64,000 bases of DNA from Phyllobates terribilis. Taxonomy: Eukaryota. The position numbers were made by a program, and so were the translations under genes. The stretch is taken from assembly GCF_046119375.1 (NCBI RefSeq), contig NW_027362768.1, positions 32,240,001 through 32,304,000 on the forward strand, read 5' to 3'. Under the pieces are notes generated by a model, which saw only the letters and a program-made list of their open reading frames with translations, had not been told where the DNA came from and searched no databases. Shown here piece by piece: positions 1-64,000 of the stretch. Numbering within the stretch: the stretch's first letter is position 1; each line of letters begins with the position of its first letter.

Positions 1-78
1 TGTGTGTGTGTGTGTGGGCAGGTGTGTGTGTGTGGGCAGGTGTGTGTGTATGGGCAGGTGTGTGTGTGGGCAGGTGTG
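1..78. repeat. TG-rich micro/minisatellite (TGTGTGTGGGCAGG units), runs into the gap
   Basis: Directly visible periodicity. Confidence 0.95.
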
Positions 79-445
79 NNNNNNNNNNNNNNNNNNNNNN
101 NNNNNNNNNNNNNNNNNNNNNNNNNNNNNNNNNNNNNNNNNNNNNNNNNNNNNNNNNNNNNNNNNNNNNNNNNNNNNNNNNNNNNNNNNNNNNNNNNNNN
201 NNNNNNNNNNNNNNNNNNNNNNNNNNNNNNNNNNNNNNNNNNNNNNNNNNNNNNNNNNNNNNNNNNNNNNNNNNNNNNNNNNNNNNNNNNNNNNNNNNNN
301 NNNNNNNNNNNNNNNNNNNNNNNNNNNNNNNNNNNNNNNNNNNNNNNNNNNNNNNNNNNNNNNNNNNNNNNNNNNNNNNNNNNNNNNNNNNNNNNNNNNN
401 NNNNNNNNNNNNNNNNNNNNNNNNNNNNNNNNNNNNNNNNNNNNN
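79..445. other. Assembly gap (367 N)
   Basis: Run of N. Confidence 1.
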
Positions 446-653
446 CTGTTGAACACTACACCTGACTTGAGGCCACCACCTCTTGGTTGTCCAATGTTCT
501 TGCTTCTCTAGGGCTCTTCTCAGATATTCATTATACCAGCTCCCCAGAATACCAAAGCTAGGGTGGGTGACCGCGAGCCCTGGTGGTGGTCATAACTGCG
601 GCCACCCAGGGGCAATACTCCATAACAACAATCCCCTGAGGTGGTGTAGGATG

Positions 654-927
654 TAAGGACCTATTCACACTACATTCAACGCTGCATTCAGGTCTTTACA
701 CAAGGCTTACAACTGAATCCCTGAAATTCAGGATTGTGCTGTCTGAAATGAGACATCTGAAAGCAGAGCAAATGGAGCCTAAAGATTCAGACTTTAGCCT
801 CGGTTTGCCTTTGTTCAAATCAATGGCTATGTCAAGGCCCATCTGAATGCCATTTTTCAGGGATTTAGTTAGAAGCCTGGAAAGAGGAGATGAATGCATT
901 GCAAAATTCAGTGTGAATAGGCCCTTA
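654..927. mobile_element. MITE with ~18-bp TIRs (TAAGGACCTATTCACACT / AGTGTGAATAGGCCCTTA)
   Basis: TIRs with one mismatch, TAA/TTA ends, no coding capacity. Confidence 0.7.
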
Positions 928-985
928 TATCTGGAGTCTTGATATTGATGCCACATGCATTTTACTAGTTTTTAACTTAAAAAAA

Positions 986-1001
986 ATACACACACACAAA
1001 T

Positions 1002-1032
<31 letters not shown>

Positions 1033-1160
1033 TATACATACACACACACTATACATACACACACATTATACACACTATACATGCACACACTATACATACA
1101 CACACATTATACACACACACACTATACATATACACACACTATACATACACACACTATGTG
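986..1160. repeat. (CA)n / TATACATACACAC compound microsatellite
   Basis: Directly visible. Confidence 0.95.
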
Positions 1161-1171
1161 TGTGTATGACT

Positions 1172-1655
1172 GCATGCGGCCTCCTGCTGAGTATAGTTGG
1201 CGCAGTGCGGCCTCCTGATGTCTCTGGGGGGGGCGCCGTGCGGCCTCCCGCTGTGTATAGATGGCTACGTGCGGCCCCCCGCTGTGTATAGATGGCTATG
1301 TGCGGCCCCCGCTGTGTATAGACGGCGCCGTGCAGCCCCCCGCTGTGTATAGATGGCTACGTGCGCCCCCCGCTGTGTATAGATGGCTACGTGCGGCCCC
1401 CCGCTGAGTATAGATGTCACAGTGCGGTCTCCCGCTGAGTATAGATGGCGCTGTGCGGCCTCCTGCTGTCTCTGGGGGGAGCGCCGTGCGGCATCTATAC
1501 TCAGCAGGAGGCCGCACGTAGCCATCTATACACGTATACTCAGCAGGAGGCCGCACGTAGCCATCTATACGGTGCCATCTATACACAGCGGGAGGCCGCA
1601 CGGCGCCATCTATACACAGCGGGAGGCCGCACGGCGCCATCTATACACTGCGGGA
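1172..1655. repeat. ~31-33-bp GC-rich minisatellite, forward to ~1490 then inverted
   Basis: Unit GTGCGGCCTCCCGCTGTGTATAGATGGCTAC forward; its reverse complement CCATCTATACACAGCGGGAGGCCGCAC repeated after ~1493. Confidence 0.85.
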
Positions 1656-1753
1656 GTCTCAGTGCTTTGCAACAGCAGTCAATAAATTCTGCTTGACTAA
1701 TTCTGAGCACCATAAAGTCTGGTTCGCTTCTAACCTGCTGTCTTCATTTTCAG

Positions 1754-1825
1754 CTTGCTGAATTCTAACTCATTTACTGTCATTCGAGACGATGCCTTTG
1801 CTGGTCTCTTTCACCTTGAATACCT
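1754..1825 (+). CDS. LGI2: Internal LRR-coding exon of leucine-rich glioma-inactivated protein 2 (likely exon 3)
   Basis: tttcag acceptor (AG 1752-1753), gtaag donor (1826), 72-bp length typical of LRR exons; reads LLNSNSFTVIRDDAFAGLFHLEY(L), versus remembered human LGI2 LLNSNSFTIIRDDAFAGLFHLEYL. No other LGI2 exon found in the window. Confidence 0.9.
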
Positions 1826-2018
1826 GTAAGTGCTCCACTTAATGTCATATTTTTGATTCTGTTCTTCTTCATCTTTTGGCATGTGCAATTGTATGAGCAA
1901 GTATTCATATGAATTTATGACCTACTTAAACCTTGGAGGACCTTAAATTTTATTCAATCAAATTTTTTTCCAGTTTAAAACTATGGGATATATATGTGCC
2001 TTGGTCCTCAAAGGGTTT

Positions 2019-3027
2019 TTAAAGGGGCTGCAAACATAAATACGAAAAAAATTATTCAATTAGTGCTTTTTGTGTTCATTTAATTTTTATTTGAAGTCCA
2101 TTTTTTTATATACGTTGAAATTAAGCCCTACCCCATGGAATGAAGCCCTACCTACATGACATCTGAGAGCTACATGGATCCCGCTTGTGAGGTGCCTGTC
2201 CGTCACTACTATTCAGTTTTAGGGTCCACTCACTAAGCCATATATTCTCTCATGCAAGAGAATAGGGCCAATTATGCTAATGACACTCGGCTCAAACTCT
2301 GTCAGAGCTTCAACTGAGTGTGATCCGATTCTCTCGCAGCACAGATATGGAGAAGATGGAGAACTTAATTTCTTCATCTTCTCCATAGTCTCTGTGAGTG
2401 TTCATCGGACTGCACTTGGATGAAATCCGAGTGCAGTCCAATGTTTTACGTGCACCCGTAGACTTGTATGGGTGCACATGGTCCGAATATCGAATGAGAT
2501 AATTTTCTCATGCCAATAATCTCAGATCTGCACTGTCCCATAGTATAACATAGGGCCGAGTCCTATCCGATAAAACATCACATAGCATTCGGCCGTGTTA
2601 TACGACAGTGTGAGCGAGCCCTTAGAGTCAAGGAATATTTACATGCAGATGATGATATTACTCTCCAAGTGTATATTTTTTTAGGCGAGTTCATAGTAAA
2701 TGCTTTGCCTTTTTGACATGTGATCAACTAAAGAACAAGAAAGATTTAGGACCTCCCCTATACAGAAACGGAAAATAGTTTGGAGGACTTGCATGTCCTT
2801 TTTTATTTATTATGAGAAAATCATAAAAGATCCCGTTTTTTAACCATGCTGTGACTTTCTGCTGAGGGAGAGGGAGAGAGCTGCCCTATTCAGAGTCTGT
2901 AATAAGACCTGCTGACAAAAGTGTTGAAGATACAGTCTAATGTGAATTAACAATGAAAAAAAGTTAATTTCACAAATGGCTTGTATTTTTTTTAATACAA
3001 ACTTTTTTGTCTTTACAGCTCCTTTAA
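2019..3027. mobile_element. TTAA-flanked T2/Kolobok-type MITE containing a nested palindromic MITE (~2220-2624)
   Basis: Ends TTAAAGGGGCTGCAAA / TTTACAGCTCCTTTAA; a second TTAAAGGGAATCTGTCA element starts on the shared TTAA at 3024. Confidence 0.6.
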
Positions 3028-4611
3028 AGGGAATCTGTCATCAGGTTTTTGCCACCTAATCTGAGAGCAGCATAATGTAGGGTTAGAGGCACTGATTCCA
3101 GTAATGTGTCACTTACTGGGCTGCTTAGTGTTGTTTTGATAAAATCATTGATTTGTCAGAAGGTAATTGACTAGTAAGTTCTCTAGGACCCCACCCCCAT
3201 CACTGATCAGTAGATTTCTGTGTACACTGAGCATGGGCAGAAAGCTGCCAATCAGTGGTGTGGGCGGGGCTATACAGAGCGCAGCATTCAGAGAGCTGCT
3301 AGATCTGCAGCAGATAAAATGGTGATTTTCTCAAAATGACAACAAGCAGCTGTTGCCAGCGATTTAGACATTAATGGCTGTGTGTTTAGTTATTTAGAGG
3401 GCACACCAAATTTACACTGTTATTCAAGCACTGTTACAGTATGTGCGCACAGGATTTGAAGCAGAAATTTGCGCAGCATTTCTGCATCTCCTTGTAGGAA
3501 AAACGTTGCAGAAAAACCATGCGGTTTTGCCGCGTTTTTTATTCAGTTTTGATGCAGTTTTTGAAGCATTTTTGTACATCAATGAATGCTTTTTTTAGCT
3601 AAAGTTATTTGGTGGGACATTGCTTTTTGGATTACCATAAGAACTGGTGTGAGTATATTGGTTAATTTAAATGATTAAAGAATGTGTCTGTTTTATTTCA
3701 AATAAAGTGTTTACTCTGTGTCTGTGTGTTGATTTAACTCTTTACTTTACTTTAATTAGGTTTGGTGATGACCCACCTTGTCATCACCAAACAAAAGAGC
3801 TAGGTGTCAGCTAGTCCCATTCACCCAATCTTCATTAGAATTCCCATTCATGTAATTTCTGGGGCAGCTGTGGGCTGCTATTTTTAGCCTAGGAAGGTGC
3901 CATTAGACAAACATGGTCCCTGGCTATTATTAACAGCTCACAGCTGTTTCCTTAGCCAGTACGTCCCCCTGATCAGTACTCAGCAGCGCCTTAGACGCAA
4001 CGTATTTTTGCTGCATCCAAAACGCGGTGTTATAATGCTGCACTTTTGTTGTTGGTACATGCGAATCCACCACATATAACGACACTTCAATCGGTCAAAA
4101 TCTGCAACGGAGACTAGCGTGTCCGCTACAGAAATTGACATGCTGCGGGTGAGTTTGGGTATGTGGCCATGGTCAGGAGCCACGGCAAGTTTGACGCTGC
4201 GTACTTATACAGCACCAAACTCACAGCGTCCAGATGTTACAGCATAGTGGATGGGATCTCTAGAAATCCCATGTCCACTATGTGTGCATCAGAGGCTTTG
4301 AATCACCTGTGGACACGGACATGCTGCGCATCTTTCAGGACGGCAACATGTCAAATTCTCTTGCGGAGTCGCTAGTCTCTGCAACAGAAATTTGACCACT
4401 AGAAGGTATTGAATGTGGTAAATATGCATGGTTCAGTGAACACATGTGGATTTACCTGCATTCAACGGAATGCAAAGTTTTGGACACAGCAAAAAATATG
4501 CTTTCAAAGCGCTGCTAAGTTCGGATCGTGGGCACAGAACCTAATTTTTTTTTAAAAATGCCGTGGCCGCATCATTTATATAACCAGCAAAGGGAAAACC
4601 GACTGCTGGGG

Positions 4612-4990
4612 GCTGATATTAATAGCCAGGCAAGGGGCCATTAGCCAAAAATGTTGTCTGGCTATTAATATCAGCCCACAGCTGTTTGCTTAGCCTTTAC
4701 TGGCTAGATTACAGGGCGACCCCAGAAAAAAATTGATGTAGGGTCCCCCTATAAAATCTAACCAGAAAAGGTTGAACAAACAGCTGCGGGCTGATATTAA
4801 TAGCCAGGCAAGGGGCCATTAGCCAAAAATGTTGTCTGGCTATTAATATCAGCCCACAGCTATTTGCTTAGCCTTTACTGGCTAGATTACAGGGCGACCC
4901 CAGAAAAAAATTGATGTAGGGTCCCCCTATAAAATCTAACCAGAAAAGGTTGAACAAACAGCTGCGGGCTGATATTAATAGCCAGGGAAG
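4612..4990. repeat. 178-bp tandem duplication (~2.1 copies) in an unclassified interspersed repeat; each unit has a 20-bp-arm inverted repeat
   Basis: GCTGATATTAATAGCCAG at 4612, 4790 and 4968; arms GGGCTGATATTAATAGCCAG / CTGGCTATTAATATCAGCCC. Confidence 0.85.
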
Positions 4991-6591
4991 GGGCCATGGA
5001 TACTAGCCCACTCTGTGGCTAATAATATCACCCCATCAGCAGTCCTATAAATGGCGCATCCATGAAATGCACCAAATCTGGCATTTAGCCACGGCCCTAT
5101 AGTGGTGGCGAGTGGGGAAATGGGGTTGGGGTTCACATCAGTCTTGTATTGGCGGCTGACGTGAAGCCCAGGTTAGTAATGGAGGGCGTCTATAAGATGC
5201 CCCCATTACTAACCGTGTAGTAAAGTTGTCGCCGCTTTTTCAATAAATACACGGCCAGAATAAAGTATTTTAATGAAATTAAAAGCACACGATTTAAAAA
5301 AAGCTTTTATTGCACTTTCAATCCCTGAATCCCTCTTCTCCTGAAAATAAAGTAAAATAAAAAACAACCATATCCCTCACCTGTCCGCCGTCACAACGTA
5401 GTCCACAATTCCGTCACGATTGTCCCTCGGTGATCTGAGTCATTTCTACAACAGTGACATCAGCAATCACTGATGTCACTGCTGTAGAAGACAGCAATGT
5501 ATACTGACAGGAGTGAAAAATCACTCCCGTCAGTGTACATGCTGCTGCAGGAGTGAGGTCACTGGGGTTCATCAGCTGAAGATCAGCTGATCAGTCCCAG
5601 TGACCTCAGCAACAGTATTGGTGGGAACATTCTTGAGAATGTTCCCACGCAGCATTGGTGCTGTAAAGTGAGGTCACATGAGCTCTCAGCTGATCTTCAG
5701 CTGAGAGCTCACGTTACTACAGGTCCTGGCAGCGCAGTACACTGCTGGGAGCGAGCGCGCTCCTGGCGGTGTACCGCCGGCCTCCAGGAGGGCGACATCT
5801 GCGGGGGACATCTGCGAACAGGTGAGAATAGTGTATTTTATTTTTTACTTTATTTTTTTAAATGCGAGTGGTTCCCGACATGGCTGATGACACTACTGCT
5901 CCCCTCAGCCGTGCCGCTCTCACTGTTATCAGCGGGAGCGGCGGTCGGATGAGAGGAGTAGTTGTCCTCCTCTGTCGACCCGGGTACCACCCACAGCGTT
6001 TCCGCAGCGTTTCACCGCCCATTGGCTTTTATTGAAACGCAGAAAACTCACAGGTATAAATATTATACCTGTGGATTTGCTACGGTTCAATTAAAGTCAA
6101 TGGGCTTCAGTTTGTGGCAGAAACGTGCGCACAATTGACATGCTGTGTTTTTTTCCGCAATGGTAATCCTGAGCGAAAATTTTCACATCATGTGCACAGT
6201 ACATCAGGATTACCATTGCAATACCTGGCAGACCATTTACATAACATTTTCGCTGCATTTCCACACGGAAAAACCCCACGAAAACACATCAAAAACGCTA
6301 CGTGTGCACTTAACCTTATACAGTGTTCCTAGCTCACAAGTCATCTCGATAGCTTTCAAAAGTTTGCTTTATGACTCACCCTAGTAGTCACTATTTATTT
6401 GGGTGATATATACAATGATTAACAAGAAGTCTGTGTTCACACAAGCATATTTAACAGTTTGTATACTGATGACAATGCTCAAACTGACTACAATTGACAA
6501 ATATGAGGCAGTAAGTTAGAGCCAGGAGAAAGAGTGTCAGTGGGGGAATTGCGTCTCATATACGGACCATGAAATAGGCTCTTGTGAACCC

Positions 6592-7083
6592 TAAAGGCTT
6601 TTGCAGACGACCGCAAACTTGGAGAAGTGCTATCTGTGGTTTTCACGGATAGCACTCGTCCCCATGTTATTCTATGGGGCTATGCACATAACCAATTTTT
6701 TTCCTTGGACAAAGTTGTTCTGAGGAAAAAATTGCGGCATGCACGATTTGTCTCTAAGAATCGGATGGCACTTTCCAAGTCAGCTCTATGGGTCTGTGGA
6801 AAAAATCGGACCGCACTCGGCAATGCAAGTCAATGAGTCTGTGGAAAAATCGGACCGTGCTCGGCAACACAAGTCAATGAGTCTGTAGAAAAAATCGGAC
6901 CGCACTCAGATGACAGATTTTCACAAAATGACATTATACAGAAGGTGGAGAAACAATTTTTTCTTCTCTACAGCTCTGAGAAAATCGGATCACACTCTAA
7001 TCAAACTCTGATTAGAGTATGATTAGCATAATCCGAATGATTTTCTTGAATGAGAGAAAAACGGTCTTGTGATCCGAGCCTAA
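6592..7083. mobile_element. Palindromic MITE-like repeat
   Basis: Internally mirrored CGGACCGCACTCGG / GTCAATGAGTCTGT motifs; TAA..GGC / GCCTAA ends. Confidence 0.45.
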
Positions 7084-7406
7084 CTAAAACAGAGACCTCC
7101 TGATTATGTCAATGGAGGTGCTTGGCTGTTTCCATTATATTTTAGTAAATATGGCAACACACATGCAGACGATCTCTCCTTTGATATGAGTCTAATAGTG
7201 TTTAAGTTGAGAAGAATATATTTGAAGTGAAAATTAATGGATCTACTGTTGACAATATGGCTGCATGAAATTAAAAAATCAGTTTTTCTTAAATGAAAAT
7301 AAACTGAACAATCAGATATAAATATTTAAAAGAATGTAAAAAATAAACAAAAAAAGACAACATTAAACCAATATATATCAAGTAAACTGATTGGAATTGT
7401 ACTTAC

Positions 7407-7586
7407 TTCTGCACACTGGTAAATTGATCCATTGTGTGTTCTCACATTGTGCTTCTCCTCTCAAAGCTCTATTCAGGGTGTAGCCAACATTACACACATA
7501 AGTAACTTTTTCCCCAGTGTAATAACGTTCTTTAACTTCACCAACTAAAGTGGAATTAGGATCCGTAGGTGGACGGTTACAAAATG
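7407..7586 (-). CDS. Single sushi/CCP/SCR-domain exon (complement factor H / factor XIIIB / RCA-like)
   Basis: ccag acceptor, gtaagt donor, 180 bp, phase 1-1, open frame FCNRPPTDPNSTLVGEVKERYYTGEKVTYVCNVGYTLNRALRGEAQCENTQWINLPVCR with all four Cys, GY, W and PxC. Confidence 0.85.
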
Positions 7587-8389
7587 CTGGTAAAATTAAA
7601 AATAAAATTCATTAGGTATATGTACATATAATGCATATTTGCAAATATTTGCTTTTGAAGTCCCATTTCAGTATTTTTTTATTGATTATTTCACCTCCTG
7701 TTTGCTATCTGTAATGCATATCCAGTGTATGCATTAAAATACTTACCTCTCGCAGGCTTCTGCCATCATGTAACCACAGTTCTTTGTCACCTGGTTATTC
7801 AGCGGCCCTCTAGTTCCTTCATTATGCCAGTTGTATAACACAGCTACCATCTGCCTGGTATAATGCAGATTCAGCTCCTGAGCCCGCTCTATTCATTCAA
7901 GAGGTTCTAAAGGTGAATGTACCAGTAAATTCAATGGCAGGAAGACTGACAATGGACTTTTATGCAGCCAATTATCAGTCATTTAATAGTCACAGTTGGC
8001 CTGTTCAAATGGATCCTAACACCTCATTCTTATGTCCATTTTTCACGTATGAGTGCTATCCGTATTTTTCACGGTTAACATTGTACCTATAAATTGCAGA
8101 GACATGAGTTTCAGATCAAAATCAATAATACAATTCTATGGGTCTGTGAAATAATTCGGACAGCATTCGGTTGCCATCCGAGTGTAGTCTGATTTTCACA
8201 GACTGTTAGATAGGAGAAAGTGGAGAAACATTTTTTTCATGTACGAGAAAAACTGATGACACTCAAACTAAACTGTGGTGAAACCCTTAAGAAGCTCTTA
8301 CCAAAATCACTGATGAAATTAAGGTAAATTTCTCTAGTATATTCATCTGCTGGCGCCTGGGCTATAAAAATAAAGATTTTTTTTTTTAA

Positions 8390-9338
8390 AAAAATGGCGT
8401 GGGTTCCGCTGTATTTTTGATAACCAGCCAGGCAAAACTGACAGCTGCGGGCTGCAAGCCTCAGCTGTCAGCTTTAGCAAGGCTGGTTATCAAGAATAGA
8501 GGGCTCCCTATGCCATTTTTTTAATTATTTAAATAATCAAAAAAAAGACGTGGGGCCCCTCCCATTTTTGACAACCAGCCAAGCTAAAGCAGACAGCTGG
8601 GGGCTGGTAAGGGGCCATGGATATTGGCCCCCTAGCCTAAAAATAGCAGTCCACAGCCGCCCCTGAAGGGAGCATCTAATATCTATTGATATTGTTGTTT
8701 TTTATTTTTGCTTTCTTACAAAAGAAGAGGGCATCAGGAATTAGGTGTTAGGTGAGTATAACAGTGCTTGTTATTTTTAAATAAAAAAGTAAATGTGTGT
8801 GTGTTTTATTTCAAATAAAAGACTTTATTCTGGGTGTCTTTATTTACAATTTGACTATAGGATTAGTAATGGATAGATGTCTTATAGACGCCGCTCCTTT
8901 ACTAACCTGTGGGATTGCTGTCACCTGATAATACAAATGTGACATCAAACGCACAAATATTACCCCACTCGCCACCGCCACAGGGCAATGGAAAGAGCCG
9001 GACAAAGAGCCAGAAATTGCGCATCTAATAGATGTGCCTTTTCTGGGGCCGCTATGGGCTGATATTTTTAGGCTGGGGGACCAATATCCATGGCCCCTCA
9101 CCAGCTTGAGAATACCAGCCTCCAGCTGTCTGCTTTAGCTTGGCTGGTTGTCAAAAATGGGGGGATATCATGCCATTTTTTTTTAATTATTTATTTAAAT
9201 AAAAAAATGGCATAGGTACCCCTCTAGTCTTGATAACCAACCTTGCTAAAGATGACAACTGAGGGTTGCAGCCTGTAGATGTCAGTTTTGCCTGGCTGGT
9301 TATCAAAAATACAGGGAATCTCACACCATTTTTTTTTT
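8390..9338. repeat. Unclassified repeat with ~280-bp imperfect inverted arms (8390-8665 and 9045-9338)
   Basis: GATAACCAGCCAGGCAAAACTGACA mirrored by TGTCAGTTTTGCCTGGCTGGTTATC; related pieces at ~3600-3900 and ~4550-5400. Confidence 0.7.
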
Positions 9339-9779
9339 AATTTATTTATTTATAGCACAGGCACCGGCAGATGAATAGTCCTATCTGCCGCGACTCTTCA
9401 CGCTGTTATCTGTGAGAGCAGGTGTAGGCTGATGAGTGTAATAGTCCCATCTGCCGACCCTTGTGACCAAAGGTAAACTTTTTACCTCTGGTCACAGCTG
9501 CTGGAGGGGAACCGATGCTTTCTGATCGGGGGTAATGATCAGAGGCAGTGTTTGCCGCACTGTCATGCACATGACAGCTCGGCAAACACCCGATGTTCAG
9601 GGCCTTATCCCCCCACTGTCATCTGACTGGTGGTATTAATCTTACCACCGATCAGAGCCGCCGGGGTTTCTCAAGCGGCATGCAGATGACAGCGCAAGGA
9701 ACATGCGGTGTTAGGGGTGCCTTACCTGAACAGTAACACGGATTTCCAAGTGAAGTCTGAGTTTTAGATCCGTGCCCAA

Positions 9780-9835
9780 ACAGTAGGTGTTCGGTACAGA
9801 CCCCGAACTTTACTGTTCAGGTTCGCTCATCTCTA
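9780..9835. mobile_element. Orphan hAT terminus
   Basis: GGTTCGCTCATCTCTA, resembles the 17035-17096 end of hAT-1. Confidence 0.6.
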
Positions 9836-10379
9836 GTGGTGATGCAAATAAAGCTAGCAAAACTAAAATAATGTTGTTGCATCCTTATAATTAAGGATGT
9901 AGTTGTGTTTGTGTTTAGACTTAGCCAATCACATTTGAACTCATGTTAATTAGTAGCCAGTAGCTATTAGTTAAAGAGATACTGATTAACCCCATGTAAA
10001 ATTTAGCCGTTCTAATTAGAGATGAGAGAACCTGTAGATTTTCGGGTTTGCCGGGTTCGACGAACATACAGTAAAAAGTTTGGTTCGGGTCCAAACTTGA
10101 CCCTCGACACGAACCCAATAGAAATCAATGGGGACCCAAACTTCAGTGCTTTAAAATGACTGTAAAATGGTCATAGTAAGGGCTAGAGCGCTGCAAAAGG
10201 AAGCTAAATGAGAGTAAGAGCAGGACAATTGCGCTGCAAACAAATGTGAATAGGAAAATGACTTAAAGGGGTTCTGTCACCATAGCAATTATGGTATAAT
10301 AGGAATTAAATGAATAACATAAAAATTTTAACAGTGCCCTCACAGAGACTGAGGCTAGCTACTTCCAGTCCAGTTAAAA

Positions 10380-10650
10380 CTTTCACCCACAGAGTATGAA
10401 GCAGAAGACCCCTACATTAGCGGCTTACAAATTTCGCCCACAGAGCATGGGGCAAAGTACCCCTACATTAGCAATTTACAATTTTCACCCGCAGACCATG
10501 AGGCACAGTACACCTACATTAGCAGCTTACAAATTTCACCCACAGAGAATGGAGCAGAGTACCCCTACATTTTCAGTTTAGAAATTTCACCCACAGACCA
10601 TGGGGCAGAGTACCCCTATATTAGCATCTTACAAATATCACCCACAGAGC
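10380..10650. repeat. ~57-bp subterminal tandem repeat of hAT-1 (~5 copies)
   Basis: ACCCCTACATTAGC...AAATTTCACCCACAGA repeated. Confidence 0.8.
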
Positions 10651-10681
10651 CAAACTTTTATCTTTAGTCGCGTACAGTAGA

Positions 10682-10947
10682 GCAGCCACAGATGAAAAGC
10701 TCGTAGTTTAATTCTGTATACAGATAGCGGTCCGCCCCGAGGCTTGCTACTGCCAGTCCCAGCCACATTGCCTTGGGATGCCGCTCCAATGCTGTTGCCT
10801 TAGGGTCCTAGGGGTCCAAAGTGTTTCCTTTGAAAAAATTATTGTTTAAAGCAGGCAACCATGCATGAATACTTCAGCAAGGGATAATGAAATTGTACTC
10901 CATTTCTAGTTTTTTTTTTCAAACTGGGGCCATGATTAAGAGGGGAC
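10682..10947 (+). pseudogene. Decayed 18S rRNA fragment A (end of h18 region through ES6 to GCCATGATTAAGAGGG) inside hAT-1
   Basis: AAAAGCTCGTAGTT, GCGGTCCGCC, CTTTGAAAAAATT..TAAAGCAGGC and CTGGGGCCATGATTAAGAGGG are colinear with remembered vertebrate 18S. Confidence 0.8.
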
Positions 10948-10984
10948 CCGGTTGAACACAAAGTAAAGGAACTGGACGCACTCT

Positions 10985-11220
10985 CGGCCATCCAATTTCA
11001 AACCACCTACAGGTGAAGTTGCAGAGTACACACGTGTAATGGAGAATTAGATTTCTATTCCAGAAAGGCAACCTGATAAATGTGTACCACATCCAAGAAC
11101 GGCAGCAGACAAGCAAATTAACCACTTCTCAACTGAGTCAGCAGCTGATATTGCGAGGCAGACTAGTCATCTGTGAAAATTTAGAGGCTCTGTAATTGGA
11201 AAGAGTAGTTAAATCTTTTA
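10985..11220 (+). pseudogene. Decayed 18S rRNA fragment B (upstream of A in 18S) inside hAT-1
   Basis: CCTGATAAATGTGTACCACATCCAAGAACGGCAGCAGACAAGCAAATTAACCAC ~ 18S CCTGAGAAACGGCTACCACATCCAAGGAAGGCAGCAGGCGCGCAAATTACCCAC; GAGGCTCTGTAATTGGAAAGAG ~ GAGGCCCTGTAATTGGAATGAG. Confidence 0.8.
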
Positions 11221-11430
11221 ATTGAGCTGACACAAAGGTAGAGCAAAAATTATTTTTTATAGACACGCTGTTTGTACAGACAGACTACACAGAGGCTTTT
11301 GGGCACAGTAGCCCAACAGAAGCTAATAACAAATTTCTCCCACAGAGCATGTTTCTACACTTACCCTGCAGAAGCTGATGACAAATTTCAGCCACAGAGA
11401 ATGGGGAACATTACCCCCACAGATCCAAAA

Positions 11431-11502
11431 TGTCTGCTCCAGTAGCATACATTCCAAATGCCACCGATGAAAAGCTTGTAATATGATCTTGGATCAAGCT
11501 GG
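11431..11502 (+). pseudogene. Decayed 18S rRNA fragment C inside hAT-1
   Basis: GCTCCAGTAGCATACATT...AAAAGCTTGTAATATGATCTTGGATCAAGCTGG ~ 18S GCTCCAATAGCGTATATT...AAAAGCTCGTAGTTGGATCTTGGGATCGAGCTGG. Confidence 0.65.
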
Positions 11503-11619
11503 TGGTTTGGCTACCGGCAGTCCAATTAAAAATTTCCCCCACAGAAGCTATTAACAAATTTCACACCCACACAGTGGCCCACAGTACCCCCACAGACAGG
11601 GTTGCATGGTACACACAGC

Positions 11620-11990
11620 AGCTTAAAGGCACATTACTCACACAGATATGGGTTAAAGAATATACACAGCATCTTTTGGCAAACTACTCCCACAAAATTT
11701 GGTTAAAGAATAAACACAGCTGCTTTTGGCACAGTACTCCCACAGATATGGGTTAAAAAATACAGGGGCTTTTGACAAAGTAATCTCAGAGATATGGGTT
11801 AAAGAATACACACAGCGGCTTTTGGCAAAGTACTCTCACAGATATGGGTTAAAGAATACACACAGTGGTTTTTGGCAAATTACTCCCACAGATATGGGTT
11901 AAAGAATACTCACAGTGTCTTTTGGCAAAGTACTCCCACAGATATGGGTTAAAGAATACACACAGCGGCTTTTGGCACAGTACTATAACA
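11620..11990. repeat. ~48-bp subterminal tandem repeat of hAT-1 (~7 copies)
   Basis: TACTCCCACAGATATGGGTTAAAGAATACACACAGC repeated. Confidence 0.85.
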
Positions 11991-12389
11991 CACATGGTTG
12001 CCTAAGTGTAGAAAAATATGTTTACACACACATCACTCCCACCATCTCAGTTGAAAATTATAAAAACTTTTGGTTACCCAAGATATTATCACAGACATGG
12101 TTGCAGAGTACACATAGAGAGTATTTTTGTAAAACTGCGCACACGCAATACCTAATACTGTCCCTCATTAAATCTGCGTCCTGTCCCTATGCAAAGCAGA
12201 GTAGAAATAAAATATAAGAATCTTGATCCAGAAGGAATGGATCCAAGTGGAGAAGTAGGTGGACGTGGCGGTATAGGTGGAAGAAGTGGAGGAGGAGGTA
12301 GTAAACACAGTTTTTTCTTTTGGGGGGAGGAGGCCCCCAAATGAAGGGAACAGCAAATAGAGTTGAAGACTGGCTGGGTGTGGCTGATA

Positions 12390-15300
12390 TACTTGTCTAG
12401 TCATCCAAAGGTATGGACAAGTCCTGTGGGATCCACGCCTAGTTCATTTTAAGGAATGTTTGCTTCCCTACGCTGGATGTGGACAGGTGGATGCGTCTGT
12501 CTGTCATGACACCGTAGCCGTGCTAAGCACACATTCTGACAGTACACTTGCTGCAGGACACGCCAGCATCTCCAAAGCATAAAGGGCAAGCTCACACCAT
12601 GTGTCTATTTTAGAGACAGAGTAGTTAAATGGGGCAGACCCATCTTTTAGTACGTGGAGACATGTGGACACATTCTCTTCCACCATGTTGTTGTAATGCT
12701 GACACCACCATCTTATACGGACTGTATCAGATGATGGTGCCGGATGTTGTGGCATGCTCATAATGTTTTGCCACATTTTGGACATACTAACCCTGCCTTC
12801 CGAGGTGCTGGCAGTACCCCAGCCACGTTGGCGACTTCCTCCTTTGCCTCAGCCTTGTTATTTCATTGAGCTGTCAGGTGGGAAAGCAATTAATAGTTTT
12901 TCTACAAGCATGTGCTTGTATTCAGGCATTTTGTGATCCTTCTCCTTTGATGGAAGTAATGATGGTATGTTGTCCTTGTAGCGGGGATCCATCAGGGTGG
13001 TCACTCAGTAATCTGCACTGGTAACAATACGGGCAACTCGGCGGTCATTCTGCAGGCACTGCAGCATGTATTGGCTCATGTGTGCCAGGCTGCCCAGAGA
13101 AAATGACAAGCTGTCCATGGTGGGAGATATATCATCTCGGTACTCTGTATCCCCTCAGCCACACTCCTGGGCTGCTATGAGAGTTCACCCATAATTGCAC
13201 CCCACCAGGCCAGGCTTGAGGATTACCGGCACCAACAATTCATCTTTCTGCTATGTGATCCCAGTCTATAGCTCCTGCGCATTGTGGGATTTTCCCCACA
13301 AACAGAAGAGTTTAAGAACAGTCTGCTGTCGTTTCCCCCTGACTGTGCACAAGTTGGTGGTGCAGGTCTTCCTGTGACCTAATGAGGAGGCGGTGGAGTA
13401 AGAAGAGTAGGTGGAGGATGCAACCTGAACCAATAAACATCCAGCAATACTAGGTGGTGGTAGGGCATGAGCTAACTGTCTTCTGCCTCTGCCATAGCCG
13501 CCACTATACCAAGTGGCAGTTAGGGAGATATAACATCCTTGGCCATGCTTACTGGTCCATGCATTTGTGGTTATATGGACCTTGCCTCTGATGGAATTGT
13601 GCAGTGCTCATTTGATTTGGCCCTCAACATGTTTGTGCAGGACAGGGATGGCCTGCCTGGAAAAGTAGTGGTGCCTGGGAACAACGTACTGCGGGACAGC
13701 CACTGATATCAGTTTTTTAAAACTGTCAATCTCCCCCAGCCAGAATGGCATTTCAAAGTCCAGTCATTTGGAAATGCTGTCATTTAGGACCATGGCTCGT
13801 GGGTGGCTAGGTTGGTATCTCCTCTTTCTCTCAAGGATTTGGATGATGGAAAGCTGAACACTTCCATGTGACAGTGTGGAGATGCTCGGTGACACTGGTG
13901 GTGGTGATGGTGATGCTGTCGCATCCTCTTTTTGCGGGGAGATAGGTGGCCTTGTTGGTCATCAGTGGGAGGAAGAGGCTGAGACCACAGCAGAAGAGGG
14001 AACAGGAGGAGGCTCAGATCGGTCATGCTTTTTAAGTTGTGTATTCCACTGCATCTCGTGCATGGAATTCAGATGCCTCGTCATACAGGTGGTGCTCAGG
14101 TTCAGAACATTTATACCTCGCTTTAAGGTCTGACGGCACAGAGTGCAAACCAACTGTCACTTGACTTGTTGGCAGCACATTCCCTGAAGAAATGCCACAC
14201 CAGGGATCTCTTTTGAGCTGTCTTTAGTGTGCTTATATCAGCAGCGAGGTGGACAGTAGCAGCCGATTTACTGGCTAGGGGCTGCCACTGTGCCTTTGTT
14301 CCCTGCTCCCTCTTCTTCTATGATGTTGTAGCAGCATAGCAACCTCCTCTTCCTATGAACTGCACATGTCACTAGGATGATCTTTGCTCCATGTGGGGTC
14401 TCATACGTCCTCATCCCCCGCATCATCTTCCATCAACTCCTCAACCCTGCCTTCCTTACCATTCTGCACACTGCATAAAGATGCTGCATTTAGTAACTGA
14501 GTTTCTTCATCATCTGACATGTGCTGCGGTGGTCCTCTAACCATGTGCATTAGCCCTCCCATCATCCAACCTAAAAAGTGGATGGGCATCAGTACACTCT
14601 GTCTCTTCCACTCCTGGAGCAGGGGCAGGTGGATGGGCCATGGAAATCCAGCCAGTGGAGTCATCAAAAATCAGAAGAGACTGTTGCATGACTTGGGGCT
14701 CGGACTGCTTGGGAGATTTGCAATGGGGTGAGGTGGAAGACGGATGACTATGGTCCTTAGGTGGCAACTGTGTATTTTCTGCACTGAACCGGGTGGAAGA
14801 TAATGCAAAGGAAATGGAGTCGCTCTCAGCCATCCAATCTAACACCTTTTCAACATCTTGTGGCCTCACTATTCATGCAGCGGTATTCCGGCCTACGAAC
14901 GGACGCATAATGTCCTTTTGTCTGCATGCACCGGAGGAAGGTGTTGTATTTGGGCATGTAGCAGGTACAGAACTGTAGTAGTGGTGGAGGTGATAGTCTG
15001 CCCCTGATACTAAAAAGGGTTAAAAGTTCGTTCCTGAAGTTAGAACCCTCTGGGGATGTAGTTTGGCATGGGTAGGCTTAACCCTAACAGCCAGCCCAGT
15101 AGAGGGAGGGGGAACCGAGTGCTAGTGTCAAGTGCAGGAAGTGAGCACAGTCAGTAGTTGTGCAGTACAGCAGAAACCAGCAGACTCTGTAAGGGCTGCT
15201 AGGGTAGACGTGGGCCTAGAATCCCGGACAGTGGGTCAACAAAGAATCCCTCTGCAAGAGTCTCCCTTAGCCGGCCTGGGAACCTCGAGATTGTCACCAG

Positions 15301-15900
15301 GGGCTGGGGGCACATTCTCTCTGTGAGGCTGCATAAGAAGTTAGGACTCAAGTACTCATAGGCGGAGTGAAATGGGATCCAGATATACTGTCATTGGTGA
15401 GGAAGAAGCTCTAGGCCTAGAGAAGAAAACAACAGAGAAGCTTCACCTAAATCGGGAACCAGGCCTGAAGTTGTATCGGGTACCTGTGGGAAAGATGACA
15501 ACCTGTTAGGCCTTATCCTTTGTACCTGCCTGTAAATGCTGTAAATACTGCCAGTTACCAAGTAAAGCTCTGGCTGTTTTTATGAACTCTGTATCCTCTG
15601 AATGTATTGCTGCCCTTGTTCCAGAAGAGGAATCCCTGGAGTCAGAAGAGGCAGGCTGGCCAGAAGTACTGTAGGTGGGAAGCACCACATATACAGCAGC
15701 ATACCTGAGCAAGGACAGACTTTGTCTGTAGGGTGCCTAAGTGAGCATGGGCTACAGGTTGCCCATGACTACCTCATTTGGGCACCTTACAGAATGACCA
15801 CATCCTCTCCCTGCATCAGCTACACCACCACAACCATCAGAAGCTACACCAGCACCACCATGGCCATGGCCACATCCCTTATTTGATGCTCTCCTCAATT
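12390..15900 (-). pseudogene. hAT-1 transposase pseudogene (many stops/frameshifts; interrupted by solo LTR)
   Basis: BED-finger remnant (CTLCRQTLKRG...CMTRHLNSMH) and hATC motif ELALYALEMLACPAASVLSE; boundaries approximate. Confidence 0.85.
14974..15791 (+). mobile_element. Solo LTR inserted in hAT-1 transposase
   Basis: TGTAG...TTACA ends; 4-bp TSD GAAC/GAAT (one mismatch); AGTAAA polyA-like signal; hAT sequence resumes on both sides. Confidence 0.7.
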
Positions 15901-16560
15901 TTTGAAGTTTATTTTCTAAACACTACTCGGAAAGATGTGGCAGAGGAGTAGATTTATTTATTTGCAACAGTACTAGAAAAAATTCAACAGTTCTGAGAAA
16001 TTATTTCTTTGACCTAGAAATGGCAACTAGATGGCTGATGCAAATTATTTATTGCCCATCCTAATAAAAAACACACACCAGTCCAGAAAAAATCCTTTTG
16101 TGGCCTAGAAATGGCAACAGGATGGCTGATGCTATATATTGATTTGCAAAACTACTAGAGAACACACAGAGGTCCTGAAAAATTATTTCTTTGGCCCACT
16201 ATTGGCAATGAGATGGCTGATGCCAATTATGTATTATTCAGACTATTAGAAAACACACACCACTCCAGATAAATTATTTTTTGAACCTAGAAATGGCAGC
16301 TAGACAGCTTATGCCAATTATTTATTTCCCAGACTAATAAAACCACACACCAGTACAGATAAATTCTTTTTGGGGCCTAGAAATGGCAACAAGATGGCTG
16401 ATGCGATAAATTGATTAGCAAAACTACTAGAAAACACACAGTGGTCCTGGAAAATTATTTCTTGGGCCTCCTAATGGCAAAGAGATGGCTGACTCAAATA
16501 TTTATTTCTAAGACTGCTAGAAAACACACAGCGGTTTCAATGAACAGAACTCCAACAGGC
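15900..16560. repeat. ~115-bp 5' subterminal tandem repeat of hAT-1 (~5-6 copies)
   Basis: CCTAGAAATGGCAAC.AGATGGCTGATGC...AAAACACACAC.AGT repeated. Confidence 0.8.
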
Positions 16561-17254
16561 GTGGGGTTGCAGCGTCCACACAACAGCTTAAAGGACAGTA
16601 CTCACACAGATATGGGTGTTTAAGTGGCTTAAGACTTAAAGGACAGTACTTCCACAAGCAGGGGGGTGCAGAGTAAAAACAGCTGCTTAAAGGACAGTAC
16701 TTCCACATGCATGGGGGTGCAGAGTACACACAGGGGTTTTTAGCACAGTACTACCACTTATATGGGTTGCAGCGTACACAAAGCATTTTTTGGCAGCGCG
16801 CACAGTCACTATCTGTCTCTCACTCCAGCTGTGTCCTATCCCAAAACTAATGAGAGCATAATTGGGGCGGCACTCATTTTCCGGGCTGAGCCGGCCAATC
16901 ACAGCCATGCCAATATTTGGCATGGCTGTGATGGCTCTATAAGTACCCACAGTCTAAAAGCTTGTTGATTGGCTGCGCTGCAGCCCTTCAACAAGCTTTA
17001 TTAGTCAGGAAACAGGACATACAGTAAAAAGCCCGTGTTCGGGGATAGGTACCGGTACAAACCCCAAACTTTCCTGTTTGGGTTCGCTTATCCCTAGTTC
17101 TAATAGAATTTTCCTGACTTTTTTTAGTTGCATGTTACTGCGAAAGCCATGTTGTAAGAGAATGAGAAGTCCTAATATTCTGAACAGCCATGTTAAACCT
17201 TGCAGCCATCGTGTGCAAAGTTTGAGCTAATTAATTTTTGTGGCTAATGAGATG

Positions 17255-19850
17255 TGTTACGCTCACGCCTGGGCTGACTGGCATGAGCATGGTTAGTGAT
17301 CCCACTGGACCATGAACCGAGGACTGCTGCTCATGATTAAGTATCAGCTCGGTCTCACCTAGGTCGCACGGCGGCTCAGACGACTCCGTGAACCAGGGAG
17401 GAACTGAGCAGAGGGACCAGGTGCTACTCCAGGTCAGATCCCGGTCACAGCTGTTGACCCACACCAAGGAATGTAGGAACGGGCAGGCACGGCTGGTGTG
17501 CAGATAGGCGGGTACTGGCAGGCACAGCTGGTATGCAGACAGGTGGGTACTGGTAGTCACGGCTGGTATGCAGTCTGGTATGCAGACTTGCGGGTACTGG
17601 CAGGCATGGCTGGAATGCAGACTGGCAGATACTGGCAGGTATGAACCCAGGCTGGATAGGGACCAGTACAAACTGGGATACAGGAACAGAGCCACGGGTG
17701 TGGTGGACAAGCAGAGCAGAACCGCAGGCGCGAAGGACAAGCAGAGCAGAGCGAAACCGCAGGTGCGGTGAACAAGCAGAGCGAAACCGAAGATGCGGTG
17801 AACAAGCAGAGCAGAGCGCAACCGCAGGTGCAGTGAACAAGAAGAGCAGAGCGATACTGCAGGTGCGGTGAACAAAAAACCAGACAATGTGAACTGAGGT
17901 CTAAGATGGCAGACATACAAGAAACAGAGGCATGTTCACACTAGCAAAAAAGAAAAAAAAAAAAGAAGCAAGACAAAAATATACTCATACCCTACCATAA
18001 TTATATATAAATGTAAAGCAAAGTTGCATAATAAATATAGGGTACTTAGTGAACTATTTTTGATCAAAAAAAGTATACAAGCCGTCCCACCAGCGGCAAG
18101 GTGACCCTAAATTGGGACGGTACCTATACTGCCTATATTAAAAACCTTACTGTATATCAAAGTTGAAGTAATGCATATAAAAGGGTAGACAAATAGGACC
18201 GGGTCCCAACTCCAGACCACCTAGGCCCGTGGTAAGCTACATATATACCAATCAGCTCAACAAAGGGCATGCCACACCCTTAAATTGCACAGAATGCAAA
18301 CAAGTCAAAAAACCAGACAATGTGAACTGAGGTGTAAGATGGCAGACATACAAGAAACAGAGGCATGTTCACACTAGCAAAAAAGAAAAAAAAAGAAGCA
18401 AGACAAAAATATATCTCATACCCTACCATAATTATATATAAATGTAAAGCAAAGTTGCATAATAAATATAGGGTACTTAGTGAACTATTTTTGATCAAAA
18501 AAAGTATACAAGCCGTCCCACCAGCGGCAAGGTGACCCTAAATTGGGACGGTACCTATACTGCCTATATTAAAAACCTTACTGTATATCAAAGTTGAAGT
18601 AATGCATATAAAAGGGTAGACAAATAGGACCGGGTCCCAACTCCAGACCACCTAGGCCCGTGGTAAGCTACATATATACCAATCAGCTCAACAAAGGGCA
18701 TGCCACACCCTTAAATTGCACAGAATGCAAACAAGTCAAAAAACCAGACAATGTGAACTGAGGTCTAAGATGGCAGACATACAAGAAACAGAGGCATGTT
18801 CACACTAGCAAAAAAGAAAAAAAAGAAGCAAGACAAAAATATATCTCATACCCTACCATAATTATGCGGTGAACAAGCAGAGCGAAACCGCAGGTTTGAT
18901 GAATAAGCAGAGCAGAGCGAAACCGCAGGTACAGCGGATAAGCAGAGCAGAGCGAAACCGCAGATGCGGTGGACAAGCAGAGCAGAGTGAAACCGCAGAT
19001 GCGGTGGGCAAGCAGAGCAGAGTGAAACCGCAGGTGCAGTGGACAAGCAGAGCAGAACAGAGCAGAAGGTGCAGGCGGACAGGACAGGGCTCTGTTCACA
19101 TGGAACTGACTGGAAAATACAGGAAGATAGTTAGAACACAGTAGGTAGATATGGAGGCAGGGAAATGGGACAAGCAGAACCAGATACACACAAGGTACTT
19201 ACAATGAAGTAGCGAGTGGACACAAAACTCACAAACAGAAGTACAGAGACAACGAGTTGGAGTTAGGTGCAGGTTCAGACACTGCAGGAAAAGGGAACGT
19301 TCGGACATAGAGACAAACAGGTAATGGGCTAGGATACAGTTCAGACAGGAACTGAACCAGGAACAAGATACAGGAACGAGACTGGGAACTCACCCCCGAG
19401 GGTGGCGGAGACAGACTAGAAGTCCCAGATACAGGTAAAGGGCCTTGGTATACAGCCCCCAGGGTGGCGGAACAGACTAGAAGTCACAGGTACAGGTAAC
19501 AGGCCTGGGTATACAGCCCCCAGGGTGGCAGAAACAGACAATTTACAGGACAGGACCTGGCAACTCAGTTGCAAGGAACACACTGAAGGAAAGTGTTGCT
19601 CAGGCATCTCCTAATTGGTGGAGGGGGTTTAAGTATCCAGTGACTCACAGCAATAGGCTGTGGAGGCATTAGGAGTGCGCACACAGTAACTATAAGAATC
19701 AGGCAATAACTGTGCCGCCACCCTAAGCAATCAGACAAGAGACACAGCAGGTACTGGAGCAAAGTGTGCAGCCTGGCCTGATAGTTAAGATGGCGGTATT
19801 GCATGGTGGGAGGTGGTAAGCCATGCCAGCACGCTGCCAGTGATGTTACA
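17255..19850 (-). mobile_element. LTR-like solo element (Gypsy-type) with internal GCAGAGCAGAGCGAAACC tandem repeats and a nested insertion
   Basis: TGTTAC...GTTACA ends; perfect 5-bp TSD AGATG (17250-17254, 19851-19855); strand tentative. Confidence 0.75.
17876..18865. repeat. ~433-bp unit in ~2.3 near-identical tandem copies inserted into the LTR
   Basis: CAGACAATGTGAACTGAGG at 17881, 18314 and 18745; GCGGTGAACAA on both flanks. Confidence 0.9.
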
Positions 19851-19932
19851 AGATGCAATTCTAAGATCCATAAAATGTCAGCACCATTAGCAGCTATGGT
19901 TAGTATACACAAATGTTAACTGGAGCAGCTGC

Positions 19933-20145
19933 AGGGCAATGTGAGAGTAGATAAGTGGTGTTATATGTTAACAAATAAGTGGTGTTATATGGTAGTAAAT
20001 AGTGTCGTTTTAATTGTGGACAATACAGTTGTCACTATGTTGAGAATTATAGGAAAAACAACATGACCTAAGAGGAACATTGAGATTCATGGATTGTAAT
20101 GGAGTTTGGTGTAATACTCATAAATATTGTCATGTTGTATTACCA
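19933..20145. repeat. 213-bp direct repeat, copy 1 (copy 2 at 22632-22844)
   Basis: Identical except one substitution seen (GTCGTTTTAATT vs GTCGTTGTAATT). Confidence 0.9.
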
Positions 20146-20790
20146 ACATGGACGGAATTTAAAAACATAATCTTGAAGCATTGGGATGTCCTCTCCACTG
20201 ACCCAATTCTCAAACGAATCCTACCTGACTCACCACAGATTATTGCTAAACGCTCTCGTAATTTAAATGACATTCTGGTCCATAGCCATTATGAACCAAA
20301 GGCCCAGAAGACATCTAAATACAAAAATGGCTTTTTTCCTTGCGGTCTATGCAAGGCTTGTGGCAATTTAATCAAAACAACAAACTTCAGAAACCATGAT
20401 GGGTCTCGGACATTTGAAATTCGCCACCATATCACCTGTGCATCCAAGGGTGTCATCTATCTGGCCGAATGTCCCTGCAATAAAATCTAAGTTGGACTGA
20501 CCAGTAGAGAACTCAAGGTAAGGACTCGTGAGCACTGCTTAGACATTGAGAAAGCCAAAACTAACACTAATGACTCCCTTCTTAAAACAATCCCCAAACA
20601 TTTTAAGAGGTATCACAACTGTAATCCTCATTTATTAAAAATTAGGGGCATTAACGTAGTCACTATGGGCATTAGAGGGGGTGATTTACACAAAAGATTA
20701 GCAAAAACCGAAAGTAGATGGATATATCGGTTGGGTTCTCTGGCCCCTCAAGGCTTGAATGAGAGTTTTGGATTTGGGGTCTTCCTGTGA
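20146..20790 (+). pseudogene. Penelope GIY-YIG endonuclease C-terminus with one in-frame stop (20488-20490)
   Basis: FFPCGLCKAC...ITCASKGVIYLAECPCNKI*VGLTSRELKVRTREH...ESRWIYRLGSLAPQGLNE; TAA replaces the Y of the YVG motif. Confidence 0.88.
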
Positions 20791-21544
20791 GTTATATGAG
20801 TTATTTGAGATATATGAGATTTGAAACCGTATATTTGATGTGTGTTGTTTGTCTTGATTTTAATTTTTATTTTTTAATCTTTAGTATTTGGTACCTGGGG
20901 TTTAGCAAATATGGATGGAGATGAGACTGTGATGCGCAGATGCCAACCATTGTTGATGTACGAAACGATGAAGAATCTGGATAGAATAAATTATTATAAA
21001 CCTTTTCTTTGGACTATTTTTAATATACCTTTTGATTGGCGTTTTTGCATCGTCACCCTATAATGTTTATGTGATGTGATTATGGTATAGTCACTTTATA
21101 TTGTCATTGCACTTTATTTTTGTATAAAATTATACATACGTATATCACAATATCAGCATTTATTCATCTGTTTACGTTTGCACTGTCACTTTATATTATC
21201 TACTTTGCAATTAATTTATTTCACATTGTCACTTTATAATGTCTAGGTGTTGTGAGTAACACATTGCCACTTTATAATGTTGACTTTATGTGAGTAATGT
21301 ATAGTCACTTTATGTAGTCATAGCATTCGATTTCCAAGTATATAATTATATATGTACATTATGACATCAGCAATATGTACTTTATGACATCAGCACTTAT
21401 CTATACTTTTTTAGTTCGCACTGTCACTTTATACCACCATCCGTGTTATTAATCTATCAGCTAGATTATTATCTGCTGATTATTTGCACATTCATTCGCG
21501 GTATAAGTATTTAAGCCACATTCGCTTTGAGTTTATGCTTTTCT

Positions 21545-21577
<33 letters not shown>

Positions 21578-22025
21578 TCATTATTATTCTTTTATCTTTA
21601 TTTTTATATATTCTTTTATTTCTATATACACATCTATTCAGCTTCATATCATTCCCCTTTTATTTATTTATTAATTTTTCTTTTATTTGTTCTTATTTCT
21701 ACTTCATTCACTTCATTCTTTATCGTTCCAATCTATGATCTGCTCTTCATGTGGTAAGTGCGCGTGCGCGGACTGTTGCGGCCCCGAGTCCTGAGTACCG
21801 TGGTCTTTTAATGCGGATCACGCCTCGCTTTCACTTACTGTTGGGGACGAGAGCGTCATCCAGCATGTGACCGCTGGTCACGGGACTCCTTTCCTGGATG
21901 CCGCCTCAGTCTTCGCACGCGCCATTGGTTCCACGCTGTTAGCATCATTTGTTTCGTCTCCGCCCACTATCCCCTCATTGGCTGGTTGCCACATAAAAAA
22001 CGAGCACACCCCTTAGTGTGACACA

Positions 22026-22063
22026 CCTCCCGAAGAAGCTAATGCGAAACGTGCGCGTCGGGG
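22026..22063 (+). ncRNA. Minimal hammerhead-ribozyme motif with variant core (CCGAAGA instead of CTGANGA)
   Basis: CCTC-CCGAAGA-AGCTAATGC-GAAA-C-GTGCGC-GTC-GGGG; short stems I-III can pair; lies in a PLE pLTR where such motifs are known. Confidence 0.65.
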
Positions 22064-23221
22064 CAGGAAGCAGGAGTATCTACATTGGTATGGAATAAGT
22101 ACTTTACACTTTACTGTTTAGATATGCCTATGTATTGAATGTACTCATTTAGTATTAGGTGTTGGTGACAGCAGGAGATTTCTATATATTTATATGCACT
22201 GGATCGATCACTTCGGCCGCAGGTGCTGGTCATGCAATTAATAAATAGTGCTGATCTATGCACCTTTGTGCACGAGAACACCAGTATGCTATAGCACTGC
22301 TGCCCTGTTGATTCGGTCCAATGTGTGGCATAAATTGATTCTTTTTGACACTCCATGCTGTTACATATAACACTACTATACCTCTTTCTTTATGATGAGT
22401 GCTTCATCCACAGCATAATTAAATCATTATAAGACTACTCAAGCTTTCCTAAAGATTTTAATATTGTTTCTCCTGCCTCCTCATGTTTGGTACCTTTCTT
22501 TTTTTATGGTTTAATTCTGGATTTTAACGTGTCTAAAATAAAATATTTATTTTAAAATTATTTTGGTACTTCATGTTTTACTGGGTTATTATAATACATC
22601 CTGGTAAAAAAATTCTTTGTGGTAATAATTGAGGGCAATGTGAGAGTAGATAAGTGGTGTTATATGTTAACAAATAAGTGGTGTTATATGGTAGTAAATA
22701 GTGTCGTTGTAATTGTGGACAATACAGTTGTCACTATGTTGAGAATTATAGGAAAAACAACATGACCTAAGAGGAACATTGAGATTCATGGATTGTAATG
22801 GAGTTTGGTGTAATACTCATAAATATTGTCATGTTGTATTACCACTTTCTTTGTTCTAATATATACGTCTTTCTGCAGTATGATGCTATCATGTATACGC
22901 CCTGTGCCACAATATGTAGTTCCTTTGTTTAAGCCATGTATAAAAAGGCTCTGATACTGATGCTCGGGGTCATTCCATGGCCAGACCATCACCAGATATC
23001 CAAGCGTTGCTTTGCTTATCCAGACACCTGTGTCTGTCAGTGTACTTTGCCTGCCTGCATTCTGAACTGTTCTGTTGCGTATCTCTGAATAAACTTCACT
23101 CTCTGCTTCAAAGGAGAATTATCTACATTGTGTTCCTGGCTTTTCCAGCTCTCAGTAAAGACTTTATTACAATGATCTGAAAACAGTTTACACACACAAA
23201 TGATATCCCTTTGTTGTAAAC

Positions 23222-23880
23222 ACAACAAAGGGATATCATTGTTGAAAATTATCAATCAGGAGAAGGGTACAGAAAAATTTCCAAGGAATCTACCATGGAA
23301 CACTGTACAGGCAGTCATCAAGAGGTGGCTTAAATTTAGCATACAGTAGCTTTACATAGAACTGAAAGTCCCTCAAAAATTGATGAAAAGTCAAGAAAAT
23401 TGGTCCAGGATGGTACAAATAGGCCTTCAGCCACATTAAAGGAGCTGCAGGAATTTCTGGCAAGTACTGGTTATGTACTGCATGTGAGAACAATTTCCAG
23501 TATTCTTAATATGTCTGGCCTATGGGGTAAAGTGGCAAAATGGAAGCCTTTTCTATAAAGAAAAACTTCCAAGCCCAGGTGAAATGTTTTGCTAAAGCCT
23601 GCCAAAGCCTATACCAAGACTGCCTAAAGCATATGGGAAAACTTGTTATGGTCTGATGAGATCAAGGTTGAACTTTTTGACCATAATTCCGAAAGGCATG
23701 TTTGGCTCAAAACCAACACTGAACATCACCAAAAGAACACCATACCCAGAGTAAAGCATGGCGGAGGGAGCATTTTGCTTTTCAAACTAGTTTTCAACAG
23801 ATAAAACTAGTGCTTTAGTCAAGGTGAAGAAAAGAATGTTTCCAAATATCAGTCAATTTTGCTACAAAATCCTGGAGGCA
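23222..23880 (+). mobile_element. Tc1/mariner transposase fragment (decayed)
   Basis: QRDIIVENYQSGEGYRKISK-like start; VLWSDEIKVELF-like motif near 23645. Confidence 0.75.
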
Positions 23881-23929
23881 AAAATTAGGAGATTAAACAG
23901 TACATCCACTGTACAAAATCAATATATTT

Positions 23930-24461
23930 TTCTTTTCCCAACAATATGAAGAGCTTCATTAAAAAACTAAAAGATAATGTGGACAAATTTAAAAACTTTA
24001 TTACGCAAGTAAAAAAAATAAAATTTCTAAGAGATAGTATTGATTATAAAATTAACACAATATATGACTGGATATCAAGTTGGACAGTACATACACCAAA
24101 ATCTATTTAAAAAAAAAACACAACAAAGAGAAAAAAATCAATTTCTCTTCATCAGAATTTGATACTTCAGAATCATATCCAGATACCCCAAAAGTGAAAA
24201 AAGTTATATTAGTAATGATGACATAAGGAATGGACAACTATCAAAAAACAGGAGAAACAGAGAAGAAGATGAACTAAGAATGGACAATACAATAGGAAAT
24301 TTCACGAGGAAGAAGAGACAAGAAATGACAACAAGAAAATGAAAATAATAGTATAATTCTTACCCACACTATTTTAAGTATTATCTCAAGGACTAAATTT
24401 TGTCAGAGACCAAAAATTTGCTTTATTCAAAACATTATTGGACGCAAATAAATTCTCAAGG
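23930..24461 (+). mobile_element. Penelope-like ORF N-terminal fragment
   Basis: KIKFLRDSIDYKINTIYDW and LSQGLNFVRDQKFALFKTLLDANKFSR resemble the conserved pre-RT LSKGLNF segment of vertebrate PLEs. Confidence 0.6.
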
Positions 24462-24469
24462 ATGTTAAC

Positions 24470-27400
24470 TACTGATGAACGAGCATGCTCGTCACTACTC
24501 GTTACTCGCCCGATCATTACAGTGCTCAAGATGCTCGGTACACAGTGAGTATTTTTTTTAATGTTGGAAGGGAGCTTTTTAAGGAGCCAATTAACATGTG
24601 GGGATTGCCTGCTTGTCACTGCACTGTAATGCTGTAGCCATGTTGATAGTGGCAATACAGTGATTGGCTGGCCGCATAGCATCATCGGGTCTATATAAGA
24701 CCTAGCACCCTATGATTATTGCAGCATACCCTGGAGTAGGGAGAGCTGCGACTGAGCGAGGGAGAGAATTTGTATTTATTTTAGGCAAGGATTCCACACC
24801 AGTTGTATTTATTTCATCTGTCCTTGTAGGGAGTCGTTCTGATGAATATTAATACTGCTGTTAGCAGTAGTTAGGGAAAGTTTGTGGAGGGATAATGCAG
24901 TACAGGATAGGATTCATTGCACGTTCTTTCTGCTGCTGGAACTCATATAAATAGCCCTAGTTCTCAGGGATAATAATTATCTTTTTGCTGTTAATCCTGC
25001 TAATTTTTGAGAAAAGCAATATAATACACCATTTATACTGGTCCATTTGTTTAACAGCGTACATCTAGACTTGGTTGATTTAAATAGCATTGCTATAGTG
25101 CAAGCAGTGAAAAAGTCCATCTGAGGTGGGCAAATTTTACTGTGATAATAATCCTGAAATTTTCTTGAAGTTGCAAAATGTTATACTCCATTTAAACTGC
25201 ACCAGTTGTGCATTGAAAACATACATCCAGACTTGGCCGGTAACCAATAGCATCACAATACTGGTATTGCAGTAAAACTTTTCCATCTGAGGTGGTCAGA
25301 TTTTACTGCAGTAATAATCCTGAAATTTTTTTGAAGTTGTAAAATATTATACTCCATTTAAACTGCACCAGCTGTGCGTTGAAAACATACATCCAGACTT
25401 GGCCGATAACCAATAGCATTGCTACACTGCTATTGCAGTGAAACTTGTGCATCTGAGGTGGTCACATTTTTCTGCGGTAATAATCATGATGACTTTTGAA
25501 GCTGCAAAATATTACACTCCATTTAAAATGGGCAAGGCATGTGGTAAGGGATGGGGAAGTGGACGCAATGCTGATGGTGCACGCAGAGGCTGAGGCCGTG
25601 GGCAAGATGAAACTGTGCCTGCTGTGGGATCACAGCAAACACCCACATCATGTCAACCTAGCTTCCTGTCCCACATTGTAGAGAGGTGCGGAACACCACT
25701 ATTGAAGCCAGACCAGTGTGAAAAGGTTGTTGGTTTGATTGCAGATAATGCTTCCAGTCAGTTTGCCGGCACAACCCTGTCTTTCACACGGTCTAGTCTC
25801 AGTAGCCATGAGTCTGGACCACATAATCCTCACCCTTATCCTCCTTCCTCCCACCATGAAGAGTGCCCGGAGACAAGTGATCCCACATTTGGACACTCCC
25901 AAGAGCTGTTCACATTTCCATTTATAGATTCTATTGTCTCACCCTGCCCGATTCAAGCGGGACATGAGGAGATCGCATGTAGCGATGCCCAAATATTTGA
26001 GCAGCCACAGTAACAACAAGGCAATAGTGGGAAAGTGCAATTACTGTCGCAAGTGGGGGGTGATGATGAGACATAATTGCCAGCAAGTCAGGAGGAGGAC
26101 CAGGGTGCAGATGTGGAAGACGAGGTGGTGGACGATGAAGTCACTGACCCAAACTGGGAAGGTGACATGCAGAGCAAGGACGGCAGCGCAGAGGGGGAAG
26201 GATTCGTAGCACCACAACAGGCAGGAAGAGGCAGTGTGGTGGCCACAGACAGAAGGAAGGCAACCATTCCCCATAACATCAACACAACGGAAGTTGACAG
26301 TCCAAAGGTTAGGTCTTTCTGAGTCTGGCGCTTTTTTAAAGGCTGTCCAGTCAACCCAAAAAAGGCCATTTGCAACATCTGCTATGCCAGTATAAGCAGG
26401 AGCAGTACAACTACCAGCCTGACCACCACCAGCATGCTCAGTCACATGACAGCAAAGCACCCGACTAGTTGGGACAAATGGCAGGTTCCAGAAACAATGT
26501 CTGGGGGTGACACCACTGCCTCTTCACCTGTTGTACGTGCATGCCAATACCCTGTCCATGACGCAGGCCAACATGCATCCCAACCTTGCACACTTGCAAC
26601 CACCGTCAGCAACCACGTCCATGATCTTGTCCCAGTTCGGCGTTCAGTTGCCCCTACCCCAGTCCTTGGAAGGCAACCACTATTTCTCCTGGTGTGCCGT
26701 CCCCACCTTACACAAGCACATGACCCATAACATTACCCGTGCTCTCACCAATGCAGTTACATGCAAGGTCCTCTTAACCATGGACACATTGACAAGTGCC
26801 TGTGGCCAGGGACGCTACATTTCCCTGAAGGCACACTGGGTGAATATTGTGGAAGCCAGGACCCAGTCAGACCCTGGGACGGAACACGTGATACTGACGC
26901 TGAGGATTGCGGGCCCTGGTTCAGTCAGGGTTGCCCTCACCTTCTACAGCAGTTCCTGCACCTCCTCCTTCTTCTCACCCTCTGAAACATCAACATCAGT
27001 TGCAAGCTGGAAGCACTGCAGCACTGCCTCAGCCAAGTGATAACAGGCTCTGCTGCAGTTAATCTGCTTTCTTAATTCACACCGCTGCAGAGTTGTTGAA
27101 AGCTCCAAGAGACCAGGCAGATCTGTGGCTCTTGCCCTTGAACCTATAACCAGGCATGGTTGTGTGTGACAATGGCTGTAACTTGGTGGTGGCTCTAAAG
27201 CTTGGCAATCTCGAACACATAACATGCCTGGCCCACTTGCTCAACTTAATAGTTCAGCGGTTTCTCAAAACTTACCCTGATCTGCCTGAGCTGCTTGTGA
27301 AAGTGCAGTGCATGTGTGCCCATTTCCGCAAGTCAGCTACAGCTTCTGACATGAACTGTCTCTCTACGCCTTGGAGGTCCCGGCCTTCACTGGCACTATA

Positions 27401-27660
27401 ACTGATAGGCGCATCCACCTGTCAACTGAAAATGCTGACACGCTGACTCTTATCAAAATGAACAACGGTTGGATTGGCCCAGACTCCTCAACACCACCGA
27501 ATGACAGCAGCAGAATATAAACTCAAATCCTGTGTTTTTTTTCTGGTTTATTTCCATGCACCCCTTCCCACCCAGAAATGGGAATACGCTTCAGGATTTC
27601 TTCTTTTTATGTCATCCTCCGCCTTCTCCTTCTCCTCCATCACCATATCAACAAGGTGAT
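24470..27660 (+). mobile_element. Internally deleted, 3'-truncated hAT copy (transposase remnant ~25528-27510; ~165-bp x3 5' repeats at ~25040-25520)
   Basis: Degenerate TIR TACTGATGAACGAGC; motifs LTMDTLTSACGQGRYISL, VCDNGCNL, CLAH; homologous to hAT-2. Confidence 0.8.
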
Positions 27661-27949
27661 CATAATGTAACCCCCCCATTATTTTTTTTACTTTCAAAAC
27701 ATGTTTTATTAAACAATTTTAACAATTTAGAATGTAAACTTTCTTCAGCAGGATAATTTTTTCCACGCAGAGAAAAAATCAGTCATGTCAGCTTACATTA
27801 AGTGAGATAACAAAATATAACAGAGTAACAAATTATAAAAGATTTTTAGGAGATAAAAAATAAGGAATTGAGGCGGGGTTGGGGAAAGTGAGGAGGGGTT
27901 GGGGGGTTTCTCAGTTGGTAGTTTCCTCTTTAGAATTAGAATCTTTTTA

Positions 27950-28070
27950 CTATTTATTTATTTTACTCAATTATATAGCACCATTAATTCCACAGCGCTT
28001 TACAGACATCATCGCCACTGTCCCCATTGGGGCTCACAATCTACATTCCCTATCAGTATGTCTTTGGAGT
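27950..28070 (-). mobile_element. LINE/SINE 3' tail (L2-like) fragment
   Basis: TTATATAGCACCATTAATTCC...GTCCCCATTGGGGCTCACAATCTA.ATTCCCTATCAGTATGTCTTTGGAG resembles a common amphibian retroposon 3' end (from memory). Confidence 0.45.
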
Positions 28071-28714
28071 CTATCATTAGTTACTATTAGTGTTAAGCGA
28101 GCATGCTCGACACTGCTCGGTACTCGCCCGAGCATCTCACTACTCGGGATGTTCGGAGAGCACCGAGCATTTTCGGGTTACTCGGGCGGGAGCTCGGGTG
28201 TCCGCCCTGCATGTTTGGAGCTCTTTACAGAGCCAATGAACATGCAGGGATTGCCAGCCAGTCACTGTAATGCCACAGCCTTGTTGGTTTTGGGCATTAC
28301 AGTGATTGGCTGGCCGCACAGCGTCACCTCGAGTATTTAAAACCGGGCGCCGCCATCTTGGACACAGTCGCTCCGCATCAGACAGTGTAGGGAGAGTGCT
28401 GCTGAGTTAGGGAGAGATTTATACTGCGAAATAGGTAGTGTAGGGTCTCTAAAGCCTGCAAAATCAAACAAACAGTCCTTCTGAGGACTAATATCCATCC
28501 CAGATATCAGGCAGGCAGGCTGTATAGGAGATGCAGTGGTTATACCAACAAACACTGCATTACAGTCCTGTGTGCTGCTGCTAGACTTAGCCCCAGGTCT
28601 CAGGGGCCAGGAAAAATCCTTCTTTTTCATCTAAATCCTCTTTATTTTTTTTTCCTCAGTCAGATTGTACAAATACCTGTCTTATTAATCTTTTGTTATT
28701 TTCCCCCTCCCCCT

Positions 28715-29700
28715 AAAAATTGAGTGTGTCTGTGAGTGTTCAGACACAAATATATCTGCTTAAAAGAGTCTAATTTCGGCCAGATAACTAGAACTGTGGT
28801 TTTGCTCTTCCACGGTTCAAATCTCTGTATTATGCACTTTTTTGCCTTTTTTCCATAAAAAAAACAGTTTGAGTGTCTCGCTGACTGTTCAGACACAAAT
28901 ATATCTATTTAAAAAAAAGTCTGGTATACTCCAGGAAATTAGAACTGTGGTTTTCCTCCTCCACGGTTCAAATCTGGGTGTTATCCACTTTTTTGCCATA
29001 AAAAAAACAGTTTTGAGTATCTCGCTGACTGTTCAGACACAAATATATGTTTAAAAGATTCTGGTGTAGGCCAGAGAACTAGAACTGTGGTTTTCCTCTT
29101 CCATGGCTCAAATCTGGGTGTAATCCACCTTTTTGCCTTTTTTCCATAAAAAAAAACAGTTTGAGTGTCTTGCTGACTGTTCAGATACAAATATATATGT
29201 TTAAAACATTCTGGTGTAGACCAGAGAAATAGAACTGTAGTTTTCCTCTTCCACGGTTCAAATCTGGGTGTAATCCACCTTTTTGCCTTTTTTACATAAA
29301 AAAAAAAGGTTGAGTGTCTCGCTGACTGTTCAGACACAAATATATCTATTTAAAAAAGTCTGGTACACGCCAGGAAATTAGAACTCTGGTTTTCCTCTTC
29401 CACGGTTCAAATCTGGGTGTTATCCACCTTTTTGCCTTTTGTCCATAAAAAAAACAGTTTGAGTGTCTTGGTGACTGTTCAGACACAAATATATCTATTT
29501 AAAAAAGTCTGGTATACGCTAGGAAATTAGAACTGTGGTTTTCCTCCTCCACGGTTCAAATTTGGGTGTTATCCACATTTTTGTCTTTTTTCCATTAAAA
29601 AAAACTGTTTGAGTGTCTTGCTGACTGTTCAGACACAAATGTTTAAAAGATTCTGGTGTAGGCCAGAGAACTATAACTGTCGTTTTCCTCTTCCACAGTT
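28715..29700. repeat. ~149-bp 5' subterminal tandem repeat of hAT-2 (~6.5 copies)
   Basis: TTGAGTGTCT.GCTGACTGTTCAGACACAAAT recurring about every 149 bp. Confidence 0.9.
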
Positions 29701-29767
29701 CTAATCTCCTTTTAATTACCCTTTTGCCATTGATAGTGCGAGTGTAAGCTATTTTACTTAATTTACA

Positions 29768-32075
29768 ATGGGCAAAGCACGTGACAAGGAAAGTGGAACT
29801 GGATGTTCTCGTGATGGTGCGTGCAGAGGACGGGGCCGTGGCCAAGGAGAAAATGTGCCACAACCAACAGCCACATCTTCTCGCTCTCAGTTCTAGACCT
29901 AATTACTATGGAAGCACACAACAACACCACTATTGCGAACTGATCAGTGTGAACAGGTTATTAATTGGATAGCAAATAATACTTCCAGACACCTGGGCAC
30001 CACCACCTCCGGTCTGTCTTCCACACGGTCAAGTCTTAGTAGCCGTGAGTCTCGACTGCATACATCTCCTCACCCTGATGCTCCTATCTCCCACCATGCC
30101 GAGTGTCATCAGACAGCAACTGATCCCACAGTTGGACACTCTTAAGAGCTGTTCACTGGTCCATTTCTATATTTGGGCCCCTCGCTTGCTCCGCTTGAAG
30201 TGGTGGAAGAGGAGATCCCATGTAGCAATGGCCAAATATTTGAACAGCCACTGCCACAGGAAGGCGACGCTGGCAATTTGTCACAAGAGGTGGACGATGA
30301 CGTAACACAATTGCAACGAATTGAGGAGGAGGACCGTGGTGCGGAAGTGGAAGAGGAGGAGGTGGTGGATGATCTAGTAACTGACCCAACGTGGCAGGAG
30401 AACATGCAGAGCGAAGCCAGCAGCACACAGGGGGAGGGAGGCAGAGTACCCCAACAGGCAGGAAGAAGCAGTGTGGTGGCCGCAGACAGAAGGCGGGCAA
30501 CTGTTCCCCATAACACCAACACAAGGGACACTGACATTACAACCGGTAGGTCTTCCAGAGTCTGGAATTTTTTTAAAGACTCTGCTGACAACCCCAAAAA
30601 ATCCATTTGTACCACCTGCCAGGCCAGCATCAGCAGAAGTGACAAAACTACCAGCCTCACCACCACCAGAATGATCAGGCACATGTCAGCAAAGCACCCG
30701 ACTTTGTGGGGCGAACCCCATGGTCCACGACCAGTGTCAGCGGGTGTCACCACTGCTTCTTCCACAGTTGTGCGTGTAAGAGAACCCCCTGTTGTGCGTG
30801 CAAGGTAATCCCCTGTCCATACTGCATGCAGAGATGCCACTTCCTCTCAGTCTTCACTTGTTATGGCAGTTTCTCAAGAAACCGCATCAACGTCCACGTC
30901 CACGTCCCACCACAGCGTTCAATTGTCCATATCGCAGACCTTTGAACGAAAGCGCAAATTCGCAGCCAACGCCCCACAGGCCACAGTCCTAAATTCGCAC
31001 ATTTCACGACTGCTTGCGTTGGAAATGCTGCCTTTTAGGCTGGTGGATACGCAATCCTTCCGCTACCTTATGGCGGTGGCCGTCCCTCGGTACTCGGTCC
31101 CCAGCTGACACTATTTTGCCCGGTGTGCCATCCCCGCACTACACAAGCACGTGTCCAAAAACATCTGCCGTGCCCTCAACAACGCAGTTACTGGGAGAGT
31201 CCACCTGACAACGGACACGTGGACAAGTGTTTGTGGCCAGGGACGGTACATCTCCCTGATGGCACACTGGGTAAACATAGTGGAAGCCAGTACCCAGTCG
31301 GATCTTGGGACGGAACACATCCTCCCCACACCGAGGATTGCGGGCCCTATGTCAGTCAGAGTTGCCCCCACAGTGTACAGCTCCTGCGCATCATCCTCCT
31401 CCTCCTCCTCATGTTCAGCCTCCATCTCAGATATGACCAGATCAGTTGCAAGTTGGAAGCACTGCATTACTGCCTCAGCCAAGCAGCAACAGGCTGTGCT
31501 GAAACTCATAAGCTTAGGTGATAAACCTCACACTGCTTGTGAGTTGTGGACAGCTGTGAAAGACCAGGCAGATCTGTGGCTGAGACCGTTGAACCTACAT
31601 CCAGGCATGGTCATGTGTGACAATGGCCGTAACCTGGTGGCGGCTCTGAGGCGAGGCAAGATCACACACGTACCATGCCTGGCTCATGTGCTTAACGTCG
31701 TGGTTCAGCGGTTTCTTAAATCGTACACTGAGTTGCCAGATCTGCTCGTCAAAGTATGCCGCCTGTCAGCTCATTTTCGGAAGTCGGCTACAGCTTCCGC
31801 TGCCCTTGCTGTGTTGCAGCAGCGTTTGCAGCTTCCGGCACACTGACTGGTGTGTGATGTCCCCACACGTTGGAACTCTACCCTCCACATGTTCAAAGGA
31901 TTTGTGAGCAGAAGAGAGCAGTTGTGGAGTACCAGCTGCAACAAGGCCGTCGATATTCAGGTCAGACTCCACACATAAGACCTCAGGAGTGGACCTGGAT
32001 GTCTGACATATGTACCATCCTGACAAACTTTGAGGAGTCCACCAAGTTGGTGAGTGGCGATGACGCCATCATTAG
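29768..32075 (+). pseudogene. hAT-2 transposase pseudogene, 5' part
   Basis: BED finger (VWNFFK..ICTTCQASISR..MIRHMSAKH), VHLTTDTWTS, MCDNGRNL, CLAH, PTRWNS; several stops and frameshifts. Confidence 0.88.
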
Positions 32076-33120
32076 TGACGAGCCCCCTGGGCCGCGTGTG
32101 TGTGGGGATACCTGGAACCGGACACGTTGTGGATGCTGGGGGTTGTAGTCCTTGCGTGGCGGGGACCCGGTCCCGTGGCTCAGGGTGCGCAACACAAATG
32201 GCAGTCTATTTAAAGGGTTTTGTGATTAAATGTCCGACTACGCCACCCATGGATTGCGGTCAGAGTGAACCGCCGCTGCAGGGCAGACCGCTGAGGCTGG
32301 TGTTGTGAGTGCAGCAGAGGATAGTATAACTCCCCACGGGAGGAGTATAGCCTCAGGGCAGCAAGTGTGGATGTTGGTGGTGATGGTGCGCGGGAGCGGC
32401 AGTAACCACACGGAGTCTGTCATGCAATTCAGTGTCTTTACTGTTGGTGGTATTAAGGGACCCGTCAGGAATACAGGTTAACAATGGAGGCCTGGTCAGT
32501 CTGAGAGCAACTGGGAAATCTTGCTGGTCAGGGGGAGTTTGTAGGCCTACCGTGCTGACTTCACTCTTTCTTGGCTATCCCGCTGTAGTGTAGTGGTAGC
32601 CCACGTCTCTGAGTGTACCGTGTTGTTCTCACCCGTATGACTGGTGACTCGGGCCTTCCGAGCTTTTCACCCCTCCTGGGCAGTAGTGGTCCTTCTCGTG
32701 TGGCTGAGCCTCCGGGCTTCCTTGGGCCAGAGGACTTGAAGTCCCCTGTGTGGTGGTTTTCTGCTGCTGGGCTTATAACCCTCACAGCTTCGGACTCCAG
32801 TGTCCGGCTTAGTAAGTCTCTGGCCAGGAGGAACTCTGCTAGTTCCCCTCCTGGCCTCGTGTTCCTCCTCTGCCTACAGGGAATCCTCAGCCTGCTGCTG
32901 ACCTGTCCCTATCTGCAAATTGTCTGGAACTTGTCTCTAACTGGTTTCTAGCTGGTCTCTCTAACCCCGCCGCAGATCCAGTTTATAAAGGGCAGGTTTC
33001 TCCCCTCCCTGGACTGAGGCAGGAGGTGCTGCATGCTAATTGTCCCCAACCAGGGAACCTCCCACCTGCTCTCAGACATGACATTGCTGCCACTGTGGCG
33101 ACCAGACCTGGGGTGCCACA
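32076..33120 (-). mobile_element. Solo LTR-A
   Basis: TGACG...CCACA ends; 4-bp TSD TTAG (32072-32075, 33121-33124); same family as LTR-C and LTR-E. Confidence 0.85.
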
Positions 33121-34046
33121 TTAGCGTCAGCATCCCACTTGTCTGTGACGCGCCCCCTGGGCCTGTGCTGTGCAGGGGGGATACCGGGAGCCGGATCGCT
33201 GGTGGTTGTAGTTCTCCGTGGCGGTGACCCGGTCCATGCCCAGGGCGGTCAAACCAGTGGCAGTCTATTGGTATTGTAATTGTCCGACTGCGCCACCCGT
33301 GGATTGCGGTCAGTGGGGACCGCCGCTGCGCTGCAGACCGCTGAGGCTGATGTTGTTTGCGCAGCCGAGTATGGGATAACTCCCCACGGGAGAAGTATTG
33401 CCTCAGGGCAGCTAATGTGGATGATGGGAGTGGTGGTGTGAGCGTCCCAGTAGTAATGGTGCTGGTGCGGCAAGGAATCACAGAGACGTGTGGTGCAGTT
33501 CAGGGTCTTTACTGATGGTATAAAGCAGACCCTCCCGGGAGTACTGGTTAGTGTTGAGCCACCCCCGTAGTGTTCGAGTTCGGTTCGGTTCGTCGAACAC
33601 CCGTGTGTTCACCGAACTGTTCGTCGAACTGTTCGTCGAACACCTTCGAACACCGTTAAAACCAATGGCAGGCAAACAAAAACACATAGAAACACATAGA
33701 AAACACCTTCAAAGGTGTCCAAAAGCTGACAAACTGCTCAGAAGACACAACTAACACATGGAAAAGTGACAAGTACATATAGTCATGCGAAAAGAAAAGA
33801 GGTGGAGGAGTAAAAGGAGGGGGAGACACAGATATAGGCATGTCATGCCCTTCTAAAATCCAAAAAGTGAGAAGCCGACACGTTCAGTCCGCTCCTGCCC
33901 GTGCCACCTCCGTGTCGCCGGGTTTGTGCCATAGCCGCGGTGAGCCCTGACGGCCAGCCCCCCTCTCCCAATACTGGTGCCTGTCCACTGGTGGGTCGAG
34001 CGAGCCCCCTGTGGTGGAGGCAGCTCTAAGCTTTTTAATTTAAATT

Positions 34047-34317
34047 GGCTCTCTAATTTGAATGAATACACTTTAAATCCATTTACAAGGATCTATTGGA
34101 GGGCAAGTCTCATGCCAGCAGCCGCGTAATTCCAGCTCCAGTAGCGTCCACTAAAGCTGCTGCAGTTAAAAAGCTTTTATAAGGATCGAGCTCGGCTGTC
34201 CACCGCAAGGCATCCTACTGCCAGTCCCAGCCCCTATGCCTTGGGGTGCCTCCTGATGCTCTTCACTGAGTATCCCGTGGTCCCGAAGCATTTCCTTTGA
34301 AAACATTAAGTGTCCAA
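34047..34317 (+). pseudogene. 18S rRNA fragment (h17-h18 530-loop through ES6) inside hAT-3 3' subterminal region
   Basis: GGATCTATTGGAGGGCAAGTCTCATGCCAGCAGCCGCGTAATTCCAGCTCCAGTAGCGT...GCTGCAGTTAAAAAGCT; about 85% identity by eye over the first ~130 nt to remembered vertebrate 18S. Confidence 0.92.
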
Positions 34318-34431
34318 CCTACAGGTGGTGTAGCTTGCTTAACAGCTGGGATAATCCGCTGACTAGCAGACACTGCTACTAGGCACAAAGTATTTCCTGG
34401 GCTAGATGCAGTTAAAAATTTGTAATTAGAT

Positions 34432-36250
34432 ACTCTCGTTGGATGCTGAGAAAGCATTCCATAGAGTCTCCTGGCACGCCATATATGATTCTCTTAAAAA
34501 GCTTGGGGTAGGGGTCTAGGGGACCCTTTTATAGCCAAAATCACGGCCCTGTATCACAATACGTCACCTAGGCTGAAGATAAATGGAACTGTAGCACCCT
34601 GAGGGCTCGGTTGCTACAGAGGTATTGCACCTCACCCAGAGGTGTGATATCTCACTCTCAGGTAAGGATGGAGTGTGGATCATGACCCGACACCTGCATG
34701 CATTACACCACATTGCCGTGGGGCAGGACGACCAATATGCCTCTGAGATGGGCACGACAGTCCCTGTCCCTGGCTGGAGTGGGGGGAGGGAACACTGAGG
34801 AAGGGGAACCCTGTAGTGCAGGAGCAGGGAGGAAGCAGTTCCTGGGTGCATTGAGAAGGGAGTATAAAAGGTGGGCACCATCTTAGTTCAGTGCAGAGAA
34901 GTCTGAGCAGAAGTGGCAGGGAGCAGGGGCTCTGCATGAGCTCTGCTCCGGAGGCGGGCCTAGTAACAGAGGCCCAGGCCTGGAAGAGGGAGAAGGAAGG
35001 AAGAGGAGCGGAGAAGGCTCCAGGAACAAGGAATGAAGGGATCCCAGGGGTGCGGACGGGCGAGTCGCCACCGCACGCCCAAATCCACCTGCGTGGAGGG
35101 GTCAGGCCAAAGGGGGAGACCGGTCCCCGAAACTAGTGGAGGCAGGAAACGACCCTCAGCTAGAAACCGGAGGCTGTGTCATTTTATGTGGCGCAGCCCC
35201 TCGCTACACCCGCTAGGAAGGCACCACATAGGGTCAGGGAAACTGGCGCCAAGTTTACCAAGAGGAGGCCCGAGGCAGCCGGACAGAAGGGTTGGTGAGA
35301 AAGGCCAGACAAAGGACACACAAAGGGGGTCCTGTGAAGCGCTCCAAAGTTATCTGGGAGTTGTCTGAGCCCCTCACCTGGTGAGCACAGTACGACGTGG
35401 GCAGCCGTTACCTGCAGACGTGGTCTGGATAATAAGAACTGTGAGTAAAGGCCCTGGACTGCATCACTGACTCCGTGTCGTTACTGCTGCTGCCCTGCAC
35501 CATCACCCCCATCGTCCGCATACACTGCCCTGAGGCTATACTCCTCCCGTGGGGAGTTATGCTACGCTCTGCTGCACCCACAACACCAGCCTCAGCGGTC
35601 TGCCCTGCAGCGGCGGTTCACTCTGACCGCAATCCACGGGTGGCGTAGTCGGACATTTAAACATCAAAACCACATAAATAGTTCCGCCACTGGTTTGACC
35701 ACCCTGAGCCACGGAACCGGGTCGCCGCCACGAAGACTACAACCACCAGCATCCACCAAAAAGGGTCCGGCTCCGGGTGTCCCAAGGCCCAGGGGGTGCA
35801 TCAGAACATTTTCATCACCTTTCACAATCACCAATGGGACAAGGCAGGGATGTCCTCTGTCCCCTCTCTTATACATCCTAGTGACGGAGCACCTGCTCTC
35901 ATCAATTCGCCATAACCCCAATATTAGGTGGATTGAGGTGGGAGGCACCGAGTACAAGTGCTCTCTATTTGCTGATGATGTCCTAGTATATATCACTCAA
36001 TCACATATATCCATCCATGCTGTTATGGCTGAAATAGATCACTTTGTTACATGGTCAAATTTTAAAATCAATGCAGCGAAGTCTGAGGCCCTCGATGTCT
36101 CCCTCCCCAAATCCATATAGGATTCCATCCAGTCCAACTTTCCCTTTGCCTGGCCCTCACAGGGTATCAAATACTTAGGAATTCCTATTCATAGAGACCT
36201 CTCCCATCTATGTTATCTTAATTTTGGGCCCTTTATTGAACAACTCCATA
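34432..36250 (+). mobile_element. L1-clade reverse-transcriptase fragment split by LTR-C
   Basis: LDAEKAFHRVSW ... NGTRQGCPLSPLL ... LFADDVLVY ... FKINAAKSE. Confidence 0.88.
34590..35803 (+). mobile_element. Solo LTR-C
   Basis: TGTAG...CATCA ends; perfect TSD GAAC (34586-34589, 35804-35807); TATAAAA near 34863; AGTAAA near 35444. Confidence 0.9.
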
Positions 36251-36325
36251 CAGACCACGGTTGGCAAGTTAGAACTGTAAGATTCACTACGTGAACCACT
36301 GGTGTTTTGTGGAAAAGCACATGTA

Positions 36326-37660
36326 CACTGTGTTCCAAATTATTATGCAAAAAGTGTTTAGGAGTGATAAACTCATTGATGGTGATGTGTGTCAGAGCTC
36401 TTTATATCACTGTAAGCAATTGCAGACACCTGTGCTAATTAGTTTGGCAGGTGTGTCCAATGAAAGGCAAGACTACTTAAGAAGGCTGTCTCACATTATT
36501 AAGCAGCCTACATTTTCTGCCAAAATGCGAAAGAAAAAGGATGTGTCGGCTGCTGAGAAGCAACAAATTGTGGAGTGTTTAGGTCAAGGCATGACTACAA
36601 TCAACATTGTGCGATGATCAGGATGAAGTGTCTTGGCAATCAAGAAGTATGTAGCTGATTCACAGTACACACGTGTGCGTGCTGATAAGGGCAAATTGAG
36701 GACTCTTTCCTACAGGCAATTACGTCAGGTTAAAAGAGCAGCGGCAAAAAAGCCTTGTCATAGCAGCAGATAAGTTTTTGAAGCTGCTGGTGCCTCCAAC
36801 GTCCTCCGAACAACAAGATGCAGGGTCCTTCAGAGGTTTGCAGCTGTGCATACGCCATCCTGTCGACATCCTCTATCCACTTCACACAAGCAGAAACGGC
36901 TCCAGTGGGCCAAACATTACATGAAGACTGATTTCAAAACTGTTTTGTTCACGGTTGAGTGCCGTGCAGCGCTCGATGGTCCAGATGGATGGAGTGGAGG
37001 ATGGCTGGTTGATGGACACCCCATGCAAACACCGCTACAGCGCCAACAAGGAGGAGGTGGAGTAATGTTTTGGGCTGGAATCATGGGGAGAGAGATTGTC
37101 GGCCCCTTTAGGATCCCTGAAGGCGCTAAAGATGAACTCCATAATGTATGTGGATTTTCTCAAACAGCACTTCCTGCCATGGTTCAAAAAGAAGAACCGT
37201 GTATTTCACAGCAAGATCATTTTTTTGCATGATAATGCACCATCTCATGCTGCACATAAAATATCTGCAACTCTGGCTGATATGGGCATAAAAGGGGACA
37301 AACTTATGGTGTGACCCACATGCTCCCCTGACCTCTACCCCATTCAGAACCTCTGGAGCATCATCAAAAGGAGTGTCTATGATGGCGGGAGGCAGTTCAC
37401 ATCTAAGCAACAGCTCTGGGAGGGTATTCTGTCCTCATGCAAAACAATTGAAGCAGAAACCATCCAAAACCTGACAAATTCAATGGACGAGAGAGTTCAG
37501 AAGCTCCTTTCGAACAAGAAAGGATGTGAAAATGTAACATCACCTAGAATAAAGTTTTGAGTTGAAAACTGTTTGATTTCAGTTTCTAATAACCTGCTAA
37601 TGCTTATAATTTCAAAAATGACCATTTTTTGGTCTTTATTAAAATGAAAAGGTTCATCGA
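36326..37660 (+). mobile_element. Tc1 element, right end deleted, inactive transposase
   Basis: TA then CACTGTGTTCCAAATTATTATGC TIR; LFTVECR (first D lost), HDNAPSH, PDLYPIQNLW (E to Q); frameshifts. Confidence 0.88.
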
Positions 37661-37789
37661 AAAGTTTGGGGGATCTAAGAGTGTGGCAACCCAGTAGTCA
37701 TGATTACTTCGAATTCTGACAATATGAGGGTCATGTTGCAGGTAGTGCAGCAAGAAGGCACTTATGTGTCTTGCGCATCTCGGAGCCCC

Positions 37790-38060
37790 AAAATTATTTT
37801 CCGGGCTAGATGCAGCTAAAAATTATTATTAATTTTAAATCTGGTGGAGCTTAGTATAGATGGCCTAATAGGATCAGTGCTGCACACTGCTACAAAGCCC
37901 AAATTATTTTCCAGTCAAGATACAGATAAACATGATTAGTAATTTTAAATCTGGTGGAGCTTATTATAGATGGGCTAATAGAATCAGTGCTGCACACTGC
38001 TACAAAGCCCAAATTATTTTCCAGCCAAGAAACAGATAAACATGATTAGTAATTTGAAAG
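37790..38060. repeat. ~108-bp repeat (2.5 copies), same family as the 110-bp satellite
   Basis: GCTAGATGCAG.TAAAAATT...GTATAGATGG.CTAATAG. Confidence 0.75.
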
Positions 38061-38103
38061 CTTAAAACGGTTGGTAGGGTGATTTTAACCAATCATCAAG
38101 CTT

Positions 38104-41100
38104 TTACTCTCCCCAGGATGACACAGGGGTAAAAAAGTCATTTCGGATCCATGATTTGTTCATCTTTATGAACGTGAGTCTGCCTACATTATCAGTGGAG
38201 AGCCACGTGCGCTTATCTGTCAGCACACCACCAGCAGCGCTGAACACACGTTCAGACAGAACGCTGGCTGCGGGGCATGACAAGATCTCCAAGGCGTAAG
38301 TGGCTAGCTCCGGCCATTTATCCAGATTGGAAGCCCAAAAAGAGCAAGGGTCCAGTGACACAGTCATAGCTTCAATGTTTACTTGGAGATACTCCTGTAC
38401 CATCGTCTCTAGGCGTTGACTATGTGTCAGACTTCTTGTCTCCTGTGGCCTTGCAAAGGATGGGCTAAAAAAGTGGTGAAATGATTCCGCAAAATTGATG
38501 TTACCAGCAGATACTGAGGTTCTGTTACGGTTTGAGTGCTGAACACTTGACGGTCCACGGTTGGCAAGTTGGAACTGTGAGATTCACTACGTGCACCACT
38601 GGTGTTTTGTGGAAAAGCACATGTAAGATTCTGCAACAGTCTCTGCTGATACTCCTGCATGCGTGCATCCCTTTCTATGGCAGGAATAATTTCTGCAAAT
38701 TTACTTTTGTACCGGGGATCTAACAGTGTGCCAACCCAGTAGTCAGGATTATTTCTAATTCTCACAATTCGAGGGTCATGTTGCAGGTAGTGCAGCAAGA
38801 AGGCACTCATGTGTGTTGCGCATCCAGGAGCACCAAGTCCCTGTTGTGTTGGTGGCGAGGTAACAATCATGCTTCCTTCCTCTGTCCTCTCCCCCCAACC
38901 TCGCACAACAGAAATGTGATCAAGGTCTCCCTCATCTGATGAGTCTTCCATCAGTTCGTCCTCCACTTCTTCCTGGGCTCCTGCACCTTCCTCACTAGTT
39001 TGGCTGCTACCATGCGCCCTGGTAAAACCATCTCCCCCACCCTCACATGCCTGCCGCCTTGTTGCTGCTGACCGTCTGGACCTTGCAGATGTTAGCCCTT
39101 CCACATACAACTCCTCCTCCTCTACTTCCTCCACCTCCTCTTGTGCCACCACCTGTCTCCGAATTCTGTTTAACATGTGCTCCAGCATGTAAATCACCGG
39201 AATAGTCATGCTGATAATGGCATCGTCAGCACTAAACATCTTCGTCGCCATTTCAAAACTGTGCAGAAGGGTGCATAGGTCCCTGATCTGAGACCACTCC
39301 TCCAGCGTGATTTGCCCCACCTCTGGATCTCGTTGGCCCAGGCTATACGTCAGAACGTATTGCACCAGGGCTTGTCGGTGCTGCCACAGTCGCTGCAACA
39401 TGTGCAGAGTTGAATTCCACCGGGTAGGCACATCGCATTTTAGCCGGTGAAGTGGCAGGCCCAACGACTTCTGTAGAGATGTAACTCGCTGAGCTGCGGG
39501 ATGCGAACGGTGGAAGTGAGGACACAGCAACCGTGCCCTCTGCAGAAGGCCATCTAGTCTGGGATAGTGGGCTAAAAATTGCTGGACAACCAGGTTCAAC
39601 ACGTGAGCCATACAATGCACGTGTGTGACATTGCCCCGGCGAAGGGCCGCACCCAGGTTTGCAGCATTGTCGCACACGGCCTTCCCTGGTTTCAGGTCCA
39701 GTGGAGAAAACCATTCATGAAATTGGTTCTCCAGAGCTGACCACAACTCCTCAGCTGTGTGACTCACATTTCCCAGACATTTCAAAGTAAAAACCGCCTG
39801 ATGACGTTGAGCCCTACTGCCAGCATAGTAAGGAGGTGTGCAGGATCCCTTCTGCGCAGTTAGAAAGCTTGTGGCATGACCAAACAGGCTTTGGGTGCAG
39901 GTGGAAGACCGAGAGGAGGTTGAGGAGGCAGAAGCAGTGGAGGAACTTTGACATAAAGAGGATTGACGCACAACTCGTGGGGACGGCAAGACTTGGACAG
40001 CAGCCGCTTGTCCTGCTGTCACCATAGTTACCCAGTGCCCAGTCAGCGACATGTAACGCCCCTGTCCATGCCTACTCGTCCAAGTGTCTGTGGTGAAATG
40101 CACCCTGTCATACACAGAGTTTCTCAAAGAAGCGATGATGTTGTGTGCGACATGCTGGTGGAGCGCAGGCACACCTTTCTTTGAGAAGTAGTGCCGACTG
40201 GGCATCTGGTACTGGGGCACTGCGACGGACATAAGGTCTCGAAAATCCTCTGTGTCCACCAGGCGGAAAGGCAGCATTTCTGTAGCCAAGAGCTTGCAGA
40301 TGGTGAAATTCAACCTCTTAGCTTTCTCATGGCTAGGAGGAAATGGTCTTTTACTTGTCCACATCTGAGGGACCGAGGGCTGGCTATTGTGCTTAGACGG
40401 GGTTGATAAGGGTGTCCCCGGCAAACTGCCGGTCTGTGAGGAAGATGCAGGCGGACATGTTAGGTTGCCTTGATCCAAAGGTGGTGCTATCGATGTCGGA
40501 CAGCGCTCAACACCAGCTGGTGTTACCACCTCCAAAGAAAATGATGACCTGCCAATCACGCTGGCTGTTGCGGGTAAAGAGGTGGCAGGTCTGCGCCCCA
40601 AAACAGGTGTGACTGCTGTCCCCCCAGTCACAGAGGATGAAGAGGCCGCGGATGCACAAGATATGGCAGACGGTGGTTGGCCCGGCCGGCTAGGCCGCAT
40701 TGTAGCACACTGAGCTTCCCAATGCAACTTATGCTTCATGTCCATGTGCCGGTTCATGCATGAAGTACTCAAACTATGTATTTTTTGGCCTCTACTTAGC
40801 TTTTGCTGACAAATGTTACAGATAACACGAGTTGGGTCATCTTTATCGATCTGAAAAAATGCCCAGGCTATGCAAGGCTTAGCACCCATGCGACCTGAAG
40901 AGCCACCACGACTTGTGGTGAGAGGCAGAGTTGTGTTTGAGGATGCAGTTGTTGACGTGCTTCCAGTACTACGTCTCTGTCCAGGAAGGCGCAACCTGAC
41001 CTCGTCGTCACTAGCATCTTCCTCCACCTCCTCTGCTGACTTCATCTCTTGGCTGACTGTGGGTTGACAGTAAGTGGGATCTCCAACCTCATCATCATCA

Positions 41101-41803
41101 CCCTGTGCGTTATCACACCCGTCGTCCTCAGAGCCAACCTGTTCCTGCCCTGACAAAAACTAAAGTTGTCGCTCCAATCAGGTATTTGAGTCTCATCATC
41201 GTCTTCCTCATTGTCTCCACCAACAGGAGTTACAGTTTGGGAATGAGGGTCTACATTATGGTCAGAACCTTCTGCGTCTGGTCCTGGATCCGACTCATAA
41301 AGATTCTGGGCATCAGTGCAGATCATTTCCTCGTCTGGATTCACAGAAGCGCTGGAGTCGACCTCTGATTCCCAGGCTATAGTATGAGTAAACATCTCTG
41401 CAGACTCAACCATCTGTTCTACCTCATACTCAGACGGGCAGCTGGAGATTTGGGAGCTATGAGGAAGCAAGTGCGATTGGGGTGACACCTTTGAGGACTG
41501 GAGTATTTGGGATGTTGAAGTTGATGTGGAGGAGAGCCCACTTAAAGGAGCACTTGATATCCGTTGAAGCACCTGCTGTTTTTGTGCCTCATCTGGAATT
41601 TGTAGCGATTGGCGTGGCCGTAAGAAAGGGATCTTATCACATTGTCCGCTAAAAGAAGTAGACATTTTAGTTTGGCTGGAAGATGGTCTTTCTTCTGCAG
41701 ATGTTGCTGTTGCTTTAACACCTACCCCACGGACACAACCTTTTTTCCCCTTCCCAACACGCCTATTCCCCTTTCCACCAGCAGCAGGCCTTTTTCCACT
41801 CAT
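38104..41803 (-). pseudogene. hAT-3 transposase, ~1,230 codons, interrupted only by two frameshifts (~41160 and ~38550)
   Basis: Joins ORFs 41042-41803, 38427-41156 and 38104-38403; BED finger, FTTDTW (D), VCDNAAN (D), CMAH, TRWNS, CPAASVLSERVFS (E) and hATC domain all present. Confidence 0.92.
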
Positions 41804-41929
41804 TTTGGTGGTTACCTAATTCACAACTCTGGAGTTGTTTGCACAAAAAAACAATGGATGGGAACCGAGCAGAGCTGAGTGGCCAAACTGTGGTATTAGG
41901 CCAAAACTATTGGCTGGGTTAGATGCAGA

Positions 41930-44900
41930 AAAAAATTATATTCAATTTGCAACCTGATGGAGGTCAATATAGATGGACAAAAAGAACAAGTCCCACACAC
42001 AGCTAGAAGCCCAAATTTTTTTCAGAGGTAGATGCAGAAAAAAATTGTATTCAGTTTGCAACCTGATGGAGGTCAGTATAGATGGACTAATAGAAGAAGT
42101 CCTACACACAGCTAGAAGCCCAAATATTTTTTCAGAGGTAGATGCAGAAAAAAAATATATTCAGTTTGCAACCTGATGGAGGTCAGTATAGATGGACTAA
42201 TAGAGAAAGTCCCACACACTGCTAGAAGGCCAAATATTTTTTCAGAGCTAGATGCAGAAAAAAATTATATTCAGTTTGCAACCTGATGGAGGTCAGTATA
42301 GATGGACTAATAGAACAAGTCCCACACACAGCTAGAAGGCCAAATATTTTTTCAGAGCTAGATGCAGATAAAAATTATTTTTAATTTGCAACCTGATGGA
42401 GGTCAGTATAGATGGACTAATAGAGAAAGTCCCACACACTGCTAGAAGGATGCAGAAAAAAATTATATTCAGTTTGCAACCTGGTGGAGGTCAGTATAGA
42501 TGGACTAATAGAACAAGTCCCACACACAGCTAGAAGCCCAAATATTTTTTCAGAGGTAGATGCAGAAAAAAATTATATTCAGTTTGCAACCTGATGGAGG
42601 TCTGTATAGATGGATTAATAGAACAAGTCCCACACACAGCTAGAAGCCCAATATTTTTTCAGAGGTAGATGCAGAAAAAAAATATATTCAGTTTGCAACC
42701 TGATGGAGGTCAGTATAGATGGACTAATAGAGAAAGTCCCACACACTGCTAGAAGGCCAAATATTTTTTCAGAGCTAGATGCAGACAAAAAAATTATTTT
42801 TAATTTGCAACCTGATGGAGGTCAGTATAGATGGACTAATAGAGAAAGTCCCACACACTGCTAGAAGGCCAAATATTTTTTCAGAGCTAGATGCAGATAT
42901 AAATTATTTTTAATTTGCAACCTGATGGAGGTCAGTATAGATGGACTAATAGAGAAAGTCCCACACACTGCTAGAAGGCCAAATATTTTTTCAGAGCTAG
43001 ATGCAGAAAAAAATTATATTCAGTTTGCAACCAGATGGAGGTCAGTATAGATGGACTAATAGAACAAGTCCCACACACAGCTAGAAGGCCAAATATTTTT
43101 TCAGAGCTAGATGCAGATAAAAATTATTTTTAATTTGCAACCTGATGGAGGTCAGTATAGATGGACTAATAGAGAAAGTCCCACACACTGCTAGAAGGCC
43201 AAATATTTTTTCAGAGCTAGATGCAGAAAAAAATTATATTCAGTTTGCAACCTGGTGGAGGTCAGTATAGATGGACTAATAGAACAAGTCCCACACACAG
43301 CTAGAAGCCCAAATATTTTTTCAGAGGTAGATGCAGAAAAAAATTATATTCAGTTTGCAACCTGATGGAGGTCTGTATAGATGGATTAATAGAACAAGTC
43401 CCACACACAGCTAGAAGCCCAAATATTTTTTCAGAGGTAGATGCAGAAAAAAATTATATTCAGTTTGCAACCTGATGGAGGTCTGTATAGATGGATTAAT
43501 AGAACAAGTCCCACACACAGCTAGAAGCCCAATATTTTTTCAGAGGTAGATGCAGAAAAAAAATATATTCAGTTTGCAAACCTGATGGAGGTCAGTATAG
43601 ATGGACTAATAGAGAAAGTCCCACACACTTCTAGAAGGCCAAATATTTTTTCAGAGCTAGATGCAGACAAAAAATTATTTCTAATTTGCAACCTGATGGA
43701 GGTCAGTATAGATGGACTAATAGAGAAAGTCCCACACACTGCTAGAAGGCCAAATATTTTTTCAGAGCTAGATGCAGATATAAATTATTTTTAATTTGCA
43801 ACCTGATGGAGGTCAGTATAGATGGACTAATAGAGAAAGTCCCACACACTGCTAGAAGGCCAAATATTTTTTCAGAGCTAGATGCAGAAAAAAATTATAT
43901 TCAGTTTGCAACCAGATGGAGGTCAGTATAGATGGACTAATAGAACAAGTCCCACACACAGCTAGAAGGCCAAATATTTTTTCAGAGGTAGATGCAGATA
44001 AAAATTATTTTTAATTTGCAGCCTGATGGAGGTCAGTATAGATGGACTAATAGAGAAAGTCCCACACACTGCTAGAAGGCCAAATATTTTTTCAGAGCTA
44101 GATGCAGACAAAAAATTATTTTGAATTTGCAACCTGATGGAGGTCAGTATAGATGGACTAATAGAGAAAGTCCCACACACTGCTAGAGGGCCAAATATTT
44201 TTTCAGAGCTAGATGCAGACAAAAAATTATTTTTAATTTGCAACCTGATGGAGGTCAGTATAGATGGACTAATAGAGAAAGTCCCACACACTGCTAGAAG
44301 GCCAAATATTTTTTCAGAGCTAGATGCAGATAAAAATTATTTTTAACTTGCAACCTGATGGAGATCAGTATAGATGGACTAATAGAGAAAGTCCCACACA
44401 CTGCTAGAAGGCCAAATATTTTTTCAGAGCTAGATGCAGAAAAAAATTATATTCAGTTTGCAACCTGATGGAGGTCAGTATAGATGGACTAATAGAACAA
44501 GTCCCACACACAGCTAGAAGCCCAAATATTTTTTCAGAGGTAGATGCAGATAAAAATTATTTTTAATTTGCAACCTGATGGAGGTCAGTATAGGTGGACT
44601 AATAGAGAAAGTCCCACACACTGCTAGAAGGCCAAATATTTTTTCAGAGCTAGATGCAGACAAAAAATTATTTTGAATTTGCAGCGTGATGGAGGTCAGT
44701 ATAGATGGACTAATAGAACAAGTCCCACACACTGCTAGAAGGCCAAATATTTTTTCAGAGCTAGATGCAGAAAAAAATTATATTCAGATTGCAACCTGAT
44801 GGAGGTCAGTATAGATGTACTAATAGAACTAGTCCCACACACTGCTAGAAGCCAAAATATTTTTTCAGAGCTAGATGCAGAAAAAAATTATATTCAATTT

Positions 44901-44935
44901 GCAACCTGATGGAGGTCAGTATAGATGGACTAATA
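41930..44935. repeat. 110-bp satellite (~27 copies) in hAT-3 5' subterminal region
   Basis: Unit GGCCAAATATTTTTTCAGAGCTAGATGCAGAAAAAAATTATATTCAGTTTGCAACCTGATGGAGGTCAGTATAGATGGACTAATAGAGAAAGTCCCACACACTGCTAGAA. Confidence 0.95.
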
Positions 44936-46483
44936 GAATGATGCTATGCCCAAAAGATTTTACTTCACTAGGTGCAGTAAAAAAATTGGTATTCTATACA
45001 CAGGTGGTATATCTTGCAACACAGATAGGCTACTCCACTGACTAACACACTCTGCAATAGGCCAAAAAAAGGCTTAGCTTTGCTAGATTCAGCCAAATGC
45101 TGTGAAAAAAACTTGCACAGCACTGGCACAGACCTGCCTGGCAAAAACTGATAGGAACTGATGTAACCTAGTCCTGAAAAGGACTGCAATTACAATTAGT
45201 CTTTACTCCCACAATCTATCTATTTAAGAACACAGACCTGCCTGATAAAAGTCGTAGGAAATGCTGTAACCTAGTCCTTAAAAGGACTGCAATCACAACT
45301 ATTCCCTACTCCCAAGCTATCTGTAGATTTGTGCGAAAATTGGCTTGAAATTAACAAGGTATATCGCACACAGCAACAGCGGTGCCGTCTAACACGCAGC
45401 TGCAGCAGTGAGAAAATGGTGGCGACGGGGAAAATGGCTTGGTCTTATAGGGCAAGGACATGTGACATACACTGCCAAAGACACATGCCCTTGCTTGTGT
45501 GAAAAAAAGCACTTCGCTCCGTGTGTGCGCTGCTGATAGGCTGACAGATTGCACCTCCCCACTGTAAATGCGGGAAAGAGAAAAAAAAATGGAGATCTTC
45601 ATTATTCCTGCAGAGATACATCCCCTGCCCCTCCCCCCACCCCGCTGTACACTCAAACTGCGTATTAACATTAATTTTCATCATTACTGAGAAAAAATCC
45701 AGTTATGATTTTGGTGCACGAACAGTTATCGAACATAACCTTGAACAGCCGAATTTTTCTCAAATCGTTCGTGTTCGCCGAACGGCTCGAATACCGCCCA
45801 AAACAGCTCGAATTTGAGATTGGCGAACAGTTCGAGTCGAGCAACGCTCATTTCTACTACTGGTTAGCAGTAGGGGCCTGGTCAGTCTGTGAGCAAGCAG
45901 GATCTCCCCTGGCCAGGTGGAGTTGTAGGCCTCCCCGACTATCTGCACTCTTTCCTGGCTACCTTGCTCTATGCGGGTAGAAGTAGCCCACGTCCCTGAG
46001 TATACCATGTGGTGCTCACCCGTATGGCTGGTGACTTGGGGCCTTCCGTCAGCCTTCGCTTCACGATGGCGGTGCTGGTCCCTTGCTTGTGACCGTGCCT
46101 TCGGGTTTCTAAGGCCAGAGGACACGGAATCCCCTGCCGGTTGGATTCTGCTGCTGGACCTGGATGTCCCCACAGCCTCGGACTCCTTGTCCGGGTTTAG
46201 TGTCTTCAGCCAAGGCGAGATATCTAGCTTCCAGCTTCTGGCACTCACTCCTGCTCCTACAGAGCTCCTAGTTCTTGCTTTCCCTGTGTCTGGAACTTCA
46301 CTCCAGGCTCTGACTGACTTAATCCCGCCCCAGACCCAGTTTATAAGGGCAGATTCCTCCCCTCCCAGGTCTGGGTGGGCCATGTTGCATGCTTAGGGCT
46401 CCTGACCAGAGAAACCTCCCACTTGCTCTCAGACATAATATCTCTATTACTGTGGCAATCAGACCCCTGGGGTGTCACATCTG

Positions 46484-46876
46484 TCTTTAGCAACGATCTC
46501 TGCAGAGAATTAAAAAGAAGGCATTGCAGCCAGAGTATGATGACATGGATCAAGAAGCTGTAGCGGGCGATTACACACAGCCCAGCCTCATCTCATCCCA
46601 ACGTGCATTGGGGGACAATAAGACAGAGGAGGAGGAGGAGGAAGAACAGGAGCTGGTACTTGGAATGAACTCGCTCTGTACGCCTTGGAGGTACTGGTCT
46701 GCCCTGCCGCTAGCCTGTTATCGGAGCGTGTTTTTAGTGCCGCTGGGGGAATTATAACTGATAAGCGCACTCGCCTGTCAACTGACAATGCTTACAAGCT
46801 GACTCTTATCAAAATAAACAAGGACTGGATTGGGCCAGACTTCTCATCACCACCAAATGACAGCAGAGTAACTTAA
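46484..46876 (+). pseudogene. hAT-2 transposase pseudogene, 3' part (with internal deletion)
   Basis: Continues from 33145; EVLVCPAASLLSERVFSAAGGIITDKRTRLSTDNAYKLTLIK. Confidence 0.85.
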
Positions 46877-47159
46877 AGTCAAATCCACTGTGTTATTTCG
46901 GGAAATGTATTCCCATGCACCGCTTCACACCCACACATGGGTATATGCTTCCTCATTTCGGCTGTTTTTTGCTCTTCTACTTATCCTCAGCCTCCACCAC
47001 CACTATACTACCAGGGTGACTGTGGTCTGTGTTGCCAGCATTGCAAGTTCCTCCGTCCAAATTTTTGGCAGCTTTTGCTTGGAAGGCATAGGCAAAGACT
47101 ATGGGAGACCCACTCCCCAATAATGGAAATACTGTTTTTAATATGCTGTACTGCATGGC

Positions 47160-50100
47160 TCTTATAAGGGGCATTAAAACCATCTTGTTAAGCTACTGTG
47201 ACCTCCACGTCTCTTCCAAGGGGCATTAAAACCATCTTGATAAGCTACTGTGACCTTCACGTCTCTTCCAAGGGGCATTAAAACCATTTTCTTAAGCTAC
47301 TGCGACCTCCACCATTCTTCCAAGGGGCATTAATATTGTCTTCTTACTCCACTGTGACCTCCACATCTCTTCCAAGGGGCATTAAACTGTCTTGTTAAGC
47401 TACTGCGACCTCCACCACTCTTCCAAGGGGCATTAAAACCGTCTTGTTAAGCTACTGCAACCTCCACCACTCTTCCAAGGGGCATTGATATTGTCTTTTT
47501 ATTCAACTGTGACATCCAAGTCTCTTCCAAGGGGCATTAAAACCATCTTGTTAAGCTACTGTGACCTCCAAGTTTCTTCCAAGGGGCATTAAAACCATCT
47601 TGTTAAGTTACTGCGACCTCCACGTCTCTTCCAAGGGGCATTAAAACCGTCTTGTTAAGTTTCTGCGACCTCCACCACTCTTCCAAGGGGCATTAAAATC
47701 ATCTTGTTAAGCTACTGTGACCTGCTCGCCTCTTCCAAGGGGCATTAAAACCGTCTTGTTAACCTACTGCGACCTCCACCACTCTTCCAAGGGTTAATGC
47801 CCCTTGGAAGAGTGGTGGAGGTCGCAGTAGGTTAACAAGACGGTTTTAATGCCCCTTGGAAGAGGCGAGCAGGTCACAGTAGCTTAACAAGATGATTTTA
47901 ATGCCCCTGTGACCTCCACGTCTCTTCCAAGGGGCATTAAAACCGTCTTGCTAAGCTACTGTGACCTCCACGTCTCTTCCAAGGGGCATTAAAACCATTT
48001 TCTTAAGCTACTGCGACCTCCACCATTCTTCCAAGGGGCATTAATATTGTCTTTTTATTCCACTGTGACCTCCACGTCTCTTCCAAGGGGCATTAAACCG
48101 TCTTGTTAAGCTACTGCGACCTCCACCACTCTTCCAAGTAGCATTAAAACTGTCTTGTTAAGCTACTGCAACCTCCACCACTCTTCCAAGGGGCATTGAT
48201 ATTGTCTTTTTATTCAACTGTGACATCAAAGTCTCTTCCAAGGGGCATTAAAACCATCTTGTTAGGCTACTGTGACCTCCAAGTTTTTTCCAAGGGGCAT
48301 TAAAACCATCTTGTTAAGCTAATGCGACCTCCACGTCACTTCCAAGGGGTATTAAAAGCGTCTTGAAGCTTCTGCGACCTCAACCACTCTCCCAAGGGGC
48401 ATTAAATCATCTTGTTAAGCTACTGTGACCTCCTCGTCTCTTCCAAGGGGCATTAAAACCGTCTTGTTAACCTACTGCGACCTCCACCACTCTTCCAAGG
48501 GGCAATAAAACCGTCTTGTTAAGCTACTGCGACCTCCACCACTCTTCCAAGGGGCATTAAAAGCCATCTTGTTAAGCTACTGTGACCTCCACGTGTCTTC
48601 CAAGGGGCATTAGAACCATGTTGTTAAGCTACTGCGACCTTCACCACTCTTCCAGGTGCATTGATATTGTCTTTTTATTCCACTGTGACCTCCACGTCTC
48701 TTCCAAGGGGCATTAAAACCATCTTGTTAAGATACTGTGACCTCCACCAATCTACCAAAGGGCTTTAAAACCAATTTGTAAAGCTACTGCGACCTTCACC
48801 ACTCTTCCAAGAGGAATTGAAATCGTTTTTTTATTCCACTGTGACTTCCACGTCTCTTCCAAGGGGCATTAAAAATATCTTGTTAAGCTACTGTGATCTC
48901 CACGTTTCCTCCAAGGGGCATTAAAACTGTCTTGTTAAGCTACTGTGACCTCCTCGTGTCTTCCAAGGGGCATTAAAACAGTCTTGCTAAGCTACTGCGA
49001 CCTCCACCACTCTTCCAAGGTGCATTGATATTGTCTTTTTATTCCACTGTGACCTCCACGTCTCTTACAAGGGGCATTAAAACCATCTTGTTAAGCTACT
49101 GTGACCTCCACGTTTCCTCCAAGGGGCACTAAAACCGTCTTGTTAAGCTACTGCGACCTCCATGTCTCTTCCAAGGGGCATTAAAACTCTCTTGTTAAGC
49201 TACTGCAACCTCCAATACTCTTCCAAGAGGCATTAAAACCATCTTGTTAAGCTACTGCGACCTCCACCACTCTTCCAAGGGGCATTAAAATGATCTTGTT
49301 AAGCTACTGGGACCTCCATGTCTCTCCCAAGGGGCATTAAAACCATCTTGATAATCTACTGCGACCTCCACCACTCTTCTAAAGGGCATTAAAACCGTCT
49401 TGTTAAGCTACTGCGACCTCCACGTCTCTTCCAAGGGGCATTAAAACCGTCTTTTTAAGCTACTGTGACCTCCACATTTCTTCAAAGGGGCATTAATACC
49501 GTCTTGTTAAGCTACTGCGACCTCCACCACTCTTCCAAGGGGCATTAAAACCGTCTTGTTAAGCTACTGCGACCTCCACAACAATTACAAAGGGCATTGA
49601 TATTGTCTTTTTATTCTACTGTGACCTCCACGTCTATTCCAAGTGGCATAAAAACCGTCTTGTTAAGCTACTGTGACCTCCACGTTTCTTCCAAGGGGCA
49701 CTAAAACCGTATTGTTAAGCTACTGCGACCTCCAACACTCTTCCAAGGGGAATTAAAACCGTCTTGTTAAGCTAATGCGACTTCCACCACTCTTCCAAGG
49801 GGCATAGATATTGTCTTTTTATTCCTCTGTGACCTCCACGTCTCTTTCAAGGGGCATTAAAACCGTCTTATTAAGCTACTGTGACCTCCATGTTTCTTCC
49901 AAGGGGCATCAAAACCGTCTTGTTAAGCTACTGTGACCTCCACCACTCTTCCAAGGTGCATTAAAACCGTCTTGTTAAGCTACTGCGACCTCCAACACTC
50001 TTCCAAGGGGCATTGATATTGTCTTTTTATTCCACTGTGACCTCCACGTCTCTTTCAAGGGGCATTAAAACCATCTTCTCAAGCTACTGCGACCTCCACC

Positions 50101-53100
50101 ACTCTTCCATGGGGCATTAAAACTGTGTTGTTAAGCTACTGCGACCTCCACCACTCTTCCAATGGGCATTGACATTGTCTATTTATTCCACTGTGCCCTC
50201 CACGTCTCTTCCAAGGGGCATTAAAACCATGTTGTTAAGCTACTGTGACCTCCACGTTTCTTCCAAGGGGCATTAAAACCTTCTTGTTAAGCTACTTCGA
50301 ACTCCACCACTCTTCCAAGGGGCATTTATATTGTCTTTTTATTCTACTGTGACATGCACATCTCTTCCAAGGGGCATTAAAACCATCTTGTTAAGCTACT
50401 GTTACCTCCATGTTTCTTCCAACGGGCATTAAAACTGTCTTGTTAAGCTACTGCAACCTCCACCACCCTTCCAAGGGGCATTAAAACCGTCTTGTTAAGC
50501 TACTGCGACCTCCACTACTCTTCCAAGGGGCATTGATATTGTCTTTTTATTCCACTGTGACCTCCACGTCTTTTCCAAGGGGCACTAAAACCGTCTTGTT
50601 AAGCTACTTCGACCTCCACCACTCTTCCAAGGGGCAATAAAACTGTCTTGTTAAGCTACTACGACCTCCACGTCTCTTCCAAGGGGCATTAAAACCGTCT
50701 TGTTAAGCTACTGCGACCTCCACCACTCTTCCAAGGGGCATTGATATTGTCTTTTTATTCCACTGTGACCTCCACGTCTCTTCCAAGGGACATTAAAACC
50801 ATCTTGTTAAGCTACTGTGACCTCCACCACTCTTCCAAGGGGCAATAAAACTGTCTTGTTAAGCTACTGCGACCTCCACCACTCTTCCAAGGGTCAGTGA
50901 TATTGTCTTTTTATTCCACTGTGACCTCCTCGTCTCTTCCAAGGGGCATTAAAACCGTCTTGTTAACCTACTGCGACCTCAACCACTCTTCCAAGTGGCA
51001 TCGATATTGTTTTTTATTCCACTGTTACCTCCACGTCTTCCTCCAAGGGGCATTAAAACCATCGTGTTAAGCTACTGTGACCTCCACGTCTTTGCCAGGG
51101 GGGATTTATATTGTCTTTTTATTCCACTGTAACCTCCACCACTCTTCCAAGGGGCATTAAAACCATCTTGTTAAGCTACTGTTACCTCCATGTTTCTTCC
51201 AAGGGGCATTAAAACCGTCTTGTTTAGCTACTGCAACCTCCACCACTCTTCCAAGTGGCATTAAAACCATCTTTTTAACCTACTGCGACCTCCACCACTC
51301 ATCCAAGGGGCATTGATATTCTCTTTTTATTCCATTGTGACCTCCACGTCTCTTCCAAGGGGCATTAAAACCGTCTTGTTAAGCTACTTCGACATCCACC
51401 ACTCGTCCAAGGGGCATTAAAACCGTCTTGTTAAGCTACTACGACCTCCACCACTCTATTAAGGGGCATTAAAACCGTCTTACTAAGCTACTGCGACCTC
51501 CATCACTCTTCCAAGGGGCAATAAAACTGTCTTGTTAAGCTACTGCGACCTCCACCACTCTGCCAAGGGTCATTGATATTGTCTTTTTATTCCACTGTGA
51601 CCTCCTCGTCTCTTCCAAGGGGCATTAAAACCATATTCTCCAGCTACTGCGACCTCCACCACTCCTCTAAGGGGCATTAAAACCGTCTTGTTAAGCTACT
51701 GCGACCTCCAGCACTCATCCAAGGGGCATTGACATTGTCTATTTATTACACTGTGCCCTCCACGTCTCTTTCTAGGGGCATTAAAATCATGTTGTTAAGC
51801 TACTGTGACCTCCACGTTTCTTCCAAGGGGCTTTAAAACCTTCTTGTTAAGCTACTTCGAACTCCACCACTCTTCCAAGGGGCATTTATCTTGTCTTTTT
51901 ATTCTACTGTGACATGCACATCTCTTACAAGGGGCATTAAAACCATCTTTTTAAGCTACTGTTACCTCCATGTTTCTTCCAAGGGGCATTAAAACTGTCT
52001 TGTTAAGCTACTGCGACCTCCACCACTCTTCCAAGGGGCATTAAAACCGTCTTGTTAAGCTACTGCGACCTCCACTACTCTTCCAAGGGGCATTGATATT
52101 GTCTTTTTATTCCACTGTGACCTCCACGTCTTTTCCAAGGGGCACTAAAACCGTCTTGTTAAGCTACTGCGACCTCCAACACTCTTCCAAGGGGCAATAA
52201 AACTGTCTTGTTAAGCTACTACGACCTCCACGTCTCTTCCAAGGGGCATTAAAACCGTCTTGTTAAGCTACTGCGACCTCCACCACTCTTCCAAGGGGCA
52301 TTGATATTGTCTTTTATTCCACTGTGACCTCCACGTCTCTTTCACGGGACATTAAAACCATCTTTGTTAAGCTACTGTGACCTCCACCACTCTTCCAAGG
52401 GGCAATAAAACTGTCTTGTTAAGCTACTGCGACCTCCACCACTCTTCCAAGGGTCAGTGATATTGTCTTTTTATTCCACTGTGACCTCCTCGTCTCTTCC
52501 AAGGGGCATTAAAACCGTCTTGTTAACCTACTGCGACCTCAACCACTCTTCCAAGTGGCATCGATATTGTTTTTTTATTCCACTGTTACCTCCACGTCTT
52601 CCTCCAAGGGGCATTAAAACCATCGTGTTAAGATACTGTGACCTCCACATCTTTGCCAGGGGGGATTTATATTGTCTTTTTATTCCACTGTAACCTCCAC
52701 CACTCTTCCAAGGGGCATTAAAACCATCTTGTTAAGCTACTGTTACCTCCATGTTTCTTCCAAGGGGCATTAAAACCGTCTTGTTTAGCTACTGCAACCT
52801 CCACCACTCTTCCAAGTGGCATTAAAACCATCTTTTTAAGCTACTGCGACCTCCACCACTCATCCAAGGGGCATTGATATTGTCTTTTTATTCCATTGTG
52901 ACCTCCACGTCTCTTCCAAGGGGCATTAAAACAGTCTTGTTAAGCTACTTCTACCTCCACCACTCGTCCAAGGGGCATTAAAACCGTCTTGTTAAGCTAC
53001 TATGACCTCCACCACTCTTTTAAGGTGCATTAAAACCATCTTGTTAAGCTACTACGACCTCCACCACTCTTCTAAGGGGCATTAAAACCATCTTGTTAAG

Positions 53101-53650
53101 CTACTGCGACCTCCACAACTCTTCCAAGGGGCATTGATATTGTCTTTTTAATCCACTGTGACCTCCACGTCTCTTCCAAGGGGCATTAAAACCGTCTTGC
53201 TAAGCTACTGCGACCTCCACCAGTCTTCCAAGGGGCATTAAAACCGTCTTGTTAAGCTACTGCGACCTCCACCACTCTTCCAAGGGGCATTGATACTGTC
53301 TTTTTATTCCACTGTGACCTCCACGTCTCCTCCACGGGGCATTAAAACCGTCTTGTTAAGCTACTGTGACCTCAACCTGTCTTCCAAGGGGCATCGATAT
53401 TGTCTTTTTATTCCACTGTGACCTCCACGTCTCCCTCCAAGGGGCATTAAAACCATCTTGTTAAGCTACTTTGACCTCCACGTCTCTTCCAAGGGGCATT
53501 AAAATCATCTTGTTAAACCACTCTTACCTCCACGTCTCTTCCAAGGGGCATTAAAATCATCTTGTTGAACCACTCTGAACTCCACAGCTCTTCCAAGGGT
53601 CAATGAAATGTTGTTTTTAATTAACTCTAACCTCCATGACTCTTCCAACG
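47160..53650. repeat. 52-bp satellite (~125 copies, two monomer types, 1,560-bp higher-order duplication)
   Basis: Type A CTACTGCGACCTCCACCACTCTTCCAAGGGGCATTAAAACCGTCTTGTTAAG; type B has GATATTGTCTTTTTATTCCACTG. Confidence 0.97.
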
Positions 53651-55805
53651 GGCATTGCATTTCCTCCTAATTTTAGTCAGCTTTTGCTTTTCAATGCATA
53701 GGCGAACACTAAGGGAGACCCACTCCCCAATAATGGGTAGAAGGTTTTTAGTACATTGTAATCCACGTCTGTTTCAAGGGGCATTGCAGTTCCTCATAAT
53801 TTTTGGAAAGCCTTCCATTCACTGCTTAGGCCAACAGTGTACAGGAGACCCAGTTGCTATAAATGGAAAAAACGGTTTAGTTAAGGCCCTCTGACCTCCA
53901 TGTCACTTCCAAGGGGCATTGGAGTGCCTCAAAATTTTTGGTAGGCATTGCACTCACTGTATGCCCTATAACTGTGTAGCCGAACCACTTCTTTTGGTAC
54001 AGAAACATATCCTACAATACATGTGTTGTTGACTGGCCTGATATTGATGTGAATGGTCCCTGTTCCTCCTGCTCTTTCTCCTTTGCCACCACCTCATCCA
54101 TCATTCATCACCTGAAGCTTTGTTTTAACGGGAGTCATAGAACTGGGATAGTAGCAGGAAAACATCCAGCAATCCTCGGAGGAGGTAGGATATGCGCCAA
54201 AACGCTGACCACCTCAGGCCTTGCTGCTATTACATACATGCGCTTGCATTCCAAGGAACAGAAATCTAAGGAGATGGATGGCCTCATGATCGTGAATAAT
54301 TTACTCGTTGTGTAGGAGGCTGACCACTGCTGCTGTCTACCTTCTGAACTTTGTGTTGAAGCCTGATTGACCCAGGACCCGCAATCCTCTATGTCTGGAG
54401 GACGTGTTGCATCCCAGTGTCCAACTGTGTCCTAGCTTCCACAATATTAACCAAGTGTGAAGGCGTCAGTGAGATGGACCATCCCTGGCCACATTCACTT
54501 GTCCACGTGTTTGTGGTTAGGCTGTCTTTCAAACATTTTTTTGCTCTGAACAAACTGAATGCATACAGCTGAATTTCACTGCCGCAAAATGACAAGCTGA
54601 AATATGGCATGCTGTATCACATTATTAACAAAAAAAAATAGATTTATTTACTCTGGACGAGCTCTGCATACAGCTGAATTTCACCGCCACAAAATGACAA
54701 GCGGAGATGGGGCATGCTGTATCACGTTTTAAGAGGAAAAATTAGATTTGTAAAAGTGTACTTGTGCATGGAGCACAATAGAAGCAGTGCACAACAGAGT
54801 TCTATGCTGAAATGTGCCCTGCTGTCTTTGAACCTCACTAATGGCACAAACAAAAAAATCTGCTGGAATGTCGATATCCCAGTCACTTAGGACCCTATTT
54901 ATGTAACTTATCTGACTTAGTAGAAACCGCCTAGCTAACTATCTAAAATCGCTCAGTATCCAGAAGCAGCGCCAGGAGCTGCCTCTCTAACCTGTTATAA
55001 TCACAGAATGGCGCTGAAACAACATGTCCGCTCTTTATATAGAGAACAAGCAATTTCAGCAGCCAACGGCACAAGCCCTTGTGTCTGGACATTGTGGATG
55101 TTTCCTGCACCCTGATTGGCTAGCCACAAAAAGTTATGAAAAGAAAAGTAAAAAAGAAAATTAGATTACAAGCACACCGCTCCTCTGACCTTTCCCAATC
55201 ACCTTCCCTCATCAAACATGTCCTCCCCCACTCATCATACAGCACCACTATAGTAGCCAAAGTGATAAAAATACTGTAGTGGAAATGTGATAATTTCCCG
55301 CACTTTTACCGAATTTTTGACAATTTTAAATAAAAGCGCTCAGGTGTCCGATCATGAACCCGAATGTGCAATATTCAAGTCGAATTTGAAATTGGAAATC
55401 GTTTTATCAACATACTTGCTCATCTCTAATCTTGATGACCATAAAAGTCCAATCTATCAAAATTTAAAACTAATTAATTCGATCTGCCTGAATGGTATCA
55501 CTGCAATTGTACGGACCTGAAGAAACATATTGTGCTATTTTTGTAATGTTGATACACTTGGAATTTATTTTCCCCTTTACAAGTACATCACATGACAAGA
55601 TATATTGTATCATTCAAAAGTAGAACTAATCCCAAGAAATAGAAGCCTCATATGGCTATATCACTGGAAAATAAGGGAATCTGCACATGACAACTTTTAA
55701 ATGCATGGAAAGCCGCCAAGTTTTTTCAGCAGAATACGCTTCAGGATGGATATTCTTGCTTTTTTTATTTCTTGTTTTGTGTTTTTTCTGTCTTTACATG
55801 AACAT

Positions 55806-58800
55806 TAGTGTTAAGCGAGCACTAAAATGCTCGGGTGCTCGAAGCTCGGGCCGAGCTCACCGTGATACTCGGGTGCTCGACCCGAGCAATGAGCTCAATG
55901 TTAGTCTATGGGAGACCCGAGCATTTTTGCGGCGGCACCCCCGGCAGTCTGTAGAAAGCCTAAAAAGTGCCCAAAACAATAGTGACAGTGCTCAAATGAC
56001 ATGGGGACAGCATGGGGATCGCCCTAGGAAGCATTTCTGACCCGAAGGTCACTGCTGTAAACAACGTGGTCAGAGGCATTAAGCCACTTTTACGGGCTCA
56101 CAATTAAACGTTCAAAAACAAAACTGAAACTGCTTTCCTGTGAAATATGTTAAAGAACATCCTTTCCAGGGTAAAGACTTGTGTATAAGGTAAAATAAAT
56201 AACTGAAAACAAAGATACTCCTCCACACCTTGGCCTATGTTCACAAGTAGCATTTCTTATGCGTTTTTGCAGTTTTGTATTGCTTTCAACCGTGACAAAT
56301 GAATTCACCGGGAAATGTCATTTTAACATTTTACAATGTTATCTGGCCATGTGCTGTGTGACACATGCATACAGTGCTGAAAAGACATGGGAACAGCATG
56401 GGGAAGACCCCTAGAAGAATCTCTGACACCCAGGTCACTGCCTAAAAGTGTGCCCATCAGAAGTCATCCTTGCCGCATCAGAAGATGCAGACTTGCAACT
56501 ATCCCCATGCAAGTTCTTGTCCCAGGGCACTGTTCAATTGTACCTCCCCCATTCCTTGCAATGCAAGCGCAAATATACAGCCAACCACCCACCCACCCAA
56601 GGCTACAATACCATACTGCTTTCTTGCACTTGAAATTGGGCCTTTTAGGCATGTGGAGGCGGAATCTGGCCACCATGTCATGGCTGCGTTGGCGGCCTGG
56701 TATCCATACTCGGTCCCCAGCCGCCTCGCGGCCGGGTGTCCGCACTCAGTCCCCAGCTGCCTCTCGGCCGGGTGTCCACACTCAGTCCCCAGCCGCCAGG
56801 GGGCGGCCAGGTGTCCATACTAGGTCCCCAGCCGCCCCGCGGCTGGGTGTCCACACATGGTCCCCAGCCACCTCGGGGCAGCCGGGTGTCCATAAACGGT
56901 CCGCAGCCGCACCTATTTCTCCTTGGAACATCCCCCACACACTTTTCTTAGCCCGGCCTGCTTTAGGGCAGCATTGGACAAGCCCACCAGAGAACCAGCC
57001 TCCTCCGGTGGGCCCTGGCTTCTCCATCAGGGGAGTTGAGAGTGCCATGGTGAGGACCATGATGATGATGATGATAGAAGTTAGCATCTGCTTTGTTTTC
57101 TTGGAATGCAAGTGCATGTATGAAGTAGCGGCTAGGCCTGAGTTGGTCAGCGTTTTGGCGCATATCCTACCTCCTCCGAGGATTGCTGGATGTTTTCCTG
57201 CTACTATCCCAGTTCTATGACTCCTGTTAAAACAAAGCTTCAGGTGATAAATGATGGATGAGGTAGTGGCAAAGGAGAAAGAGCAGGAGGAACAGGGACC
57301 ATTCACATCAATATCAGGCCTGTCAACCACATATGTCTTGTAGGATATATTTCTGTAACAAAAGGAGCGGTTCGGCTACACAGTTATAGGGCATACAGTG
57401 AGTGCAATGCCTACCAAAAATTTTGAGGCACTCCAATGCCCCTTGGAAATGACATGGAGGTCAGAGGACCTTAGCTAAACCGTTTTTTCCATTTATAGCA
57501 ACTGGGTCTCCTGTACACTGTTGGCCTAAGCAGTGAATGGAAGGCTTTCCAAAAATTATGAGGAACTGCAATGCCCCTTGAAACAGACGTGGATTACAGC
57601 GTACTAAAAACCTTCAACCCATTATTGGGGAGTGGGTCTCCCTTAGTTTTCGCCTTTTCATTGAAAAGCAAAAGCTGACTAAAATTAGGAGGAAATTCAA
57701 TGCCCGATGGAAGAGTCAAGGAGGTCAGAGGTAATTAAAAACAACATTTCAATGCCCCTTGGAAGAGCTGTGGAGTTCAGAGTGGCTTAAGAAGACACTT
57801 TTAATGGCCCTTTGAACAGACGTGGAGGTCACAGTAGCTTAACAAGACGGTTTTAATGCCCCTCTGAAAAGACGTGGAGGTTCCAATAGCTTAACAAGAC
57901 GGTTTGAATGCCCCTTGGAAGAGACGTGGAGGTCACAGTAGCTTAACAAGACGGTTTTAATGCCACTCGGAAAAGTGGTGGAGTTCGCAGTAGCTTAGCA
58001 AGACGGTTTTAATGCCCCTTACAAGAGCCATACAGTACAGCATATTACAAACATTATTCCCATTATTGGGGAGTGGGTCTCCCATAGACTTTGCTTATGC
58101 CTTCCAAGTAAAAGCTGCCAAAAATTAGGATGGAGGAACTTGCAATGCCCCTTACAAGAGCTATGCAGTACAGCAGATTACAAACATTATTCCCATGATT
58201 GGGTAGTGTGTCTCCCATAGTATTTGCTTATGCCTTCCAAGCAAAAGCTGCCAAAAATTAGGATGGAGGAACTTGCAATGCCCCTTACAAGAGCCATGCA
58301 GTACAGCATATTAGAAACATTATTCCCATGATTGGGGAGTGGGTCTCCCATAGTATTTGCTTATGCCTTCCAAGCAAAAGCTGCCAAAAATTAGGACGGA
58401 GGAACTTACAATGCCCCTTACAAGAGCCATACAGTACAGCATCTTAAAAAATACTATTCCCATTATTGGGGAGTGGGTCTTCCACAGTCTTTGCTCATGC
58501 CTTCCAAGCAAAAGCTGACAAAAATAAGGACGGAGGAACTTTCAGTAATGGCAACACGGACCACGGTCACCCTGGTGGTATAGTGGTTGTGGAGGCTGAG
58601 GTTAAGGAGAAGAACATAAAGCGTAGAGGAAGCGTATACCCATGTGTGGGTGTGAAGCGGTGCATGTGAATACACCTCCCGAAAAAACATAGTGGATTTG
58701 ACTTTGTGTTACTCTGCTGTCATTTGGTGGCGATGAGAAGTCTGGCCCAATCCAGCCCTTGTTCATTTTGATAAGGGTCAGCTTGTCAGCATTATCAGTT

Positions 58801-60719
58801 GACAGGCGAGTGTGCTTATCAGTTTTAATTCCCCCAGCGGCACTAAAAACACGCTCCGATAACACGCTAGCAGCAGGGCAGGCCAGGACCTCCAAGGCGT
58901 AAAGAGCGAGTTCATTCCAAGTGTCCAGCTTGGATACCCAATAATTAAAAGGCACAGAGGAATCACGGAGGACGCTGGTACGGTCGGCAAGGTACTCCCT
59001 CACCATCTTTTGAAACTTTCCACTCCTTGTGAGAGTACCCTGCGCCTCATGGCCTGTAAGCTGGGCGGGTCTCAGAAAACTGTCCCAGAATGTTGACAGT
59101 GTTCCACTGCCTTTGCTGGATTGGAGTTGCCTCTCTCTCGCTTGTACGCCTTGGATGGTCAACGAACTGTGACCTCTGCCGCTAGTGTGTTCAGATGGGA
59201 ACTTTTTAACAGTTCTGCAGCAAGGGCCTTCTGGTACTGCCCCATTTTTGTAGACCTTTCCACCTCAGGAATAAGAGAGTGAAAGTTCTACTTGTAGCGG
59301 GGGTCTAAAAGTGTCACCAACCAGTAATGACTGTCACCCAACATTTTGACAATGCGAGGGTCATGGTTAAGGCAGCGTAACATAAAGTCAGCCATGCGTG
59401 CCAGACTGGTAACGGGAAAGACTTCCGTGTCCTCACCAAGATGACGACTGACCATGCTCTCCTCCTCCTCCTCCTCCCCCCTGTCCTCAGGCCACCCACA
59501 CTGAACCGACGGTATGACAGTTGTACAGGTACTACCGTCTACAGCGCATGATACAAGCTCCTGTTCTTTCTCCTCCTTCTCCTCCTCCTCCTCTCCCTCA
59601 TTGTCCCCCAATGCACGTTGGGATGAGATGAGGCTGGGCTGTTTGTAATCGACCGCTACGGCTTCTTGATCCATCTCATCATACTCAGGCTGCAATGCCT
59701 CCTCTTTAATTCTCTGCAGAGAGCGTTGCAAAAGACAGACAAGTGGAATGCTGACGCTAATGATGGCGCCATTGCCACTCACCATCTGGGTGGACTCCTC
59801 AAAGTTTGTCAAGATGGTACAGATGTCAGACATCCAGGTCCACTCCTGAGGTCTTACGTATGGAGTCTGATCTGAATATCGACGGCCTTGTTGCAGCTGG
59901 TACTCCACAACTGCTCTCTTCTGCTCACAAATCCTTTGCAACATGTGGAGGGTAGAGTTACAACGTGTGGGGACATCACACACCAGTCGGTGTGACGGAA
60001 GCTGCAAACGCTGCTGCAACACAGCAAGGGCGGCGGAAGCTGTAGCCGACTTGCGAAAATGAGCTGACATGCGGCGTACTTTGATGAGCAGATCTGGCAA
60101 CTCGGGGTATGATTTAAGAAACCACTGAACCACGAGGTTAAGCACATGAGCCAGGCATGGTACGTGTGTGATCTCGCCTTGCCTCAGAGCCGCCACGAGA
60201 ATGCCAAGAGTGTGCAAAACAGTCATTAAAGCAAAAGGTGGCTACTTTGAAGAGCCTAGAATATAAGACATATTTTCAGTTGTTTCACACTTTTTTGTTA
60301 AGTATATAATTCCACATGTGTTAATTCATAGTTTTGATGCCTTCAGTGTGAATGTACAATTTTCATAGTCTTGAAAATACAGAAAAATCTTTAAATAAGA
60401 AGGTGCGTGCAAACTTTTGGTCTGTACTGTATCTCTCCCTAAATCAGCAGCGCTGTCCCTACACTGTCTGATCTGGAGTGACTGTGTCCAAGATGGCGGC
60501 GCCCGGTTTTAAATACTCGAGGTGACGCTGTGCGGCCAGCCAATCATTGTAATGCCCACAAACAACATGTCTGCGGCATTACAGTGACTGGCTGGCAATC
60601 CCTGCATGTTCATTGGCTCTGTAAAGAGCGCCAAACATGCAGGGCGGAGACCCGAGCTCCCGCCCGAGTAACCCGGAAATGCTCGGTGCTCGCCGAGCAT
60701 CCCGAGTCGCTCAACACTA
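55806..60719 (-). mobile_element. hAT-4, same subfamily as hAT-2, opposite orientation, large 5' deletion
   Basis: TIR-like TAGTGTTAAGCGAGC at 55806 and CGCTCAACACTA ending 60719; transposase remnant ~58690-60200 (ORFs 59288-60226, 58602-59162); no matching TSD. Confidence 0.78.
60200..60428 (+). mobile_element. Tc1 3' end fragment with terminal TIR and TA
   Basis: RMPRVCKTVIKAKGGYFEE C-terminus; CAAACTTTTGGTCTGTACTG followed by TA. Confidence 0.8.
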
Positions 60720-61830
60720 AAAATTAGTTCTTCTGTTAGTAATGTGATACAGTAAGGGAGATCTCAGTATGAAATTGTTTGGAGCATATATTCTATTTCA
60801 TACAGGCCTGATCCACAGTAAAAAAAAATATTTATTCTGTTAGTATGCGATGATACAGAAGGGGAGATGTCAGTTTGAAATTGTTTGGAGCATATATTCT
60901 ATTGTATACAGGTCTTATCCACAGTAAAAAAAATAAATTCTTCTGTTAGTAATGTGATACAGCAGGCCAGATGTCAGTTTGAAACTGTTCGGATCGTAAA
61001 TTCTAGTCTATACAGGCCTCATCTACAGTAAAAAAATAATAATTTCTTCTGTTAATAAAGTGATACAATAGGCCAAATGTCCGTTTGAAATTATTTGGAG
61101 CATGTATTCTATTGTATACAGGCCTCATCCACAGTAAACTAAATAATTTATTATTTTAATAAAGTGATACAGTAGGGGAGATCTCAGTTTGAAATTGTTT
61201 GGAGTATATATTCTATTGTATGCAGGCCTCATCAACTGTCACAAATAATTTGGGGATTCATGGCAGCTCTGGGTATGCTATAATTTAAATGTAGTTTTTT
61301 CCTTTTGGTCCAGCAAGGGTTAATTTTAGTCTCTTGCTGGCAGCCTTTTAAAGATGGTCAGCTGATGTTGGATGGTGGCACTCCCACCTTCTTTTAAATA
61401 TCCACATTTTCCATCAGCTGACTGCTGATTATAGTTCATTCTATGCCAACCTCTTTGAAGTAGCCAGTCTCTGGAGAAGCTGTAGTGTTCATTGCAGTTG
61501 CAGCAGTGAAGTTTCCTGTTGGAAAGCTAAGTGTATTTTATGTTGTTATCTCCCATTGTTTGTCTGTATACAATAGAATATATGCTCCAAATATTACTTG
61601 GAAATTGTTTGGAGCATATATTCTATTGTATACAGGCCTCATCCGCAGTAAAAAAAAATTAGTTCTTCTGTTAGCATGTGATACAGCAGGGGAGATGTCA
61701 GTTTCAAATTGTTTAAAGCATGTATTTTTTTGTATACAGGCCTCATCCACAGAAAAAATTATTATTCTGTTAGTAATGTGATACAGTAGGGGAGATCTCA
61801 GTTTGAAATTGTTTGGAGCATATACTCTAC
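60720..61830. repeat. ~115-bp tandem repeat interrupted by a unique ~320-bp segment
   Basis: GAAATTGTTTGGAGCATATATTCTATTGTATACAGGCCTCATCCACAGT repeated. Confidence 0.85.
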
Positions 61831-61899
61831 TAGCTATTGAACCCGTTCTATGCCCCAGTGGCGAGCATTTTTATTGGCATGTGTCCTGCCACTTATCCC

Positions 61900-63650
61900 G
61901 GTATGTGTGCTGCCCCTCATCCCTATTCTGTTATGCATGGTCCCCTCACCCCCTAATCTGGGTACACATGGTACCCCTTCATCCCTATCATGGTATGCAT
62001 GGCTCCCCCTCACCCCCCCAATCCTGGTATGTGTGGTAACCCTTTATCCTGGTATGCATGTCACCCCCTCATCCATATCCTGGTATGCATGGCACCCCTC
62101 ACCCCCCCCCCAATTCTGGTATGTGTGGTACCCCTTTTTATCCTGGTATGCATGTCACCCCATTCCTCATTCTTGTATATGTGGCACCTCAGTGGTCCGG
62201 TTGCCACAGTGGCATTGCCTCCCTCAAAAGAGGTAATGCCATGCCTGGAAGCAAGCAGGGGTCCCCTAGTCAGGTATACTAAACATGAAACACTTTCCTG
62301 GCTCCAGACCAGCAAGGGGAGCCCCCTCCCCTTGGCAACTGGGACCTGGGGGCGGGGTTAGTGAGTCTTAGTGTGAGGAGTTGAAGCGAGGACGTCGAGG
62401 AGAGAGGAGCTGGGGACTGGAGCTGTGCGGCAGCTCACCCCAGAAGAAGTACCGCACAGAAGAACCGGAGTCCGAGGCTGAGGGGCACTGAAGGCCCAGT
62501 CACAGAAACCGGAGGGCAGGAGACTGCAGGTCTCCTGGCCCCATCAGATGCCTAGAGGCTCAGCAGCACCGCAGGGTCCAGCACCGCCACGAGGGAGCGA
62601 CCCACCAGCAAGGCCCAAGCTGCCTGCCATACGGGTGAGCACAGAAACGTTACACTCAGGGACGAGGGCCACCGCACAGCTACAAGCAGCAGGGCCAAAG
62701 AGTTTAGTGGAAAGGGAAGGCCTCCAACTTTACCTGGCAAGGAGGATTCTTTACTTGCTTCCAGGCTGCCTGGACTTCCACTTCTAGCCAGTACTCTAGT
62801 CCCGGCTTGTTTAATCAGCACCAGTAAAGACCCTGGGACTGCACTTCCTTGTCTCTGTGTTTCTTGCTGCGCCATCAACCCCTGCACTACAATGCCCAGC
62901 ACAACCTGCAATATCTACACTGCCCTGGAGCTAAGTTCTACCTGTGGAGAGCCACACTGTCCCTGCTGCAGTAATATCAGCTCCAGAGGACCTGCTCTGC
63001 AGCGGCGGCTCCCTTAGCCGCCTACCACAGGTGGCGTCACAAACTCTATAAAAACACTATAAATCCCCTATCCATAACTCCTTTTATTGACCGCCCTGGG
63101 TCACGGACCAGGTCACCGCCACTGTGACATTCCCCAGCATCCACCGGCCCGGCACCGGGTACCCCACGGCCCAGGGGGCACGTCATATATATGGTCCTCT
63201 CACCCCCCCAATCCTGATATGCACGGCACTCCATTCTTCATTCTGGTATGCATGGTACCCCCTCAACCCTCAATCCTGTTATGCATGGTATTCCCTCACC
63301 CCCCATTTATGGTATGTATGGCACCCCATTCTTCATTCTGGTATGCATGGTCCTCTCACCCCCCCCAATCCTGGTCTGCATTATCTGTCCCCACCTCGAC
63401 CACCAATCCTGCTCTGCATGGTCCCCTCACTCCCCAATCCTGGTTTACATGGTACTCGATCCTTCATCCTGGTAGGCATGGTCCCACCCCTCACCCCCCT
63501 ATCCTGGTATGCATGATCCCCTCAAACCCCAATCCTGGTCTACATGGTCCCCCCCCCTCATCCCTCATCCCTCAATCCTGGTCTGCATGGTACCCCCTCA
63601 ATCCCCAATCCTGGTATGCATGGCACCCCTCATCCCGATCACGCTGCACA
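61900..63650. repeat. ~25-30-bp CCCCAATCCTGGTATGCATGG minisatellite split by LTR-E
   Basis: Directly visible at ~61900-62179 and ~63186-63650. Confidence 0.85.
62180..63185 (+). mobile_element. Solo LTR-E
   Basis: TGTGG...CGTCA ends; perfect TSD TATA (62176-62179, 63186-63189). Confidence 0.9.
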
Positions 63651-64000
63651 CATACAAAAAAATAAACACTTCTACTCACCTTTCTTCCCTGTTCTTCAGC
63701 TGTGTCCCGTTCTGCCGGAGACTGGGGGAGGAGTGTGGCGCCGAAGTACGCGCATGCTCATACCTCGCTGTCCAGCGCCACTTTGCTGAAGACACACTGC
63801 AAATGTGTCTTCAGTACAATGGTGCTGGAAAGCGCTATGCGCCAATTCTGATGCCTCACTCCTGTCGCGGTCTCCGGTGAGAAGAGAGGCGCCCCGGCAA
63901 CGCTCCTCCTGGTCAGGTATGTATGGAAGTATGGCACCGGAGGTCTCGGTATGCATTCAGTGTCTATGCATACCGTGATCTCCTGCGCCATACACACTCC

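What the first reader, a model, noticed from the sequence alone, without database searches (positions are those of the whole stretch)
34047..34317. hAT transposon carries a captured 18S rRNA segment, antisense to its transposase
Seen: ~270 bp colinear with 18S from h17 through the 530-loop motif GCCAGCAGCCGCG(G)TAA into ES6, ~500 bp inside the 3' TIR of a TSD-bounded hAT. hAT-1 has 18S pieces at the equivalent position and orientation, which argues for an inherited component of the family rather than a chance insertion. Known: some transposons insert into rDNA (Pokey, R2, Dada); I do not know of hATs that carry 18S cargo. Inference: transposase transcripts reading into this region would be complementary to 18S, which could recruit ribosomes, generate small RNAs, or tie the element to nucleolar chromatin.
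Basis: partly seen in the sequence, partly recalled or inferred. Interest (0 to 1): 0.8.

Follow-up and report, generated by a model that had tools for sequence, protein, structure and literature searches.

The report
Frog hAT transposon carrying 18S piece
A very abundant cut-and-paste (hAT) transposon of a poison-frog genome carries a decayed ~310-base piece of the 18S ribosomal RNA gene as fixed baggage behind its transposase gene; this is an unusual cargo for a known kind of event, not a working RNA.

Summary
Rfam finds eukaryotic SSU rRNA at 34005-34191 (+), 66.6 bits, E 1.6e-15. By alignment the homology runs to about 34318, from h17 through the 530 loop (one G lost) and ES6.

The piece lies 456-770 bp inside the 3' end of a 12.3-kb hAT (33549-45856, minus strand, 8-bp target duplication matching 7/8). 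It is antisense to the BED/hAT-dimerisation transposase.

It is not a private insertion. Contigs from public runs of two coded organisms tile 33549-37585 at about 99% identity and cross both junctions of the piece. Depth in the 18S bins is half or more of that at the element's tip. The cargo is therefore fixed in a young (about 1% diverged), very high-copy family, together with an L1 reverse-transcriptase scrap and other debris.

The Ranitomeya imitator subfamily has the same tip and 110-bp repeats but a different filler in that slot.

hAT-1 (10017-17096) does carry overlapping 18S pieces in the same arm and orientation. Only the 18S part aligns between the two elements, and their transposases are as distant as those of 18S-free hATs. 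That points to module exchange or a repeated capture, not simple vertical descent.

Nothing supports a function. This scan has already noted the same cargo many times elsewhere in this genome. It is a new member of a known kind (Pack-hAT / filler DNA).

The parts
33549..45856 (-). Whole hAT element (12.3 kb) that carries the 18S piece. Target-site duplications lie at 33541-33548 (GTACTGGT) and 45857-45864 (CTACTGGT).
   Evidence: TIR-like ends TAGTGTTGAGCC / TAGAAATGAGCG. Contigs of run X9 turn into unlike flanks at 33549.
33549..33868 (-). 3' terminal and subterminal region, with repeated TTCGTCGAAC-type motifs. It is shared with R. imitator copies.
   Evidence: 86-89% identical to L004 19951-20273 and L003 35461-35721.
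33869..34004 (.). GC-rich filler of unknown source, at the left edge of the variable slot.
   Evidence: Absent from the R. imitator copies. Bridged by high-depth contigs X9 record 17 and X15 record 9. No Rfam hit and no match elsewhere in the window.
34005..34318 (+). Decayed 18S rRNA gene fragment (Rfam model ~430/497 to ~785: h17, h18/530 loop, ES6, start of h21 3' strand). It is sense on the + strand, so antisense to the transposase.
   Evidence: RF01960 66.6 bits, E 1.6e-15. Aligned to an undecayed 18S segment of L073. Over the 141 nt aligned to that segment (about 34178-34318), 4 of the outgroup's 14 CpGs are kept (5 CpGs in all).
34321..34435 (.). One unit of the element's own 110-bp repeat. 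Other family copies have more units here.
   Evidence: Similar to 37788-38062 and 41898-44938. Backward joints 34420->34357 in other copies (table 5c). Same repeat in R. imitator copies.
34436..36325 (+). L1-like reverse-transcriptase scrap (34436-34585 and 35804-36325), split by a 1.2-kb inserted repeat (34586-35803). It is family cargo, not private to this copy.
   Evidence: Pfam RVT_1, E 1.2e-15. Translation. Joints 34585->35804 at low depth and continuous high-depth tiling by X9 contigs.
36326..37668 (+). Tc1/mariner-like element, present in only part of the family.
   Evidence: Weak Pfam HTH_Tnp_Tc3_2 hit (E 0.0079, 16.9 bits, below the curated cut-off of 31.5). Joint 36325->37669 (skips 1343, ends CA..TG) at depth 345 against 372 in X9, and 181 in X15.
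37669..37801 (-). Scrap of a hAT transposase coding region (residues ~771-814) displaced into the 3' arm.
   Evidence: tblastn, 75% identity to the element's own ORF. 88.5% DNA identity to L004 18098-18219.
37788..38062 (.). 110-bp repeats (2.4 units) just downstream of the transposase stop.
   Evidence: TRF.
38104..41803 (-). Transposase gene, in three ORFs in this copy (41803-41042, 41156-38427, 38403-38104). It is therefore broken by at least two frame changes.
   Evidence: Pfam zf-BED 2.3e-10 and Dimer_Tnp_hAT 5.4e-15. Colinear with the R. imitator copy L004 15138-18827 at 67-86% aa identity.
41898..44938 (.). 110-bp satellite array (about 27 units) in the 5' arm.
   Evidence: TRF.
10017..17096 (-). 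hAT-1: an older hAT of another lineage. It has a perfect TSD GTTCTAAT, decayed transposase remnants at 14156-12406, and 18S pieces at about 10660-10962 and 11440-11520 (+ strand) in its 3' arm.

Best explanation
The 18S-like stretch is passive cargo of a multicopy hAT DNA transposon. It is a 'Pack-hAT' or filler-DNA case.

Inferred: a master copy of this lineage acquired a piece of 18S rDNA, or of its transcript, in the non-coding arm between its 3' subterminal region and its internal 110-bp repeats. The most likely route is template switching during repair of a double-strand break or of the gap left by excision.

Shown: the same arm also holds a GC-rich filler, an L1 reverse-transcriptase scrap, another repeat, a displaced scrap of transposase coding sequence and, in part of the copies, a Tc1 element. 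The whole mosaic is copied with the element at each transposition. It is now present in a very large number of nearly identical copies in this frog and in related organisms.

Shown: the piece decays like methylated junk DNA. It has no rRNA function and, as far as the evidence goes, no function for the element.

Partly shown: the overlapping pieces in hAT-1 most likely descend from the same early, longer captured module passed between hAT lineages by the same repair process.
For: - The 18S identity is significant.
- The element is bounded by TIRs and an 8-bp TSD and encodes a BED + hAT-dimerisation transposase.
- Family-wide presence is shown. Run X1 (DNA, organism A) laid 717,402 contigs. Summed word depth was 3-6e5 in every bin from 33594 to 37700, against 3.2e4 in the flank. 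The filler and 18S bins (3.1e5, 4.8e5, 3.2e5) compare with 4.9-6.2e5 at the tip.
- Run X9 (another organism) tiles 33549-37585 with contigs of depth 300-550 at about 99% identity. Record 17 crosses the left junction. Record 18 (746 nt, 8 differences) crosses filler, 18S, 110-bp unit and RT scrap.
- This copy differs from the family majority at about 1% of sites. At two of them (34304, 34318) the majority letter is the true 18S letter (table 3).
- Runs of six coded organisms hold 0.69-0.95 of the exact 31-mers of 33549-34435.
- The slot is a filler site. R. imitator copies L003 and L004 share the 320-bp tip and the 110-bp repeats but carry about 600 bp of a different sequence there, RT-like by eye.
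- Decay: over the 141 nt aligned to the outgroup (about 34178-34318), 4 of the outgroup's 14 CpGs are kept (5 CpGs in all). About 20% of sites differ from the undecayed outgroup. One G of the 530 loop is lost.
- Precedent: hAT is the commonest carrier of captured host fragments in animals, with multicopy cases in Xenopus tropicalis (PMC8277862). Anolis hAT/hobo elements hold filler DNA that includes other TEs (PMC3014272).
Against: - The capture route is not shown. No parental rDNA junction is available. The possible microhomology at the right junction (AAA-CAGG in both 18S and the 110-bp unit) is blurred by decay.
- The same window of 18S, in the same arm and the same orientation, turns up in two hAT lineages. 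Their transposases are no closer to each other than to 18S-free lineages. That is somewhat unexpected for random filler.
- The piece is about 10-20% from true 18S while family copies are about 1% from their consensus. It was therefore carried for a long time before the burst. That is compatible with neutrality but also with retention.
- Depths are summed k-mer depths of contigs at 80% likeness or more, not copy numbers. True rDNA adds to the 18S core bin.
Confidence: 0.78

Rival explanations
1. This is passive cargo, but it was acquired through RNA. A cDNA of an rRNA fragment, made by a LINE reverse transcriptase, was captured at a break in the master copy, perhaps together with the neighbouring L1 scrap. 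On this reading no rDNA was copied at the DNA level.
For: An L1-like RT scrap lies 118 bp to the right in the same orientation. rRNA is the most abundant RNA. An unrelated retrovirus-like contig (L073) holds an 18S segment that ends within a few bases of the same 18S position (...CAAAGCAGGC). That hints at a favoured end for RT-made copies of this region.
Against: There is no poly(A) tract and no duplication around the piece. A unit of the element's own 110-bp repeat separates the 18S from the RT scrap. The RT scrap is an internal part of ORF2, not a LINE 3' end, so this is not the classical LINE-chimera structure.
Confidence: 0.15
2. This is a functional module. Read-through transposase transcripts would carry about 300 nt antisense to 18S (h17-ES6). 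That segment would be kept because it pairs with rRNA or pre-rRNA, feeds small-RNA pathways or affects translation. This would explain its presence in two hAT lineages in the same arm and orientation.
For: There is recurrence of the same 18S window and orientation in hAT-1 and in this family. The piece was retained through a long pre-burst history. A contig of a run guessed to be RNA covers 33719-34277 at depth 229. On the minus strand the only ATTAAA in the arm lies just downstream of the antisense piece, at 34034-34039.
Against: There is heavy CpG decay and there are indels. The R. imitator subfamily does without the piece. Between 2.4 and 3.8 kb of debris, with AATAAA signals at 469 and 1872 nt, lie between the stop codon and the piece. 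The kind of run X15 is a guess and its strand is unknown. The stranded raw-read RNA run X21 showed no reads there, but it is from another organism.
Confidence: 0.06
3. This is a private event or an artefact: a chance insertion of an rRNA pseudogene into this one copy, or rDNA reads mis-assembled into the locus.
For: None was found.
Against: The same junctions are seen in high-depth contigs of independent runs from two organisms. Exact words are held by runs of nine studies. The piece is far too decayed to come from rDNA reads.
Confidence: 0.01

Closest known systems
Pack-TIR / Pack-hAT elements of animals (Tan et al. 2021, PMC8277862), e.g. Pack-hAT-N8_XT of Xenopus tropicalis
   Same: A short host-derived fragment (median 224 bp there, about 310 bp here) sits inside a hAT between TE sequences. 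It is multicopy and mobilised to many sites. The proposed origin is template switching or gap filling.
   Different: Here the cargo is an rRNA gene fragment, not a piece of a protein-coding gene. The carrier is a full-length, transposase-encoding element with a mosaic of several fillers. Copy number is very high, whereas multicopy Pack-TIRs were rare (4 of 281) and low-copy in that survey. The capture is old relative to the burst.
hobo/hAT elements of Anolis carolinensis with filler DNA (Novick et al. 2011, PMC3014272)
   Same: Autonomous and non-autonomous hATs are enlarged by extraneous DNA that often includes other TEs and is then amplified with the element.
   Different: No rRNA cargo was reported there.
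rDNA-derived modules in TEs (review by Garcia et al. 2024, PMC10946416, Table 2): 5S-promoter SINEs and Cassandra/Ajax TRIMs, SINE28 (28S), IGS repeats in Pokey
   Same: A ribosomal DNA fragment is built into a mobile element and dispersed with it.
   Different: In the 5S cases the module supplies a Pol III promoter, which is a benefit. No 18S fragment and no hAT appear in that table. No promoter or other role is evident here.
rDNA-targeting elements (Pokey, R1/R2, Dada)
   Same: They associate a TE with rRNA gene sequence.
   Different: Those insert into rDNA. This element carries the rDNA piece internally, and its flanks are not rDNA.

Membership tests
hAT superfamily DNA transposon | 8-bp target-site duplication | tested here: met
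   GTACTGGT / CTACTGGT (7 of 8) for 33549-45856. GTTCTAAT / GTTCTAAT (8 of 8) for hAT-1.
hAT superfamily DNA transposon | Short terminal inverted repeats | tested here: met
   TAGTGTTGAGCC... and TAGAAATGAGCG... are imperfect, about 11 of 15. hAT-1 has TAGAGATGAGAGAAC / TAGGGATAAGCGAAC. The end is confirmed by contigs diverging at 33549.
hAT superfamily DNA transposon | Transposase with BED zinc finger and hAT C-terminal dimerisation domain | tested here: met
   Pfam PF02892, 2.3e-10, and PF05699, 5.4e-15. Relatives carry PF02892/PF27039/PF05699. The gene is frame-broken in this copy.
Pack-TIR (captured host fragment in a TIR transposon) | Non-TE host sequence flanked on both sides by sequence of one TIR element | tested here: met
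   The 18S piece lies between the hAT 3' tip (33549-33868) and the hAT 110-bp repeat (34321-34435). Both are shared with R. imitator copies that lack the piece.
Pack-TIR (captured host fragment in a TIR transposon) | Identifiable parental copy in the same genome | tested here: inconclusive
   The parent is the 18S gene by Rfam and by alignment to an undecayed 18S segment. This species' own rDNA could not be obtained with the tools.
Pack-TIR (captured host fragment in a TIR transposon) | Multicopy: same cargo and junctions at different insertion sites | tested here: met
   high-depth contigs cross both junctions in two organisms, and there are unlike flanks beyond 33549; words are held by runs of nine studies.
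Functional SSU rRNA gene | Full-length (~1.8 kb) with intact universal core (530 loop GCCGCGGTAA) and paired helices | tested here: not met
   Only about 310 nt are present. One G of the 530 loop is missing. Many pairs are broken in the Rfam alignment. About 20% of sites differ from the undecayed segment.
rDNA-targeting transposon (Pokey/R2/Dada type) | Element inserted at a specific site of rDNA, so that rDNA flanks the element | tested here: not met
   Flanks at 33300-33548 and beyond 45857 are other repeats. There are no rRNA hits there.
rRNA-derived SINE (SINE3, SINE28) | Short retroposon whose head is the rRNA-derived part, with a LINE-type tail | tested here: not met
   The piece is internal to a 12-kb TIR element. 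There is no tail and no retroposon boundaries.

The most novel reading that the evidence does not exclude
The same stretch of 18S (h18 to ES6) sits antisense in the 3' arm of two hAT lineages. Their transposases are as far apart as those of 18S-free lineages, yet the two pieces share derived changes. If this is not just module swapping of junk, the antisense-18S segment would be a selected 3'-arm module of frog hATs. It could, for example, modulate translation or silencing of element transcripts through pairing with rRNA or pre-rRNA, and it would be passed between lineages.
Probability: 0.07. Interest if true: 0.75.

Novelty: new member of a known kind. Interest (0 to 1): 0.35.

Why it matters
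It is a clear vertebrate example of a high-copy, transposase-encoding hAT that has carried a host rRNA gene fragment for a long time. A 2024 review of rDNA-TE associations lists no such cargo and carrier combination.

There are practical consequences for poison-frog genomics. Dispersed 18S-like copies probably far outnumber the real genes. They can distort rDNA copy-number estimates, 18S FISH or qPCR, rRNA filtering of reads and repeat annotation.

The mosaic 3' arm has a different filler in the same slot in a sister subfamily. It also has a Tc1 presence/absence subfamily and a module shared with another hAT lineage. It is therefore a readable record of repeated template switching during break repair.

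Tried and rejected
1. I first read the L1 RT scrap, the 1.2-kb piece inside it and the Tc1 as private nested insertions in this copy. I also considered an rRNA-LINE retro-chimera. I rejected this after the scan's notes gave the lead and one search showed these parts tiled by high-depth contigs in another organism. Only the Tc1 is subfamily-specific.

2. More distant relatives, the Anomaloglossus (L001) and Hyperolius (L002) ZBED6-like loci at 34-39% aa identity, have no SSU hit. They are uninformative because too distant.

3. Vertical co-inheritance of the 18S piece by hAT-1 and this family was rejected. The flanks are not alignable. Coding DNA is 58-63% identical, the same as for 18S-free hATs.

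4. I tried to obtain the frog's own 18S as outgroup. The metagenome pattern scan gave 119 or more mostly chance hits. Only L073 held an 18S segment, and it is bird-type, inside a retrovirus-like contig. Read laying did not list the rRNA letters. The shared-derived test therefore rests on a proxy outgroup.

5. Pfam on the small ORFs of the R. imitator filler gave nothing. Its RT-like nature rests on motifs read by eye.

6. Literature searches for hAT with 18S cargo found no precedent.

7. A protein search seeded with translated 18S was considered and dropped as unworkable, because of stops and short ORFs.

Full report
**Observation**

A scan of the whole window against Rfam gives one family above its gathering score. 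It is eukaryotic SSU rRNA at 34005-34191 on the + strand, 66.6 bits, E 1.6e-15 (58.8 bits on a sub-range).

- The well-aligned core is model ~497-625, which is window ~34043-34172. It includes h17, h18 and the 530 loop, read here as GCCAGCAGCCGC-GTAA with one G missing.
- To the right, the Rfam consensus is uninformative because ES6 is variable.
- Alignment to an undecayed vertebrate-type 18S segment shows that homology continues through ES6 to ...TTTCCTTTGAAAACATTAAGTGTCCAA at about 34318. That segment turned up in locus L073.

**The carrier**

Transposase ORFs lie on the minus strand at 41803-38104. Pfam finds a BED zinc finger (2.3e-10) and the hAT C-terminal dimerisation domain (5.4e-15). 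The gene is in three ORFs in this copy.

- The element's ends are at 33549 (TAGTGTTGAGCC...) and 45856 (reverse strand TAGAAATGAGCG...).
- The flanking 8-mers are GTACTGGT and CTACTGGT.
- The element is 12.3 kb. The 18S piece starts 456 bp inside its 3' end and is antisense to the transposase.

From the 3' end inward the arm reads as follows:

1. A 320-bp tip, 33549-33868.
2. A GC-rich filler, 33869-34004.
3. The 18S piece, 34005-34318.
4. One 110-bp repeat unit, 34321-34435.
5. An L1-like RT scrap, 34436-34585 and 35804-36325 (Pfam RVT_1 1.2e-15), split by a 1.2-kb repeat.
6. A Tc1-like element, 36326-37668.
7. A displaced scrap of transposase coding sequence, 37669-37801.
8. 110-bp repeats, 37788-38062.
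9. The stop codon at 38104.

**Is it private or family-wide?**

Runs of six coded organisms, from nine studies, hold 0.69-0.95 of the sampled 31-mers of 33549-34435. I laid four runs on 33300-37700 at 80% likeness or more.

- In run X1 (DNA, organism A), 717,402 contigs were laid. Summed word depth is 3-6e5 in every bin from 33594 on, against 3.2e4 in the left flank.
- In the same run, the filler bin and the two 18S bins (3.1e5, 4.8e5, 3.2e5) are half or more of the tip bins (6.2e5, 4.9e5).
- In run X9 (another organism, only 15 Mb of contigs), contigs of depth 300-550 tile 33549-37585 at about 99% identity.
- X9 record 17 crosses the left junction. Record 18 (746 nt, 8 differences) runs from the filler through the 18S and the 110-bp unit into the RT scrap.
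- Two X9 contigs turn into unlike sequence exactly at 33549.
- A form without the Tc1 (joint 36325->37669) has about the same depth as the form with it.

The 18S piece, the filler and the RT scrap are therefore fixed parts of a young, very abundant family. The Tc1 marks a subfamily.

This copy differs from the majority at about 1% of sites. At 34304 and 34318 the majority letter is the true 18S letter.

The scan's earlier notes on other pieces of this genome say the same. They gave me the lead that the RT scrap is cargo, and I then tested that lead.

**The slot is variable between subfamilies**

The closest proteins in the public collection are from frogs. The best partial matches (74-76% aa identity, rising to 86% in the tblastn) are in Ranitomeya imitator.

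- Two R. imitator loci hold copies of the same lineage.
- L004 has the full transposase at 15138-18827. L003 and L004 both have the 3' tip (86-89% identical to 33549-33868) and the 110-bp repeats.
- Between tip and repeats they carry about 600 bp of a different sequence, with reverse-transcriptase-like motifs by eye and no 18S.
- Pfam did not confirm the small ORFs there.

The junction between tip and repeats is therefore a place where fillers are acquired or replaced.

**hAT-1**

hAT-1 spans 10017-17096 with a perfect TSD GTTCTAAT. It has decayed transposase remnants on the minus strand (14156-12406).

- In the arm downstream of those remnants it has + strand 18S pieces. One is at about 10660-10962 (Rfam hit 10700-10962, 45.3 bits, model 627 to ~890). 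A shorter duplicate is at about 11440-11520.
- Between the two elements' 3' arms, only the 18S part aligns (70% over 177 nt, E 4e-22). Everything else is at chance level.
- The transposase DNA is 58-63% identical, the same as between this element and three 18S-free hATs in the window.

Sequence under no constraint cannot be better kept than the coding region it travelled with. The 18S pieces are therefore younger than the split of the two lineages.

I used the undecayed segment in L073 as a proxy outgroup, over 137 ungapped sites.

- This element's piece differs from the outgroup at 27 sites and hAT-1's piece at 35.
- At 14 sites both differ, and at 9 of those they differ in the same way. My rough expectation for independent decay is about 3.
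- There are also three shared indels.
- Three of the nine are CpG-to-TpG changes, which recur easily. Several others lie in ES6, where the frog's true gene may differ from the bird-type outgroup.
- Two shared changes lie where the Rfam consensus is invariant or nearly so. They are A to C in TTTACTTTG and loss of G in TTAGAG.
- Two more lie in the upstream core: CCAATAGC to CCAGTAGC, and the T to C change in GTATATT.

I therefore favour (about 65%) one early, longer module (model ~430-890 or more). It would have been passed between lineages by template switching and then trimmed differently. I give two independent captures about 30%. This needs the species' own 18S to settle.

**Mechanism**

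Shown:

- The piece is cargo inside a TIR element.
- It shares its junctions across a very large family.
- It is decayed. Over the 141 nt aligned to the outgroup, 4 of the outgroup's 14 CpGs survive (5 CpGs in all). About 20% of sites differ from the undecayed segment. The 530 loop is damaged.

Inferred:

- It entered a master copy as filler during repair of a break or excision gap, by template switching onto rDNA or an rRNA-derived copy. This is the mechanism proposed for animal Pack-TIRs, of which hAT is the commonest carrier (PMC8277862), and for the filler-laden hAT/hobo of Anolis (PMC3014272).
- A capture through cDNA cannot be excluded. The arguments for it are the RT scrap nearby and a similar 3' breakpoint in the retrovirus-like L073. 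The arguments against it are that there is no poly(A), no duplication, and a hAT repeat unit lies between the pieces.

**Function**

- A read-through transposase transcript would carry antisense 18S by geometry. However, 2.4-3.8 kb of debris with two AATAAA signals lies in between.
- The sister subfamily lacks the piece.
- The only stranded raw-read RNA run (X21, another organism) had no reads there.
- Run X15, whose kind is only guessed to be RNA, holds a 560-nt contig over 33719-34277 at depth 229, strand unknown. It also shows a large peak over the 18S core that is probably true rRNA.

I found nothing that supports a role.

**Comparison and novelty**

A 2024 review of rDNA-TE associations lists 5S-promoter SINEs and TRIMs, SINE28 and the IGS repeats of Pokey. 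It lists no 18S fragment in a DNA transposon (PMC10946416). Poison-frog genome papers report abundant hAT but no such cargo.

This is therefore a new member of a known kind. The scan has already met the same cargo repeatedly on other DNA of this genome.

**Limits**

- Depths are summed k-mer depths, not copy numbers.
- Organism names were coded.
- The outgroup is a proxy.
- L073 looks like an avian oncogenic retrovirus contig. It was only described and used as a source of an undecayed 18S segment.

Noticed in passing
L073:1-1824 (contig from a gut metagenome): This retrovirus-like contig has a retroviral env TM-like tail (ORF 9-233), a v-Myb-like ORF (467-1555) and the Rfam Retro_dr1 element (1613-1705, 98.8 bits). 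By eye it resembles avian myeloblastosis virus. Between env and myb (about 136-300) it holds an undecayed, bird/amphibian-type 18S ES6 segment. That segment ends within a few bases of the 18S position where the frog hAT piece ends. It may be a real capture, RT template switching during library preparation, or a chimeric assembly.
   Followed up: partly
L003:34450-35110 and L004:19380-19950: Ranitomeya imitator copies of the same hAT lineage carry about 600 bp with reverse-transcriptase-like motifs (YLDDF etc., by eye) in the slot where this window has the GC-rich filler plus 18S. Pfam gave no hit on the short ORFs.
   Followed up: partly
window:36326-37668: The Tc1/mariner-like element inside the hAT arm is present in only part of the family. 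A joined form without it has about equal depth in run X9, so two subfamilies amplified, one before and one after this insertion.
   Followed up: partly
window:34034-34039: On the minus strand the only ATTAAA of the arm lies immediately downstream of the antisense 18S piece. AATAAA signals lie 469 and 1872 nt after the transposase stop. This is a consensus match only.
   Followed up: no
window:46480-58930: A 6.5-kb array of a 52-bp satellite (47159-53656) lies between two inverted, 84-92% identical hAT 3' parts (46651-47175 against 58930-58410, and 53336-54258 against 58018-57097). This hAT lineage has 133-bp and 52-bp repeats and no 18S.
   Followed up: no
window:37669-37801: A 130-bp scrap of transposase coding sequence (residues ~771-814, 75% aa identity to the element's own ORF) lies displaced in the 3' arm. 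It is also matched at 88.5% in R. imitator L004 18098-18219, where it is part of the intact gene.
   Followed up: partly
window:33549-34435 in public runs: Runs of six differently coded organisms hold 69-95% of the exact 31-mers of this arm. Near-identical copies are therefore shared by several taxa, through close relatives, a recent common burst or transfer.
   Followed up: no
window:79-445: There is a run of 367 N (assembly gap or masked). It was left alone.
   Followed up: no
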